Of a stretch of DNA of 64,000 nucleotides, positions 1 to 64,000 are shown in pieces. Under the pieces are notes generated by a model, which was not told the DNA's origin, made no database searches, and saw only the letters and a program-made list of their open reading frames with translations. Origin of the DNA: Pristiophorus japonicus. Taxonomy: Eukaryota. Both the position numbers and the translations under genes were made by a program. Location of the stretch: assembly GCF_044704955.1 (NCBI RefSeq), contig NC_091998.1, positions 44,516,001 to 44,580,000 of the forward strand, written 5' to 3'. Positions within the stretch are counted from its first letter, which is position 1. Each line of letters starts with the position of its first letter.

Positions 1-50
1 TCTGACGAAGGATCATCAACCTGAAATGTTAACTCTGTTTCTCGCTCCTC
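1..50 (+). mobile_element. Penelope-like element terminal fragment with hammerhead-ribozyme-like core
   Basis: CTGACGA-AGG..CCT-GAAA-TGTTAACTCTGTTTCTC; the same motif follows the GIY-YIG-like fragment at 30488-30990. Confidence 0.55.
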
Positions 51-552
51 AATTACTGCCCTGTTTGATATCAACATATACCAGTAATCAGGGATGTGAA
101 GGTTGTATGGTAAGTTGTATATTGGGCAGTGCCTTTAACCGATTGGGAAGACTATCTGCTGTGTGAGTCCTATCCCTCTAATTCTTCTATCCCAATGAGT
201 CACCTGTATATTTGAGGCCTTCTGCAGTCGATGAGCACGATATTTTGTTAAACTGCAAACACAATAGTAATATAGGGCCATTTTATTGAGAAAATCTTTT
301 AGCTTAATCGGACCATTAGAGTGTTATTAGTGGTGCTGAGGGTGGGGACACGTATAGAGCTGATTCTTGTCTTGGTGATACCCAGTACCACCTTTTTTGG
401 TTCAGTTAAAATGAGCCATATCTCAATGAGTTTTGCTCATGATGTCGAGGTGTTTGAGAGAGAAAAGCAATTAGTGCAGCTGACCGAGACGGTAATACCT
501 CGTCCAGGGCACTTTATTTAGAATTAGATTTATAGATCAGCTCGGCAAAAAA

Positions 553-627
553 TTGAGCACAAGAATCTAGTTTGACACTCCAGTACAGGACTGAGGGAGT
601 GCTGCACTGTCAGAGATGCCGTCTTTC
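553..627 (+). mobile_element. Deu-domain tRNA SINE (SacSINE1-like), left part; continues at 6298-6393
   Basis: ctgagggagtgctgcactgtcagagatgccgtctttc matches the copies at 55423-55815 (+) and 25975-26400 (-). Confidence 0.7.
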
Positions 628-1347
628 AACAACAACAACTTGTATTTATATAGAGCCTTTGATGTGAAACATTCCAAGGTGCTTCACAGGAGTATAAGGA
701 GATAAAAAATTTGACACGAGCTGCATAAATAGAAATTAGCGCAGGTGAACAAAAGCTTGGTAGAAGAGGTAGGTTTTAAGGAGTGTCCCGAAGGAAGAAA
801 GAGAGGTAGCGAGGCGGAGACGTTTAGGCAGGGAGTTCCAGAGCTTGGGGCCTAGGCAACAGAATGGTTGAGCGATTATAATCAGGGATGCTCAAGAGGG
901 GAGAATTAGAGGAGCGCAGGCATCTTGGGGGGGGGGGGGGGGGTGGACGGGGGGGTTGTGGGGCTGGAGGAGATTACAGAGATAGGGAGGGGCAAGGCCA
1001 TGGAGGGATTTGAAAATAAGGATGAGAATGTTGAAATCGAGGAGTTGCTTAACCGGAAGCCAATGCAGGTCAGCGAACATAGGGATGATTGGTGAGCGGG
1101 ACTTGGTGCAAGTTAGGACACGGGCAGCTGAGTTTTGGATCACCTGTCGTTTATGTAGGGTAGAATGTCGGAGGCCAGCCAGGAGTGCGTTGGAATAGAC
1201 AAGTCTATGGTAACAAAGAAATGGATGAAGGCTTCAGCAGCAGATGAGCTGAGGCAAGGGCGGAGACGGGCGATGTTACGGAAAATAGGCGGACTTAGAT
1301 ATGTGGTCGAAAGCTCATTTCAGGGTCAAATTTAACACCAAGGTTGT
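628..1347 (-). mobile_element. L2-clade LINE 3' part (decayed)
   Basis: Minus-strand peptide IQNSAARVLTCTKSRSPIIPMFADLHWLPVKQ..LHGLAPPYL typical of L2 ORF2 C-terminus; (GTT)n-type tail at 628-641. Confidence 0.85.
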
Positions 1348-1520
1348 TGTAATGTCTGTAAGCTTGTAATGTTTGTAGCTCCACACTGTGGATGTGGACG
1401 TATTGTGTACTGCAACTGCATAGTTAATAATAAACAGAACCAGGCAGATTCCGGAGGCTTCCGAGAGAGCTGCCTGCCATGTTAGGAGCTGTGTGTGCTG
1501 TGTTCTATGAAGATTTCACA
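1348..1520 (+). repeat. 5' LTR (173 bp)
   Basis: Direct repeat of 5881-6044; starts TGTAAT, ends TCACA, internal AATAAA. Confidence 0.95.
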
Positions 1521-1522
1521 TT

Positions 1523-1540
1523 TGGCGACGGAGATGGGAT
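1523..1540 (+). other. Primer-binding site, tRNA-Ser(GCU)-like
   Basis: TGGCGACGGAGATGGGAT 2 nt after the LTR; the complement of the vertebrate tRNA-Ser(GCU) 3' end as I recall it is TGGCGACGAGGATGGGAT (2 mismatches). Confidence 0.7.
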
Positions 1541-1683
1541 TTTTCGGATGATTTAAAGCTTAAATTTTGTTGGAAAAGGATTCAGCTAGCTGACAGAGAG
1601 ACTTTGGAAGTTTCTGTCTTTGGAAAAAAGCTACAAAATCCGAGGTAAAATACAGCACACGGTGGGAACAGCTAGAGATTAAA

Positions 1684-4600
1684 ATGGCAGGTGTAATTGG
1701 ACATTTGGGGGAATATAGCCACAACCGGGAACATTTTAAAGCGTATGTGGATCGGCTAGAAATGTATTTCACTGCAAATAACATAGTCAAAGTTCCAGAC
1801 AATGCAGTCCAGAACCGGGCTGTGTTGGAACATAAGAAAGCGATCTTCTTATTGGAGGCGGGTCCGACATTGTACGAAACCCTTGTAAATCTGCTTGTGC
1901 CTGACGAGCCAAAGGACGCAACGCTTAAAGAGATTTTAATGAAGCTGGAGCAGCACCATAACCCCAAACCGTTAGAAATTGCTGAAAGCTATCGTTTCGG
2001 GATTTGGAATCAAAAGGCTGAAGAAAGTATCAGTGATTACATCGTAGCATTAAAAAAGTTATCGATGCACTGTAATTTTGGAAACTTTCAAAACCGAGCA
2101 TCACGGGATCGTTTTGTTTGTGGGGTGAAAAATGATGCGATCAGAAGGAAGTTATTGACGACGGATGATTGACTTTTGAGATTGCTTGTCAGACAGCGAG
2201 GTCGATGGGCATGGCCGAACAATATTCCCGAGAATGAAATAATGATTACGGTCGTCAGTCAACTGAGGTAAATCACCTGCAGGTTCAAAGTAAAAGACGG
2301 TGGGGGCCCAAAGTCTCAGAAACTGGAAATTCTAAGAGCATCAAAGTCGTGCTATAGGTGCCTGGGACAACACATTGCTCAAAGTTGTCCATACGTGAAG
2401 GCAGAGTGTTTCTTCTGCAGAAAGACTGGGCATCTTGCGAAGGCTTGCCGACTGAAGGGTAAACCAGCTTTCAAAGCTATGAGTAGGAATCCCAAGAGAC
2501 TACATGGCATGGAAGAACAACAACAGGACGAGGAGATGTTAGAGTTAAACGTCATCAGGAGCACGAGGTTAACGGACAGCGATTCGGAAAGCATCAAAAT
2601 CCACATAGATGTTGCGGGATTCAAGATACCAATGGAAATTGACACGGGTGCATCCGTGAGTGTAGTACCGGAGTTGCTGTACCTCAACAAATTGCGTGAT
2701 TTCTAACTGGAGAAATCCAAGATAGAGCTGCGAGGCTACTCGGGAGAGAAAATTCCTGTGGTAGGTCGTATCATCATACCGATGAAATATAAAGATCAAT
2801 TTCAGAACTTGCCTCTAATAGTAGTGAAAGGAGACAAGTCTGCCTTACTAGGAAGAAATTGGTTGAGCTCACTGAAGCTGGATTGGAGTAAGATTTTCTG
2901 TGTGGAAGCGAGATTTTCATTAACGGATGAGGTTATCAAGAAGTATCCGAAGGCGTTCTGCGAAACGGGCAGTCCGATCCAAGGCTTCAAGGCGAGCGTC
3001 AGGGTACAGAAGGACACTAGATCGGTTTACTACAAGCCATATTCCGTACCATTTGCACTCAAGGAGAAAGTTGAGCAAGAACGCAAAAGATTAGAGACTG
3101 AGAACATTATTTGTAAGATAGATCGATGTAATTGGGCTACACCCATTGTTGTTGTACCCAAGTCCGACGGTAAGGTAAGATTGTGTGGTGATTATAAAGT
3201 AACTGCAAACCAGGTTCTAGAGGGTAATGTCCCCAATACATTGCCGAATATAGAAGATTTGTTTACAACACTGACAGGTGGTCAGATCTTCTCAAAACTG
3301 GATCTTACGAACGCCTACTTACAGCTTGAAACTAAATGAGGAGTCCAAGTCATGACTGACTATAAATACTCATCTAGGCCTATATCAATTTAATAGGCTA
3401 CCGTTCGGAGTGTCTTCCGCTCCTGCCATATTCCAAGGGTTGATGAACCAGATTTTGCAAGGTATGGAGGGGGTAGTATGTTATTTGGATGACATACCAA
3501 TTTCAGCACCAAATAGGCAAATTCATAACATATTGAATGAAGTCCTCAAACGGCTAGAGAAGTACAGCATGCGAGTGTCTGCTCGTAAGTGTGAGTTATT
3601 TAAAAATTCAGTGGAGTATTTAGGGTACAGAGTAGACAAAGATGGTTTACATCCAACCATGGAAAAATTGGATGCAATTAGAAATGCACCCACTCCCAGG
3701 AATGTCACTGAACTTCGTTCATTCTTGGGTCTTTTGAACTATTATGGGAAGTTCCTACCAAATTTGGTTACAGTATTACATCCACTGAATGAACTTTTGA
3801 AAAAACAGGTCCATTGGAAGTGGTCAAAAAAATGCAATGCAGCATTCAAGGAGTGTAAAAGCAAATTGGAAGAGAGCACCATGTTAGTTCACTATGATGT
3901 ATCTAAGGAGATTAAGCTAGCATGTGATACCTCTCCGTATGGAGTTCGGGCAGTGATCTCTCATGTATCACGTAGTGGGGAGGAGAGACCAATTGCTTTT
4001 GCTTCACGCACTCTCAGTGCCAGTGAGAGTAATTATGCTCAAATTGAAAGGGAGCTTTGGCATTAATTTTTGGGGTCAAGAAGTTTCACAAATACTTGTA
4101 TCGTCGTAAGTTTACCATCGTTACGGACCATAAGCCCCATCAGCAATCTTCCATCCAAAGTCCCCAGTTCCAATATTAGCTGCAGCCCGAATGCAGAGAT
4201 GGGCTTTGATTTTGTCAGCATATACATATGATATTGAATACAGACGATCAGCTGATCACAGTAATGCTGATGCAATGTCTAGATTGCCTTCCCCATCACA
4301 AGTTACACCCGATAGGAAAGAAGTGTTTTATTTTTCATACACTGATGAATTGCCAGTCACAGCTGAAGAGATTGGCAGAGCAACCAAACGTGAACCAGTG
4401 ATGTCAAAAGTGTATGAGTATATTGCAAATGGATGGCCAAACCAGCTAACAGACAAAGATACACATCCATTCTTCATTCGTAGGAATTAATTATCAGTCG
4501 ATAAAGATTGTATCATGTGGGGTGTAAGAGTGGTCCAAATTATTAGGAGACCTCCATGACCAGCACCTGGGAATGTGCTTGATCAAGAGTTTTGCATGCA

Positions 4601-5783
4601 GTTATTTATGGTGGCCAGGTCTTGATAAAGATATAGAGTACATCGTGAGTCAGTGTACGACATGTCAATTGGTAAGCAAGCAACCACCACCAGTCCCATT
4701 ACAGCCATGGAAACGGCCTCCCAGGGTGTGGCAAAGGCTACGTATTGATTTTACTGAGTTAGAAGGACAACAATTGTTCATTATGATTGATAGCCATTCG
4801 AAGTGGGTTGAGGTGTTTTCAATGTGGAAAATAACAAGTTAAACATTGGACATTTTACGAAAATTATTTTCTTCATTTAGCCTCCTTGAAGAAATTGTTT
4901 CAGATAATGGACCACAATTTCGTTCAGAAGAATTTGCACAATTCACGAGCAAAAATGGTGTGAAACATACCAAGGTTCCACCATACCATCCTGCTTCGAA
5001 TGGTGCAGCAGAGCGCACTGTACAAATTGTAAAACATGCCCTCATAAAACAAATATTAGGTCCAAATCCAAGGAAACGACAGTTGTCATTGGATCACAAA
5101 TTGGCTAATTTTTTTTGATTACATATCGAAACACACCTCATACAACTACTGGTAGAACACCAGCAGAGTTGTTTCTCAAACGACAGCCACGAACCAGATT
5201 CTCGTTGTTCAAACCAAATTTGGCACAGTTCGTAGAAGAGACACAATTAAGACAGTAGGAGAAGCATGATAGAGATAGAGTAAAAGAGAGACGTGTGAAA
5301 TTAAACCAGAAGGTGAGAGTGAAGAACCATCACCATAAATGGTTAAAGTGATTACCCGGAAGAGTGGTGAAGATATGTTGTCCTCGCACATATTTGGTAA
5401 AGATGTTTGATAATGGACAGGTTAGGTTTGTTCATATTGATCATATTTTACCTACAGACATGGAAGGAGTTGAAGGTGGGAATGATTCAATTATTTCTGA
5501 CTCATCAGATAGTTTTGATATACTAGTAGAAAATCCTAAATCCAAGGTACTGGAAACAAATCCAGGAGAGAATCAGAATGAAAGTCTGAGTCCGAGTCAG
5601 GAAAACAAAGGGCCTGAAGTTAGAGTGAGTTCAAATGAAAATCGAGGAAATTCCGTGGAGGAAAACGTTCCTCAGGATGAGCCTCGAATGAGTTTAGATT
5701 TGACACCATGTTTGGAAGGTTCTGTTCGAGAGCGAAGATATCCTCTTCGAAACAGAAAACAAGTGGTAAAGTTAAATTTGTAA
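1684..5783 (+). pseudogene. Gypsy gag-pol, broken by stops and frameshifts
   Basis: Gag (LRDRFVCG-like; knuckle CFFCRKTGHLAKAC), protease IDTGASVS, RT YLDDI, RNase H LACDTSPYG..ERPIAFASRTL, integrase WWPGLDKDI..CTTC and SDNGPQF..PYHPASNGAAER spread over several ORFs. Confidence 0.93.
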
Positions 5784-5880
5784 ATATGGAAAAAAATAAG
5801 TTTATATCCTGTGTTATGTATAATATTGAAAGTTATGTATGATGTTTGTTATAATAACTTCTTCATTAAGGAGGGAGAAG

Positions 5881-6044
5881 TGTAATGTCTGTAAGCTTAT
5901 AATGTTTGTAGCTCCACACTGTGGATATGGACATATTGTGTACTGAAACTGCATAGTTAATAATAAACAGAACCAGGCAGATTCCGGAGGCTTCCGAGAG
6001 AGCTGCCTGCCATGTTAGGAGCTGTGCTCTGTGAAGATATCACA
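5881..6044 (+). repeat. 3' LTR (164 bp)
   Basis: Preceded by purine tract AAGGAGGGAGAAG; differs from 5' LTR by about 7 substitutions and a 9-bp indel. Confidence 0.95.
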
Positions 6045-6296
6045 GTTGTGAACAGTTTGCTTCTGCCTCAGACAAAAGTTGGTGAGATGGATGGAGTCAG
6101 TGCCTAGGGAACAGAGTTCGTGGCAGGGACCGAAAACAATGACTTTGGTCTTCCCAATATTCAATTGGAGAATATTTCTGCTCACCCACAACTGGATGTT
6201 GGACAAGCAGGTCTGACAATTTAGAGACCGTGGAGGAGTCGGGAGAAGTGGTAGTGAGGTAGAGCTGGGTGTCATCAATGCACATGTGGAAACTGA
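6045..6296 (-). mobile_element. L2 LINE, RT-proximal part (same copy as 628-1347)
   Basis: Minus-strand FHMCIDDTQLYL (degenerate YADD) and LQLNIGKTKVIVFGP; reading continues across the Gypsy TSD. Confidence 0.85.
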
Positions 6297-6297
6297 A

Positions 6298-6393
6298 ACT
6301 CGGACGAGACGTTAAAAACACGGCCCTCTCAAGTGGACGGAAAAGATCCCATGGCACTATTTCGAAGAAGACTTATGCCCGGTGTCCTGGCCA
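6298..6393 (+). mobile_element. Deu-domain SINE, right part
   Basis: cggacgagacgttaaa..agatcccatggcactatttcgaagaag continues 553-627. Confidence 0.7.
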
Positions 6394-6689
6394 TACAAAG
6401 TTGGGGGAGACTGCTTTTGCCAAGTCAACTATTGTGAGAAAGAGGAAGTTAACGCCTAAAGGAAGTAAGTCGAGGGGGAATGCTAACAGGGCATGGACCA
6501 GGCAAGACAAGACCCTGGCAGGGCACTCCTATCCCCCCTGAATACCAGAGTGACTACTTACCAATAATGGGTCTCTGGTTGATTTGCACCGTCAGCAGCC
6601 CGGGGAAAGAGCTGCAGCCTAAGAGGAGAAGCAAGAGTGCAGCCATCATTATGTTGCCCAAATGTTAATTTCCAACGCAGAAGTACCGC

Positions 6690-6972
6690 TCGCATTAACA
6701 CACTGCTGACTCTCCGAACGATGCGAAACCAGCAAAGCTTACAGCGGCGCTCCAGTAACCCAGAAGGTATATGGGGGAGGTTTTGGCCGGGATCTCCCAC
6801 CCCCAGCTGGGTGTTGGCGTCACAGGGAGGTATTGTCCCGCCTCAACGGCGCGGCCAGAGGCGGAGACGGCGCTGGCCAGATATGGCAGCGTGAACCAAG
6901 CAGCGCCGCCCGTGCCGAGCAGGGAGCCCCCAGCATCATGTGAAGCGGGGCATCGGGGCCACGAGTGACCAG
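6690..6972 (+). promoter_or_regulatory. CpG-rich candidate promoter / non-coding exon 1 of ITPRIPL1
   Basis: Local CpG/GC enrichment ending in consensus donor CAG|GTAAGA (GT 6973-6974); the coding exon has an acceptor 1 nt before its ATG and so needs an upstream exon. Confidence 0.5.
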
Positions 6973-7309
6973 GTAAGAGGCAGTGGAGCCCGCCGCAACA
7001 CAAGAGCGCTTCATCAGGCTCCCTTAAAGCCAAGTCCCAGGCTGCATATGTTCCCCCTTCCCCCCCACCCAGTTAGAGCTCCTCCTCCTGCAGAAAAACC
7101 TGAAACTTTAGTTTCTGTTACTTAGAACCACCTCCAGCACATTTACATTCCTCCCTGCTAGACCCAACACCCTTTGAACAACTCCTGCTGACTTTTTTAA
7201 ATGTTGGCAATTAAAAGTCAAATATGTGCCCCTTTTTTTTTACCCATAAGACCTGTAAATTAACAAAAAAAAGTTTAAAGAAACCTTTAACAAATTAAAT
7301 CAAAATTCT

Positions 7310-7960
7310 ATTTCCTGTTGTGATAATTCACTCCAGTCCCACCGGTCGCTAAAGACCTCGAGCGTGCCGGTGGACACAGCGTGCTCCATCTCTAGGGTGT
7401 AAACATAGCCGCGGAAGTGAGGCAGGCAGGCAGTCGGGCCGAATGACACCCTTGACCGCCCGCTGCCTGGACCTGTTGATGGCCACCGTGGCCAGGCCCA
7501 GTCCTACGGGGAGGTCCTCCGACTTGCCCGCTCCCCGTGCACCCCCACCCCAGGTGACCAAAAATCAGGACTGAGGGACTGAACTGGAACCACTAATCGA
7601 GAAGCAGCCCCTACAAATAGTGGAAGGGGAGCTGCAACCTCTCCCGCTCGACGTATATATGGAACACGGACTCCTCCGCAGAAAATGCGGGAGTCCTTAA
7701 ACCCACTTAAACTCGTGCAACACCCTCCAGGCCAAGTCCCCAATAGATAAAGGGAGGACTCCCGCATAGAGAGCCCTCCTTGGGGACCCCCGCCTCCTCC
7801 GGATGGCAAGATAGTGCACCAAGACGTGTCCGGATGACAAAATGGAGGGTGTGCACGAGCAGCCCGTAGAGGAATCCCCCTCCGTGCAGAAATGGAAAGA
7901 CACGGAGGGGATTTCACAACTCCTGCAGTACCCCTCTCCACCAGTAAACTCTGTACCAAT
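7310..7960 (-). mobile_element. Tx1-clade LINE ORF2 3' fragment
   Basis: Minus-strand [25 protein letters not shown] and GDLAWRVLH; related to 31940-32425. Confidence 0.75.
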
Positions 7961-9746
7961 TTGGGCGAGGGTTCACCTTTATCAATTCCTTCTTCTCTTC
8001 CCTCAACCTCACCTCATTCCACCTCACTTCAAATAGCTCCTATGCTGGGATTCACACTTGCCCCAGTCTAGGGTTCAATGACCTACAGTTGAAGCAGCAA
8101 TTTTCATTCTGTTGCCTTGTGTATTGTGCATCCGCCACATGTGGTCAGTTGGAAATCCAAATGTCGCTAGTCATTTCTGATTAAAAATGAGTAAAAGACA
8201 CTGTCCTTGGGTTGTGATTTCAATACTCATTGGCACTGTGTACTTTAACCTATTTGTGTGTTTGCTGGTAAAATGGTAAGATAAAAAGCAGTGTGCGAGT
8301 GCTTTTTGATTGAGACTGATTTTCTTCCTTGATTACTGAATGGTGGTAAATGTTTAAGTAAATATACATGGGAAGTACATGTACCTGTGTCCGTGATTGT
8401 ATGTAAGGTGTTTTCTACTAAAATTAATGCTTGTGGCTATAATGATGTTGCTGTAGCTACACTTGTCAGCAATTTGTATTGGAAAACACTGGTGAGTTTG
8501 CCTTATCCTGGAGGACTATGCCCTTTTTTCTTTAGAATATGATCAAGGAACATAAAAGTTATGATATTGGCAGGATTTCCCACACTCTCGCTTCCTTGAA
8601 AGCCTACATAGTTCACTAGTTTGCTTTTCCCCAGTTTCAAGCATTCTTGGTCTTCATGCAATGCTTCTTCCCAACCTTTTGTACTTCTTTTCAAAAATAG
8701 GTAAAGTAGGCCTCCCTTGTTTAGTGGCTGTTGCTCCAACATTTCTTTTCAACATTCTTTCATCAACATCCATCCTTTTTAGGATACAATACTGACTTTA
8801 TCAGAGCTTATTCTACCTTTTTTACAGTGTCCTTTTGTGACAATAGAATGATTCCAACTCTTGTAATAGGATTCACGTCCAAGTGAGTGCCGGGATACTG
8901 GTGATCAGAGATGTTGTCATGAAAGTGCCTTTGAATGCTGGGGATACCTAAACTCCTGTAACACCTCTCTTGCTCTCCTGGACAAGACATAAGAAAATGT
9001 TTAGCTGGTGATGAAACCAATGCAGAATATAAATGGGAAGTCTTTAAGAACAAAATTTAAAAAAAATATGGACAACAAAAATGTGCCTAAAGTCAAAAGA
9101 GAGTGTGGTACGAAAAAGCCAAGGTGGCTGACTGTTCATGTACAAAGACAAATGAGATGTAAACATAAATATTTCTACAAATTAAAGTCATATAATACAC
9201 AACAAAACAGAAAGCGGGAATAGCTAAAGAAAACTAAGGCCACTATTAGATCAGCTAAAAGGATAATGGAAAAGAGGACAGCAGATAATTATGGAAGTAA
9301 TGGGAAAAGCTTTTTCAGTTATGTGACGAGTCAGAAAACGGTCAAAGACTGTATTGGGCCATTGAAGAATACTTGAGGACTGGTTACTAAGGACTCACTG
9401 GTTATGCCGGACATACTAAATGAGCACTTTACATCGGTCTTCACTCTTTAAGATAATGCTTGACTGTCAGAATTCAGTGATATTATTAATACATTTAATA
9501 TTAACCTACTTGATACTTAGATAAATACAATTAGCAAGCTTAAAATAGATATGGCAACCTCTCTGGATGAAATCCACCCAAGGATTTTCGGGGAGATGGG
9601 ACAGGGGCTGTGTGAGCCCCTTGACTTAGCTCTTTAATAGCTCGCTGGACTCTCGGACTGTTCCCTTAGACTGAAAGGAGGCTAATGTAGTCCCAATCTT
9701 TTTTAAAAAAGGGGGTAAGACGGATCTGGGTAACTATAGGCCCATT

Positions 9747-10177
9747 AGTGGTAATATTACTTGTCTAGTAATCCAGAAGCCTGGACTATTGATCCGGAGA
9801 CATTAATTCAAATCTCACCACGTCAGCTGGGGAATTTAAATACAATTGAAATAAATCTGGAATAAAATGCTAGTTTTAGCAATGGTGACCATGAAACTAC
9901 CAGATTACTACCGGTAAAAACCCATCTGGTTCACTAATGTCCTTTAGGGAAGGAAATCTGCTGTCCTTACCTGGTCTGGCCTATATGTGACTCCAGACCC
10001 ACAGCAATGTGGTTAACTATTAACTGTCTTCTGAAATGTACCAAACCGTTATAATAAAGTATACTCACCTTCTCCAGCATTGGTTCAAGAAGGCGGCTCA
10101 CTTCTCAAGGGAAATTAGGAATGGGCAATAAATGCTGGCCTTGCCAGTGATGCCCACATCCCATGAACACATTTTTA
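9747..10177 (+). mobile_element. HE1-like elasmobranch SINE
   Basis: tRNA-like head and 3' tail GGGCAATAAATGCTGGCCTTGCCAGTGATGCCCACATCCCATG shared with 46817-46860; interrupts CR1 NYRPIS|LMSVIGK. Family name from memory. Confidence 0.65.
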
Positions 10178-10239
10178 TTGAAAGTTTGATGTCAGTAATA
10201 GGGAAAAAGCTGGAAGGAATCATTAGGGATGCAATATCT

Positions 10240-10970
10240 GGGCCGAAAATTGCAGTCGGAGGCTTCCTTCGGACGAACACCTCCAACCCGAAAAAAAATC
10301 TACGAAAATACCTGGTGGTCCCGGAGGAACGCAAGATTCCAGTCGGAGGCCTTCATTTGTTGCGCAGCGCACGGTAACAGGTCTTCGAGGTATGTACGCA
10401 TATGCTGGAATCACGTAGGTCTGGGCCACCAATCACTATTCTCATTGATAATAATGGGAACGCCGTTTGTACGAGCTCCCATTAATATCAATGAGAAAAA
10501 AACCCTAAAACAAGAAACACAGTGCAATAAATTAAAAAAAACAATTAGCATATTTAAAATTAATTGAAATTGAATATAATTCAATGTTTTAGAAAATGTT
10601 TTATTTTAATAGGGTTAAAAATAAACTTACCTTAATGGACAGGGTTTTTAATATAAAAATTAGTGATTACATTTAATTTTTCTATGTTTTAAAACACTTA
10701 AGCTGGTAAAAGTGAGTTATGCGCCTGCTTTTACCAGGCGTAAGAGTTTGAAGGACATTCGCTGGGCAGGAGTTGGGTAAATAGCCCAATCTCTGCCCTG
10801 CGGATGTCCTTCCTGCGGCGAAGTGTAGGATCTGTCTAAAGAAATTTTGACAGATCGGAAAAGCTGGTTCTCGATGCATGCACATCGCGTACAGAGAACC
10901 GGCTTTTGTAAGGCCTCGCCGGGTGTGCGCGCACTTTGTACGCACCCAGCGAGGCCGCAATGTTCGGCCC
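10240..10970. mobile_element. Non-autonomous DNA transposon, PIF/Harbinger-like MITE
   Basis: Imperfect TIRs GGGCCGAAAATTGC / GCAATGTTCGGCCC; splits CR1 IIRDAI|DYLDKKG; TSD not clean. Confidence 0.7.
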
Positions 10971-11899
10971 ATGATTACTTGGATAAAAAGGGAAATATTA
11001 AGGACACCCAACATGGCTTCAAAAAATAAAGGACGTCCTGTCTTATAAATTTGATTTGTATTTTTTGAACAAGTCACTAAGATAATGGATGAGGAAAACC
11101 TGGTAGATATTGTCTACCTAAACGTCCATGAGGCTTTTGACATGGTACCACATATGGGGCTTTTCTACAAGATAAAACGCTCGTGTATTAGTGGCAGTCT
11201 ACTGCACTGGATTGTGAACTGGCTGAAAGCCCGTAGACAAATATGGTTGTAGGTCGATTTGGATCTGCTTGGAGTCCGGTCACCAATGCTGTCCCGCAGG
11301 GATCGTGTTAGGACCGTTGCTGTTTACTATTATTAATGATCTAGATGTGGGTGTTGGGGGAACGATCTGCAAGTTTGCTGATGATAGTAAGATATGTGTG
11401 AGAGTAAAGGCTGTTGACGATGTTCGACTACTAGAGGCAGATCTAGATGTGCTGTGTTATTGGGCTCGGGACTGGCAAATGATCTTTAACTTAGAAAAGT
11501 GCAGTTATGCATGTGGGCAGGGTGAATGCTGCCATGGTATAACCTTCAGGGGAAAGTACTAAAGCGGTGGAGAAAGAGAGGGAGATCTGGGCGTTTTAGT
11601 GCATAAAAGATCTCAAGGTTCATGACCAATACCGTAAAGCGATTGCTAGAGCAAATAGGGTACTAGGATATATTTATATAGGAAATTTGACTATAAAACA
11701 AAGCATACTATTTTGTCCTTGCACTCGGCCTCAGTTAGAATACTGTGTCCAGTTTTGATGGTCTCCTGTGGTGGATGATATTGAGGCTTTGGAAAGGGTG
11801 CAGAGGAGGATAGCTAGGTTAATTCCCAGTTTGAAGCATCTTGCTTATCAAGACAGCCTAAAAGAGCTGAGACTCTTCACTTTAGAGAAGCGCAGACTT

Positions 11900-12653
11900 C
11901 ATAGAATCATATAATGATGCAGCACATAAGGATTTGATCCATTGTACTTGTGTCAGCTCTTTGGTAGAGCTATCTAATTAATCCCACTCCCCCGCTCTTT
12001 CCTCATAACCTTGTCATTGAATCTGCTTCCACCACCGTTTCAGGCAGTGCATTCCAGATCACAACAACTTACTGCGTATTATTTTTTTAAAGTTTCCTCA
12101 TGTCGCCTCTGGTTCTTTTGCCAATCATATTAAATCTATGTCCTCTGGTTACTGATCTTTCTGCCACTGGAAATCGTTATTTACTCTACAAAACCATTCA
12201 TGATTTTGAACATCTCTATCAAATCTCTTCTTAACCTTCTCTCCTCTAAGAAGAACAACCCCAGCTTCTCAGTCTCTCCACGTAACTGAAGTCCTTCATC
12301 CCTGGAACCATTCTAGTAAATCTCACCTGCACCCTTTCCAAGGCCTTCACATCCTTCCTAAAGTGTGTGTCCAAAATTGAACACAATACTCCAGCTGTGA
12401 CCTAACCAGTATTTTATAAATGTTTAGCATAACTTCCTTGCTTTTGTACTCTATTCCTCTATTAATAAAGCCACAGATCTCATATGCTTTTTTAACAGCC
12501 TTCTCAATTGGCCCTGCGCACTTCAAAGATTGGTGTACATACATCCACAGGTCTCTCTGTTCCTTCGCCCCTTTTAAAATTGATCCATTTAGTTCATATT
12601 GCTTCTCCTCATTCTTCCTACCAAAATGTATCACTTCACACTTCTCTGTGTTA
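11900..12653 (-). mobile_element. CR1 LINE 3' fragment
   Basis: Minus-strand IHFGRKN..EYKSKEVMLNIYKILVRSQLEYCVQFW; tail at 11900. Confidence 0.85.
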
Positions 12654-13759
12654 AGGGATGATTTGATCGAGGTTTATAAGATGATGAAGAGAATAAATTT
12701 TGTTTGTGTAGACAGCTTGTTTCAACTAAGTTGGTTGGAGAGGACCAGAGGTCATGTAAGGCCAGAACTATATGATATGTCGAGGTGGTTCTTTACCCAG
12801 AGTAGTCCTTCAAGTGAGAGCTAGACCTGTTTCACCTCCTACAAAAGGTAGGTATGTGTAACATTAATCAGGATCAGAGTGGTCTCTTAAAACTAGTTTT
12901 GATCACCTGGAGTGTTAGAGAGGAATTTTACAGATCCCCTTTCCAATTGGCCTGAGTTTTTAATCTGATTTTTTACCTTCCCATAAGAGATCACATAGCT
13001 TTCGGGTGGGGTGGCGAGTGTGTATATTGTGATGACAATGCATCCAGCCTGTTTGGGACAGTGGGTCTTTTCCTGTCCATTCAATCTGTTTGGGACAGGC
13101 TGGATGGACCAAATGGTCATTTCCTGTCCATCATTGTTCGTATGCCTGTTGTTAGTCTGGTGATCCTTCTTGCTGCCCCCCCACCTCCCAACTCCTCCAT
13201 TGCAACCATTCTGGTCTATTTTATTGGTAGTTCTCTGGTTAGGTCTCTTCCATGTCCTTTCTTGTTCCTAGATATCCTGCCTTCTATCTTCCTCCTCCCC
13301 TACATTCTCATGTTTTTGAAATCAAGATTCATGTAGTGTTTCTACCCTAACTCACTCCTTCCCAAGAATTCACAGTTGTTGAGCTCCTCACCACTCCCAG
13401 TTTTCCATTCCTCATGTAAACTACAGGCTTTTAAAGTTCAAGCTTGGCATTACCTAATCACGACATCTTCTTTCCAACCTTGGTATCCTGCGCTGTGAGC
13501 TTTGGCACTTCAATTATAAATTAAAAACCAGGTTGCTCCAGATTCAGTGGGATCTGCTCATTGTGTACAAACTGGATTCTGAATCTTCTCGGGTTTGCTA
13601 GAAAAGAGAGTATTTGCACACTCGGTGTTGTGGTATATTTATACTTATACAGTCCTTGGCATTTTAGGGATGATTTTCCTGCATTTGCGCTACCAGTGCA
13701 GATCAGGAAATTGGGCGTGCCATCTATGATTTTCCAGCCATTAATTTTTACTGCAGCGT

Positions 13760-14380
13760 AGGTTTACCAGAATGATACCCGGACTCCAAAGGTTAAGTTA
13801 CGAGGAAAGATTACACAAATTAGGGTTGTATTTGCTAGAATTTAGAAGGTTAAGGGGTGATGTGATCAAAGTTTTCAAGATATTAGGGGGAACAGATAGA
13901 GTAGATAGAGAGAAACTATTTCTGCTATTTGGGCACAATCTAAAAATTAGAGCCTGACTTTTCAGGAGTGAAATTAGGAAACACTTCTACACACACAGGG
14001 TGGTAGAAGTTTGGAACTGTCATCCGCAAACGACAGTTGATGCTAGATTAGTTAATTTTAAATCTGAGATCGATAGATTTTTGTTAACCAAAGGTATTAA
14101 GGAATATTGACCAAAGGAGGGTATAGAAACATAAAAAATAGGTGCAGGAGTAGGCCATTCAGTCCTTTGAGCCTGCACCACCATTCAGTATGATCATGGC
14201 TGATCATGCAACTTCAGTACCCCATTCCTGTTTTCTCTCCATAACCCTTGATCCCTTTAGCCATAAGGGCCAAATCTAATTCCCTTTTGAATATTTTAAG
14301 TTAGGTCGCAGACGGTCCACGATCTCATTGAATAGCGGAACAGGCTCGAGGGGCTCAAGGGCTTACTCCTGCTCCTATGT
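13760..14380 (+). mobile_element. CR1 3' end with a nested antisense CR1 tail (about 14125-14297)
   Basis: MIPGLQRLSYEERLHKLGLYLLEFRRLRGDVIKVFKI. Confidence 0.8.
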
Positions 14381-14675
14381 TTAATGGGTGTCCACAATTT
14401 CTGACTATGTATGGTCGGTGGGTGAGTCTCTACACTGGCCCAATGTTCATTAATTGCTGCCCACTTATCAACTCCTATGAGACAGCTTGGAGCAATTATT
14501 AGGATAGGAAAGGCAGCTGTATATATTATAAAACAGTGACAGAGGATGAATTATTGAAAGGCTTGCAAGGTCTCACAACGGGAGCACAGCCTCTGATAGA
14601 TGTACTAATGCAGTTGCCACTGTGAATGACACACACATCTTCTGAACATCTGTTCTCTTGCTTGTTGTTCATAGG

Positions 14676-16292
14676 ATGCCAGCACTATTGGGGCTTTTCA
14701 GCGTGTGCCTCCTGGTGATCACGGGGAGCTTATACCACCCCCGCCTGCTGAGTGATGAAGTTGAGAGTGAAGAGGTCCAGTCAAGAATGAAGGAGCAGGA
14801 GGACCACTACAAGCTGGAAATGGAGCGCCTCCAGAAAGAAGTGGATGAGAAAACTAATAGCGAGCATGAAATGAAGGTTAATAACAACGTAAGAGCAGAA
14901 AACACATTGCAGATAGATTGGAACACCTGGAATATTCTCCTAATGGTCACAATTCTGTTCGTGGAACTGTGGAGACAGGACACTTGGCCCCAGATACCAC
15001 ACAACTATAACAGCGAGGAAGAAGAGGAAGGAGAAAAGGAAAATGAATTTCCTCAACGAATTTATAGCAACATTTTGAATATTCCTGACAAATGTGTGCT
15101 GGATCAATTTTACGACACATGTATTCAGAATGGGAGTCAAGAGCCGCTGCAGACGAGCGAATTTGTTGAAAGCTTTGTGGACAATCTCTTGGAAGCCTGT
15201 AGAACCCTTTGCCAATGGGATTCTGAGCTGATCCTTGAAGACTGTGTGGGCATTGGGAGTCAGTTTGAGAGATGGGGCTGCAAGACGCCCTCGGTGTATG
15301 ATATTTTGGTTCCGATTTATCTTCAGGATGAATATTGCTTTAAACCGGAGATCTGTTGCTGTGACATCCCACCTGATAAGCAAAGTTATGGCCGGATTGT
15401 TATGGTAACACCTAGCAGCACTGACTTGGGCTGCCTGTGTAAAAACACTGAACTCGAAGGAGATGTTCTCTGCCTTATTCACAGCAAAAGGTTTGAAGCT
15501 GATGTTCGTGCCAATTGCCTGGCTTCTATCGTGTGCTCTGAATGGTATTTGGACTACAAGAAAGTCCTGAAATGGTTCAGGGTTGCACTGGCAAAATCCT
15601 GGAGCAAGGTTTGTCATAAGTACGATTTTCAACTTTCCTTCCATAATATCACTGGTTGCTGCGGTTTGAAAGTTGAGTATCAGTCGGGACGAAACATCTA
15701 CATTAAAGTCTTCCCTGCTGTGAGGCTGAAGGATTCAGACGTTTACCTCGTGTCCAACTTTTCCGATTACGCCAAGAATACTGTGCTGTCCACTACCTAC
15801 TGGCACATATCCTGTGCTGTCTGCGAATATCGATTTCTGAAAATCATGGCAAAAAGTGTGCCCAAAAACAGCTGTCACCTCAAGTGCCTTCAAATATTGA
15901 TCTTTCTAACTGAAAAGCTGCGCAGCGCTCCAGACCAGCGGATCGTTCTTGGGTCCTACCTTTTTAAGACTGTACTTATGCATCTGTTGTTAAGTCAGCC
16001 GTACTCAAACTGGCACGAATGTCACCTGGAACATAGGCTCAGAGACATTTTGAAGTACCTTGGAAAATGCTTGGATGAAAAACGGCTCCACCGATTTATG
16101 ATTGGGAATCAGACCTTTCCTAAGCAAATTGGAATCCCGGAAATGCTTCTGTATGCCGAGCCTATAAACCTCTTCCGGTCCTTTGTGACACAGCGTGATT
16201 CTTACAGTCAGGCACTAATGGAATATCAAAAACTACTAAGAGACATGGGTCCGTTAATGATGGAATGCATTAAAGATAATACAGTCAGCTGA
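14676..16292 (+). CDS. ITPRIPL1: ITPRIP-like 1; type I membrane protein with Mab-21/cGAS-like fold, 538 aa, single coding exon
   Basis: Intact ORF; acceptor ..gttgttcatag|G ATG at 14676; signal peptide, coiled coil, TM (WNILLMVTILFVELW), acidic run, EGDVLCLIH, SCHLKCLQIL, KTVLMHLL, LHRFMIGN, EPINLF motifs of the ITPRIP family; lies just upstream of NCAPH as human ITPRIPL1 does (paralogue choice rests on synteny). Confidence 0.88.
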   Translation: MPALLGLFSVCLLVITGSLYHPRLLSDEVESEEVQSRMKEQEDHYKLEMERLQKEVDEKTNSEHEMKVNNNVRAENTLQIDWNTWNILLMVTILFVELWRQDTWPQIPHNYNSEEEEEGEKENEFPQRIYSNILNIPDKCVLDQFYDTCIQNGSQEPLQTSEFVESFVDNLLEACRTLCQWDSELILEDCVGIGSQFERWGCKTPSVYDILVPIYLQDEYCFKPEICCCDIPPDKQSYGRIVMVTPSSTDLGCLCKNTELEGDVLCLIHSKRFEADVRANCLASIVCSEWYLDYKKVLKWFRVALAKSWSKVCHKYDFQLSFHNITGCCGLKVEYQSGRNIYIKVFPAVRLKDSDVYLVSNFSDYAKNTVLSTTYWHISCAVCEYRFLKIMAKSVPKNSCHLKCLQILIFLTEKLRSAPDQRIVLGSYLFKTVLMHLLLSQPYSNWHECHLEHRLRDILKYLGKCLDEKRLHRFMIGNQTFPKQIGIPEMLLYAEPINLFRSFVTQRDSYSQALMEYQKLLRDMGPLMMECIKDNTVS

Positions 16293-17803
16293 TTGAAAAC
16301 TGAGCCTTTGCTCCTGGGTTGGGAGCAGAATTATTTAACAGATATGTAATATTTACAGCCCTGCTAATAGATGTGTTATTTACATCCCACTCATTTCTGT
16401 TCTTCTTTAATACATAGCCCAAACATATCTGATGGCGTTTTATGGTCACATATTCGCCCCAGGGTGATGTGGGTGGTTTTTTTTGGTGGCAGATGCACTG
16501 AGGCTCTCTGCTTTCACCTCCTGCCCTCGGGGAACATTTATGACATTCACCCATTCGGACATCTTGGAAGTTGCAAAGATGTTGAAAGGAACTGTGTGAC
16601 TGAGGATTTCCTTTGTTTCTCAGATCATGAGCTGGCCTCGCCATTCCAAATGGGATGAGCTGGCAGTGAGTGGCCTAGTCATTCCAGATGAACTTGCAAA
16701 GGAGTAAATAGAGCGACGAGTCAGTGCTTTGGTGCGACGGTAGATATGGGTTAAATATCAGCTGACTGAGACACATTACCGAGCAAAAAAATAAATCCAA
16801 ACTTCTAATTCTTGCTCACTGCCATGTAGAAATCATGATGTAGTGACCAGGAGATCATCACGAATGTACTGCACAAATAAGGTCGATCGTCAGACTACTA
16901 CAATAGGTCAATCCTTTATTTGGTGCGGGACTGTCGTCTTCATAACCCTAACCACAATTTATTACGTGTGAAACTTTATTGCAAAGATTTGAACTACAAA
17001 TTAAACTTAAGACTTTACCATAGGAAACTGAGCAGAGCTTGCTTGTAGATTTTCTCACTAGATTTCCACATTTCTGTTGTTCATGGGTGAGTGAGGGTGT
17101 ATTCTGAAAGAAAGATGACAATTGTGCAAGGGCATCGTGAGGATTTTAAAATGAGGGAGGGACTGGTTGTCAACCAGATGTTTTTCTCTCCTTAAATCAG
17201 CGAGTACAAGCTTGAAGGTTGAGTGGATGCGTTCCCCGTGGGATGGTGATGAGCCAAAGGCCTCGGAGCTGCACGGCTTGTAGGAATGGAGGTGGGGCTG
17301 ATTTAATCTTAAAGCCCAACTCCATCCAAGGCTTGGGGCAGTCTCCATATTTGTGTCAGGCTCTTCCAAACCTCTCATACTCCTGGACAACGTGCAAGAG
17401 AGTTTGCCCTTTTGACCGGTGATCCCTCTCGCCATCCAGCCTGTTGCTGCCTTTCTTGTCTCCACTTTGTTTATATTAATTCAGTCAATACTCCTGCTGA
17501 ACTTTCCTTTGTTCAAACTACAACACCCTAATTCCTCGTTTCCTCACTGAACTGAAATGAAAATTCACACAATCTGCAACCCTTATCCTTTCAAAAGCCT
17601 CAAAACTGTGGAACTATTTACCTTTCTCAGTCTTTCCTTCTTTGCAATTTAGCAACTTAAAAAATAATATCTTTTCAACCGTGGTGATATTTTGTACAAG
17701 GCCTTGGGCCTTCATCCAGGATCATTTTTAAAATTGCAGTGTTCCTGTGTAATGTGTATAATAGGGTGATGTCTATTCTATTATATACTCTTGTTTTATA
17801 ATG

Positions 17804-17809
17804 AATAAA
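17804..17809 (+). terminator. Candidate poly(A) signal of ITPRIPL1
   Basis: AATAAA at the end of an AT-rich UTR-like stretch, followed by a T-rich tract. Confidence 0.5.
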
Positions 17810-19509
17810 CATTTTTATATTTTCTAACAGAGTTCACATCCTCAATCTTCTTAGCACATGGGAATGTGTCAGTTCCCACAACCTCCACTGTACATAACAG
17901 CAGTAGGGCAAGAGCAATACATTTTGGGCCAATGATGTATACTCCAAAGGAACTTCGGCATCCTTTAAGGAGATATCATTGCAGTTGTGCTTGGCATTTG
18001 GGACGTGTGCGTTTAATTGTATTTGATATGTAACATTAATAATTTAAAGAATCAGATAGGTTTCAGCAGAGGACACCCTTTGTTCTACTGTGTCTCTGTC
18101 AAAGCTAGTATTATATCAGAGCTGTATACTCCAATCTTTTCCTGTACATCTAATTTTCTTTTAAATGTAATTGACTTTGCAACCATATTCTGAAATCCTT
18201 CCTGTATGAATTTGTTTACCCGATCTACTCATTGGGCCGGCCCGCTCAAAATAGAAAGGAGCAACTTCACCCTGTACTGCTGGGTGGGTAACATGTACAT
18301 TCCCATACAGGTGCATAGTGTTGACTTGCCTTCATTGTATAGCTGTGGTCCCCAGATGATTGTGCACCTATCCAGACTGCATTTGAATATTTCTGAAATG
18401 GTTTGAAATGCCTTGAGTGCTTGGTGAGACCACGATGACAGATATCCAAATGGGAACTCCCAGAGCCTTTACTCATCAACTGTGTAGTCTAAAAGGGACA
18501 AATGTTATGTTATCAGATGAATAATACATTGTGATTTACGTGGTATATCCCTGTCTGTATAAAGTGACACATTCTCTGACTTACTGTGAGCAATACTGCG
18601 CGACATTTGCTAGTAATGTAATAAAAAATGGTGGGCCGAGCACACATTTCAAGTGTCGCACTCAATTTTCTGTCAAAAAGTCAAAACATATGCAGGATTC
18701 TGACCTGCAGCCTGAATAGCAATTAAACTGAATGAACTCACCCAGTGCTTACTTAACAGCAATTAGACATTGTGACCTTTATAGGGGTATAATCGCACCT
18801 TAGCAGCAGGCAATACGTTGTGGGTTGCTTGGTATGGCCAACACAACCCAAAAACAAATGAACTGCTCATTCCTCTATTGGGATCTTGCTGTGCACACTA
18901 GGAGCTGTATTTATCCAGATAACAGTGACATCAAAAGTAATTAATTGGATGCGACGTGCTGCGGATGTGATAAGGCACTAAATAAATATGTTTTTTATAA
19001 CGTTTCCGTCCTTATAAAGCACCATAATCACCCGACGTACTGTGACTAATGCCTTGAGAGATCTGCTAGTATTTATATATAATTGAGACATATGTAAATC
19101 CTGTCCATTATGTCACACCGTGGCAGTGTCACACAAATTTCTTGCAGCTGATTGGCTCATATGTAATTTTAGGTTACAATAAATTCTAAGAAATGCGACA
19201 TATTTAGCTACAGTTGGTTCAGTCTATAAAAAAAGTAAATATTTTTCAAACCAATTATCGTACCTCTTTCAGTGTTTACATGAGCGAGTCTCAGAAGGAG
19301 GTATTTTTAGTAGCAACTTGTCCCCACAGAGCAAGCCATTTCCTGCAAATCCTATGAATTCCAACCTGCTTTCTCCACATCCTTGCTTTCCACCTCGCCC
19401 CCCCGGCCACTACATGGGATTATTATGTCACATTCACAGCTCTGTGTGCAGGTGGATTCTAAGTCTTTTCCTTTGCTGCTCAGATGCGAGGCAGCACCTG
19501 ATTTTCTCT

Positions 19510-21470
19510 CTTTAAAAAGGAAGAGAGTAGCAAACACTGGTCCCTTAGAGGCTGAGACTGGAGAAATTATTATGGGGAATAAGAAAATGGCAGAAACGTA
19601 TATCTGTCTTCACAGCAGAAGACACAAAAAGCATACCAAAAATGGGGGGAACCAAGAGTCTAATGAGGGTGAGGAACTTACTGTAAATAATGTCAGTAGA
19701 GAAAAAGTACTAGAGAACGAATGGGACTAAAAGCCGACAAATCCCCTGGACCCGACAGCCTACATCTTAGGGTTTCAAAAGAGGTGGATGCATTGGTTTT
19801 GATCCTCCAAAATTCCCGAGATTCTAGAACGGTCCCAGCGGATTGGAAGGTAGCAAATGTAACACTGCTAATCAAGAAAGGAGACAGAAAACAGGGAACT
19901 ACAGGCCAGTTAGCCTGATAACAGTCATCGGGAAAATGCTGGAATTTATTGTTAAGGAAGTGGTATCAGGGTACTTAGAAAATCATAACATGATTAGGCA
20001 GAGTCAACATGGTTTTATGAAAGGGAAATCATGTTTTTTGAGGATGTAACTAGCAGGGTATACAAAGGGGAACTAGTGGATGTAATATATTTGGATTTCC
20101 AAAAGGGATTCAATAAGGTGACACATAAAAGGTTATTACACAAGATAAGGGCTCATGGAGTTGGGGGTAATATAGTAGCATGGATAAATTGGTTAACAGA
20201 CAGAAAACAGAGAGTAGGGATAAACGGGTCTTCTTCAGGTTGGCAGGCTGTAACTAGTGGGATGCCGCAAGAATCAGTGCTGGGTCCTCAGCTATTTACA
20301 ATCTATATTAATGACCTAGATGAAGGGACTGAGTGTAATGTATCCAAGTTTTCTGATGATACAAAGCTAGGTAGGACAGTAAGCTGTGAGAACAGAGAGT
20401 CTGTAAAGGGATATAGACTACATGAGTGGGCAGTAAGGTGGCAGATGGTGTATAACAGAATCATAGAAAATAGGTGCAGGAGCAGGCCATTCAATATGAT
20501 CATGGCTGATTATGCAACTTCAGTACCCCACTCCCGCCTTCTCTCCATACCCCCTGATCCCCTTAGCCGTAAGGGCCACATCTAACTCCCTCTTGAATAT
20601 ATCCAACGAACAGGACTCAACAACTTTCTGTGGTAGAGAATTCCACAAGTTCACCACTCTCTGGGTGAAAAAGTTTCTCCTCATCTCGGTCCTATATGAC
20701 TTACTCCTTAATGCAGGGAAATGTGAGGTTATTCACTTTGGTAGGAAGAATAGAACAACAGAATATTTTTAAATAGTGCTAAAATTTTAAATATTGGTGC
20801 TCAGAGATTTGGGTGTCCTCATGCAAGAAAGCTAGGATGTAGATACAGCAAGCAATAAGGAAGGAAACTGGAATGTTTATTGCAAGGGGGTTGGAGTATA
20901 TGAGTAAGGAAGTCTTGCTACAATTATACAGGATGTTGGTAAGACCACCCATGGAATACTGTGCACAGTTTTGGTCTCCTTAACTAAGGAAGGATATACT
21001 TGTCTTGGAGGCTAGATTGATTCTTGGGATGAGAGGGCTGTCCTATGATGAATGATTGTGCAGAATGGGCCTATACTCTGGTGTTTAGAAGAATGAGAGG
21101 TGATCTGATTGAAACATACAAGATTCTGAGGGGGATTGACATGGTAGATGCTGAGAGGTTGTTTCCCCGGGCTGGAATGTCTAGAATCAGGGGCATAGTC
21201 TCAGGATAAGGGGTAGGCCACTTAAGACTGAGATGAAGAAGGATTTCTTCACTCGGAGGATTGCAAAACTTTGGAATTCTCTGCCCCAGAGGATGCTGGG
21301 TCTTTGAGTATATTCAAGGCTAAGATAGATAGATTTTTGGGCTCTAGGAGAATCAAGGGATTTGGAGATCGGGTGGGAAAGTGGAGTTGAGGTCAATGAT
21401 CAGCCATGATCTTATTGAATGGTGGAGTGGGCTCGTAAAGCCTACTCCTGCTCCTACTTTTTATGTTCTC
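19510..21470 (+). mobile_element. CR1 LINE ORF2 remnant and 3' end, with nested antisense CR1 tail (about 20455-20710)
   Basis: [60 protein letters not shown]. Confidence 0.9.
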
Positions 21471-21934
21471 TTTAATGCTAACAGGCCAGACAGCTACCCT
21501 GGCAATATCCTTCCACTCCTCACACAGCAACCACTCATTCTGTGTCCATTCACCCTCTTGGGAGTTTCTGCTCTAACACACACATGCTTCTTATGTGATA
21601 CTCGTATGCCTTTTCTAAAATAACTAATAAGGAGACATGGTGTTGCCCCAATGTCATCAACCAAAAACCATACATGAGTGTCTTCTAAAGAGACACAATT
21701 AATAAAGAACTTAACAATAAAAACATAAACTTAAAAATATTATTACCAGTGTCCACTATACACTCCAGTCCCTGCGGTGTTAAGCCTTGTATGCAGAGGC
21801 CCCAGTGGAGCATAGTTCCATAAATCTATGTACCAAGCTGGCTTTTTCACAAGTCGCCACTAGAGAGTGCTAGTGTAATTCAAATACTGCAATGTGCAAA
21901 CTGTACATCCATCACCACTAGATGGTGAGCACAT

Positions 21935-22580
21935 ACGATATAGGAGCATGAGTAGGCCATTTGGCTCCTCAAGCCTACTCTGCCATTCAATAAGATCATG
22001 GCTGATCTACCTCGACTCCACCTTCCTGTACTTTCCCCATATCCCTTGGTTCACTTAGTACAGGTATCTAAAAATCTTATTGATTTCTGTCTTGAATATA
22101 CTCAATGACTGAACATCCACAGCCCTCTAGGGTAGAGAATTACAAAGACCCACAATCCTCTAAGTAAAGACATTTCACCTCATCTCAGTTCTAAATGGTC
22201 GACCCCTTATTATGAGACTGTGACCCCCTAGTTCTAGACTCCCCAGCTAGGGGAAACATCCTCCGAGCATCCAACCTGTCAAACTGCTTAAGAATTTTAC
22301 ACGTTTCAATAAGATCACCTCTCATTATTCTTAACGGCAGGGAATATAGGCCTAGTCTAGTCAATCTCTCCTCATAGGACAATCTCCCCCCCCCACCCAG
22401 CAATTCCAGGAATCAGTCTGGTGAACCTTCATTGCATTCCCTCGAAGGCAAGTATATCCTTCCTTAGGTAAGGAGACTAAAACTGTACACAGTATTCCAG
22501 GTGTAGTCTCACCAAGACCCTATATAATTGCAGTAAGATTTATTTCTCTTGAACTCCACTCCTGTTATAATAAAGGCAAT
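21935..22580 (-). mobile_element. CR1 3' fragment
   Basis: Minus-strand LSYEERLTRLGLYSL..MRGDLIET. Confidence 0.85.
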
Positions 22581-22789
22581 TATACTATTGCCATTTTGTG
22601 CACTGCAGCACTCACCACACTTCAGCAACAGAGGAATGATGCTAACTTATAGCTCCATGCATTTATTTTGCAGGACAGATGAGATTCCATAGTAAATCTA
22701 AAGGATGTGAAATCGCCATGGAATTTTACACCATTTTTAATTTAATCTTTCTAATCAAAAGAAAGATTAGGAAAGAGTGATCATGGCAT

Positions 22790-24930
22790 GGCTGAATTTC
22801 AAATTCAGTTGGAGGGTGAGAAAATTGGGTCTCAAACCAGTGCCCTGATCTTAAAGGTGATTACAAAGGTATGAAAGCAGTTGGCTAAAGTGGACTGGGA
22901 AAATAGATTAAAGAGTAAGACGGTTGATAAGCAGTGGCAGACATTTAAGGAAATATTTCATAACTCTCAACAAAAATATATCCCAGTGAGAAGGAAAGAC
23001 TTTAAGAGAAAGGAGAACCATTCGTGGCTAATTAAGGAATTATTAAATTAAAAACAATGGCATATAATGTTGCCAATATTAGTGGGAGGTCAGAGAATTG
23101 TGATATTTTTAAAAATCAGCAAAGGACTAAAAAAATAAGAGAGAAGATGGATTATGAGAGTAAACTAGCAAGAAATATAAAAACAGATATATAAAAAGGA
23201 AGAGAGTAGTTAAAGTAAATGTTGGTCCCTTAAAGGATGAGATTGGGGAATTAATAATGGGGAACAGGGAAATGGCAGAGACTTTGAACAAATATTTTGT
23301 ATCGGTCTTCACGGTAGAAGATACTAAAAACATCCCAATAATAGATTATCAAGGGTCTACAGGGAGGTGGGGAACTTAAAACAATCACCCTAACATTAAA
23401 GAAAAAGTACTAGGCAAACTAATGAGACTAAAGGTGGAAAGTCCCTTGGACCTGATGGCCTGCATCCTAGGGTCTTAAAAGAAGTGGCTGTAGAGATTGG
23501 TTGAAATCTTCTAAAATTTCCTGGATTCTGGAGAGGTCCCAGTGGATTGGAAAACCTCAAATGTAACGCCCCTATTTAAAAAAGGAGGGAGACAGAAAGC
23601 AGGAAACTATAGACCAGTTAGCCTAACATCTGTCATTGGGAAAATGCTTGAGTCCATTATTAAGGAAGTAGTAGCAGGATGTTTGGAAAAGCATAATACA
23701 GTCAAGCAGAGTCAGCATGGTATTATGAAAGGGAAATCATGTTTGACAAATCTGCTGGAGTTCTTTGGATTTCCAGAAGGCATTCGATAAGGTGCCACAT
23801 AAAAGGTTACAGCACGAGATAAGAGCTCAGGGGTTTGAGGGTAATAAATTAGCATTGATAGAGGATTGGCTAACTAACAGAGACCAGAGAGTAGGGATAA
23901 ATGGGTTATTTTTCGATTGGCAAACGGTAACTAGTGGGATGCCACAGGGACTGGTGCTGCGGCCGCAACTATTTACAATCTATATTAATGACTTGGATGA
24001 ACAGAACAAGTGTAATGCAGCCAAGTTTGCTGATGATACAAAGATGGGTGAGAAAGCAAGTTGTGAGGAGGACACAAAGAATCTGCAAAGGCTAAGTGAG
24101 TGGGCAAACATTTGTCAGATGGAGTATAATGTGGTAAAGTGTGAGGTTATCCACTTTGGCAGGAAAAATAAAAAAGCAAATTGTTATTTAACTGGTGAAA
24201 GATTACTAAATGCTGCAGTATAGAGGGAACTGGGGTTCTTGTGCATGAAACACAAAAAGTTAGTATGCAAGTACAGCAAGTAATCAGGAACGCAAATGGA
24301 ATGTTGGCCTTTATAGCAAGGAGGATGGAGTATAAAAGCAGGGAAGTCCTGCTACAACTGTACAGGGTATTGGTGAGACCACACCTATAGTAATGCGCAC
24401 AGTTTTATTTAAGCAGGGATATACTTGCATTGGAGGCAGTTCAGAGAAGGTTCACTAAGTTGATTCCTGAGAGGAAGGGGTTGTCTTTATTAAGAAAGGT
24501 TGAGCAGGTTGGGCCTATACTCATTGGAGTTTAGAAGAATGAATGTGATCTTATTGAAACATGATACTGAGGGGGCTCGACAGGGTAGATGCAGAGAGGA
24601 TGTTTCCAGTTGTGGGGGAATCTAGAACTGGGGGCATAGTTTAAGAATAAGTCGTCGCCCATTTAGAACTGAGATGAGGAGAAATTTATTTTCTTAGAGG
24701 GTCGTAAATCTATGGATTTCTCTGCCCCAGAGAGCTGTGGAGGCTGTGTCATTGAATATATTTAAGGTGGAGATAGACCGATTTTTGAACAAAAAGGGAG
24801 TGAAGGGTTATGGGGAGCGGGCAGGGAAGGGGAGCTGAGCCCAAGATCAGATCAGCCATGATCTTATTAAATGGCGGAGCAGGCTGCAGAGGCCAATGGT
24901 CTACTCCTGCTCCTATTTCTTATGTTCTTA
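22790..24930 (+). mobile_element. CR1 LINE ORF2 remnant and 3' end
   Basis: DWKTSNVTPLFKKGGRQKAGNYRPVSLTS, DFQKAFDKVPH, KFADDTK; tail ttcttatgttcttatg. Confidence 0.92.
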
Positions 24931-25018
24931 TGAAATGAGAGTGCGGATGGCTCAGTGGGTTAGCACACTGCCTTTTTCCACTGGGAACTCCGTTTCAGCT
25001 GAGATTGACAGAATCAAT

Positions 25019-25929
25019 GGGCCCAAGTTTCCACACGATAAAAAACGGGCGCCTCTCCGAGCTGGGCGCCCGTTTTTCGCGCTTAAAACAGCGCCTAAAA
25101 AAAACCTCGCAATTCTGGAGCGTTCTGCAGCTCCTTGTCTGCCTGGCGCGGCGCCGATTTCGTAAGTGGGAGGGGGCGGGTACTATTTAAATTAGTTTTT
25201 TTCCTGCCGGCAACGCTGCGCGTGCGCATTAGAGCGTTCGCGCATGCTCAGTGTGAAAAAAACATTGGCACTCGGCCATTTTTGTAGTTCTTTGTAGCTG
25301 TTTAATTTTTGAACATTTTTTAATAAAAGCACATTGCCATCAGCACATCAGCACTTGCAGCCTTCTCACTGTCTCCTTCCCCCCTCCCCTCCGCGGGAAC
25401 GAAACGGCTGTTTCCTTCCCCCCCTCCCCGCGGGAACGAACGCCTGCAACATTCTCCGTGCCTGAAGCACTTTCACACAGGTAGGAAGATGGTTTATTTA
25501 ATCTTTTCTTGGCTTATAAATGTTTATTCAGGTTGGATTTATTTGTATAATATTTGTAGAAGTATAAATAAGGATTTATTGTAGAATTTAATGAGTTCCC
25601 TTCCCCCCCCACCTCGTTCTGGACGCCTAATTTGTAACCTGCGCCTGATTTTTTAATGAGTAGAACAGGTTTTTTCAGTTCTACAAAAATCTTCACTTGC
25701 TCCATTCTAACTTAGTTTGGAGTACGTTTTCTCTGTGGAAACTTTGAAATCAGGCGTCAGTGGCCGGACACGCCCCCTTTTGAAGAAAAAATTCTGTTCC
25801 AAAGTAGAACTGTTCTACCTGACTAGAACTGCAGAAAAAAAAATGTGGAGAATTGCGATTTCTAAGATAGTCCGTTCTCCACCAGTTGCTCCTAAAAATC
25901 AGGCGCAAATCATATGGAAACTTGGGCCC
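25019..25929. mobile_element. PIF/Harbinger-type MITE, 3-bp TSD AAT
   Basis: TIRs GGGCCCAAGTTTCCA / TGGAAACTTGGGCCC; AAT at 25016-25018 and 25930-25932; close relative at 53834-54980. Confidence 0.9.
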
Positions 25930-25974
25930 AATGTCTCTCTGCAGACTTGAGGCAATTCCCAGTGGTAAGTTCAT

Positions 25975-26400
25975 AAAGAAAGACTTGCATTTGTACAGCA
26001 CCTTTCACGACCACCGGATGTCTCAAAATGCTTTGCAGCCAATGAAGTATTTTTTAAGTGTAGTCACTGCTGAAATGTGGGAAATGCAGCAGCCAATTTG
26101 CGCACAGTAAGCTCCCACAAACAGCGATGTGAGAATGACAAGATAATCTGTTTTTGTTATGTTGATTGAGGGATCCCAGGACACCAGGAAGAACTCCCCT
26201 GCTCTTCTTCGAAATAGTGCCATGGGATCTTTTATATCCATCTGAGAGAGCAGACGGGCGCCTCGGTTTAACATCTCATCCGAAAGACGACACCTCTGAC
26301 AGTGCAGCACTCCCTCAGCACTGCACTGGAGAGGCAGCCTAGATTTTTGTGCTCAAGGACTTGAACCTGCAACCTTCTGATTCAGAGGCACAGCTGACAC
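25975..26400 (-). mobile_element. Deu-domain tRNA SINE (SacSINE1-like)
   Basis: Reverse complement of the 55423-55815 element, including agatcccatggcactatttcgaagaagagcagggg and the tail. Confidence 0.8.
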
Positions 26401-26519
26401 TGCATAAAAAAGTCCATATTCTACAGTAAATCTGGCACTCTCGCTCCTATGAGTTATCAATTGTGTGAAATGGATAAATTTACATTGCTAGTGTAACCGA
26501 GTTTGGCTCGGTTACTTGG

Positions 26520-27190
26520 TTCAGAGAAAGTAGAATGTTGAACTACATAGCCAAAACAGTAGAATACAAGTCAGGGATTTGTGATCAAACTATACAATGC
26601 TGTAGTCATACTGCCCTTTCAGTACTGTGTCCAATTCTGGTAGCTGAGAAATGAGGGAGACATTCAGGCACTGGATTAAGTGCAGAAAAGAGCTGCAGAC
26701 AGATTAATAGTGTCAAGGGCCCGATTTATAAGAAAAGACTGAAGAAACTGAGGAACATTAGGAACAGGAATAGGCCATGGCTTATTCCGGCATTAAATTA
26801 GATCACGGCTGAACTGCATCTCAATTCCACTTTCCTGCCTTTGCTCCATATCCCTTGATACCCTTATCGAACAAAAATCTCTTATTCTTCAAAGCTCCAA
26901 TTGTATCAGCACTACCGTGTTTTGGAAAAGAGAGTTCCAAATTTCTACTACCCTGTGTGTGAAAACGTGTTTCCCGATTTTGCTCCTGAATGGCCTGGCT
27001 CTAATCTTTGTTTTTGATTTCCCCCACCAGAGGAAGTAGTTTATCCGTATCTACTCTAACAAATCCTATTAACATTTTAAATATCTCAATCAGATCATGC
27101 CTCCACCTGCTATACTCAAGGGAATCCAAGACAAGTTTATGCAATCTGTCCTTAGAATTTAATCCCCAGTATAATTCTGGTGAAACTGCA
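26520..27190. mobile_element. Two CR1 3' fragments (+ about 26520-26750, - about 26750-27190)
   Basis: gaatacaagtca..tactgtgtccaattctgg on +; antisense CR1 tail gaacattaggaacaggaataggcc. Confidence 0.65.
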
Positions 27191-27244
27191 CAACAACCCC
27201 ATCTGCACTATTTACTGTCCCTCCTTAAATGTCATTTGCGCAAG

Positions 27245-28580
27245 CTTGGATATTGTTTAAGGTCCCCTCCACAAACTCGGTTCCCAAGCCACTGACTCCA
27301 TCCCTCTCCCTAGCATGTATCTGAGGCTGAACCACACTATTCGCAACCTTGGTGTCATATTTGATGCTGAAATGAGCATTTGCCAACATATCCACGGCAT
27401 AACCAAGACCGCCTATTTCCAGCTCTGTATCATCGCCTATCTCCGCCCCGCATCAGCTCATCCGCTGCTGAAACCTTCATCCTTGCCGTTATTACTCCTA
27501 GACTTGACTATTTCAACACACTCTTGGCTGGCCTCCCACGCTCTACCCTACGTAAACTTGAGATCATCCAAAACTCGGCTGCCCATGTCCTAACTGTAAG
27601 AATAAAAGTGTTTATTAATGATAACATTGATTCTGTGTATGTATAAATGTTAAAAGTGTAGATTATACAGCTTCCAGCATGGCCTGTTTATGTATTGTCT
27701 TAATTGGAAAGCCATTAACTTAATCTAATCAAGAGATGGCTGGACCAGTCCAGACAGCCACATGTGTGAGGAGAGCCAATAAGGAACTGCCCTAGAACCA
27801 AGATCCAATCCTGGGGCTTTCTGAGGAACAATGAATTTAAGGAATATAAAAACGCAAACCAGGAACTAGTCTCTCTCTTCTCTCCTGGACACACGGCAAA
27901 ACCTTCCACTCAAAGACCAGCAGACCGTGTGTTCAGCCAGCCAGAGGGAAATAAAGTATATCGCTTTTTATTATAACCTCATCGTATCTCTGTTGTAACT
28001 AAGGTAAATCTGTAGGGTAACTACGACTGTTGCTAGATGTGCATGTGTGTTGTTAATAAACTATTCCGAATTGTTTTAAAAGAATCGTCTCGCTGTCAAT
28101 TTAATGCCAGAGATTTAGAAATGTTACATAACGTGCACCAAGTCCCATTCACCCCTGCGTTCACTGACCTACGTTGGCTCCCGGTTAAGCAACGCCTTTA
28201 TTTTAAAACTCCTTGTTTACAAATCGCACCATAGCCTCGCCCCTCCCTAGCTCTGTAATCTCCTCCAGCACGCCAGGATATATCTGTGCTCCTCTAATTC
28301 TGGCCATTTGAGCATCCCCCATTTTAATCGCTCCATCATTGGTGGTCGTGCCTTCAGTTGCCAAAGCCCGAAGCTCTAGAATTCCCTCCCTAAACCTCTC
28401 CGCCTCTTTCCTCCTTTTAAGACGCTCCTTAAAACCTACCTCTTTCACCAAGCTTTTGGTCGTTTGCCCTAATATCTCTCCTTGCGTGGCTCGGTGTGAA
28501 ATTTTGTTTGACAGTCGCTTCTGTGAAGCTCCTCGAAATGTTTCGCTACATTAAAGGCGCTATAGAAACAAAAGTTGCTG
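27245..28580 (+). mobile_element. L2 LINE 3' part, split by a solo LTR
   Basis: IRNLGVIFD..RLDYFNTLLAGLP..IQNSAAHVLT | CTKS..DLRWLPVKQR; tail ggcgctatagaaacaaaagttg. Confidence 0.85.
27595..28128 (+). mobile_element. Solo LTR (534 bp), 4-bp TSD TAAC
   Basis: TGTAA...TTACA termini; TAAC at 27591-27594 and 28129-28132; CCAAT 27776 and 27805, TATAAA 27845, AATAAA 28055; L2 frame resumes after it. Confidence 0.85.
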
Positions 28581-28726
28581 TGGTTAAAAAAATATAAAAT
28601 AAATGGAATGAAAAAAAGCTAAATCTGATAATATTTACTATAGATTACATTGTGGAGGGGTAGATCCATGGGGGACACTTTTTCAAATTACTACAATGAA
28701 ATGTAGGATTTTGACAGGAAATTCTT

Positions 28727-28749
28727 CACACACACACACACACACACAC
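28727..28749. repeat. (CA)n microsatellite
   Basis: Direct reading. Confidence 0.95.
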
Positions 28750-29120
28750 GCAGAAGGGCAGTCTGCCGGGCGAGCCGCGCGTGCGCACAGTCGAGCCGCG
28801 GGAGGTTTTGAATTTGGATGACAGCAACGGACGCCGCCAAGTGAACAACACAAACGGCTTCCCCCCTCCCCCACCGAGGAAATCGGCACCCCGCGGGGGC
28901 GGTGGGGTGGGAAAAGTGCTCCGCGAATCCCTGGGGAGGGATAAACGGCATCGGCCGAAGGGGATTGCAGAGGCCGCAGGTCAGTGAGATGGGCCCGGGC
29001 GTGGACACGGGCGGGTAAAGGAAACTAGGCCTCGGCGGCAAAGCTCCGGTCGCTGCTGCCGAGCGCGCGGTGATTCCTGCCTCCCCGGGCCGCGCGCGGC
29101 GAACTGTCAATCAGCGCTCG
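28750..29120 (+). promoter_or_regulatory. NCAPH: NCAPH CpG-island promoter and non-coding exon 1 (donor CAG|GTCAGT, GT at 28980)
   Basis: High CpG; NRF1-like GCGCGTGCGC 28777-28786; CDE/CHR-like CGCGGG-aggt-TTTGAA 28797-28812. Confidence 0.7.
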
Positions 29121-29199
29121 AGTGCACAGGTTGCCTTGCAAACAGTGGCCAAAACATTTTGTCTTGAGCAGCAACTTTCGCCGAATATTATTAATCTCA

Positions 29200-29470
29200 G
29201 CATCTGTCATCAACCCCTAAACGTTAACTCTGTTTCCTCTCCAAAGATGCTGCCTGAGATTGCCAGCATTTTCTGTTTTTATTCCAGCAGTATTTTGCTT
29301 TAGCATCTTTTGTCTAATCAGCATCTGCGGAGTGAGAAAAATACGTTTTCAGGCCGATGATCTTTGTCAGAACTGGAAAAAACCTTTTATCTTTGTGTTT
29401 CTCTCTCCACAGACGCTGCCTCACATTTCGAGCATTTTCTGTTTTTATTTCAGATTCCAGCATCCGCGGT
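29200..29470 (+). mobile_element. Penelope-derived terminal repeat fragments
   Basis: aaacgttaactctgtttcctctcc..gatgctgcctga..cagcattttctgtttttatt present twice. Confidence 0.55.
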
Positions 29471-29764
29471 ATTGCTTTTGACTACTCTTGGGCCACATGC
29501 AAAGTTAAAGGACGCCTTTCAGAGGCGTCAGATGCTTACAGGTCTTCCTGCTTCAATTTAGGATTTCTGCATCAGTCATGCAGCCATCCCATCGGGATTT
29601 AAACCCATCAGAAGAGAAAAGAAAGACTTGCATTTATATAGTTTTTTTCATGACCAGTGAACAATTCAAAGCGCTTTACAGCCAATTAAGTACTTTTGGA
29701 GTGTAGTCCCTGTTACAATGTGGGACAAGGAAGAAAAGGCTGGGTCTCAAAGAAGGCCAAGGTC

Positions 29765-30092
29765 CTTAAAATTATGAAGGGTTTTGACAGAGTTGGCACA
29801 CAGAGTGTTTGCACTTGTGGGGAAGAGCAAAACTAGAGGCCATCAATATAAGATAGTCACCAAGAAATCCAATAGAGAATTCAGAAGAAACTTCTTTACC
29901 CAGAGAGTGGTGAGAATGTGGCACTCTACCACAGGGGGTGGTTGAAGCAGATAGTATAGATGCATTTAAGGGGAGCTTAGATAAGCACATGAGGGAGAAG
30001 GGAATAGAGGGTTATTCAGATAGTTAGATGAATGCCAGTATGGACTGTTTGGGCCAAATGGCCTGTTTCTGTGCTGTATGTCCTATGTAATC
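29765..30092 (+). mobile_element. CR1 3' end
   Basis: Near copy of 58880-59230. Confidence 0.8.
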
Positions 30093-30487
30093 CTTTCCAA
30101 ACTTACAGGCCTACCAAAAAGAAACAGGACAAACATGAATGAGACATAAACATGTAAAATTTAATTGAATTGCCAGGACTCGAATACCCCTGTCTGACTG
30201 CATACCTGGATAGTGTCTGAGCTGTATGACACACTGCTAGTTACAGAGCTATAGCTAGGACTAGAAGCAATTTGACTCGATAAATGAAAAGCAATACACA
30301 AGAAGTATGTCAGAAAATCTGTGTGTATTGACAGCAATATGCTAAATAAGCATTCACATGATGGAGAGACTGAAACTTGATTTAAGAGAGCCCAGAGACC
30401 CAAAATATATGAGTGGGTAGAGTGAAGATTAGAAATTTTAAGGAAAGTCAAACGTCTGAAGGTGACCGCAATCTGGCAATAAAAAGG

Positions 30488-30990
30488 CCTGTCACTTTAA
30501 TTCTCTGCTCCACTCCCACTCTGACCTCTCCATTCTCGTACTCCTGCACTATTCCAATGAAGCTCAATGCAAGATCGAGGAACAGCACCGTATCTTTCGT
30601 TTAGGCACTTTATAGGCTTCTGGACTCAACATCGAGTTCAACAATTTCAGACCTTAACCTTTGCCCATGTATTTTCTCTCTGTGTTTCCCATGGCAGCTG
30701 GTAATTATCCTGCCATTCACACCCTATCTCAACTAATCTTTTTCTAAACTTCTGCCATTACCAACTAGAGTTGGCCCATCATCCCTTTTGTCTCTCAAAT
30801 CTCTCCTGTGTCCCACCCTATCACAGACCTTCCCTTTTGTTCTTTCCTCCCCTTCCCCCTTTCAGTGTTCCTTAAGAATCTGTTATTTCAAACATTCGCC
30901 AGTTCAGACGAAGGGTCATCGACCTGAAACTTTAACTCTTTCTTTCTACAGATGTTGCCTGACCCACTGAGGTTTCCAGCATTTTTTGAA
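30488..30990 (+). mobile_element. Penelope-like element 3' fragment (GIY-YIG C-terminus plus terminal repeat)
   Basis: Degenerate HFNS..SNEAQCKIEEQHRIFRLGTL*ASGLNIEFNNFR, then gacgaagggtcatcgacctgaaac. Confidence 0.75.
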
Positions 30991-31210
30991 TATATAATAG
31001 GCATGGTCAATTTATGAAAATCTTACTGGGGGAGAATAAGAAATTTCCTTTGTTAGCCCATTCTGGAGAGGGAGTGTAAGGAAGGAAGGAAGGAAGGGCA
31101 TGGCTTGTACCTGCATGAAAATACTCTGGGATTTTGGAGTAAGAGGACAGATCGTTGAACGTGTTACTTTGCTATACTTGGCGGAATGTAAATTTAAGCC
31201 AGGGGAAGCA

Positions 31211-31300
31211 GGAGTAGAGTAGAGTAGAGTAGAGTAGAGTAGAGTAGAGTAGAGTAGAGTAGAGTAGAGTAGAGTAGAGTAGAGTAGAGTAGAGTAGAGT
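31211..31300. repeat. (GAGTA)18 pentanucleotide microsatellite
   Basis: Direct reading. Confidence 0.95.
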
Positions 31301-31753
31301 GGCTGCAGAGAGAATTAAAAAACAAATCTAAATCCAACTGCTTCAGATACAATCAGAAAAAAATGTTTCCTTGATTTATTACTATACCACAATTCAGTTT
31401 ATATTGTCTTTTTGCAATTGTGAAGTACCTTGGAATGATTTTGTTTACATTTAAATGCACTTTATAAATGCAAGCTGCTGGTTTTGCAAAACATAGGGTT
31501 ACCAGTACCTTTCTAAATCAATTTTTGAGTGTACTCTCTGGAACAGTGAGGTTTAATTGGGATACTAAAGTGTGGTTAATAAATACATTTTATCTGTTTG
31601 AGCATATGTTTTGCGTTCTGGAGGTATTCATTATTGAGGATAACATTTTCAACGGATTTTTATCAACACCAAAGGCACCATTAAAATTCAAGCCATGATT
31701 GAAACTCCTATCCAATTCTACATTTGGCAAGGCATGGCAGCTTTAGCAGAAGG

Positions 31754-31885
31754 TGTCAGTCGCGGCTCAGTGGGCAGCACATTCGCTTCTGAGTCAGAAG
31801 GTTGTGGGTTCAAGTCCCACTCCAGAGATTGAAGCACATCATTCAGGCTGACACTTCAGAACTAAGACATTGTTGCCGTCTTTTG
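31754..31885 (+). mobile_element. tRNA-derived SINE head (A/B boxes), Deu-SINE family
   Basis: gcggctcagtggg (A box) and ggttcaagtccc (B box) running into SINE body. Confidence 0.65.
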
Positions 31886-31939
31886 GATATGGTGGTTGCA
31901 CTTCTTGTCAAGGCTGTGACAGATGATTAACCAAAGGGT

Positions 31940-32425
31940 TCAGAAGATGTGTAACAGGCAAGACCACCTTGGAGGGCTCTCTATGCGGGAGTCCTCCCTT
32001 TATTGGGGACTTGGCCTGGAGGTTGTTGCACGGGGCATTCATGTGCAATAAGGTTTTAAGTCGGTTCACGGACTCCCAGACCGCCTGCATTTTCTGAGGC
32101 CTGGAGCAGTCTGTGTTCCATGTTTATATTGAATGTGAGAGACTGCAGCCCCTCTTCCACTATTTATTCGAAGGGGTTGCTCCTCGATTTATGGTTGCAC
32201 TTCAGACCCATGCTCCAGATCTTTGGGCATCTGGTATGGGGGGTGGGGGAGAGGGCAAGTCGGAGGACTTCCTCATAGGACTGCTCCTAGGTCTGGCCGA
32301 GGTGGCCATCAATAGGTCCAGGCAAAGGACGTTCGAGGGGATCTTTCGGCCCGACTGCCTGCCTCTCTTCTGCGGCTATGTTCGTGCTAGAGTGTCCCTG
32401 GAGATGGAGCACGCAGTATTTCACA
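31940..32425 (+). mobile_element. Tx1-clade LINE ORF2 3' fragment
   Basis: [46 protein letters not shown]. Confidence 0.8.
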
Positions 32426-32434
32426 GGCACGCTC

Positions 32435-32856
32435 TGTCATTTTCCGGTTGGAAAACAGTGACTAGTGGGGTGCCGCAGGAATCGGTGCTGGGTCCTCAAC
32501 TATTTACAATCTATATTAATGATTTGGATGAAGGGACTGACTGTATTGTACATAAGAACATAAGAATTAGGAACAGGAGTAGGCCATCTAGCCCCTCGAG
32601 TGTAATGCAGCCAAGTTTGCTGATGATACAAAGATGGGTGGGAAAGCAAATTGTGAGGAGGACACAAAAAAAATCAGCAAAGGGACATAGACAGGCTAAG
32701 TGAGTGGGCAACCATTTTGCAGATGGAGTATAATGTGGGAAACGATGAGGTTATCCACTTTGGCAGAAATAATAGAAAAGCAAATTATAATTTAAATGGA
32801 GAAAAAGTGCTAAGTGCTACAGTCGAGAAAGACATGGGGGGTCCATGTGCATGAAA
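32435..32856 (+). mobile_element. CR1 RT fragment
   Basis: [31 protein letters not shown]. Confidence 0.85.
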
Positions 32857-33273
32857 GTACCAGTGTGAGGAAATAAGTTGTCACTTTTAAAGACCACTTT
32901 TTTATGAAGAGCAGAGTTTGTATGAGAATGTTTCCAAAGAATTACAAAAGGTGGACAAGCAAAATGGTGTAGGTTAAGATTAAGTTGAGAGCGACAATGG
33001 GAGAGATCCGATTCAACTGGGTTCCAGAACATCCTGTAACTGGATTGCTTTTGTATGTCCCTTTTTGATGTCAGTAATGACATTTTTGTTCTGATGAAGT
33101 GTGTAGAACCTAAATGCTAACCTGTCTTCACTGTTTTCAGGTGCTTGATGGATCCGCTGTGTATTTCTTCCATGCTGTATTTTTACTTCAGCATTTTGAT
33201 ACGATTTTGCCTTATAAAGAGATTTGACAATTGTTGGGTATTCTTATTGAGTGTTTGTTTCTCTCAGGACAAA

Positions 33274-33491
33274 ATGGATACATCCACACCAGTGTCCCTC
33301 GCGGGCTCCGCTGATCAAGTCTTTGTTTCTCCGGCTACAAAGCGACAGGCTATTCAGGGCCTAAAGACCGCCATACAAATGGACGTTACAGCAAATGACG
33401 ATGAACGTGAAAGGAGGGAGAGGAGACGCTCGAAGGTGACTGACATACAGCTGAGTGGCATAGAGAGCCCGCTGGTATCCCCATTGCAAAG
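33274..33491 (+). CDS. NCAPH: NCAPH exon 2 (first coding; exon starts 33268)
   Basis: ctctcag|GACAAAATG; [28 protein letters not shown]; AG|gtaggg. Confidence 0.88.
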
Positions 33492-36400
33492 GTAGGGGCT
33501 CACTGCATCATTTCGTCTTGTCTTTGCTTAACATGCACACAAGTTCACTTTCCAGCAATGATCGTTGGATAGTCAGCAGCAGAACTTGTCTTCCCACCGC
33601 ATAGGTCTTACTGCACTATAACCGACTGTGCCCCTGGTTTCTTTATCTTTTTCTTCCTCCTGAAGCCCTGGCATCCTCTGGGGCAGTGTTTCTCAAACTG
33701 GAAACCGCAGACCCCTGGATCCATAGAGACGTTCCAGGGGGTCCGCAACCGGAGGTAATTTCAAGCCCGCTTCTCTTTATAAAACCGACACAGATTCAGT
33801 TCTTGTGACTTATTCTCAACGGCTGGGCCTGCCTCCTTACAGAGGCCCACAGCGCGCTCTCACTTTGCAACGAGCGCTCCCTGCCTGTCGAGCCAATTCC
33901 TCTCCCTGGCGTCACGATCCTGCGCTGACCTCCCGACACGTGATCAGAGCGCCTGCAGGGCCCTTCAAACACATGCCTGAACGAGTTCACACACACACAC
34001 ATACACTCCCACAGTGTAGCTGTTACAGAACATGCCAGTGGGACGGTATGGCAATGAGTCATGCTTCCAGCAGCATCCCAGCATGTGCATGGGTGCTCGT
34101 GCCCTCACGCACCTTGGCCAGTCTACTGACGGCTTTAAAAATTGTCCAGCACTAAGTGGCTAATAGTGGCCATCTGTTGCTTTGGAGTACCCAGAGTTGA
34201 TGTGAGAAGCAGGCACACACATCCCACTGATATCTGTAAGTAAATACCTGGTTTCTTAAAAGCATTATTAAAATGCTTTTACATACAGCACTTTCATATG
34301 AGTATTGTATAGTATTATCATTTAGATGGGGGCGTCCGTGATTACTAATCAATTTGAAAAAGGTCCTTCAACTAAAAAAGTTGGGAACCACTGCCGTTGC
34401 ATGTTGAGACATTATTGGTGACTAGCTTTACTGGTCTGAAGTTGTCATGTTTCTTCTGCCTAGGTTTGGCTGGATACTAAGCATTACATGAGCAGCTAAC
34501 TCATTCTGACTGTCACTCATTGTTGCAGGGGGACCCCCCAATCCTTTGTAACCAAGCTGTCAAATAATCAGATATCTGAACACTATTCTACCTGCATCAA
34601 ACTGTGTTCTGAAAATGTAAGTAGATGGCTGTCTTTGTGCTCACTTTAGAACTGAACCAGCTTGTCCTGTGCAATCTCAAAATGTTTCATGATTGGAAAA
34701 GAAAATGGGCCATCTCGTACTCCTAGGTCCTGTGGCTAGAATAACCCAGTACTTGTTGAATCCCTTTGAAAGGATCATCCTAAGTGCATAATCTGGGCTG
34801 ACACTCCATTGCAATTCTGACAGTGTTGCATTGTGAGAAATGCCGTCCTTCAGGTGAGGCTTGAGATCACGTCTACCTGTTCAGGTGATAAAAGCTATGC
34901 CAACAACAGGGAGCTCTCCGGGCATCCTGGCCAACATGAGTCCTTCAACACCGCCATTAAAGTTTAACTGGCCATTTATCTTAAAATCGGCAAATGGTGG
35001 CAATTTGAACTAAACAGAAAATGTTGGAAATACACAGCAGATTGGTCAGCACCTGAAAGAGAAAAAAAGGCAGATGAAGGTTTCAGGTGTAAACCCCGTG
35101 TCCTGCTGTTTATTTCTAGCTTTTTTTTGTGGGATAATGCTGGTGTAGTATGATACTAGTATGATGGTTGCGTTGCCTATACAGCATCAGTCAGTGTAAT
35201 TCATCCTGTGAAACATTGATGTGACAAAATGCTTGTTACAGTTTAGGATTTCTTTGCCCATTCTTTCACGCAAAGGACTTGGACATCATCTATGTTAAAA
35301 TGTGTTTTTAGCAAAAGCTTCTCAAGATAACCCCGAGGCTGGTGGATCTGTAGGCTAATAATTAATCATTCATTTGTGAGATGGGGAATTGCTTCTTTCT
35401 GGAACTAACCATTGGCCAATACACTGGCACATCTAGTCATGCAGAAAGACACCTAGCACCCTTGGTGTTGAAGAACTCTTTTGTGATCTCTGGGTTGGGT
35501 AAGAGGCTATTAAACTCATTAGGTCAGTCAAGCTGGCTACTCCAAGTGTTAACTCAATCTACCTTTTAGAGAGATTGAAGGAGTACACGTGCACAAGACT
35601 TGGAGATCCAGTCCAGGTCACAATGGAGCTTCATTGTTACTTTTCTGGATCCTGCTATTGCATAAGTATAAGACGGAGAGTCAAGTTCCATTTAAAAAAA
35701 GTCAGCACTCAGGCCACTTGAAGTGATTGACACCACTGAACCTATCTGCCACGGTTGTGTCTATTTGCAACACCAAATTTCTGGTTGATCCCCTTGGAGG
35801 ACAAGACTAGATTTCTGATTGGTCCCCTTGGAGAACAAGACTAGATTTCTGATTGGTCCCCTTGGAGAACAAGACTAGATTTCTGATTGGTCCCCTTGGA
35901 GAACAAGACTAGATTTCTGATTGGTCCCCTTGGAGGACAAGCCTAGATTTCTGATTGGTCTCTTGGAGGACAAGCCTAGATTTCTGGTTGGTCCCCTTGG
36001 AGGACAAGCCTAGATTTCTGGTTGGTCCCCTTTGAGGACAAGCCTAGATTTCTGGTTGGTCCCCTTGGAGGGCAAGACTAGATTTCTGATTGGTCCCCTT
36101 GGAGGACAAGACTAGATTTCTGATTGGTCCCCTTGGAGGACAAGACTAGATTTCTGATTGGTCTCTTGGAGGACAAGACTAGATTTCTGATTGGTCCCCT
36201 TGGAGGACAAGACTAGATTTCTGATTGGTCCCCTTGGAGGACAAGACACACTCAACAGTTTGTCTGGAATGTATAATTTGATCCAGCCTGCTGGAGTAAT
36301 CTAGATCTTTGCAATGTGTAATTTGATCCATTCATTGTAACAGCCAGGCTCCAAAGCTCACAGTGTTAACACTACTGCTTTCAGAGAACAGACAGGGCTC

Positions 36401-39400
36401 GCATTCCTGGGTTAGCAGCTGTCACAGTGCTCACACTGTCGAGTTCAGATAGGAAAGGGTGAGGCCATAGAGGGATTTTAACATGAGGATGAACATTTTA
36501 AAATCAAGGTGTTGGTGGACAGCGTTCCAACGACAATGGTGGAAATTTTAGCAGTACTATATAAATCCAATATTTATTCTGTTACTTTCGTAGAAAATCA
36601 CCACGAAGAATGCCTTTGGTCTTCACCTGATTGATTACATGGCTGACCTCCTCAAAGAGAAGGAATCTGAACTCACCAGCTTCAAGGTTAGTAAGGCATA
36701 CAATACGCAAGATATTATTCAATTGATTCCTATAATATCTCCCCTGTGACTTTACTAGAGGGCCAGACAATTCCTTTCGGACTTCTGCAATTTCACAGTA
36801 GCCATGTAACTGACATGATCTCTTAGCTTACTATAGTTTGGATTACATCTCATTAATCATCTTCTGTTACTGATATGAAGGTAAAGTGCTTGAGATGTGC
36901 CCTGTTACTTTTTTTGTATTTAGTTCAGTGGATGTTAGAACATAAGAATTAGGATCAGGAGTAGGCCATTTGACCCCTCGAGACTGCTCCGCCATTCAAT
37001 GAGATCATGGCTGATCTTCGATCTCAACTCCACTTTCCTGCACTATCCCCATATCCCTTGATTCCCTTAATATCCAAAAATCTATTGATCTCTATCTTGA
37101 ATATACTCAATGACTGAACCTCCATAGCCCTCTGGGGGTAGAGAATTCCAAAGATTCACTACCCTCTGAGTGAAGAAGTTTCTCCTTATCTCAGTCCTAA
37201 ATGGCCGACTCCTTATTCTGAGACTGACCCCCTGGTTCTAGATTCCTCAGCCAGAGGAAACATTCTCCCTGCATTCTACCCTATCAAGCCCTGTAAGAAT
37301 TTTGTATCTTTCAGTGAGATCACCTCTCATTCTTCTAAACTCGAGGGAATATAGTCTTAGTCTACTCAATCTCTCCTCGTAGGACAATCCCCCTGTCCCA
37401 GGAATCAGTCTGGGATTTGTAATGTTAGTTATTACAAATCCTTTAGACACACGATTTTGGAGTCCAGTGTCCCAGCTCTTAAGCTAATAAAATGTTACAT
37501 CGGTAGAAATCCTTTGACTGCAACAACATGCAAGTCTTGAATGGGTTATAATTTATTCTGAATTTTCCCCACTGCAGTCTCTCTCTCAGTGATCCCTCCA
37601 CTTCTGCTCCAAAGCAGGGTCTTTTATCTGTCAAATTCACTGTCAACGTTCCACCTTGGTTTCACAGTTTCAGTTATGACCTAATGAGCAAGTTGTATTC
37701 TAGACCACAGCAGGTCGAGTCCACTTTTGAAATACAAAAGTATAAGAACCCCGGGTAAGAAAGAGGTAGGATAGATGACAGCCATTCCTAGGACCACAGT
37801 ACCAACAGTAAACCATTGACCGAGTCACAGTGTGCATCAGCGTCAAATGTCATGGTTTTTAGTACACTTCACCTGTTGTGGTTTTATCTTCAATATTTCA
37901 AGTACAAGAAATGGGAAATCTGACTAGGGAAGAAGCCCTGTGCCTCCAAAGAGAGGTCAAAGAGTAAGATACATGACTGAGGAAGCTGTTATTAACCAGC
38001 CATATTAAAAGTAGTAGTTATCCATCAACAAGGGGTGCAGATTAACATTGCAGTCAGAGGCACACCAGTCTGCAGTAATGCTCTTCAGTCCAGGACAGGT
38101 TTCTGGCCCATATTGGTCCTCAGCGTCTTGAACTACTTTATTCATAGGTTGTTGAAGATGGTAACCTTCAGGCCACCGGTTCAGTTAACTGAATGGATCT
38201 CTACAACTCAGTATAGTGTATTTTGGTTTGCCCCATTAAAGATTCTTGGAGTTTAATATAGTGAGAGTGAGCGACTGATGCAAAGGTCTGCCATTTGGCA
38301 TGACGTCAGTACCCAGATTGCAATGCTTGACAGTAAAGGCAGCTTTCTCGACACCTTCATCTCTTCCCATGCTTAGACAATTGGTTCAACTAATGGCTTT
38401 CCCAAAACTGCACAGTTCTGAGTGCTCCAGGAACGCTAGAATACCTTATAAATGACTCGAGCCATGTTGGAGCTCGCTTTAGCCGCATACGTATTCTTCG
38501 AATAGAAAAATGGGAGGTAATCTCATTGAAACATATAAGATACTGAGGGGGATTGGCAGGGTAGATGCTGTGAGGTTGTTTCTCCTGGCTGGAGAGTCTC
38601 GAACCAGGGGTCACAGTATCAGGATAAAGGGTCGTCCATTTAAGACTGAGATAAGGGGGAATTTCTTCACTCGAGGGTTGTGAATCTTTGGAATTCTCTA
38701 TTCCAAAGGGCTGTGGATGCTGAGTCTTTGAGTATATTCAAGGCTGAGATAGACAGATTTTTGGAGACTCAACAGCTATGGGGATCAGGTAGGAAAGTGG
38801 AGTTGATGTCGAAGATCAGCCATGATCTCATTGAATGGCAGAGCAGGCTTGAAGGGCTGTATGGCTTACTCCTGCTCCTAATTCTTATGTTCTAACAGCA
38901 AGCTGCTTATGTGTACAATGCGACTGCTCAAGCTACCCAACACTGATGCTTCATTTTTACTGGATATGGTCATATCAAAGTCTTAGAGGGACAATGTATT
39001 ATTTGTATAATGGTGTGTTTGTGCGTGGAGGTTGAACCTCAATCTATGGCTGTATGTACAGTAGGTAATTTAATCTATTTTGCTAATTGTTAACTGAAGT
39101 AACGTGTGTGCATCTCGACGATTTGTTAACCTGGTACTTTCTAACTGGTTACAGATGGCGGCTGGCACATTGGATGCTAGCACTAAGATCTATGCTGTGA
39201 GGGTGGATGCTGTTCATTCAGACGTGTTCAGGATCCTGGGGGGCTTGGGGAAGAACTCTGAAGAGCCGGGTGCAGGTGAGCAACTGCAATATTATATCTT
39301 CATTCTTGTTTAAAAGGCAAGTTTAGTTTTATTACTCCTCACCACTCTGGTGCATCATTAAATCACAAGTACAGCAGTTATAAGATGAGCAAAAAGTCCT

Positions 39401-42400
39401 ATCTTACAGTGAAATGCTAGATTGTTTTCCCTCCAGTTCCCTTGTATAAAAATATAAACATAGAATTGTGATTTAGGGAGCTGGGAAAGGCCTTGGTTTC
39501 CTTTTTTAATAAGTTTTCAATCCCTCTATGTTCCAACATACAATGGCTGTGCTTTCTCTGTCCAGAGCTAAACCCTGATTCTACTGATGCCGAGAACGCA
39601 AAAGGCTCTCAGAAACAACACAGAAAGAAGCACTCGTACAAAACCATTGAACAGAACTTGAGCAACATCACGTACGGAGCGAGTGACATGAAGTGTGAGG
39701 TGAGATTATTTTTCCTCTCTTGAAGGTGGCCATACGATTCAGCGGGCGCCAACAATCCCTCTGCGATTGAGCAAGTGACCGTTCTTCTTGTGTAATCCTT
39801 GACAATAAACAGGCTGTTCAACCATAGACTGCACCTCCCAAACCCACAACTCTACCACCTAGAGGACAAGGGCAGCAGGTGCATGGGAACACCACCACCT
39901 AAAAGTTCCCCTCCAAGTCACACACCATCCTGACTTGGAAGTATATCTCTGTTCCTTCATCGTTGCTGGGTCAAAATCCTGGAACTCCCTCCCTGACAGC
40001 CTTTTGGCTAAGATCATGCGTACCTGACCTGACAGGGGAGTAACCATGACCAGAAAGTGGTTCTCCCTGGATCAGGAAGGTGGTTCTCCTATGCTTTTTG
40101 GAAATAGGAGGTGGGTGGGGGGGCTTGACCCGTCCACCTCCATGGCACGAACCTGGTATTGCAGTACTTCCAGGAACGGTGCTTTGGCTCTAGGCCTTTT
40201 GGCTAAGAGCAAAAACATTGGCGCAGAGTGATCCTTGAATGGGCCCAAGGTGACCTTTGGCGTTTATGACCTGACAAGTTGATCTGACAAAGAATTGGAA
40301 AGATTGGCAACGAATAAAACATAAAAAATAAAAAATAAATCTGTTCTTATCAGTTGGCGTTTATGATCTGACAAGTTGATCTGAAAAAGAATTGGAAAGA
40401 TTGGCAACGAATAAAACATATTTAAAAAAAAAAAAATCTGTTCTTATCAGTTTAATATCCCCTATGGGGACATGATATTGAATTGATTTTTGGACAGGGA
40501 GCTGGATCAGGGGCATGCCCCGTCCACTCCATGCACCGACCTGGTATTGCAATATTTCCAGGAACGGTGCAACTTCGCCTCTCGGCCTTTTGGCCTAAGA
40601 TCAAATATATTGGCGCAAAGTGATCTTTGGCGTTAGAGTTGATCTGGAAAGAAATTGGACATAAAAAAAAAAATCTGTTCTTTCAGTTTAATGGAACAGG
40701 GGCTTGCCCTGTCCACTCCACGCACCGACCTGGTATTGCAGTGTTTCCAGGAACGGTGCAGCTTCCCCTCTCGGCCTTTTGGCTAAGATCAAGTGTAAAT
40801 AGCGCAAAGTGATCTTTGGCGCTGGAGTTGATCTGACAAGAATGAAAAAAAAATCTGTTCTTATCAGTTTAATATCCCCTATCTGGGGACCAAATATTAA
40901 ATAGATTTTTGGAACAGGGAGATGGAACAGGGGCTTGCTCCGTCCACTCCATGCTTCGACCTGGTATTGCAGTGTTTCCAGGAACGGTGCAGCTTCCCCT
41001 CTCGGCCTTTTGGCTAAGATCAAGTGTAGTAGCGCAAAGTGAGCTTTGGCGTGGATTTGAGCTGACAAGAATGAACATGAGAAAAAAAAAATAAGGACTG
41101 CCTGAGGTTTTGCTTGAAAGAGAGTGCTGGCTTTTTTCATGCATTGCTGCTGAACGGGAGTGCTGAGTGCTTTTGAAGTGTTGCTGCTCAATGGCACTCT
41201 CTGCGAATTGACTGATTGCAGAAACTCGTCTTTCCAGTTTGGCCACGTCTGGCTTTTTGGCTCGGGTCAAGCACCAATTGGGGAGAAGAAGAAATCTGCA
41301 TGTCGACCGACCAATGTGGTCCGCCAAGGTGCCGGACTGGCACCACGAAGGATTGAAGGCTTTGGCCAAAACACAAGCCCAAAGGAGGAATCTGCAACCC
41401 GGATGGCGGCCAACCGAGCGGCGAACCAGGGCGTCCGAAACACCATCCGAGTGACTGTAAAGAAAGTGGAAGGACAGACGATGATCAACCGGGACCTCTT
41501 CATGAAGAAAATCCTGCTTGAAACCTGTGGCATGAAAGTCGCGTATGTCTTCGCCTTGCAGGACATCCGGAAGAGAGGTTACTTTGATGTAACCTTCAGA
41601 AACGTCACCTAATGCCTGAAATTCCTGAAGGGATTGAAGGAGGCGAGTGAACCACTGCGGTCAGTGCTGACTTGGGAACCACTGTTCACCCTCCCGTTGC
41701 AGAGGAAATAATGCACATGTACAACCCCCACATCCCGGTCATTGATGTGCTGACGTTCCTCACCAGGTATATCGATGGGGCAGGAAACAGCATCGACCTG
41801 AAAGACTTCCACGGGATTTGGACCAGCAAGCGCCAGATCCAGGTCACCATGAAAGTGGACGCCAGCGGAACCATCATGCACCCCCCCACCAGCTTCGCAA
41901 CCGGAGGAAGTCGGGGCTACATGGTGTATGCCGGACAACCCAATGTGTGCCGAACCTGCGGGAAAGCAGGCCACGTGGCGGCAAGCTGCAAAGCAATCAT
42001 TTGCCGCAACTGCAAGAAGGAAGGACACCAGATAAAGGACTGTAAAGAGAGCAAGTGTGATCAGGCTGGACATCTGTACCAGGCCTGCCCCAAGCGGAAT
42101 TTCAGTTATGCGCAGGCGGCAAAGAACATGGTGACATGTGAGGAGAAAGCTGAGGAGTGCAACGCCCAAGAGGAGACCGACACCTCCCTCCCCTCCAAGA
42201 CACCGTACGAACAAGCCACTGCCCTAGTCGACACTGACCAGGAGGAGGAAGGAAAGTCTGCCACGGCAAGCCGCCAGACACTAGCACCCAGCAGTGAAAC
42301 TCCCCCCCCCCCCCCCCCCCCCACCCCCGAGACACCGAGTCCATGGAAGAGGAGGGATCTGAAGCAGAAGGAAAACAGGAATGGCAGCTCGTCGAGAAGA

Positions 42401-45400
42401 AGGCGGCCCGCAAGTCAAAGGAAAAGGGACCGCCTGCAGAAACGAGAGGCAAAAAACGGCTACTGTCCACGACGGACAGCAGTGGCTACAGCTCATCCGA
42501 TGATGAGGGGCGAGGCAAAAGCCCCCACTACCACCAGCAGAAGAAGAGGCAAAACGCCAATGCGACCAGTGCAGTCCAGCTCCGGGACCCCGGGAGCAGT
42601 GAAGTCACCAATGCACATCTGCTCTGGATTTCTGGGAGCAACGAAGCAACAGATGAAACCCAGCTCTGGATTTCCAGGAGCGAAGAAGCAACCGATGCAA
42701 CCCCGCTCCGGATCTCTGGGAGCGACGAAGCGACAGATGCACCCCAGCTCTAGAACGCTGTGAGCGACGACACCACAGGGGATGCACACAAGGAACAACC
42801 AACACCAGGTGAGGGCAGCCCAGTTGACATGGAGGACTCCCCGTCCACACTGCTCGTGTCCCCTTGTCGAACCATCCCCAAGGCAGAGGACAACCCATAT
42901 CTCAGCCAAGGTGCAGTAGAAAAGTTTAAAGTTAACCTATGTATACGGGAACAGGTCACAGGGCCAAAGGACTGAGTGTTCGAAATGTAATTTTTGGATT
43001 GTAATCACCAATTTAAAAATGGGTTTAAAGATTGCATCCATTAATGTGCGTAGCATTAAGACAACTACGCGATGTGTTTCCACCTTGGGGTACCTCGCCA
43101 AGGTCAAGGCAGACCTGCTATTCTTGCAGGAGCTGCCGCACTTCAGCAGTTACCGGCAGTGGTTGCAATGGTGGTCCCACGGACCATCCGTCTGGTCAGG
43201 AGGCAACGATTGCCGTTCCTCCGGCCTGGGCATTCTCCTGCGGGAGGCCACTTTACCATCACCGAAGTTAAGGAGGTGATGGGTGGCTGCCTCCTCATAG
43301 CAGATGTATTGTATAAAAATGTTCCTCTAAGGCTAATTAACGTGTATGCCTCGCCTCTCAGAAGCGAGCGGCTGGCCCTCCTCCAGCAGCTCCCACTGCT
43401 GCTGGGGACATCCAGACCGGTCGTTCTGGGCGGTGATTTCAACTGCATCATCGATGCGGCTGGACGATCCAGCAGAACCGACAGCAAACTGGACACCACA
43501 TCCAAACTCCTGATGGACGTGGTAAAAGATGGCAAGCTGTGCGACGTCTTCAGCAACCCTGCAGATGGAGCACCGCGCAGATACACCTGGTCGAGACCAG
43601 ACTGGTCCGTCCATTCCAGAATAGACTTCCTGTTTGTGTCCCACATGCTCAAGGTCAGATCCACCGACGTCATGCCAGTGTTCTTCTCTGACCACTGCCA
43701 CCTACTGGCCGACTGCCTCCCACAGGAAGACCAGAAAGTTGGCAGGGGGATATGGAAGCTCAACGTGAAACTGTTGACCCCGGAAAATGTTGAGGAACTC
43801 TAGGGATTACAAAGGTTTGGGAACCGTAAAACCCCTCTAAGATTCTCCGATGCACTGGTGGGAAACAATCAAGACAAACGTCAAGAGGTTCTTCATCCTC
43901 AAAGGTGTTCAGGAGGTGAGAGGGAGACAGAGGGAATTGTCCCAACTCCAGAAGAGTATGCAAAACCTGCTCCTGCTGCAGTCGATGGGGATCGATGTTG
44001 CAGAGGAACTCCAAGAGGTGAAGGGCCAGCAAGTCTCGCTCTTTGCCTCAGAATCCTCCAAAATCATTTTCCACTCCAGAGTCCGCTCCGTCGAGCAGGA
44101 TGAGACGTGTTCGCGTTTCTTCTTCCAAAAGGTACACTGGGAGCTCTGTGATCAGCAGCCGAAAGGAAGAAGATGGTTCTGTGACGTCTTCACAGCCCGA
44201 CATGCTGAGGATCAGCAAATCCTTCTATGCCGGGCTGTACAACGTCAAGCCCACAGACCGCGCGGCCTCCCTGTCTTTCCTGTCGTCTATCTCAGAGGTC
44301 TTAGACGACAGCGAGCGGGAGAGTCTGGACCACCCGCTAACTCTGGACGAGATGACAAAGGCCATCCGGTCCTTTGCGAAGAGTAAAACTCCCGGAAGCG
44401 ACGGCTTACCGGTCGAGTTGTATTCGGCTCTGTGGCACTGGATGGGCCCAGACCTGCTGGAAGTGTACTGGGGTATGCTTCTGGCCGGCAACATGTCAGA
44501 ATCAATGAGGAAAGGCATCATCACCCTCATCTACAAGCAGAAGGGGGAGAGGGAGGAAATCAAAAACTGGCGGCCCATCTCGCTGCTCAATGTGGATTAC
44601 AAGATCCTGTCAAAGGTCATTGCAAACAGGGTCAAGTCTGCTCTGGAGCTGGTGATCCACCCGGACCAGACCTGCGCTGTTCCCGGCAGGAAGATCTCTG
44701 ATAGCCTCGCTCTACTCAGGGATACAATCGCCTACATGCGGGACAGGAGGGTGGACACCTGTTTAATCAGCCTGGACCAGGAGAAGGCCTTTGACAGGAT
44801 ATCGCACACGTACCTGATGGACGTGCTCTCCAAGATGGGGTTTGGGGAGGATATCCGCAATTGGATCCATCTGCTCTACACAGACATCAGTAGCACAGTT
44901 CTAATCAACTGGTGGGAAACTGAAAGCTGTCCCCTCTCCTCTGTCTTGTTTATGTGCTTTATCGAGCCCTTTGCCGAGTCCATCAGGAAGGATGTGAGCA
45001 TTAGAGGGGTGACGATTCCAGGCAGCAGAGGCGCTCAGGTCAAGACCTCCCTGTACATGGATGACGTCACCGTCTTTTGCTCGGATCCGCAGTCGGTCCG
45101 CAGATTGCTCACGATCTGCGACCAGTTTGATCTGTGGCCTCGGGAGCGAAGGTCAATCGCAGCAAAAGCGAGGCCATGTTCTTTGGCAACTGGGCCGACC
45201 GATCCTTTATTCCCTTCACTGTTAAACCAGATTACCTGAAGGTGTTGGGAATATGGTTCGGAGCGGACGGGGCGTGCTCCAAAAACTGGGAAGAGCGTAT
45301 TGCCAAAGTGAAACAAAAACTAGGATGATGGAAGCTGCGTTCCCTCTTCATCGCAGGAAAGAACCTGGTCATCAGGAGTGAGTTGCTCTTGGTGTTGTTG

Positions 45401-48400
45401 TACGTGGCGCAGGTCTAGCCCATCTCGCGCTCCTGCGCCGCGGCAGTTACCCGGGCCGTCTTCCACTTTGTCTGGAGGTCCAAATGGACCGTGTCCGCAG
45501 AGACACGATGTACAAATCTCTGGACAGTGGAGGAAAGGATGTTCCGAACATGGCCCTCATCCTGATGGCCACCTTTGTGTGCGGCTGCATCAAGCTGTGC
45601 ACCGACTCCCGGTACGCAAACACCAAGTGTCACTACGTGCTGAGGTTCTATCTGTGTCCGGTATTGCGAAGGATGGGTCTGGCCACGCTGCCGCGAAACG
45701 CCCCCACCAGTTGCACCATACCTGTCCTTCGTGGAAAAGTTTTTTTAGAAAAAACCCCTTTGACCACAAGGCCTTAAAGAAGTGGTTGGCACGTAAGGTC
45801 CTGGATGCCCTACAAAAGGAGGAGAGGGTGGACCCTGTCGGGTGGTTCCCCGAGCAGACTGTCAAACTCATCTGGCAGAACGTTTCATCGCCAGAGCTTT
45901 CACACAAGCACCAAGACGTAGCTTGGTTGGCGGTGAGGAGGGCCCTACCCGTCAGATCCTTCATGCACAGCCGGGGTTTCAGACACACAGCACTCTACCC
46001 CCGAGTTGGCTGTGGTGTCATCCATCTCCTTCGGGATTGCCCCTTTGCAAGGCAGGTCTGGAAGGAGATGCAGTGGTTGCTGTCGAGGTTCATCCCAAGC
46101 AGCTCCGTAACACAGGACTGAGCTCTACGGGCTGTTCCCAGGGACACACACTGACACAGACATCATCTGCTGCTGGAGGGCCATCAACTCGGTGAAAGAC
46201 GCACTTTGGTCTTGCCGAAACTTGCTGATCTTCCAGAGCAAGGAGATGTCCACGTCTGCGTGTTGCAGACTGGCGCAATCCAAGATCCAGGAGTATGTGC
46301 TGAGGGACGCACTAAAAATTGGTGCAGTCGCCGCAAAGGCACGATGGGGAAGAGCCACGGTTTAAAGCCCTTCCGCCATGGTAAACCCAGGGGCTGGAAT
46401 CAGTATCCCCTCGGGCTGTACTTGTAAACTTTTTGTATACATAGGTTTTTTAAGATCATGGTGCTCTATGTAGTGCCATGAATAATGCAAGTTCTGTTTA
46501 GTAATGTATGTTGCAAAGAAATGTAACTGTACCCTCACCCATTCCGTGTACCGTATAGTGTCACTAGTAAAGTAATTTGATGACTGTATTACAATGTATC
46601 CTGGATTGTACTGAAATATACCTCAAAATGTAAAGCAAGCAAATGTGTTGAACGGAATTGCCATTAGCATCCAAATGTAATGTATGGAATTGCTGCCCGC
46701 ATCCAAATGTACTGAACTGCCTTCCAATGTATTGTGCACATTTTTATATGAATAAAGTATATTTAGAAATTTTAAAAAACTGCAACGGTTCAAGAAGACT
46801 GATCACCACCTTCTCATGGGCAATAAATGCTGGCCTTGTCAGCGACGCCCACATCCCATGGATGGATTTTTTTTTAAAAGATGGAATTGTGGCTGTGCTG
46901 AACCCTGTCCTTCTTGACTCCACATATGCACACTTCCAGGAGAAATCACTGAATACCAATCAGGAGCAGGGGCCTTGTTTTCTTTTTAACATTAACATGG
47001 AACTATGATATTGTGTACCAGGAAGCTGAGGATGGTTCTCATCTCCTTTTATAATTTTTAGAATCTTCTTCTGTGTGTTTGTCCCATTGAATTATGTAAT
47101 TATAGTCCATGGAATGTAGATCTTTTTCTAAGTAACAATTTTACATCATAATGAGCTGATGAAATGAAGAATGGATAGCAACTTACATTTCCCAATATAA
47201 ATGAGGAAAAGAAGATGGAGAGATCTTTGTTTTAAGAAGCCAAACAAAAGAATCCTAGTTCCGAACACACTGCAGGTGAAGTTTAATGGACACCTTATAT
47301 TTTGCAGATTGACCCAATGTTCCAGAAAGCTGCCTCGATGTTTGATGAATGCAGCACAGTGGGGGTTTTCATGGTTAATCTCCAGACGTATGGACACTCT
47401 GCTCAGTTGCTTTTTGATTCAGATGTCAAGCTCATTCAAACTGGTCCTGCACCAGAATTGCCGCCCATTGGCCACGTGGAGATATCTGATCTTGGAGGCA
47501 AGTTTTTTTTTAAATTATCGCTGAATGGTAACATTTCTGTGTCTGCAGAAGTACTTTTACAAGTTTAGTATCCCTAACGATTGTTATCTTATCTTCTCCT
47601 CCCGAAGAGGATAATCTATGCTAATCCACTGTATCCGGTTGCATGCTTCTAGTCACTTACATTAGAATATAATATAGGAAGCAGAAGTAGGATATACGGC
47701 CCCTCGAGCCCGCTTGATTTTCATATACCTTGATTCCCCTAGAGTCAAAAAATCTATCAATCTCGGCCTTGAATATACTCAACGATTCAGCATATACAGC
47801 CCTTTTGGGGTAGAGAATTCCAAAGACTCACAACTGTCTGAGTGAAAAAAACTCAGTCTTAAATGGCCGACCCCTTTTCCTGAGTTCTAGACAGGGGAAA
47901 CAGCATCTATTATCTTCCCAGCTCTCAGCTTCTACCCTGTCAAGCCCTCTCAGTATCTTATATGTTTCAATCAGATTACCTCTATCATTCTTCTAAACTC
48001 CAGAGAGTATAGGCTCAATCTCTCACTCTTGGACCATGATTACACGCTGATTCCGAGTAGCATTTCTGCTTTTGGTGAATCTTTCCAGTTAAGGTTCTCA
48101 GCTCACTGGACTGTAAGTGTCAGTGTGATTGGCTAGAGCAAGTCAGTTTGGGTGATAGCTAAGTCACTGATTAGGTCCACAGTTATTTCTCTAACATGCA
48201 ATTAACAGTCAACTTTCTTTATGTAATGGACAGTACCTGGGGAAGGGCTGGCTCCAGTCTGGTGTGGTAATGTTAATTCATAACTGGTTGCCGGATTAGT
48301 GACCGACGGCCCTGAAATCCGGTGGCGCATTCGACCAGCCCTGGTGTGCCTGCGCTGTCTGGCAGTGATTATAAATCTACCAATGAGTTTTCCCAGCAAA

Positions 48401-51400
48401 TGGTCCTTTTTGTTTCGTCCCTTTAATCTTCCTCTCCGACCTGGCCATAAGTGAAAGCAGCCCTCTGGAAACCGTTCCAGTGGCCATTCTCCGTGCGTGA
48501 GTCTGGACAAGAACAGTCAATATGTATCTCCCAAGGAGGGTATTGGAGTTGACACGTGCCTCGCTCTTCATTACCATCTGTGCATTCGCTCGTAGTTGGC
48601 ATCATTTGTCCTGGGAACTTTGGCTGATGTTTTTTTTTCCCCTTCCTTCTCTCTAGCTTCACGAGAACAGATGTAGGTGTGTGTCACACTTACCTAGGTG
48701 TAGTCCAGTCTGCAACTTGAGTCCTCCTTGTTCTGTCTGGATTGGTGCCTATCACCCAGCACCATTTCTCATGGGGCTATGGGGGTGGTTTAGAGCAGGT
48801 GGCTTTTAACTAATTTTATAGGAGGCATTAGAAGTCACCAATCGAGCAGGTACCAGCCGAACAATCCCAGTTGCAACAAATTATTGATAATGTCCTTTTG
48901 TATAATCATATTAGGACCGAGTGTTGATGCTCACACTGCTGTATTGGATCAGCCTTCTATTGACTCTGGTTACTGGTGTTATCCTTGTGTCTAGACATAT
49001 TGCATGTAACAGGATTGTATTCCATGTGGTTATCTGAAACCTGCCTTATATTTAAATGTGTTTCCATTTAACTTCTGACAGCCCTTCAGCAGTCTCTGGA
49101 AGACAAGATAATCTGTCCTTCATTTGAAGATTTTCAGTTTACAAAGTGGGACAGTGAAGCCCATGATCAGGTAAGGCAAGCACTCTCTCACACTTCTGAC
49201 ATCTTCCCCAGCACTAGTCTCATCATGCTGCTATACATAGGTTAGTAGAATAAACCGTTCTGGCATCTTAGTTTTCTGCAAAAGGAAATGGCTGAGCAGA
49301 ATGTGTTTGCTGCCTTGCTGGCTATTCATATTTAGTGCTGCATATCTCTTGTGGTATTATTGTTCCAGTCTTGTACTGTTGTTCTCAGAACGGGTAAGTG
49401 TAAGACTGACCAGGTGACTAGGAGGGAGAAATCCTTTCTGTTCTGTGGAGGGTGTTTCAGCGAGTGGATTGTGCTTATCTATTTGGTATTGTTTTGAGAG
49501 ACTATAAATTTTAATATTAATCTGACATTTACTTTGTGTATTTTATAAAGTGTTGGTGATCCTCCCGCTCCAGTTCTATCCCCCAACTCATTCAGCTGTC
49601 TTATAGCCCACCATTTTGAGCCCTGTCAATTTTCCTGTTTGTAAGCATGTACCCACAATTGAATATTTCACCGCGTTATCCCGTATCTGCTCGCCAGGCT
49701 GTTACTTCGATGATGGAGAAATTCAAGAAAAGCAGCCACTTATTTGATATCAACGCGGAGCCGGAATTTGCAGATAATCAGCCTGGAGACCGTGATGCTC
49801 GGGTGGATGACTTTGACGGGGATGCTTGTGATGATGATGGATATCTGGCAGATGAGCAGCAAGAAGCCTCCATGTTCGGGAACGGTCACGGCGGGTAAGA
49901 GGAGTGTTTTGCAAGCTCCAGAAACACTGACAGATCACAGCAATTGCTGGTGCTCCCCAGGACTGCAAGTCTAAACCCATTTTTACTCAAAACCCAAGAT
50001 TTTGAGTAAAAATAAGAGGGTTGCTGGTGGATACCCAATCCATGCATTAAATACCCTGAGATGAAACAGTATCACTTGAGATTGAAAATCCGTTCATCTG
50101 AATATTCCTAAATTGGAAGACACTTGATTAACATACTCCATCTTTTTCATAGTAAAGAAGTGATCCCTCTCACAGATGTGGATTTCGACAGCCTATGTGT
50201 GCAGCTTTCAAACCAGCCGGGGGAATATTCCTACTTCAGCCCTAGAATAATGAAGATGTGGGCAGGGCCTAATCACTGGCGTTTCAAAGCTCAGCACAAA
50301 GGTAAGTGTAACAGTGAGTGCACGCGAGTGTGAGTCCTGTTCCAGAGATACGGTAGTGTCAACATGTTTGTTTCACCGTGATTTAATTATTTTCTCCCCC
50401 AAAGTGGGGAGCTGCATTCTCACTAGGAATGTTTAATTGAATGGTGCACTCAAAATCTGTATTAATTTTAAAAATCTTGTCCAGCAAATACTCAAGTCCA
50501 CATTAAAAACAGAAGTGCAGGAGATGTAACTGAGTATGGTGATCGGTGCAGGAATGGTAAAAGTAAAGGGTCTGCTCCTTTAGAATCGCTGACACTTATT
50601 CTACAACACCTACAATAACATTTCTTTTTCTCCCCAGCAGAAGCCAACATGGACAAAAACAAGAAAAAGCAAGCCAAGAAAATATTTGAAATTGACTTCG
50701 ATGGGGATATCAATCTTGAGACTTATTTCAGAGAGACCAGGGTTTGTATATAATATTAGCGTGTGTAGCACAAGGGACTGTTTTTTAAATTTTTTTTATA
50801 CAGGTTAAAAAGTAGACATGACCAGATAAATCAAGAAGTGCAGTGGTTAAGCTTTGGTTTTAAAAAGGTTTAAGAGGAAGGGAAGACAGGGGAAGTTGAG
50901 AAGTTGTGAGTTATTCGGGAAGAATAAAAGATTAGGTGGGTGATAGTGGTGGTGGTGAGGAGGGGGGGGGAGGGGGAAATCGAAAAGTGGGGTGGAGAAA
51001 AGATAAAAGAAAGTTTGAGAGTAATTACAGTGAGAAGTGAGATTATGACACTGGTAGTGGGATTGTATAGTGTATGTGAGATGCAGTGCTGGTACATCCA
51101 AGATGGTCTTTCTACATTGGTGCTTCCTATTCGGTATACCTGCTTCCTTCCCCCGGGATCACCACATTGTATAAACATGTGGAGTATATAGGGCTGTGGT
51201 TTTGTGGTTTGTCTCTTTGATAGAGGGGCTGAGGATCCCTGCATGTAGTGTCAATATTTGGGGTGTGACTTCTTTTAATGTATTGGGGGGGGAGCGTGGG
51301 AGGTGGTGAGAGAGGTTCTATGTATGAACTATTACTGTTGTGCTCTGTTTCTTCTAGACTGCCACAACAATCTCCAAAGCTGCATTAGATCGACACAATA

Positions 51401-54400
51401 GAAAGCTGACGACACTGCCTACAGATTTCCATTACAATCCAGACAACATTACCTGTCTGTTCCTTAAACCTTCTGTCACGGTAAATGAAGCACCTTTTCC
51501 AGTAAATTCAAATAATGAATCGCGCGATCTCAAAACAATCTGTCATATTTCACTTTCGTTGAGTGTTCACAAGTCGAGGCACCTTGGAGAAGCCCAAAAA
51601 CATGGTGCCCGAGAGTACTAGGAGCTGGGCTCAATTCCATACTTCTCCATGTGATGAGTTTCCATTATTAGCTGATCCACTGCGGAGAAGCCAGCTGCTT
51701 TCTTTTAGGGCTGGAAGCTGAGAAGAATGATGACCCTATACCCACAAGTGGCAGGAAGAAGCTCGAGAACAAGTAGCCTGCGCTTGTGGCTAGAATTGTG
51801 ACTTAACAAAAAAATAGAATAAGAGGAAAATTACTTAAATGAGAATGTCTGTCAGATGGGGAGCACGCTCTCGTAAAACTCCCACTACATTGTTACATCA
51901 TGTGCTGCAGGTTAGATACACATGGCTCCGACTCTCTCCCCTCTAACCCCAACTCTAGAGCACCCCTTACTGCACCAATTTGACAGGTAGTTGGTCTTTA
52001 CTCCTAGTTGGGAGGGGTAGTGTGCTCCTTGGAGTATGGGAATAGGGCCCAACTGCTGCATTCTTCAGGGTACTGCAGTGATAAACATTTCACAACTTAT
52101 CCTGTGCCTACAGACTGGATGTTGGTTAGTACATCAGGAGTGGAGTTAAACGATGGACTGTGAAGCATTCTGGTGTGTGTGTATGTGTAAAATAATTCTG
52201 TATTCTCCATTGAATTGTGTATACCTGGCCCAGGAGTGTTTGAGGCTAACACTAATGTTCCCTCTAAGGCTGCGCGGCTGTGCAGTAATGGGGAAGGCTG
52301 CTCACCGCCTTTTACATTGTAAACACCGCGCATGCGCAGAAATTTAAAGGGACCGCACATTAAAAGAAACGGGCTGCGCAGAACAAAGCGCAGCTCACAG
52401 GGAACATTGGCTGACACCCTATGTTCAAGTTAGAGTAAGGGTTCCATTTTCTACTGTTGACTTCCCTCACCTTGATCAGTATGAAACTTTTCACCAAAAT
52501 TGACTGTTTGCAGATAAAGCGGATTGTGAAAGAAAGTATCAACTCGGACCAAGATGAAAGAATCGGGGAATATGATTATAACAACCCCAACGATACTTCA
52601 AACTTCTGCCCTAGAGTTCAGGTCTGTATCTATTGCTTGCACATTCCTCCTGCAGATTTTTCTAAAATGGCCAACATGACCATGAACTACTTGTGACTTT
52701 TTAAATGTTTTTATAAATTCCTTTCTTGGCATCGCTCCCCTTTTTTATTTTTCCGACAGATTGATAGCGATGATGAGCATGATGGGTTTGTTGCTGCAAA
52801 CGACTCCTTTGCGATGGAGCAAGACGAGAATGGCTTGGCGCTAGATGGGAAGGGGTTAAACATCACAACCTATGGAGGAGAAAACCTTGTGGCAGAGCCT
52901 CAGAAAGTAAGTGGGTTAGATAAGAACATAAGAAATAGGAGCAGGAGCAGGAGTAGGCCATACAGCCCCTCGAGCCTGTTCCACCATTAATTAGATCATA
53001 GCTGATTTTCGACCTCAACTCCACTTTCCCGCCTGATCTCCATATTCCCTGATTCACCTAGAGTCCAAAAATCTACCAATCTCAGTCTTGAATATACTCA
53101 CATGATTCAGCCCTTTGGGTTAAAGAATTCCAAAGTCTCAAAACCCTATGAGTGAAGAAATTTCTTCTCATTGCAGTCCTAAATAGCTGACCCCTTATCC
53201 CCCCCTAATTCTCGACTCTCCAACCATGTGAAACAACCTTTCAGCATCTACCCTGTGAATCCCCCTCAGAATCTTGTATGTTTCAATGTGATCACCTCTC
53301 ATTCTCCTAAACTTCAGAGAGTATGGGCCCATTCTACACAATCTCTCCTCATAGGGCAGCCCTCTCCTCCCAGGAATCAATCCAGTGAACCCTTTGTTGC
53401 ACCGTTTCTAAGGCAAGTATACCCATCCTCGGGTAAGGAGACCAATACTGTGCATCGTACTCCCAGAAGTGGTCTCACCAAAGCCCTGTACATTTATAGC
53501 AAGATTTCCTTACTCTTGTAGAGTTGCATGCTGTAGTCTAGACTGCAAAGCTACATGGCTGTGTATTCAGGCAGTGTAGGGGACTGGCTCCTGTGTGCGT
53601 GGTTGGAGTAGAAATACTTAGTCTTGAGGTTTCAGCAGGCCCTGCATTGGAAAATAAGAGCTGCTGGCAAATGTTCTTATTGTGGGGATGTGTGACAATG
53701 CGCCAACCTGACTCACTTATAACAAGGAAGAGGGGCATATGCCGCAGAAAGTCCAGGTTTGATCACTGAAGTTTCTTATTGGAGTATGGCCCGCTGATTC
53801 TACTACACAAAGGGTCACTGTGTTAGACACTTAGGGCCCAAGTTTCCACAAGAAAGAAAACGGGCGCCTGCGCCTAAAACGGCGCCTAAAAAAATCCTCG
53901 GTATTCTCCACCTACTTACAGGTCCTCTGGCCCTCGGCGCAGCCAGCACGAGCTGTGGGGAGGGGGCGGAGCCAGGTCCCTGCGCTGAAAACAGTGCCGG
54001 GACCTCTGCACATGCGCGCTACAGTCGGCACGCAAGTGCAGTAGCTCCAGGCACCGAACTGTGTGGGAGGGGCCCGAAGCACGCAGCCCCTAGCCCTGGC
54101 TGAATGGCCTCACTGGGGCTGCGTGAATAAGGCTCCTCCCCCGACCGGACCCGACACCCGCTCCCCCCTGCCTCCGGACCAGACCCGACCCGACACCCGC
54201 TCCCCCCCCGCCCCGCCGACCAGACCCGACCCGACACCCGCTCCCCCTCCCACCCCATCGCTGACCAGACCCGACCCNNNNNNNNNNNNNNNNNNNNNNN
54301 NNNNNNNNNNNNNNNNNNNNNNNNNNNNNNNNNNNNNNNNNNNNNNNNNNNNNNNNNNNNNNNNNNNNNNNNNNNNNNNNNNNNNNNNNNNNNNNNNNNN

Positions 54401-56725
54401 NNNNNNNNNNNNNNNNNNNNNNNNNNNNNNNNNNNNNNNNNNNNNNNNNNNNNNNNNNNNNNNNNNNNNNNGCGACACGAACGGCTGCAGAATTCTCCCT
54501 GGCTGAAGCACTTTCACACAGGTAGGAAGATGGTTTATTTAATCTTTTCTTGGCTTATAAATGTTTATTCAGGTTGGATTTATTTGTATAATATTTGTAG
54601 AAGTATAAATAAGGATTTATTGTCGAATTTAATGAGTTCCCTTCCTCCCCCCTCCCCCCCACCTCGTTCTGGACACCTAATTTGTAACCTGTGCCTGATT
54701 TTTTAATGTGTAGAACAGATTTTTTCAGTTCTACAAAAATCTTCACTGGCTCCATTCTACTTTAGTTTGGAGTACATTTTCACTGTGGAAACTTTCAAAT
54801 CAGGCGTCAGTGGCTGGACACGCCCCCTTTTGAAGAAAAAATTCTGTTCTAAAGTAGAACTGTTCTACCTGACTAGAACTGCAGAAAAAAAAATGTGGAG
54901 AATTGCGATTTCTAAAATAGTCCGTTCTCCACCAGTTGCTCCTAAAAAATCAGGCGCGAATTATGTGGAAACTTGGGCCCTTAGTCACTGGTAAAGCTGG
55001 AGGCCTGCTCTTGTACCCTGTATGGGTTTCAGGATGTGTTAAATGGAATGAGAAATGCAGCGGATGGCTACGAGTTGTGCAAGTTTACAATTCTAATCTT
55101 AAATTCTGAATCTTTACAGGTCAACAAAATCCTGTTGAATTATTCAAAAACAGCTAAAAAGATGGATGTGAAAAGACTGAAGCAGAACATGTGGGATCTC
55201 CTGGTTGGAAATACACACATCCCAGATGGAACGGTGAGCGGTGTGCTGAATAGGATCCGCAAATGTGGGAAAGTTGATGCATCCTTTACAGCTGTAATAA
55301 GATTGAGTCTGGGCACTCCTGTGAGAAGCTGTGTTGCTGCTGGTGCAGTTATCCTCAGAAGTTGCTACCAGCTCACCAGGCAAACTTACTGTTGGAAACC
55401 TGTTTAAAATGCACTCGTCTTTTTGTGCTCGTAGTTTGTGGTTTCAAATCCCACTTCAGAGACTTGAGCACATAATCCAGGCTGGCAATCTAGTGTAGTA
55501 CTGAGGGAGTGCTGCACTGTCGGAGGTGCCGTCTTTCAGATGAGACGTTAAAACAGGTGGACGTAAAGGACATCATGGCACTATTAGAAGGAGAGCAGGG
55601 GAGTTCTCCCCAGTGCCCATGGCCAATATTTATCCCTCACCCAGTATCACTAAAACAGTTTACCTGGTCATTATCATATTGCTGTTGGTGGGACTTTGCT
55701 GTGTGCAAATTAGTTGCCACATTACAACAGTGACACTTCAAGAGTACTTAATTGGCTCTAAAGTGTTGGGTACGTCTTGAGATTGCGAAATGTGCTATAT
55801 AAATGCATGTCTTCTTATTAAACAGAATAGAGTGGCTGAGGAGCTGAAAATCAGTGCAATGACAGTGAAAGGACAGCAAAGCTTCACAATTATCACCAAG
55901 AATCTGCTTGAAAGGTTTGTTTTCTTTATCTTGTGTGGATCACCTTACTAATAAGGGTGTGCTGTTTCTGTTCAACTAGCCACCAGGAATATGTATCATT
56001 TTGTTTTTCATTTGTTTTAGAAATAATTCTTTGAATGATTAGAATCATAGAATGGTCGGAGGCCAGTCGACCATCGAGTCTGCGCTGGCTCTTTCGAAGA
56101 GCAATCCAGTTATTCCCGCTCCCCCACTCTTTCCCCATATACCTGCAATGTTTTCTACTGCAAGTATTGATGATGATTGATCCAGTTGGTAACTTTTGGG
56201 ACGCAGTATCCAATATAGCAGAACTGGGTGTCTCTAGGGTCTGAAGATCCTCATACCTGTGCCTCTACACTTAATTGTATGTGTGTAGTCTCCCTGATGC
56301 TAATGTCCAATTAGTACTCATTTTTTTTATGTCTACAGATTGCCCAGTACGATGGCAAATAACCTGTCTGTTCCCATGGCATTTGCCTGTTTGCTGCACC
56401 TAGCCAATGAAAAGGTACGTATAATACAGCATTGTTTCACCAGATATTTCATGAGTGACTGAACATCATGTATCTAAAAGTTGAGTAGCATAAAGTTTAG
56501 TCCTCGCAATCTGCAGGTGACATGCTAGAGAACCAGGGCTCCTGTGAGGCTGAGCACTGGATTACAGTTAGGTTTAGTGAGGACTGTAGTGGTTGATCGG
56601 GCACTGGACCAGGTCGAGATCTGGTGGCTGTTGCATGTTTAAAACAGCGTTTTATTATTTTACAGAATCTTGAAATCATAGGAAAGGAAGATTTGTCTGA
56701 TGTTGTTATCAAACAAGGAATCTGA
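33274..56725 (+). CDS. NCAPH: Condensin complex subunit 2 (CAP-H kleisin); 17 coding exons, 2100 nt, 699 aa
   Basis: All junction phases join into one open frame with [121 protein letters not shown]. Confidence 0.97.
33684..34393. mobile_element. hAT-like non-autonomous DNA transposon
   Basis: Imperfect TIRs CAGTGTTTCTCAAAC / GTTGGGAACCACTG; no recognisable TSD. Confidence 0.6.
34529..34616 (+). CDS. NCAPH: NCAPH exon 3
   Basis: [29 protein letters not shown]; ag/gt ends. Confidence 0.95.
35777..36247. repeat. 34-bp minisatellite, about 14 copies
   Basis: Unit ATTTCTGATTGGTCCCCTTGGAGGACAAGACTAG with variants. Confidence 0.95.
36594..36686 (+). CDS. NCAPH: NCAPH exon 4
   Basis: [31 protein letters not shown]. 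Confidence 0.96.
36938..37412 (-). mobile_element. CR1 3' fragment
   Basis: Minus-strand [24 protein letters not shown]. Confidence 0.85.
38500..38893 (+). mobile_element. CR1 3' end
   Basis: [18 protein letters not shown]; tail ttcttatgttct. Confidence 0.85.
39155..39275 (+). CDS. NCAPH: NCAPH exon 5
   Basis: [32 protein letters not shown]. Confidence 0.96.
39566..39699 (+). CDS. NCAPH: NCAPH exon 6
   Basis: [25 protein letters not shown]. Confidence 0.95.
39825..39998 (+). mobile_element. LINE 3' tail (HER1/HE1-type), left part; continues at 46780-46875
   Basis: ..gggtcaaaatcctggaactccctccc (WNSLP motif); the right part matches the SINE tail at 10081-10165. Confidence 0.7.
39999..40182 (+). 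pseudogene. Monomer A: U2 5' piece + U1 5' piece + U2 3' domain
   Basis: GCCTTTTGGCTAAGATCA; ACCTGACAGGGGAGTAACCATGACCAGAAAGTGGTTCTCCC (U1-like); CCTGGTATTGCAGTACTTCCAGGAACGGTGC. Confidence 0.8.
40183..40573 (+). pseudogene. Monomer B: U2-derived, with double poly(A)-tailed insert
   Basis: GGCCTTTTGGCTAAGA..insert..TCTGTTCTTATCAGTT (40340)..insert..TCTGTTCTTATCAGTTTAATA (40437)..CCAGGAACGGTGCA. Confidence 0.88.
40574..40762 (+). pseudogene. Monomer C: U2-derived, internally deleted
   Basis: TTCGCCTCTCGGCCTTTTGG..insert..TCTGTTCTT (40674)..GTCCACTCCACGCACCGACCTGGTATTGCAG. Confidence 0.88.
40763..40993 (+). pseudogene. Monomer D: near full-length U2-derived copy with insert
   Basis: CTCGGCCTTTTGGCTAAGATCAAGTGTA..insert..TCTGTTCTTATCAGTTTAATA (40854), Sm site GATTTTTGG, stem-loops III and IV. 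Confidence 0.92.
40994..41091 (+). pseudogene. Monomer E: U2 nt 1-38 plus insert, running into the Tx1 5' UTR
   Basis: CTCGGCCTTTTGGCTAAGATCAAGTGTAGTA then GCGCAAAGTGAGCTTTGGCG..A10. Confidence 0.9.
41403..42975 (+). pseudogene. Tx1 ORF1 (ZCCHC3-like, CCHC zinc knuckles), disrupted
   Basis: [23 protein letters not shown]; GIWTSKRQ; [35 protein letters not shown]; premature stop at 41610-41612 and frameshifts. Confidence 0.88.
42577..42750 (+). repeat. 42-bp (14-aa) tandem repeat, about 4 copies, in ORF1 C-terminus
   Basis: [14 protein letters not shown] / [14 protein letters not shown] / [14 protein letters not shown] / [14 protein letters not shown]. Confidence 0.85.
43019..46365 (+). pseudogene. 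Tx1 ORF2 (APE endonuclease + RT + zinc finger), frameshifted
   Basis: [30 protein letters not shown]; [39 protein letters not shown]; [13 protein letters not shown]. Confidence 0.93.
47308..47497 (+). CDS. NCAPH: NCAPH exon 7 (probable GC donor)
   Basis: [28 protein letters not shown]; GAG|GCAAGT in the phase needed by exon 8. Confidence 0.88.
47665..48030 (-). mobile_element. CR1 3' fragment
   Basis: Similar to 36938-37412. Confidence 0.75.
49082..49170 (+). CDS. NCAPH: NCAPH exon 8
   Basis: [29 protein letters not shown]. Confidence 0.95.
49698..49894 (+). CDS. NCAPH: NCAPH exon 9
   Basis: [23 protein letters not shown].. Confidence 0.93.
50153..50301 (+). CDS. NCAPH: NCAPH exon 10
   Basis: [24 protein letters not shown]. 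Confidence 0.96.
50638..50741 (+). CDS. NCAPH: NCAPH exon 11 (tandem acceptor; may start at 50641)
   Basis: [27 protein letters not shown]. Confidence 0.92.
51358..51480 (+). CDS. NCAPH: NCAPH exon 12
   Basis: [31 protein letters not shown]. Confidence 0.95.
52253..52409. mobile_element. hAT MITE (157 bp), 8-bp TSD
   Basis: TIRs TAATGTTCCCT / AGGGAACATTG; GCTAACAC (52245-52252) versus GCTGACAC (52410-52417). Confidence 0.8.
52514..52621 (+). CDS. NCAPH: NCAPH exon 13
   Basis: [20 protein letters not shown]. Confidence 0.96.
52760..52906 (+). CDS. NCAPH: NCAPH exon 14
   Basis: [24 protein letters not shown]. Confidence 0.95.
52921..53520 (-). mobile_element. CR1 3' fragment
   Basis: Minus-strand [23 protein letters not shown]; tail begins only about 15 nt after the exon 14 donor. 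Confidence 0.85.
53834..54980. mobile_element. PIF/Harbinger-type MITE, TSD TTA, containing the assembly gap
   Basis: TIRs GGGCCCAAGTTTCCACA / TGTGGAAACTTGGGCCC; TTA at 53831-53833 and 54981-54983. Confidence 0.92.
54278..54471. other. Assembly gap (194 N) next to a C-rich tandem repeat
   Basis: N run preceded by repeated GACCCGACCCGACACCCGCTCCCCC units. Confidence 0.99.
55120..55233 (+). CDS. NCAPH: NCAPH exon 15
   Basis: [28 protein letters not shown]. Confidence 0.96.
55423..55815 (+). mobile_element. Deu-domain tRNA SINE (SacSINE1-like)
   Basis: B-box-like gtttcaaatccc, Deu core ctgagggagtgctgcactgtcggaggtgccgtctttcagatgagacgttaaa, tail gctatataaatgcatgtcttctt. Confidence 0.8.
55826..55914 (+). 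CDS. NCAPH: NCAPH exon 16
   Basis: [30 protein letters not shown]; phases fit both neighbours. Confidence 0.88.
56339..56414 (+). CDS. NCAPH: NCAPH exon 17
   Basis: [25 protein letters not shown]. Confidence 0.96.
56666..56725 (+). CDS. NCAPH: NCAPH exon 18, coding part
   Basis: [19 protein letters not shown]. Confidence 0.95.
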   Translation, partial: NLEIIGKEDLSDVVIKQGI

Positions 56726-57078
56726 AGACATTCTGCCGTGTACATAGCTGTAAACGATTGGTTGAAGGGACTGTACATAGTTGTAAATCTTTCCTCGTGA
56801 CCGTAAGTCTTGTGCTGTGGCTGTACACCTCATGGATGCCTTTCGAAGGCATAGTCTCTTCTTCACTTTTGTGTAAAGAATATATTTGGAAAACCTGTCT
56901 AGAACTTCAGCCTTGAAATTATGCTTGAGATTTATTTTAAATGATTCACACCACTGCTAATATAGCAGAGAGGCAATTATATAAATACATTAAGTATTTG
57001 TACCTATTATCTATTCTACTGTCATTTATGACTTTTTAAAACTTTTATTTTAGCTAATGTATTTTGTTTTATAAATTG

Positions 57079-57118
57079 AATAAAGAAATGTAATGCGTGC
57101 TGTACCTTATCTAATAAA
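57079..57118 (+). terminator. Candidate NCAPH poly(A) signals
   Basis: AATAAA at 57079-57084 and 57113-57118. Confidence 0.6.
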
Positions 57119-57149
57119 GTTAAGGATTTAAAAAGAAATATAATATGCT

Positions 57150-59230
57150 TTAAGATGATAATTGAGAAGGACAAAAGTATGACGAAAACCAGGGTAATAG
57201 ATTGGAGAAAAGCTGATTTTGAAGGGCTGAGAATAGAACTTGGGAAAATAAAATGGACAACAATATTGGCAATAATAATGTAGAACAGCAATAGGAAACA
57301 TTTAAAACGGTGTTTAGCAGAGTGCAGGAACAATATATTCCGCTAAAAGGAAAGAACAAGCTAAACACTAATGAGACTCCATGGATGAATAAAGCCTTAA
57401 GGGAACAATTGAAGGTAAGGAAAGAAGCATACATTAAGTACATAGACAGCAGGGGAGTACATGATAAGGGAGAATACGAAAAGATTAGGAGAGAAGTTTA
57501 TAAAAAAAATAATTAGGAAGGCAAAGAGGAACTATGAAATTAAATTATCAAGGAACATAAAACAGAAAAATATTTTACAAGCACATCAATTTAAAAAAAG
57601 GAAGATTGGGATAGGAATTGTGCCATTAAGGGATAGACCGGATCATATCACAGGTAATAAACGATAGAGAGATGGCAGAAATATTAAATATTTTGCTTCA
57701 GTATTTACCATAGAGTTGGAACAGGTGGATATGGCATTGGATGATGAGATAAGTACATTTAAAATAAAAAGAGGGGATATATTAAATAAACTAATCAAAC
57801 TCGGATAATAAACCCCCTGATTTGAATGGATAGCACCCACACATTTTAAATGACCCTAGGGGTGTACCAGAGGATTGGCGGATAGCTAACGTAATACCTA
57901 TATTTAAGAAGGGGGATAGAACGTGTCCAGGGAATTATAGACCAATCAGCTTAACATCGGTGGTTGGAAAAATAATGGAATCCCTACTAAAGGAGAAAAT
58001 TGAACATCTAGAAACCAAAAATATAAAAACAAATAGTCAGCATGGATTTCAAAAGGGAATGTCTTCCTTGACCAACCTAATTGAATCTTTTGAATAGGTA
58101 ACATAAAGAGTAGACAATGGTAATTTAACTAGATTTTCAAAAGGCCTTCAATAAGGTACCCTATAATAGACTGATGAACAAGGTCAGAGAACAAATAACA
58201 CAATGGATAGCTAGCTGGCTTCAAGACATAAGCAGAGAGTAGGAATAAAAGGTAGCTATTCATGGTGGCAGAAGGTGGGTAATGGTGTTCCACAAGGCTC
58301 AGGCCTGGGGCCACTGTTGTTCACAATTTATATTAACGATTTAGATTTTGGAATCAAAAACACAATTTCTAAATTTGCGGATGACACCAAATTGGGGGCG
58401 ATAGTAAATACTGAGGATTGCAACAAATTACAGGACGTTAATAAATTTGCAGAATGAAGTTCACATAAATGTGAGGTATTACATTTTGGTAGGAAGAATA
58501 GGGAGGTCACTTATTACTTGAATGGTGAGAGTCTAGATGGGAACTAAGGGATCTCTGAGTAAAGAAACATAAATCGCTTAAAGTTGAGACACAGGTTAGC
58601 AAGGCCATAAAAAAAAAGCAAACCAAGCACTAGGGTTTATTTCTAGAGGTATAGAATTGAAAAGTAGGGAAGCTATGCTAAACCTGTATCGAACCTTGGT
58701 TAGACCACACAGTTCTGGTTGCCATATTATAAAAAGGATATAGAGGCGCTGGATACGGTGCAGAGAGGATTTACAAGGATGATACCAGAAATGCGAGGGT
58801 ATACATATCAGGAAAGGATGAACAGGCTGGGTCTCTTTTCTCTTGACAAAAGGCTGGGGGGTGGCCTATTAGAGGTCTTTAAAATTATGAAAGATTTTGA
58901 TTGTGGATACAGAGAGAATATTTCCACTTGTGCGAAAGTGCATAACTAGAGGCCATCAATATTAGTCACCAAGAAATCCAATCGAGAATTCAGAAGAAAA
59001 TTCTTTACCCAAACAGTGGTGAGAATGTGTAACTTGTTACCACAAGGAGTGGTTGAAGTGAATAGTATTGATGCACTTAAGGGGAGGCTAGACACGCATA
59101 TGAGGGAGAAGGGAATAGAGGATTATGCTGATGGATTTAGATGAGGAAAGACAGGAGGAGGCTCGAGTGGAGCATAAACGGCATGGACTGGTTGGGCCGA
59201 ATGGCCTGTTTGTGTCGTATATTCAGTGTA
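57150..59230 (+). mobile_element. CR1 LINE ORF2 remnant and 3' end
   Basis: [49 protein letters not shown]. Confidence 0.9.
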
Positions 59231-59282
59231 ATTTCATTTAAAATCAATGGGTCAAAATGTCACTGCCCTCTATGGTGAACAC

Positions 59283-59545
59283 AAAAGATCCCATTGCACT
59301 TTACCAAGAATAACAGAGTTCTCTCTGGTGTTCTAACCAATATTTAGCCTTCAACCAACGCCACCAAAAACACGATCTAACCATTTTCTCATTTGCTGTT
59401 TGTGTGACCTTGTGTGCAAATTGGCTGTCGCATTTGCCACTACAACAGTGACTACACTTCAAAAAAAAGACTTTATTGGCTGAGAAGCACTTTGTGGAAC
59501 TTCCTGAGGTTGTGAAAGGCGCTATATAAATGTGAGTTTGTTCAT
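59283..59545 (+). mobile_element. Deu-SINE 3' half
   Basis: aaagatcccattgcact..gtgaaaggcgctatataaatg. Confidence 0.7.
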
Positions 59546-61574
59546 TCACGTGTACTCTTGCAGGTGGCCATTTCCATAGGGATTGCACACAATCTTTCCA
59601 ATCTGTACTTCAGAGACAAGTTCCATTTAATGACACTTTCAGTTAATGGTATAAAACTCATTCAACCAGAAAATTCATAGCAGTTTAGTTCTAACAGTTC
59701 AGATTTCAAAGGACTTTTTCTTTAAATAAGGGGCACAACGAATAGAAACCCAAATCATAAAAAATAAAGATAACTTATCAAATTAGATAATGTTGCTGCT
59801 CGTGTCCAGTATGCCCTCCAGTCTGTGCGGTGCCCACCGGGCGCAAAAGGCCTCCAGCATACCGATGGACAGTGTGCTCTTTCTCCAGGGTCACCCGGGT
59901 GTAAACAAGTGCAACGGAACAGAGGCACGCTGACTGACCACTCCCCTGGGTCGTGTGCAACCTGAACCTGTGGATGGCCACCATGGGGCTAGGAGATTTT
60001 CAAATGGAAGGATTAAAAGAGCCCTCCAATTACGACTTTGAAAGGTTTATTTCTAAAGTAAAGATGCTTATAAACACAGTACAGGCATATAATTTGCAGA
60101 AATGAATTCCTTGTACTGACAAATGCCTCTCATTCTTGGCTTGTCAGTCAACATTCAGTACAACAGTCATCAGCTGTAGAGATGCAGGCTTCCGACAACC
60201 TTCCCGCAGTAGAATTCATCTGAAGTTTACTTCCGTCCCTGATGCATTAATTTAGCAGACAGGATGCAAAGGATTTGGCACTGATTCTCTACTTGTTTTT
60301 TTTTCCATGTAGATTTTTTTTGCTGACTGCTTACACTGTCAGTCAGAGAAAGTATTTTCCCAATAATGAGAAGATTCTGAGCACTGAGTTCCTTCGAATG
60401 ACGTGGAACGTATTGGTTTCACTTTCTCCTCGAGTCAGAGATACACTGCTGTGAGGCTATCTGAAAAATCCGCTGGCCTGAACTGGTTATGATACTGTAG
60501 TATTGAAAACTAACTCAACAGCCCTCAGTTGATACCGGCACGGTCTAATTGTGTTTTCTTTCTAAGTGATTAATGAGTGTTCTTTGACCCATCCAGTATA
60601 TCTTGGCTTCATGAGTTGAATCTAACTATCCTTACAGACGTGCCTTCACTTCTCCTTTTTCTGCCCACCCTCCCAACTTTCAACGTTTAAAGTGCCTACA
60701 GGGACTGGATGAAAAGAGAATGGTTTGGGAATAACAGCTAGGCTGTATGAAGCCAGACCTTTCCCATTTCTGTATCCTCCCCAGTGTCAAGTCACTGAAT
60801 TGGCAGAGTGAGAATAACCAAGAATTGGTAAGGAGGCAATAATAAACTTCTGGAAAGAACTGGAGGTTGACAGATCGTTCCCCAGTGACTGGCTGTGGAC
60901 AATTGTACAAAAAGAAAACTTATTTGTGATGAGCACACTCATTTTCTATTGATGAGGAATGTATTTGGTATATCAACTAGCGAGGCATGTCACTGGAGTG
61001 ACCTCATGTGCAGCTCCTGCAATTCTGTCAATGCAGGATATCCCCCGTGTGCATGTTGTCTCCCAAAATCTAAGGCTCATTTGTCTTATGGGAGTGAGGG
61101 GATTGTACTTTAGTGGTTGCACTGCCTGTCACTAACCGAATAGCACAGATTATCTTCCACATCAAGCTTCACAGAGCTAAGGATACGCAACTTCACTAAG
61201 ACTGGACTTGCCTACAATGGAAAATAAATATAGTGGCACGAACATTGGTTTGAAGTAATTCCAATGTAAAATGTTCATCGTGTGGACTCTTAACTGGTAA
61301 AACACACTAAGAAGCCCCGTGTTAAAATTTATATCCCACTCATGCCACTGACCATTAAAATGGTGGTGAGTCATTAATACTGATTGTATCCAACAGGTCC
61401 GTTATGTATCTACACATCACATTCAGTAAACCATTGAACTGTGGTTCACATTGAAGAGTTGTCAGAATCTTTAATTGTCTGACAGTGAACAGTGTTGATA
61501 TTCTTTTACACCAACTGCTGTTTGTAAACCTGAGCATGTGAAACAGGGTTGCTAAGAGCTGTGTGTGAATAGGA

Positions 61575-61765
61575 AGGTCTGGAATTCCCTAGCTCCACCT
61601 TTCCTTTAAGACGCTCCTTAAAACCTATCTCGGTGACCAAGCTTTTGCTCACCTGTTCTCTATCTCCTGCGGCTCAGTGTCAAACTTTGCTTGGTGTAAT
61701 GCTCTTGTGAAGCACCCTGGGACATTTTACTACATTAAAGGTACTATATAAATTCAAGTTGTTGT
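61575..61765 (+). mobile_element. L2 3' tail
   Basis: Similar to 28370-28580. Confidence 0.75.
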
Positions 61766-62808
61766 ATTATCTTCTAAAAGCCAAACACGGTATAACCTTC
61801 AATTTGATAAAGTGCTTTCTTCCCCTATCCCAGACAGTCGGGGAAAGGTAATAGAGACTTCCAGCAAAGCCAGTAGTGAAACTTTAAATGTTGTTAATTA
61901 ACCCCAACTGTTCAGCTCCACAGCTTGAGACACACACACACACACACACAAAAATGAGACAAATCCATATTGCCAACAGCAGTCTCTACGACTTGCTGAG
62001 AGGTTCCCTCGAGCTCAGTGCTGGCACTTTTCTGATTGAATCACTGGAAAATATTCCCTGGAAAGTATTCCCTGGAGTCCATCAGGAAAGCGAGCAGGAG
62101 AAATAGCCACTGTACATCAGCGAGTGAGTGAACAGTGAGTAGGAAGGTGTCAGTGAGCTGAAGCTCGGCGAGAAAGGTTCAGAGACAGTATCCTTTTGAC
62201 TGTGGCATGTATCGTACGCGATACACAATCATTGAAAGAAAATGTCCACATATTGTCCCGTTCAAAAGAATTTGAACTTTTTAAAAGTCTTTACAAATTC
62301 CACTTAAATGATACAAAGTGAAATGTAGGAAATAATGGAACAGATAGGCACTGCATGATTCTAGTTTATTTGAAGCACTGTAAAAGAGAAAAGTTTAAAA
62401 AAAAAGTTTTATAAAAATGTTTAATTTTTTTTACAAATGTTCAAATTCAGCCGTTCCAGGTTAAAAAGATACTGCCTCTTTATAAAGTATTGTGAACAGA
62501 AATCTTTTGCTTACATGGTAGAGAAGAGAACTCCAACCCCTCCTCAAGAAGGGCTCTCATCATCCCTCAGGGAGGAGCAAGTGAGCACAGCAACCAACAA
62601 ACATAGCTTTGGGATGTCCGCAGCATCTGGCCCCCAACCCCCCCCCCCCACAAAAATGTGTCAGCAACCGTTGAGTGGAGCTGCAAAGGATGACGAGGGG
62701 TTGGAGGTAGCTGCTCTAGATGAAGGAGTCCACCGAACAGAAGGGACAAGTTCAAAGAGTCAAGTGAAGTGAGATTTAAGGTGAGAAAATGGTGATGTGT
62801 CCGGATCC

Positions 62809-63715
<907 letters not shown>

Positions 63716-64000
63716 AAGAACAGGTCAAATAGTGCTTTGACCACTCTACAAAAATGGTGGCAACACCATTGCTATCTCAAACTTAGCCAATTTTACAATT
63801 GATGTAAAAGACACAGGGAACGCCCTCAACATTCATGCAAGAGCAGCCAAAGACATGTCTTGCTCTCTGGTAATGTAGGTGCCTCTGCTCTTGCACCTCC
63901 TCCCACCAGCATAGCTGAAGTAGGAAATAAGTGAGTGGGAAATCTGTGACTTTGTATTAGTTCTTAATGCTGCATCATCCTGTTAAATTATGAAAAACTT

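Follow-up and report, generated by a model that had tools for sequence, protein, structure and literature searches.

A U2 snRNA-derived array abuts the 5' end of a Tx1-type LINE in the genome of Pristiophorus japonicus, and the question is whether the two form one mobile element or reached the same place separately. The window, a stretch of 64,000 nucleotides (assembly GCF_044704955.1, contig NC_091998.1, positions 44,516,001 to 44,580,000 of the forward strand), had been read in the original prediction as holding a single mobilised unit with a tandem U2 leader. More probably, separate retroposition products have piled up at this locus, beside a LINE that is ordinary and broken. Several elements of the earlier description stand: U2-derived sequence occupies 40000-41031, with three Rfam U2 matches above the gathering score; it runs into a Tx1-type element with a ZCCHC3-RBD and zinc-knuckle ORF1, APE and RT pieces and an A tail reaching 46779; and the 3' flank is not U2. 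The whole insertion lies within an intron of NCAPH, in sense orientation to this host gene, a second Cnd2-matching exon being found downstream, near 47310-47498.

39155..39274, + strand: exon of NCAPH/Cnd2 (condensin subunit), Pfam Cnd2 E=2.7e-13
39821..39999, + strand: 5' part of an older repeat tail, presumably CR1-like, the insertion target; it resumes at 46780, and empty-site versions are present in L093, L169 and L020
46780..46880, + strand: non-U2 3' portion of the older repeat tail, in continuation of the 5' side

Measured against L093, which has an empty-site version, the target has lost about 24-27 bp across the whole insert. SINE or LINE insertions in this older tail are seen at several loci (L020, L029, L033, L057, L075). 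Among the 29 other 3' ends of the window's LINE subfamily, one lies in it, and therefore no hot spot is claimed.

The array is composed of four poly(A)-tailed SINE units, designated A (which includes a U1 piece), B, C' and C, with a short duplication behind the first.

40000..40339, + strand: SINE unit A, with a 5' truncation near U2 nt 12; U2 12-35, U1 ~4-57, U2 3' part, U2 7-30, 107-bp tail and A-run
40340..40436, + strand: U2 nt 39-52, then the A tail and A-run once more (97-bp duplication; TRF period 97, 92% matches)
40437..40673, + strand: SINE unit B, from U2 nt 39; U2 3' part with a stem-II deletion, U2 2-30, 58-bp tail and poly(A)
40674..40853, + strand: SINE unit C', from U2 nt 39; internal deletion (Sm site lost), U2 7-35, tail and poly(A)
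40854..41094, + strand: SINE unit C, beginning at U2 nt 39; 3' part of U2, read-through flank, U2 7-38, tail and poly(A)

Of the five spacer-less head-to-tail monomers originally proposed, the junction of U2 end to U2 start survives (40575, 40764-69 and 40995-41000), but it is internal to a SINE unit, and the additional letters at this junction correspond to the 3' flank found with one type of U2 gene in the genome. The array contains five U2 5' pieces and four 3' halves, and all 5' pieces except the first lead into a 43-107 bp non-U2 tail followed by an A-run (40323-39, 40424-36, 40663-73, 40845-53 and 41082-91). U2 nt 39, the Keno site, directly follows every inner A-run. The U1 segment of unit A (nt ~4-57) scores 73 against the U1 genes of the genome, the best of 1000 shuffles scoring 32. 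The 97-bp duplication can be attributed either to local slippage or to a second truncated insertion with target duplication. A functional U2 gene was rejected, as no unit is contiguous over U2 1-188, B and C are devoid of the stem-II segment of true genes and C' of the Sm site, a motif that B and C retain. An L1-like homogeneous monomer array common to full-length copies was also rejected, since the units are mutually 76-86% alike, belong to three families and form a stack unique to this locus. A, B and C' share a predicted hairpin stem in their tails, with z-scores (0.57, -0.82, -1.32, 0.36) that are not significant.

These units are independent, free-standing SINE families, abundant in the genome, where exact SINE tail matches number 2,866 (control 0). 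Free copies are all A-tailed and measure about 280 bp for C and about 370 bp for A; TSDs flank 22/29 free C copies, compared with 1/29 in the control. Unit B is 98-99% identical to copies in L134, L093 and L095, unit C is about 96% identical to free copies, and unit A has 28 near-full matches among the loci retrieved (best 88.8%), although the counts of locus context depend on how loci were picked and are not frequencies. SINEs with their own TSDs also occur at LINE 5' junctions (L131/L099, L132/L039, L176).

The closest known counterparts are SINEU-1, -2 and -3 of crocodilians, U1/U2-headed poly(A)-tailed retroposons of which the original study found none outside crocodilians (Kojima 2015, PMC4494074); their preferred target is Mariner-N4, and their transcription was left there as an open question. 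The shark families resemble them in structure: they are short, non-coding, poly(A)-tailed and dispersed with TSDs, they have U1/U2-derived heads with recurrent 5' addition of snRNA pieces, and, as in SINEU, tandem insertions sandwich a TSD and a Tx1 partner is deduced from a common target (PMC4494074), here the U2 nt 39 boundary shared by SINEs and Tx1. They differ in that the shark SINEs target U2 38|39, B and C carry this site themselves, and U2 arrays harbour near-identical copies, whereas the SINEU descriptions in PMC4494074 name no copies in U2 genes.

A search for poly(A) joined to U2 nt 39 retrieved 93 exact sites in the genome (control 0). The first 30 that were read, many of them segmental duplicates, comprise 17 insertions of A into B or C, two of A into a U2 gene, six of B into a U2 gene and five of Tx1 into B. 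The target stretch is present in SINEs B and C and in some Tx1 5' UTRs, and A does not have it. U2 genes themselves carry, at nt 38|39, the same SINEs plus a close Tx1 relative with an intact ORF2 of 1,145 aa. SINE A interrupts 3/5, 2/12, 1/12 and 2/11 units in U2 stretches chosen for having a site; full-length Tx1 is also found in U2 arrays (L124, L125), and nested stacks occur inside U2 loci (L121-L123). The youngest sampled Tx1 members of the lineage sit at this position. Three elements (L119, L123, L124) encode APE and RT, and U2 nt 39 comes directly behind their terminal poly(A), their host being a SINE B head for L119 and L123 and a U2 gene fragment or SINE A for L124. A Takifugu RT that may be KenoFr1, BAD04856.1, is 39% identical to the U2-resident relatives, and no match carries the name Keno. 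The 3' target string behind the resident elements is that published for Keno (PMC6136364; nt 39 in PMC4640811), a Tx1-clade LINE with an APE endonuclease and U2 as target, a likeness of site and domains. Utopia shares the U2 nt 39 3' boundary and occasional tandem insertion in U2 genes, but it uses a restriction-like endonuclease (PMC4640811), whereas the shark ORF2 has an APE domain. The link that had been drawn to Keno and SINEU was correct.

The LINE of the window belongs to a different subfamily.

41095..41101, + strand: 7-nt target match between the SINE poly(A) and the LINE; its last 4 nt recur at 46780-46783, a candidate short TSD of the LINE
41100..41299, + strand: Tx1 5' UTR with a ~60-nt leader, partly duplicated; the U2 piece of sister subfamilies is absent
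41300..43018, + strand: ORF1 region, RBD_ZCCHC3 and zinc knuckles (Pfam), broken by stops and frameshifts
43019..46365, + strand: ORF2 (APE, RT), broken; its DNA is 88% identical to the intact ORF2 found in U2-gene-resident elements
46366..46779, + strand: 3' UTR, AATAAA and A tail

Its ORF2 aligns as eight pieces in three frames and the copy is coding-dead. It has the coding make-up of Keno, namely a Tx1-type ORF1 and an ORF2 with APE endonuclease and RT, but this copy and 29 close kin lie outside U2, and U2 nt 39 follows neither its 3' end nor any of theirs (0/29); it behaves like a derivative of Keno whose specificity is relaxed. Sister Tx1 subfamilies carry U2 nt ~1-44 in the 5' UTR, in 5/8 leader matches and in 7/7 selected copies (L132, L135-137, L140, L141, L173-179; L134 and L141 by eye), often behind a further leader of ~60 nt. 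The idea that U2 sequence is part of a two-ORF LINE therefore holds for these sisters, and fails for the window's subfamily, whose 5' ends lack the piece. SINEs later inserted into a LINE's own U2 piece are flanked by TSDs of 17-18 bp (L134, L173). In an unrooted ORF1 tree of 55 pieces, a ladder leads from U2-resident to U2-headed copies and on to the window's subfamily, L083 falling among the U2-headed copies; by parsimony, the U2 piece would have been lost in the window's lineage.

The proposal that array and LINE moved as one unit does not agree with the other copies. The original prediction had named full-length copies without the U2 leader as the finding that would speak against it, and in two overlapping sets U2-derived DNA stands directly upstream in sense at 0/29 and 0/29 other LINE 5' ends. 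Genome searches, in which 40 of about 900-2,100 candidates were scored, point the same way: among the 40 scored of 1,408 candidates, the window alone spans the array-LINE junction. The SINEs, moreover, have TSDs of their own elsewhere. At one locus (L019, the same as L086) a SINE cluster lies upstream of a LINE, on the opposite strand.

The current model proposes that a Keno-type endonuclease would nick the U2 38|39 site wherever it is present, and that the nicked site would prime reverse transcription on any poly(A) RNA held by the enzyme. The U2 head of the new copy would pair with U2 1-38 of its host, and therefore elements would stack 5'-ward into each other's heads, C being followed by C', B and A; A would end the stack because it has no target site. 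As the LINE subfamily of the window shows no U2 targeting at its 29 other 3' ends, a sister subfamily must supply it. The LINE would have entered the older repeat in an event of its own, a few bases from the array, and the 7-nt target-like remnant between array and LINE argues for separate events. Three of the seven bases could derive from the LINE leader, which at most other LINE 5' ends is preceded by TT, not CT.

A one-off chimera from a single integration is a somewhat doubtful alternative. Having reached the 5' end of the LINE RNA, the RT would have switched to the poly(A) of an RNA from a SINE or a SINE stack, so that array and LINE arrived together without ever being one RNA or one family. 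This would account for the array being without a TSD of its own and for the target bases missing across the whole insert; a poly(A)-tailed element also stands right upstream of several kin (e.g. L005, L009, L017, L024, L030), and template-switch 5' additions have been described for SINEU (PMC4494074). The candidate TSD of the LINE is 4-5 bp, compared with 9-28 bp elsewhere. An age mismatch between array and LINE was not significant, their private substitutions (6/574 and 15/933, p=0.5) not separating them, nor do those of unit B alone (0/223, p=0.09), and this too fits co-arrival. Target-like bases between poly(A) and LINE, however, are unexpected after a jump, and no donor with the four-unit stack is present among the 93 exact junction sites or the top 40 of the genome search.

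It is rather unlikely that the stacks in general owe their origin to an RT that changed templates at U2 nt 39, or to priming, at inner poly(A) runs, of transcripts that read through nested U2 loci, and not to repeated nicking of DNA in place. Dispersed composites flanked by one TSD (L034, L091, L103, L129) fit transposition of a composite RNA, and the nested stacks inside U2 loci could supply one; but inner insertions flanked by TSDs made of the site itself (L095, L100, L134, L173) and a fairly uniform B paired, by eye, with several A subfamilies speak against it. For some loci such an origin is compatible with the pile-up. Largely refuted, and very improbable, is a tandem U2 array serving as the heritable 5' UTR of a Tx1 family, like mouse L1 monomers and possibly as an snRNP mimic, for although the array abuts the LINE 5' end, the 3' side has no U2 and sister subfamilies carry U2 ~1-44, none of the 29 and 29 other 5' ends has the array, the junction is unique among the candidates scored, the units are SINEs with internal poly(A) runs and TSDs elsewhere, and the LINE copy is coding-dead.

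On sequence grounds it is slightly favoured that the SINEs would lack a promoter of their own and depend for transcription on U2 gene promoters, through the copies that occupy nt 38|39 and begin seamlessly at U2 +1. The best 30 matches to one U2-resident A copy comprise 17 resident and 13 dispersed copies, the latter at 99.1-100% identity, an identity that gives no direction, and U2 arrays could be sinks homogenised by recombination. The upstream flank of the array is present in 0/13 dispersed copies and none reach upstream of U2 +1, which, together with the near-identity to residents, suggests transcription from the U2 promoter; in 4/13 the match starts at +1 (partly microhomology), and in 5/13 the head of the next SINE follows. 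The earlier suggestion of a relic of read-through from U2 loci comes close to this likely mechanism, leaving aside the one-unit leader to which it was attached.

The chances are about even for a wider cycle in which a SINEU-like lineage gains its promoter by homing: a Keno-type LINE would drop the SINE at U2 nt 38|39, the U2 head would restore the 5' end of the gene, the U2 promoter would transcribe it, and elements would nest in one another because the target site is part of the SINEs and of some LINE 5' UTRs. Some Tx1 subfamilies may also have taken a piece of snRNA promoter as their ~60-nt leader, becoming independent of U2 loci. This leader has the right position for a PSE, ahead of the U2 piece, but when aligned to the -66..-40 region of the genome's snRNA genes (two upstream types of U2 and two distinct ones of U1) it does not stand clearly above shuffles, 44-466 of 1000 reaching its score; an intact U2 gene follows the leader in none of seven leader matches.

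The original prediction knew of no description of this architecture and left room for one; snRNA-headed Tx1 elements and SINEU are already known from crocodilians, where Tx1-11_Crp has a U2 head and Tx1-2_Crp, Tx1-2B_Crp and Tx1-4_AMi bear U1 heads (PMC4494074). The shark sister subfamilies are likewise two-ORF Tx1 elements with an snRNA-derived 5' end, differing from the Tx1-11_Crp type, as outlined there, in the leader that often precedes their U2 piece and in the absence of the piece from the window's subfamily. The openly accessible literature yielded no description of SINEU in sharks or inside U2 genes, so that SINEU-like families outside crocodilians, homing into U2 genes, appear to be new to print, and those of Pristiophorus japonicus extend snRNA-headed SINEs beyond crocodilians as far as this literature shows. 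The window locus itself is a one-off pile-up. If true, homing into U2 genes would explain the transcription of snRNA-headed SINEs that have no internal promoter, the question raised by Kojima (PMC4494074). A SINE/Tx1 family that interrupts a fraction of its host's U2 genes also offers a natural model for mobilising a non-autonomous RNA in trans, in a site-specific manner, into a conserved gene of many copies. Recent activity of the family is suggested by two dispersed copies that match residents at 100% identity and by an intact ORF2 in a U2 array.

The finding at this locus fails under its original title, a Tx1 LINE with a tandem U2 leader mobilised together; the underlying system is a variant of the known SINEU-type system. 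U2-derived sequence does stand ahead of a Tx1-type element, as first noted: an Rfam search gave three U2 matches at 39985-40997, and Pfam recognised a zinc-knuckle ORF1 and APE/RT pieces downstream. The features of the window are as follows.

40000-41094: U2-derived array of poly(A)-tailed SINE units A, B, C' and C
41100-46779: Tx1 LINE with a ~60-nt 5' leader
31212-31300: tandem array, 5 bp (x18)
35777-36247: tandem array, 34 bp (x14)
54143-54277: tandem array, 41 bp (x3), adjoining an N run

The condensin gene NCAPH, recognised by Pfam Cnd2 matches on either side, holds the insert in an intron in sense orientation, and the flanks of the insert are a single older repeat tail, presumably CR1-like, of which ~24-27 bp are absent relative to the empty site in L093, another locus of this genome. 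The ORF2 of the LINE is disrupted (eight aligned pieces, three frames). A 42-bp tandem repeat (x3.6) lies within the ORF1 C-terminal region (42621-42770), and a weak RT match at 23497-24193 (28-32% identity) comes from a different retroelement. The array is not five monomers without spacer. Non-U2 tails and A-runs interrupt it: against five 5' pieces of U2 there are only four 3' halves, and the non-U2 tails number four, with a duplicate of one of them in addition; A-runs occur five times. U2 nt 39 comes directly after each inner A-run, and the first unit incorporates U1 nt ~4-57.

The array units are SINEs. A search with the last unit (C), in which 40 out of 1,434 candidates were scored, matched 29 other loci, including two arms of one duplication; these relatives are ~280 bp long and begin with a near-complete U2 bearing a stem-II deletion, to which U2 7-38 is joined, then a tail of ~45 bp and finally poly(A). 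TSDs of 9-28 bp were found in 22 of them (control, 1/29), none of the 29 runs into the 5' end of the window's LINE, and 2,866 exact matches to the homologous tail motif were counted in the genome (control, 0). The head-to-tail U2 junction noticed originally is internal to a SINE unit, and its extra bases are identical to sequence that flanks one type of U2 gene in this genome on the 3' side; the junction may record a 3'-extended form of U2, an RNA with an Sm motif, fused to a U2-headed precursor. At L046 a U1 5' piece precedes a SINE C copy within one TSD, and at L096 five copies of about U2 nt 12-52 lie head-to-tail upstream of a SINE stack.

Nor is the array a family leader of Tx1, as non-exhaustive searches found no sense U2-derived DNA upstream of other LINE 5' ends in either a first set of kin (0/29) or a second, overlapping set (0/29), and the window alone spans the array-LINE junction among 40 scored of 1,408 candidates. 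Seven nucleotides matching the target separate the last SINE poly(A) from the LINE, the final four recurring after the LINE tail, as would be expected if array and LINE had inserted separately at nearly the same spot, a few bases from each other. Arrival of both in a single template-jump event is a serious rival, because two insertions would leave the LINE an unusually short candidate TSD and an age test did not separate array from LINE; the seven target-matching nucleotides argue against it.

The leader of the window's LINE has eight exact matches, the window included; U2 nt ~1-44 lies behind it in five and is absent from three, among them the window. All seven leader-U2 junctions continue into Tx1, and an intact U2 gene follows the leader in none of the seven. 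The leader stands where a PSE would be expected, and its similarity to the snRNA upstream regions of this genome is not clearly above chance. SINEs have inserted into the U2 piece of the LINE 5' UTR with 17-18-bp TSDs (L134, L173) and lie with their own TSDs at LINE 5' junctions (L131, L132, L176); a SINE stack ahead of a LINE therefore arises repeatedly and independently, with differing contents. In an unrooted tree built from 55 ORF1 pieces, the subfamilies form a ladder that runs from the U2-resident type to that of the window. Four copies (L132, L174, L177, L179) carry, immediately 3' of the U2 piece, an octamer motif, altered in the window's copy, that resembles one located 204-205 bp upstream of U1 genes. 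The Tx1 copies at L002, L003 and L011 are preceded by part of the element in inverted orientation, a pattern known from 5'-inverted insertions and from head-to-head pairs.

The genome has 93 exact sites at which poly(A) is joined to U2 nt 39 (control, 0), a string that matches the Keno 3' target given in PMC6136364 and PMC4640811. The first 30 sites read, many of them segmental duplicates and hence not 30 separate events, comprise SINE A in B or C heads (17), SINE A or B in true U2 genes (8) and Tx1 in SINE B heads (5). SINEs B and C serve as targets because they retain U2 1-52; SINE A has U1 in place of the target site and was not seen as host at its own head among these sites. The stack order A-B-C would follow from the target being present in B and C heads and missing from A. 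U2 genes, of two types with distinct upstream and 3' flanks (C9-type genes spaced about 18.5-21 kb apart, the others in ~770-bp tandem units), lie at these contig positions of genome G000.

C9: 110.99-111.32 Mb and 113.4-113.8 Mb
C19: 69.6-69.7 Mb
C1832
C1868
C4309

Some units of the U2 tandem arrays hold SINE A and others full-length Tx1; the resident Tx1 retains an intact ORF of 1,145 aa and shares 88% identity with the ORF2 in the window. Since the window's subfamily has no U2 preference (0/29 3' ends at U2), the site-specific step would belong to this U2-resident sister. In L124, two Tx1 copies in tandem are separated by a piece of U2 (nt 39-131, truncated at its 3' end; 8643-8790 of the reverse complement) that bears a long poly(A) and occupies the nt 38/39 position of the second copy; this piece looks like oligoadenylated U2 RNA retroposed to that site.

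With a U2-resident SINE A as query, the 30 best matches (40 scored of 1,352 candidates) were 17 resident and 13 dispersed copies. U2 +1 precedes resident copies and U2 nt 39 comes after their tail; the array's upstream flank is seen in 16 of the 17, the remaining one being at a contig end. Dispersed copies share 99.1-100% identity with the query and all start at or 3' of +1, and neither upstream flank nor downstream U2 was found in any of the 13. Absence of the flank, together with starts no further 5' than +1, is the pattern expected if the U2 promoter drives transcription, and the SINEs are likely transcribed in this way via resident copies. The pattern leaves the direction unproven, since the U2 arrays could instead be homogenised sinks for SINE copies; that the promoter was gained by homing into U2 genes is about as likely as not.

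Tandem insertions and snRNA heads are shared with the crocodilian system: Kojima 2015 (PMC4494074) describes SINEU, along with tandem insertions that have a TSD sandwiched between them and Tx1 families headed by U1 or U2, names crocodilians as the sole hosts in which SINEU was found, and leaves its transcription open. Passages of PMC5381603 (as crocodilian) and PMC5786205 restate the SINEU description. Neither a shark SINEU nor one resident in U2 genes was found in the literature listings searched. Short ORF2 pieces are 71-81% identical to Heterodontus predicted proteins, which points to a cartilaginous fish as the probable host. The Takifugu RT BAD04856.1 may be KenoFr1. Tx1 ORF pieces lie inside the Heterodontus predictions P0066 and P0083 (a cadherin-domain protein and an ABCC5-like one), as either mis-annotation or exonisation.

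Follow-up and report, generated by a model that had tools for sequence, protein, structure and literature searches.

How pieces of U2 small nuclear RNA (snRNA) come to be stacked within an intron of a shark gene, each leading into a hairpin and an A-run and all of them lying beside a LINE, is the question raised by this locus. The window, a stretch of 64,000 nt from the 5.9-Gb genome of Pristiophorus japonicus, contains two exons of Cnd2 (condensin complex subunit 2; Pfam) on the same strand, at 39155-39274 and 47308-47496, which bracket the whole insertion, and the stack and the LINE both sit within the Cnd2 intron between them. In a first-pass annotation, the array had been described as U2 monomers broken at one common site by a small hairpin and poly(A) insert. 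The joints on which this description was built are real, and the units were read out of register. The inserts are almost certainly the 3' tails of a SINEU-like SINE with U2- and U1-derived heads, and the window array most probably consists of five copies of this SINE joined at U2 nt 39.

The resumption of U2 at TCTGTTCT is confirmed at 40340, 40437, 40674 and 40854, with an A-rich run directly before each start, and the hairpin motifs are present, beginning at 40221, 40613, 40802 and 41032. Rfam matches to U2 are stacked in the same region, at 39985-40189, 40418-40577 and 40763-40997. A shared break at U2 nt 37-38 had been claimed for units B, C, D and E, but it is clean in E only, where the U2 piece ends in AAGTGTAGTA at nt 38; unit D reads AAGTGTAAATA and leaves U2 at about nt 35, unit C departs from U2 after about nt 30, and the U2 piece of unit B ends at nt 29. 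In the same way, a related hairpin motif occurs in all four units, but that of B is a longer form, a duplication of the short hairpin in which both stems show A-U pairs changed to G-C. The notion of an interrupted monomer does not survive, as the 5' U2 piece in front of each hairpin belongs to the interior of a SINE and is not the 5' counterpart of the U2 sequence that begins again behind the A-run. The U2 copies are nonetheless unable to work as U2, as had been supposed, for besides the break they lack 9 nt around U2 nt 60-68.

A genome-wide view places these units in a large family. The short hairpin has 563 exact matches in the genome and the long B hairpin 5,248, the reversed controls having none, and among 1,766 candidates obtained with window positions 40760-41200 as the query, nearly all of the 40 that were scored span U2 nt 39 to the A-run. 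In a sample of 60 tail loci, composed of the first 30 in each hairpin match list, a U2 5' piece lies directly upstream of the tail in every case, and target-site duplications (TSDs) are detectable in 33 by a strict count, which was adopted after a first scan (40/55) had included spurious A-rich matches. The duplications measure 8-24 bp in a wider set of 44 sites, and outside U2 the insertion preference is weak, extending only to an A followed by a T, with A at -1 in 41/44 sites (a figure biased by the tail) and T at +1 in 32/44. Two layouts are recognized. Types C, D and E consist of a near-complete U2 with a common 9-nt deletion, a second U2 5' piece, the hairpin tail and an A-run (about 260-280 bp), and type A/B is composed of U2 1-28, a U1 5' piece, the U2 3' half, U2 7-29, the long hairpin tail and an A-run (about 340 bp). 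With its TSDs, common deletion and subfamily variants, the family bears the marks of retrotransposition. The earlier alternative of a tiny SINE-like passenger was correct in kind but not in extent, the mobile unit being an A-tailed SINE of about 260-350 bp that includes the U2-derived heads, not the insert of 50-130 nt. U1 or U2 pieces are also seen added to the 5' ends of individual LINE and SINE copies (L311, L262, L016, L300 and L306), a feature known from Tx1-Mar and SINEU. Separately, 19/30 loci found with a U1 motif belong to another repeat family, in which about 28 nt of U1 5' sequence lies between shared flanks (L296, L299, L301-L304, L307-L310, L312, L313, L315-L317, L319 and L321-L323).

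In the window, all units lie on the forward strand. The type A/B copy (39999-40339) contains U2 nt 12-29, a U1 5' piece at about 40021-40097, the U2 3' half, U2 nt 7-29 (40189-40212), the long hairpin tail B (40220-40320) and an A-rich run, and is about 94% identical to its best sampled relative, L137 (298 identities, 10 mismatches, 10 gaps). Its U1 piece gives a weak Rfam match (E 0.023); it aligns to the U1-headed copy L300 with a score of 138 against a maximum of 30 in 1,000 shuffles, and Rfam-confirmed U1 copies have the same 5' end. Then follow U2 nt 39-53 (40340-40354), which repeat 40437-40451 and are read as a 14-16 bp TSD, comparable duplications being found in L258, L273, L274, L281 and C1003, and a 5'-truncated copy of tail B with A13 (40355-40436), recognized from the sequence and the module map. 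The type C copy, starting from U2 nt 39 (40437-40673), carries U2 39-190 with the 9-nt deletion, a variant U2 5' piece, a hairpin at 40612-40634, the tail and A11, and matches the dispersed copy L141 at 224/226 positions (99%). Next, U2 nt 39-56 minus one base (40674-40690) repeat 40854-40871 and are read as a 17 bp TSD, and the type D copy, 5'-truncated at U2 nt 116 (40691-40853), has a U2 5' piece, a hairpin at 40801-40823, the tail and A9 (152/156 identical to L122, 97%). The last unit, type E from U2 nt 39 (40854-41091), consists of U2 39-191 with the 9-nt deletion, U2 7-38, a hairpin from 41031, the tail and A10; it shares 220 identities with L003, with 7 mismatches and 1 gap (96.5%), and dispersed E copies with TSDs exist.

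The position at which these units are joined is a known target. In the part of PMC4640811 that concerns the U2 site, U2 downstream of Utopia begins at nt 39 with a flank identical to that of Keno, and PMC6136364 gives the 3' target as TCTGTTCTTATCAGTTTAAT; the joints of poly(A) to TCTGTTCTT at U2 nt 39 fall on this published Keno/Utopia site, in agreement with the first-pass annotation. In genuine U2, A6 joined to nt 39 has 56 matches, nearly all within U2 clusters, against 283 intact junctions. Fifty-four of the 56 joints were examined, and 21 follow tail B, 6 follow tail C and 27 follow a LINE 3' end. On C19, among 17 promoter-led U2 units, one is intact, five hold a SINE and eleven hold a LINE; on C1832, a SINE is present in 6/30 units. 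The LINE occurs at U2 nt 38/39 on C19, C1003, C4309 and C9, and its C19 form has a 1,145-aa ORF2 that is open in 15/15 copies checked, six compared copies being 99.2-100% identical. Pfam assigns an N-terminal apurinic-type endonuclease domain (APE), reverse transcriptase (RT) and zf-RVT to ORF2 of the U2-site LINE and ZCCHC3-type domains with a zinc knuckle to ORF1, and reports no restriction-like endonuclease family in this element. ORF2 is 39% identical over 98% of its length to Takifugu Q76B34, a protein that may belong to Keno, although no link between the two turned up in the literature. A short protein match at 81% identity to Heterodontus francisci would fit a cartilaginous fish as host, as would the repeat that flanks the insertions.

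The LINE of the window (41102-46779, forward strand) is a broken Tx1-type element of this Keno-like family, with a ZCCHC3-type RNA-binding domain and zinc knuckle in ORF1 and with APE and RT domains in an ORF2 containing stops and frameshifts (Pfam). Over 3,853 nt it shares 86% identity with the intact copies that occupy U2 sites on C19. A second LINE family had been thought necessary since the inserts do not resemble the 3' end of the window LINE; this dissimilarity is borne out, no tail match being found there, but no second family is needed, because the LINE at nt 39 of real U2 arrays belongs to the window LINE's own family. The Keno-like family lacks strict U2 specificity and is widely dispersed: its 3' motif has 1,945 exact matches, and 0/30 unselected LINE 3' ends lie at U2 nt 39, which means that many dispersed SINE copies could have been made by another poly(A)-dependent LINE. 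An intact Tx1-type LINE with APE and RT and the SINEs are both found at nt 38/39 of genuine U2 genes, and from this sharing of a site it is very probable that the SINE is mobilised by the Keno-like LINE family.

Some further features of the U2 clusters were recorded. At C19:69.62-69.73 Mb (L094-L104), the LINE 5' end starts with CCTGTT, resembling the U2 target, and tandem LINE copies join poly(A) there, while one LINE is inserted in a SINE head between A and CCTGACC. The first 30 nt of the LINE contain ATTGG and ATGCAAAT motifs, presumably a CCAAT-box and an octamer, respectively. At C9:110.99-111.32 Mb and 113.4-113.8 Mb, a second type of U2 gene with other upstream sequence lies in large duplicated units that also contain fragments of the LINE 3' end and SINEs of the C or A/B type at nt 39.

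Where the SINE is transcribed is suggested by copies residing in these arrays. Nineteen A/B copies begin at U2 +1 in U2 repeat units. In 18 of them the upstream sequence of the unit directly precedes the copy, the other one lying at a contig edge, and each of the 19 is followed by an A-run and then by U2 39-191 with its normal 3' flank. The array copies are near-identical and may descend from very few insertions, or even a single one, multiplied by tandem duplication, so that neither these 19 nor the 27 SINE joints can be counted as independent events. The array-type tail has 168 exact matches. Among 30 sampled dispersed copies with this tail, 29 match an array copy at 98.5-100% identity; 23 of these 30 young copies begin within U2 nt 1-13 or before, 7 are truncated further in, and none continues into U2 39-191 or carries upstream sequence beyond a few bases at chance level. 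Array copies are therefore likely to be SINE sources that would use the U2 promoter. No promoter element was identified in the sequence upstream of the U2 units.

It is in these terms that a cycle can be proposed, towards which we lean as a whole: a SINE lacking an internal promoter would home via Keno into U2 genes, take an external promoter there and spread to thousands of sites, its target-bearing head serving both as a decoy and for self-stacking. The U2 promoter would transcribe array copies from U2 +1, and the LINE ORF2 protein would reverse-transcribe the SINE RNA from the A-run in a target-primed manner, the two having no 3' tail in common. Integration would take place mostly at loose sites between A and T, with duplications of 8-24 bp, and sometimes exactly at U2 nt 39, where landing in a U2 gene would create a new source copy.

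An unlikely but not negligible alternative is that the array copies are recent landing sites only, the sources using other flanking promoters and the U2 and U1 heads arising from template jumps to snRNA. Fresh U1 and U2 additions at the 5' ends of L016, L300, L306 and L311, like those in the SINEU section of PMC4494074, fit this alternative, and so does the lack of an array-resident C/D/E head: no promoter-adjacent C, D or E copy was found in the array stretches examined, namely 170 kb of C19, the whole of C1832 and C1868, 30 of 41 kb of C1003, 58 of 136 kb of C4309 and parts of C9. Moreover, the commonest array variant, with three changes, has 18 matches, 16 in U2 arrays and only 2 dispersed, one of the latter with an 11-bp TSD. 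Heads acquired by separate jumps are, in contrast, hard to match with the shared start of the 23/30 young copies, which have no 5' extension in common, or with the youth and homogeneity (98.5-100%) of the array-resident subfamily. A LINE insertion on C1003 weighs in the same direction. It reads promoter, U2 1-52, 35 nt, U2 1-38 with the LINE-linked change T34G, and LINE; as the second U2 1-38 bears this LINE-specific change, the inserted RNA was U2-headed and that LINE's RNA began at U2 +1.

The heads of types C, D and E contain U2 nt 1-60 and hence carry the Keno target. In the genome, the joint of A6 to nt 39 of the deleted U2 that the SINE itself carries has 27 exact matches, 5 in the C9 cluster and 2 in the window; the reversed pattern has none, and A6 followed directly by U2 nt 48, a further position where A meets T, has none either. 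The composites joined at nt 39 vary in their heads and in where they are truncated, and in several the target's U2 1-38 is retained along with a duplication of 4-20 bp. Among 149 loci that had not been selected for the joint, three are joined at nt 39, one site lies at nt 122 and two tandem joints lie at nt 6-7. Landing in the U2 head of a dispersed SINE would regenerate the site, through the duplication or the incoming head, and copies would thereby pile up. The window stack was likely built by five serial insertions into the Keno target in the SINE's own U2 head, in the likely order of E first, D (17-bp duplication), C, the short B tail (14-16 bp duplication) and A/B last; this proposed order is not mirrored by how closely each unit matches its best sampled relative. 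The array as it stands in the window is promoterless and most likely inert.

The flanks of the stack bear on its relation to the LINE. An older host repeat, presumably akin to the tail of shark HE1/HER1, on which a literature search found no paper, occupies 39830-39999, the ten bases between stack and LINE (41092-41101) and 46780-46870, all on the forward strand, and these three parts run on without interruption in copies L143 and L051; about 20 bp of it are missing at the 5' side of the stack, and the ten bases have the same letters as the TSD of the dispersed SINE L131. Judged from this continuity, the SINE stack and the LINE are each inserted into one older host repeat, and the LINE, which has its own duplication of 4-5 bp, (A)CTGC, at a site that is not U2, is by its boundaries a separate insertion. 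Elsewhere in the window, an open frame of 548 aa with a Mab-21 C-terminal domain lies at 14646-16292 (forward strand), fragments of other retroelements with RT/RNase H and RT domains lie at 3356-4066 and 19998-20585, and a run of 194 N lies at 54278-54471.

It is distinctly improbable that the array was instead built at another locus, such as one of U2, and reached the intron in a single composite RNA, perhaps as the leader of the LINE. Stacked units do exist within the U2 cluster of C9 as well as at L275-L277, some LINE copies bear U1 or U2 heads (L262, L311), and a single outer TSD bounds many composites, but an outer TSD is equally predicted by the first insertion alone. The earlier reading of the array as a LINE leader founders on the 10 bp of host repeat that separate the two and on the LINE's own short duplication; in addition, other copies of this LINE 5' end, among the matches listed, have unrelated upstream DNA, and the composites differ from one another in head and truncation point.

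As one of its two readings, the first-pass annotation had taken the inserts for the 3' ends, cut short, of another and longer retroelement that targets U2, and although the join of U2 nt 38 to the tail in type E is identical to the LINE's 5' junction, so that an ancestral tail may once have landed here, and although the origin of the tail is left unexplained by the SINE, this explanation is very improbable, since the tail loci sampled revealed no longer parent (0/60 reach beyond U2 sequence), all 54 examined joints at nt 39 of genuine U2 are tails of U2-headed SINEs or the known LINE, and the tails do not match that LINE. No Rfam family covers the tails at E<=5, their comparison with both LINE copies, that of the window and that of the U2 site, gave no match better than E 0.28, and none was found in the spacers of the U2 units.

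Folding was considered as well. The hairpins alone are no more stable than shuffled sequences (z -0.1 to -1.3), in spite of the stem drawn earlier. Together with the upstream U2 5' piece, the tail forms a longer stem in types C, D and typical E (z -3.4, -3.1 and -4.4, respectively, for stretches chosen after looking), which is absent in the window E copy and in three B stretches (z -0.6 to +0.6). In the stems of C, D and typical E (window 40597-40650 and 40785-40840; L121), the tail pairs back onto U2 nt 23-38 and so covers the branch-point-pairing region, and it may be that the tail originated as such a fold-back. A guide function, with the tail end pairing to U2 nt 41-57, was discarded, as pairing just as good arises in 31-118 of 1,000 shuffles for D/E, in 373-483 for B and in 70/500 for C.

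The genes of snRNAs have external promoters. For this reason, the transcription of snRNA-headed SINEs is left as an open question in the SINEU section of PMC4494074, and the mechanism is not demonstrated in the corresponding portion of PMC5786205. This question becomes directly testable here, where candidate sources lie at U2 +1, an intact partner LINE shares their array and dispersed copies are nearly identical to them. If true, the cycle proposed here would answer how such SINEs are transcribed, would constitute the first SINEU outside crocodilians, and would be a natural example in which an APE LINE with a specific site moves an RNA that has no tail in common with it. The literature searched lists neither a SINEU from any group other than crocodilians nor a SINE partnered with Keno, although Repbase, Repbase Reports, the 2004 Keno paper and supplements may hold prior descriptions.

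Among known systems, the closest in features is crocodilian SINEU. According to the sections of Kojima 2015 (PMC4494074) that describe them, SINEU-1/2/3 have U1/U2 heads, target Mariner-N4_AMi through Tx1-Mar and occur only in crocodilians. As far as that description extends, SINEU and the shark SINE have in common U1/U2-derived heads, a poly(A) tail, a non-coding body of <500 bp with internal oligo(T), repeated 5' snRNA additions, tandem insertions and the lack of a tail shared with a LINE, and in both, a Tx1-clade partner is deduced from shared targets, here from 27 SINE and 27 LINE joints at nt 39. Unlike SINEU as described there, the shark SINE targets U2 nt 39, sits in U2 genes behind U2 upstream sequence and carries its own target; likeness is drawn from features, not from sequence homology, and the two are assumed to have arisen independently.

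The partner LINE resembles Keno in its APE endonuclease and RT and in its 3' joint at U2 nt 39, and differs from Keno, as portrayed in the relevant parts of PMC4640811, PMC6136364 and PMC4494074, in being widely dispersed and in having a SINE partner. Utopia, in the sections of PMC4640811 devoted to it, uses the same U2 site, forms tandem insertions in U2 genes and has weakened specificity in some lineages, but it encodes a restriction-like endonuclease, in contrast to the APE of the shark LINE. Finally, R2 and the R2/R1 SIDEs, as presented in part of PMC3414825, offer a parallel of non-autonomous passengers residing at the target of a site-specific LINE in a tandem RNA-gene array and co-transcribed with the host genes. 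SIDEs are deletion derivatives that retain their parent's ends and a ribozyme, whereas the shark SINEs share no sequence with their LINE and have become dispersed over thousands of sites beyond the arrays.

Follow-up and report, generated by a model that had tools for sequence, protein, structure and literature searches.

A tandem array of split U2 and U1 snRNA pieces heading a decayed Tx1-clade LINE in a shark NCAPH intron

The element and its host locus

The window, which is the whole stretch of 64,000 nucleotides of Pristiophorus japonicus that was analysed, includes an intron of the gene NCAPH (condensin subunit 2) that carries a decayed LINE of the Tx1 clade. The whole element spans 39999-46779 (6.8 kb) and consists of a 5.7-kb coding LINE joined to a 1.1-kb head of snRNA-derived sequence (39999-41090). 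The NCAPH exon downstream of the element is 100% identical over 63 amino acids to a sawshark protein, and the next 10 of the 14 matches are proteins of sharks or rays. The host intron, the flanks and the LINE body are as follows.

39701..47307 (+): NCAPH intron carrying the element (Pfam Cnd2 on both flanking exons; tblastn exon map)
39820..39998 (+): left flank, a piece of an older repeat
41355..42970 (+): ORF1 remnant, broken, end approximate (Pfam PF23057, PF23058, PF00098)
43019..46365 (+): ORF2 remnant (Pfam PF03372, PF00078, PF13966; tblastn)
46366..46779 (+): 3' UTR, with AATAAA at 46751-46756 and a short A tail at 46774-46779
46780..46870 (+): right flank, an older repeat and not U2 (matches window 10077-10174, E=5e-12)

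By Pfam, the ORF1 remnant encodes two ZCCHC3-type RNA-binding domains and CCHC zinc knuckles, and the ORF2 remnant an AP endonuclease, a reverse transcriptase and a zf-RVT domain. The tblastn alignment of ORF2 shows seven frame changes and at least two in-frame stops, from which the decay since insertion can be roughly estimated at ~1.5-3%. The C-terminal region of ORF1 also contains a 42-bp in-frame tandem repeat (3.6 copies, 42621-42770). The two flanks are presumably the halves of one older LINE tail; an uninterrupted copy of this repeat was not found, with 0 loci in a pattern scan for the left flank. A target-site duplication is absent, the longest words common to both flanks being 8 nt and lying away from their ends.

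Elsewhere in the window, another NCAPH intron segment (35777-36247) is a 34-bp minisatellite with 13.9 copies, a 95% match and an ATTGG box in each copy. Upstream of NCAPH lies an intronless open frame of 548 amino acids (14646-16289), which may resemble the ITPRIP-like genes that neighbour NCAPH in mammals, and two further open frames (2707-4063) look by eye like the protease and reverse transcriptase of an LTR retrotransposon.

Comparator U2 loci and relatives of the reverse transcriptase

Comparator U2 loci were collected with a pattern of U2 nt 39-61 followed within 12 nt by CCCTAT, which returned one locus in genome contigs and five in metagenomes. The pattern favours genes with a similar stem IIb and would have caught the 9-nt-deleted U2 form described below, which occurred in 0 of these 6 loci. 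The comparator set comprises four intact U2 genes (three distinct: L121, L122 and L123), two U1 genes, U5, U6 and 5S, together with two LINE ends inserted in U2 (L124 and L125). L121 is a contig in a Cetobacterium MAG and is presumed to be fish host DNA; the others are likewise presumed to come from fish, and there is no shark U2 among the intact references.

Keno elements, reportedly described by Kojima and Fujiwara in 2004, are said to be U2-specific LINEs of the Tx1 clade. L124 has their geometry, running from U2(1-51) through the element and its poly(A) to U2 from nt 39 on, and the 3' junction of both U2-inserted LINEs, L124 and L125, is an A-run followed by TCTGTTCTT. Both this geometry and the site at which an A-run meets U2 nt 39 agree with the published descriptions of Keno, as far as the consulted sections of those papers go (PMC4640811, PMC6136364).

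Several features of the comparators are worth recording in their own right. L124 (1-5240) is a metagenomic, intact two-ORF Keno-like LINE in a U2 gene with a 13-nt target duplication, and L122, which shares its upstream flank, appears to be the matching empty U2 array. In L122 (1-4528), U2, U5, U6 and U1 form a cluster with a tRNA that repeats with a period of ~2.56 kb. In L123 (3626-3818), L125 and L126, U2 occurs as a 5S rRNA-linked variant whose Sm site reads GCTTTTTGG and whose SL IV is altered; in L125, a LINE is inserted in this variant.

With regard to the reverse transcriptase (RT), that of the window is 38% identical to the L124 RT, and the two do not group together. In a tree of 43 rows (the window, L124 and 41 of 120 listed relatives, 42 having been picked and one dropped for short coverage), the RT of the window falls within a clade of 9 rows alongside salamander and frog Tx1 proteins (100/96). 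This clade is sister (94/85, unstarred) to an 11-row clade with the closest matches of L125, and L124 falls elsewhere. The relatives of the LINE include a protein named transposon TX1 149 kDa, and the LINE is likely to be Keno-related.

A family-specific U2/linker pattern found 0 loci in metagenomes; against viral contigs, the U2 pattern gave 0 matches, the window RT had 0 confirmed of 5 candidates, and a 14-mer SL IV pattern hit 120 viral stretches, none of them U2-like among the loci scanned.

Architecture of the head

The head is built of head-to-tail U2 copies, each split between nt 38 and 39, which is the Keno insertion site, with the splits filled by a ~50-nt linker that ends in an A-run. 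In an unpermuted reading it comprises five units, that is, five U2 5' pieces and four 3' halves (monomers A to D).

39999..40022 (+): start of unit 1, U2 nt 12-35, a probable 5'-truncated insertion end (22/26 match to the intact U2 5' end)
40021..40089 (+): 5' piece of U1 that includes stem-loop I, with the loop segment repeated at 40070-40089 (Rfam, shuffle null, alignment)
40093..40182 (+): monomer A, the 3' portion of U2 from the Sm-like site on (stem III, rebuilt, 40107-40141; SL IV 40145-40182)
40183..40220 (+): unit 2, diverged U2 nt 1-38 with stem I longer by two pairs (26/38 identical to the gene)
40221..40436 (+): linker 1 and A-run, U2 nt 39-52 (40340-40353), then a partial second linker and A-run
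40437..40573 (+): monomer B, U2 nt 39 to end with a 9-nt deletion after 40459 (Sm site 40485-40493; SL III; SL IV)
40446-40459/40474-40487: stem IIc of monomer B (14/14 pairs)
40574..40673 (+): unit 3, U2 5' piece (40574-40612; 32/39 identical), linker 2 and A-run
40674..40762 (+): monomer C, running from U2 nt 39 on and shortened by a ~60-nt deletion
40763..40853 (+): unit 4, U2 5' piece, linker 3 and A-run
40854..40993 (+): monomer D, running from U2 nt 39 to the end and missing the 9 nt that B lacks, here after 40876 (Sm site 40904-40912)
40994..41031 (+): unit 5, U2 nt 1-38, adjoining the element without duplication (35/38 identical)
41032..41090 (+): linker 4 and A-run, leading into the LINE 5' UTR and not U2 nt 39

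Rfam calls U2 three times in the head (53-108 bits). The U1 piece, overlooked in the initial annotation along with the split at nt 38|39 and the LINE itself, makes unit 1 with monomer A a U1/U2 chimera; Rfam matches it to U1 with E=0.0013 and 19.7 bits, which is under the gathering threshold of 69.5, and its local score of 61 compares with a null mean of 17 over shuffles (p=0.003). As a separate observation, the sequence TGACCTGACA, which is the altered 5' end of the U1 piece in unit 1, appears again in linker 1 and in its copy (40018-40034, 40260-40276 and 40357-40373), hinting that the linker may contain a degenerate U1 start.

The first ~50 nt of the LINE adjoin U2(1-38), and the same 50 nt with an A-run are found inside three upstream U2 copies, each of which picks up again at nt 39. 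TCTGTTCTT directly follows an A-run four times in the head (40340, 40437, 40674 and 40854), and a 97-bp direct repeat lies within the linker 1 region (40221-40436). The linkers are homologous to the LINE's own start; no other source was found in 120 comparisons with U1, U2, U5, U6, 5S and LINE ends, where two comparisons outside the U1 zone reached p<0.02 (best 0.007, with the U2 Sm region), which is chance level. A U6 origin of the linker, covered by these comparisons, was rejected, and a linker hairpin was significant in one of five folds.

At the other boundaries, U2 3' ends meet the next U2 5' start within a few bases and without a spacer, which points to joining at the RNA level and leaves no room for a promoter or a 3' box. 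The units thus lack the upstream promoter and downstream 3' box of a functional U2, and also its continuous branch-point region, every unit being split at 38|39.

The units seem to differ in age. The identity of three 5' pieces to intact U2 rises toward the LINE (26/38, 32/39 and 35/38), monomer A is 76-79% identical to intact U2 and C and D 85-92%, and among the U2 5' pieces of the head an intact GUAGUA occurs only in unit 5. In monomer C, two states on the 5' side of the SL IV loop agree with B, and from the loop on several agree with D; judged from these few sites, C may be a B/D recombinant. The proposal that all monomers were amplified from one ancestral unit is supported for B to D, which have the 9-nt deletion, the junction spacing and homologous linkers in common, and not for A, a separately built U1/U2 chimera. 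With A built separately and C mosaic-like, the array is not a simple amplification of one unit.

The age gradient would be directly explained if a separate U2-derived SINE had inserted repeatedly at the nt-39 site, forming a tandem stack with the newest copy nearest the 3' end, and the LINE had taken this stack with it by read-through (5' transduction) on moving. The available text of PMC4494074 describes SINEU-3 copies in tandem with a duplication sandwiched between them, and the stretch of 14-16 nt of U2 that separates linker 1 from its partial copy resembles the 13-nt duplication of L124. However, the last linker is followed by the LINE 5' UTR and not by U2, the 97-bp repeat could be a slippage duplication, and a free-standing split-U2 unit was found neither within the window nor in the metagenome scans. 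We regard this origin of the units as unlikely.

Motifs and folds of the monomers

All the motifs quoted in the initial annotation are present. The 13-bp helix of monomer A (40107-40119/40129-40141, with two G-U pairs) is the MFE fold, at -23 kcal/mol with z -2.75 and 2 of 200 shuffles equally good; it is a re-registered hairpin, the native top stem of which carries a G.A mismatch. The variant stretch GGGGCATGCCCC of monomer B is found at 40510-40521, and the stem I described as CTCT..AGAG corresponds to GCTCT (40187-40191) pairing with AGAGC (40206-40210) in unit 2, for which the fold gives -14.8 vs -9.8 kcal/mol. The SL IV motif CCTGGTATTGCA occurs in all four 3' halves (at 40152, 40540, 40729 and 40960) and TTTTTGG in A, B and D (at 40095, 40487 and 40906). 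Measured against all three distinct intact U2 genes, B and D are missing an identical stretch of 9 nt from the 3' strand of stem IIa.

The Sm-like site of monomer A reads GCTTTTTGG, without the usual A, and the intact gene L123 reads likewise. Monomer C is without an Sm site, which was lost in its ~60-nt deletion together with IIb and the 5' strand of lower stem III. B, C and D have no 3' strand of stem IIa, and A lacks the whole region. Since stems IIa and IIc are described as mutually exclusive in the sections consulted of PMC4712673, B and D can form only IIc, a helix with 14/14 pairs in B and 12/14 in D and in all three intact genes. B and D fold into a long hairpin from nt 39 to ~112 (-24.3 and -21.2 kcal/mol; 0 of 200 shuffles as good), which is not new, since two of the three intact genes fold alike in silico with similar strength (-19.8 and -22.9). 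In SL IV, the upper stem and AUUGCA are intact in all four monomers, and the fold energy is -11.6 in A and -9.5 in D vs -16.7 kcal/mol in B and C.

The suggested loss of splicing-active parts is real: the units have no stem IIa, only the last of them keeps GUAGUA intact, and the 5' end of the U1 piece is altered. Much of this loss follows from the Keno-site split and from age. The head cannot splice. The companion suggestion, that the protein-binding sites were under selection, did not find the same support. It corresponds to a reading of the head as a selected snRNP mimic, in which an Sm site with its 3' stem-loop, SL IV and U1 SL I would serve as docking sites for Sm, U2B''/A' and U1-70K so that the LINE RNA is protected or imported, with the splicing parts purged. 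An Sm site followed by a 3' stem-loop is the assembly signal known as the 'snRNP code', the 5' side being dispensable in vitro according to the portions available of PMC6954390, and so Sm binding to B and D would be possible. The conservation of the SL IV upper stem and AUUGCA in 4/4 monomers would fit such a mimic as well. Against it, C has no Sm site and A's site lacks its A, the first copy of the U1-70K loop is mutated although its stem is kept, and SL IV is weakened in A and D. The case for selection for Sm binding is weak, with no site in C; selection for Sm or U2B'' binding is improbable, and the mimic as a whole is held to be a poor candidate, for which the substitution patterns below provide further evidence on both sides.

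Compensatory change and constraint on folding

The initial annotation had further proposed that the diverged monomers keep their U2 stems by compensatory change, which is not supported. Among B, C and D no native pair is altered on both sides. Over L121, L122, B, C and D, both-side changes affect 3 of 24 native pairs, each in an intact gene and none in a monomer (A and L123 were left out of this count as their indels misalign). The pair changes in the monomers are either one-sided, such as U-G to C-G in B and C, or breaking, as in SL IV of D and in the stem III top and lower SL IV of A. The upper stem III of B (GC GC GC GC CG), which had been taken for compensation, equals that of the intact gene L122 pair for pair, so that it is a natural U2 variant, and the possibility raised at the outset, that such stems simply reproduce functional U2 variants, is largely what was found for B. 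Most of the apparent 'compensatory' changes are ordinary U2 variants. In the 13-bp helix of A and in the lengthened stem I of unit 2, pairs have been gained, which is not compensation.

These observations bring in another explanation, namely a one-off or neutral mosaic whose units were captured or refreshed from the shark's U2 variants, so that the pattern was shaped in real U2 genes, with the perfected hairpins arising by template-switch mutation. Of the 23 columns that vary among the monomers, 7 contain no state other than those found in the three intact genes, the SL IV loop of D and C matches L121, and the top stem of B matches L122. Furthermore, the arms of the A helix are two transitions short of perfect complementarity, one of them at a CpG, with the 5' arm close to the reverse complement of the 3' arm as in a templated copy that then decayed; the helix fits one template-switch event followed by decay, a mutational mechanism for perfected hairpins that the consulted part of PMC8794818 describes. 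The common deletion, junction and linker speak against independent capture of whole units, however, and the older part of the head has several separate hairpins with gained pairs. Stem I, which is invariant in the intact genes and therefore provides the cleanest test, is still strengthened in unit 2 (p=0.005), with p-values of 0.22, 0.28 and 0.36 for units 1, 3 and 5 (4 of the 5 copies were tested). A one-off or neutral mosaic appears doubtful.

Among B, C and D, 10/52 unpaired vs 4/60 paired positions differ (p=0.042), which would favour constraint on pairing, but without the CpG columns the figures are 8/46 and 3/45 (p=0.11). The differences are also concentrated at sites that vary among genes, with 8/33 gene-variable vs 6/100 gene-invariant columns (p=0.006; p=0.12 with only two genes). 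Both patterns speak for an snRNP mimic, and the absence of both-side changes in the monomers and the weakening of the paired/unpaired difference without CpG columns count against it; the enrichment at naturally variable sites would be expected just as much from refreshment of the units by real U2 variants, which the available text of PMC4494074 describes for SINEU-2 heads. Between B and D, 12 of 112 columns are different, and one native pair is broken vs 3.9 expected (P=0.054).

The stem III of A is more stable than 99.9% of neutral simulations, for a stem chosen after the fact. Young modules too look over-stable in comparison with fish ancestors (combined p=4e-5), so that the over-stability null is inflated, as a neutral mosaic would have it. 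The combined stability p-values were set aside as biased for this reason, and so were simulations with D as the ancestor, D having a private break.

Taken together, there is a modest excess of pairing-tolerant and hairpin-strengthening changes, which selection on folding, refreshment from real U2 or template-switch repair could each explain. Support for constraint on folding in general is modest, its null being confounded, and we give such constraint an even chance.

Proposed origin of the head

The reading that we prefer, with a probability of about 0.68, is that the array is a composite 5' head of a Keno-related Tx1 LINE, made from by-products of U2 targeting. In this model, a source copy inserted in a U2 gene would be read from the U2 promoter, so that its RNA starts with U2(1-38). 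Loss of the body between an internal A-run and the poly(A) tail, or priming at the A-run, would then leave a 'split U2' mini-gene. The reverse transcriptase could subsequently jump from the 5' end of the LINE RNA to the mature 3' end of the split-U2 RNA, and the resulting unit would be duplicated and recombined. A template switch would contribute the U1 piece, and the head would end up old in its 5' part (A, B) and young in its 3' part (D). Finally, the composite would have inserted outside U2 with 5' truncation and then decayed.

In support of this origin, the junctions at which an A-run meets TCTGTTCTT in the head are those found at the 3' ends of L124 and L125 and at the Keno site, and the linkers match the LINE start. 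End-to-end template jumping is documented for the R2 enzyme in the consulted part of PMC8594491, and recurrent 5' gain of U1 and U2 pieces with recombination with real snRNA is described for SINEU and Tx1-Mar in the accessible text of PMC4494074. Counting against it, one copy was seen and a family-wide head is thus not established; the 3' flank is not U2, the RT is 38% identical to that of L124, and the LINE is the only linker source found in the comparisons made. Moreover, template jumps add sequence at the 5' end, so the 5' units should be the youngest; the observed gradient is reversed, and the model therefore needs an extra step of recombination or refreshment.

Promoters of snRNA genes are external to the transcribed part, and the head is therefore unlikely to be a promoter. 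It is most likely a passenger or a folded protective leader. A far more elaborate scenario seems to us a long shot, namely that the shark LINE family made its former target into a multi-unit, splicing-dead snRNA mimic, locked in IIc and under selection for hairpin stability, which would place Sm, U2B''/A' or U1-70K on the LINE RNA for 5'-end protection or nuclear return.

Comparison with known systems

Three known systems resemble parts of this element. The first is Keno, with which it has in common the APE-type Tx1 anatomy, the U2(1-38) 5' junction and the junctions between an A-run and U2 nt 39. In contrast to Keno, the 3' flank of the shark copy is not U2 (another repeat follows from 46780 onward), a target duplication is absent, and it is within the head that the nt-39 junctions are found. 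The second is the 5' UTR of rodent L1, where tandem units of ~200 nt likewise stand at the 5' end of a LINE and 5' ends have been exchanged between families, as far as the sections consulted of PMC5381506 and PMC3600994 describe; the L1 monomers are promoters, whereas the shark units derive from snRNAs, whose promoters lie outside the transcribed part.

The third is found in crocodilians, where SINEs and some Tx1-Mar LINEs carry heads of U1 and U2, reported in the accessible text from crocodilians only (Kojima 2015, PMC4494074). In both cases, U1- and U2-derived pieces were repeatedly added at the 5' end. The layout of SINEU-2, with U1 5' and U2 3', is matched by shark unit A, which also parallels the partial U1 duplication of SINEU-1G, and Tx1-2_Crp and Tx1-11_Crp are autonomous crocodilian Tx1 families with a U1 or U2 head, comparable to the shark LINE. 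Tx1-Mar is characterised as an autonomous Tx1 element with an snRNA-derived 5' end, and the shark element has this composition. The present element differs from SINEU and Tx1-Mar in its shark host, in its tandem array of five U2 5' pieces and four 3' halves, in the Keno-site split of its units with the first 50 nt of the LINE as filling, and in the loss of stem IIa that the units share. SINEU elements are short and non-autonomous with their own poly(A) tail, whereas the shark array is joined to a coding LINE, although its units do end in an A-run; Tx1-Mar prefers Mariner-N4 targets, and the flank of the shark element is an older repeat. A literature search, with Repbase and most subscription papers outside its reach, found no shark element of this kind and no tandem split-U2 head, and the U2 3'-half motif is absent from the Utopia supplements.

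A single decayed copy speaks to architecture and not to function. The differing ages of its units nevertheless mean that a genome-wide set of copies would directly test for selection on snRNA folds in a transposon leader. The origin and role of snRNA heads were left open in the available text of the SINEU paper (PMC4494074), and the present locus suggests a route to them, from U2 targeting through a split-U2 mini-gene to template jumping and amplification. The shark head can thus be seen as a more elaborate version of the crocodilian SINEU and Tx1-Mar heads, which extends snRNA heads to an autonomous shark LINE with a tandem array.
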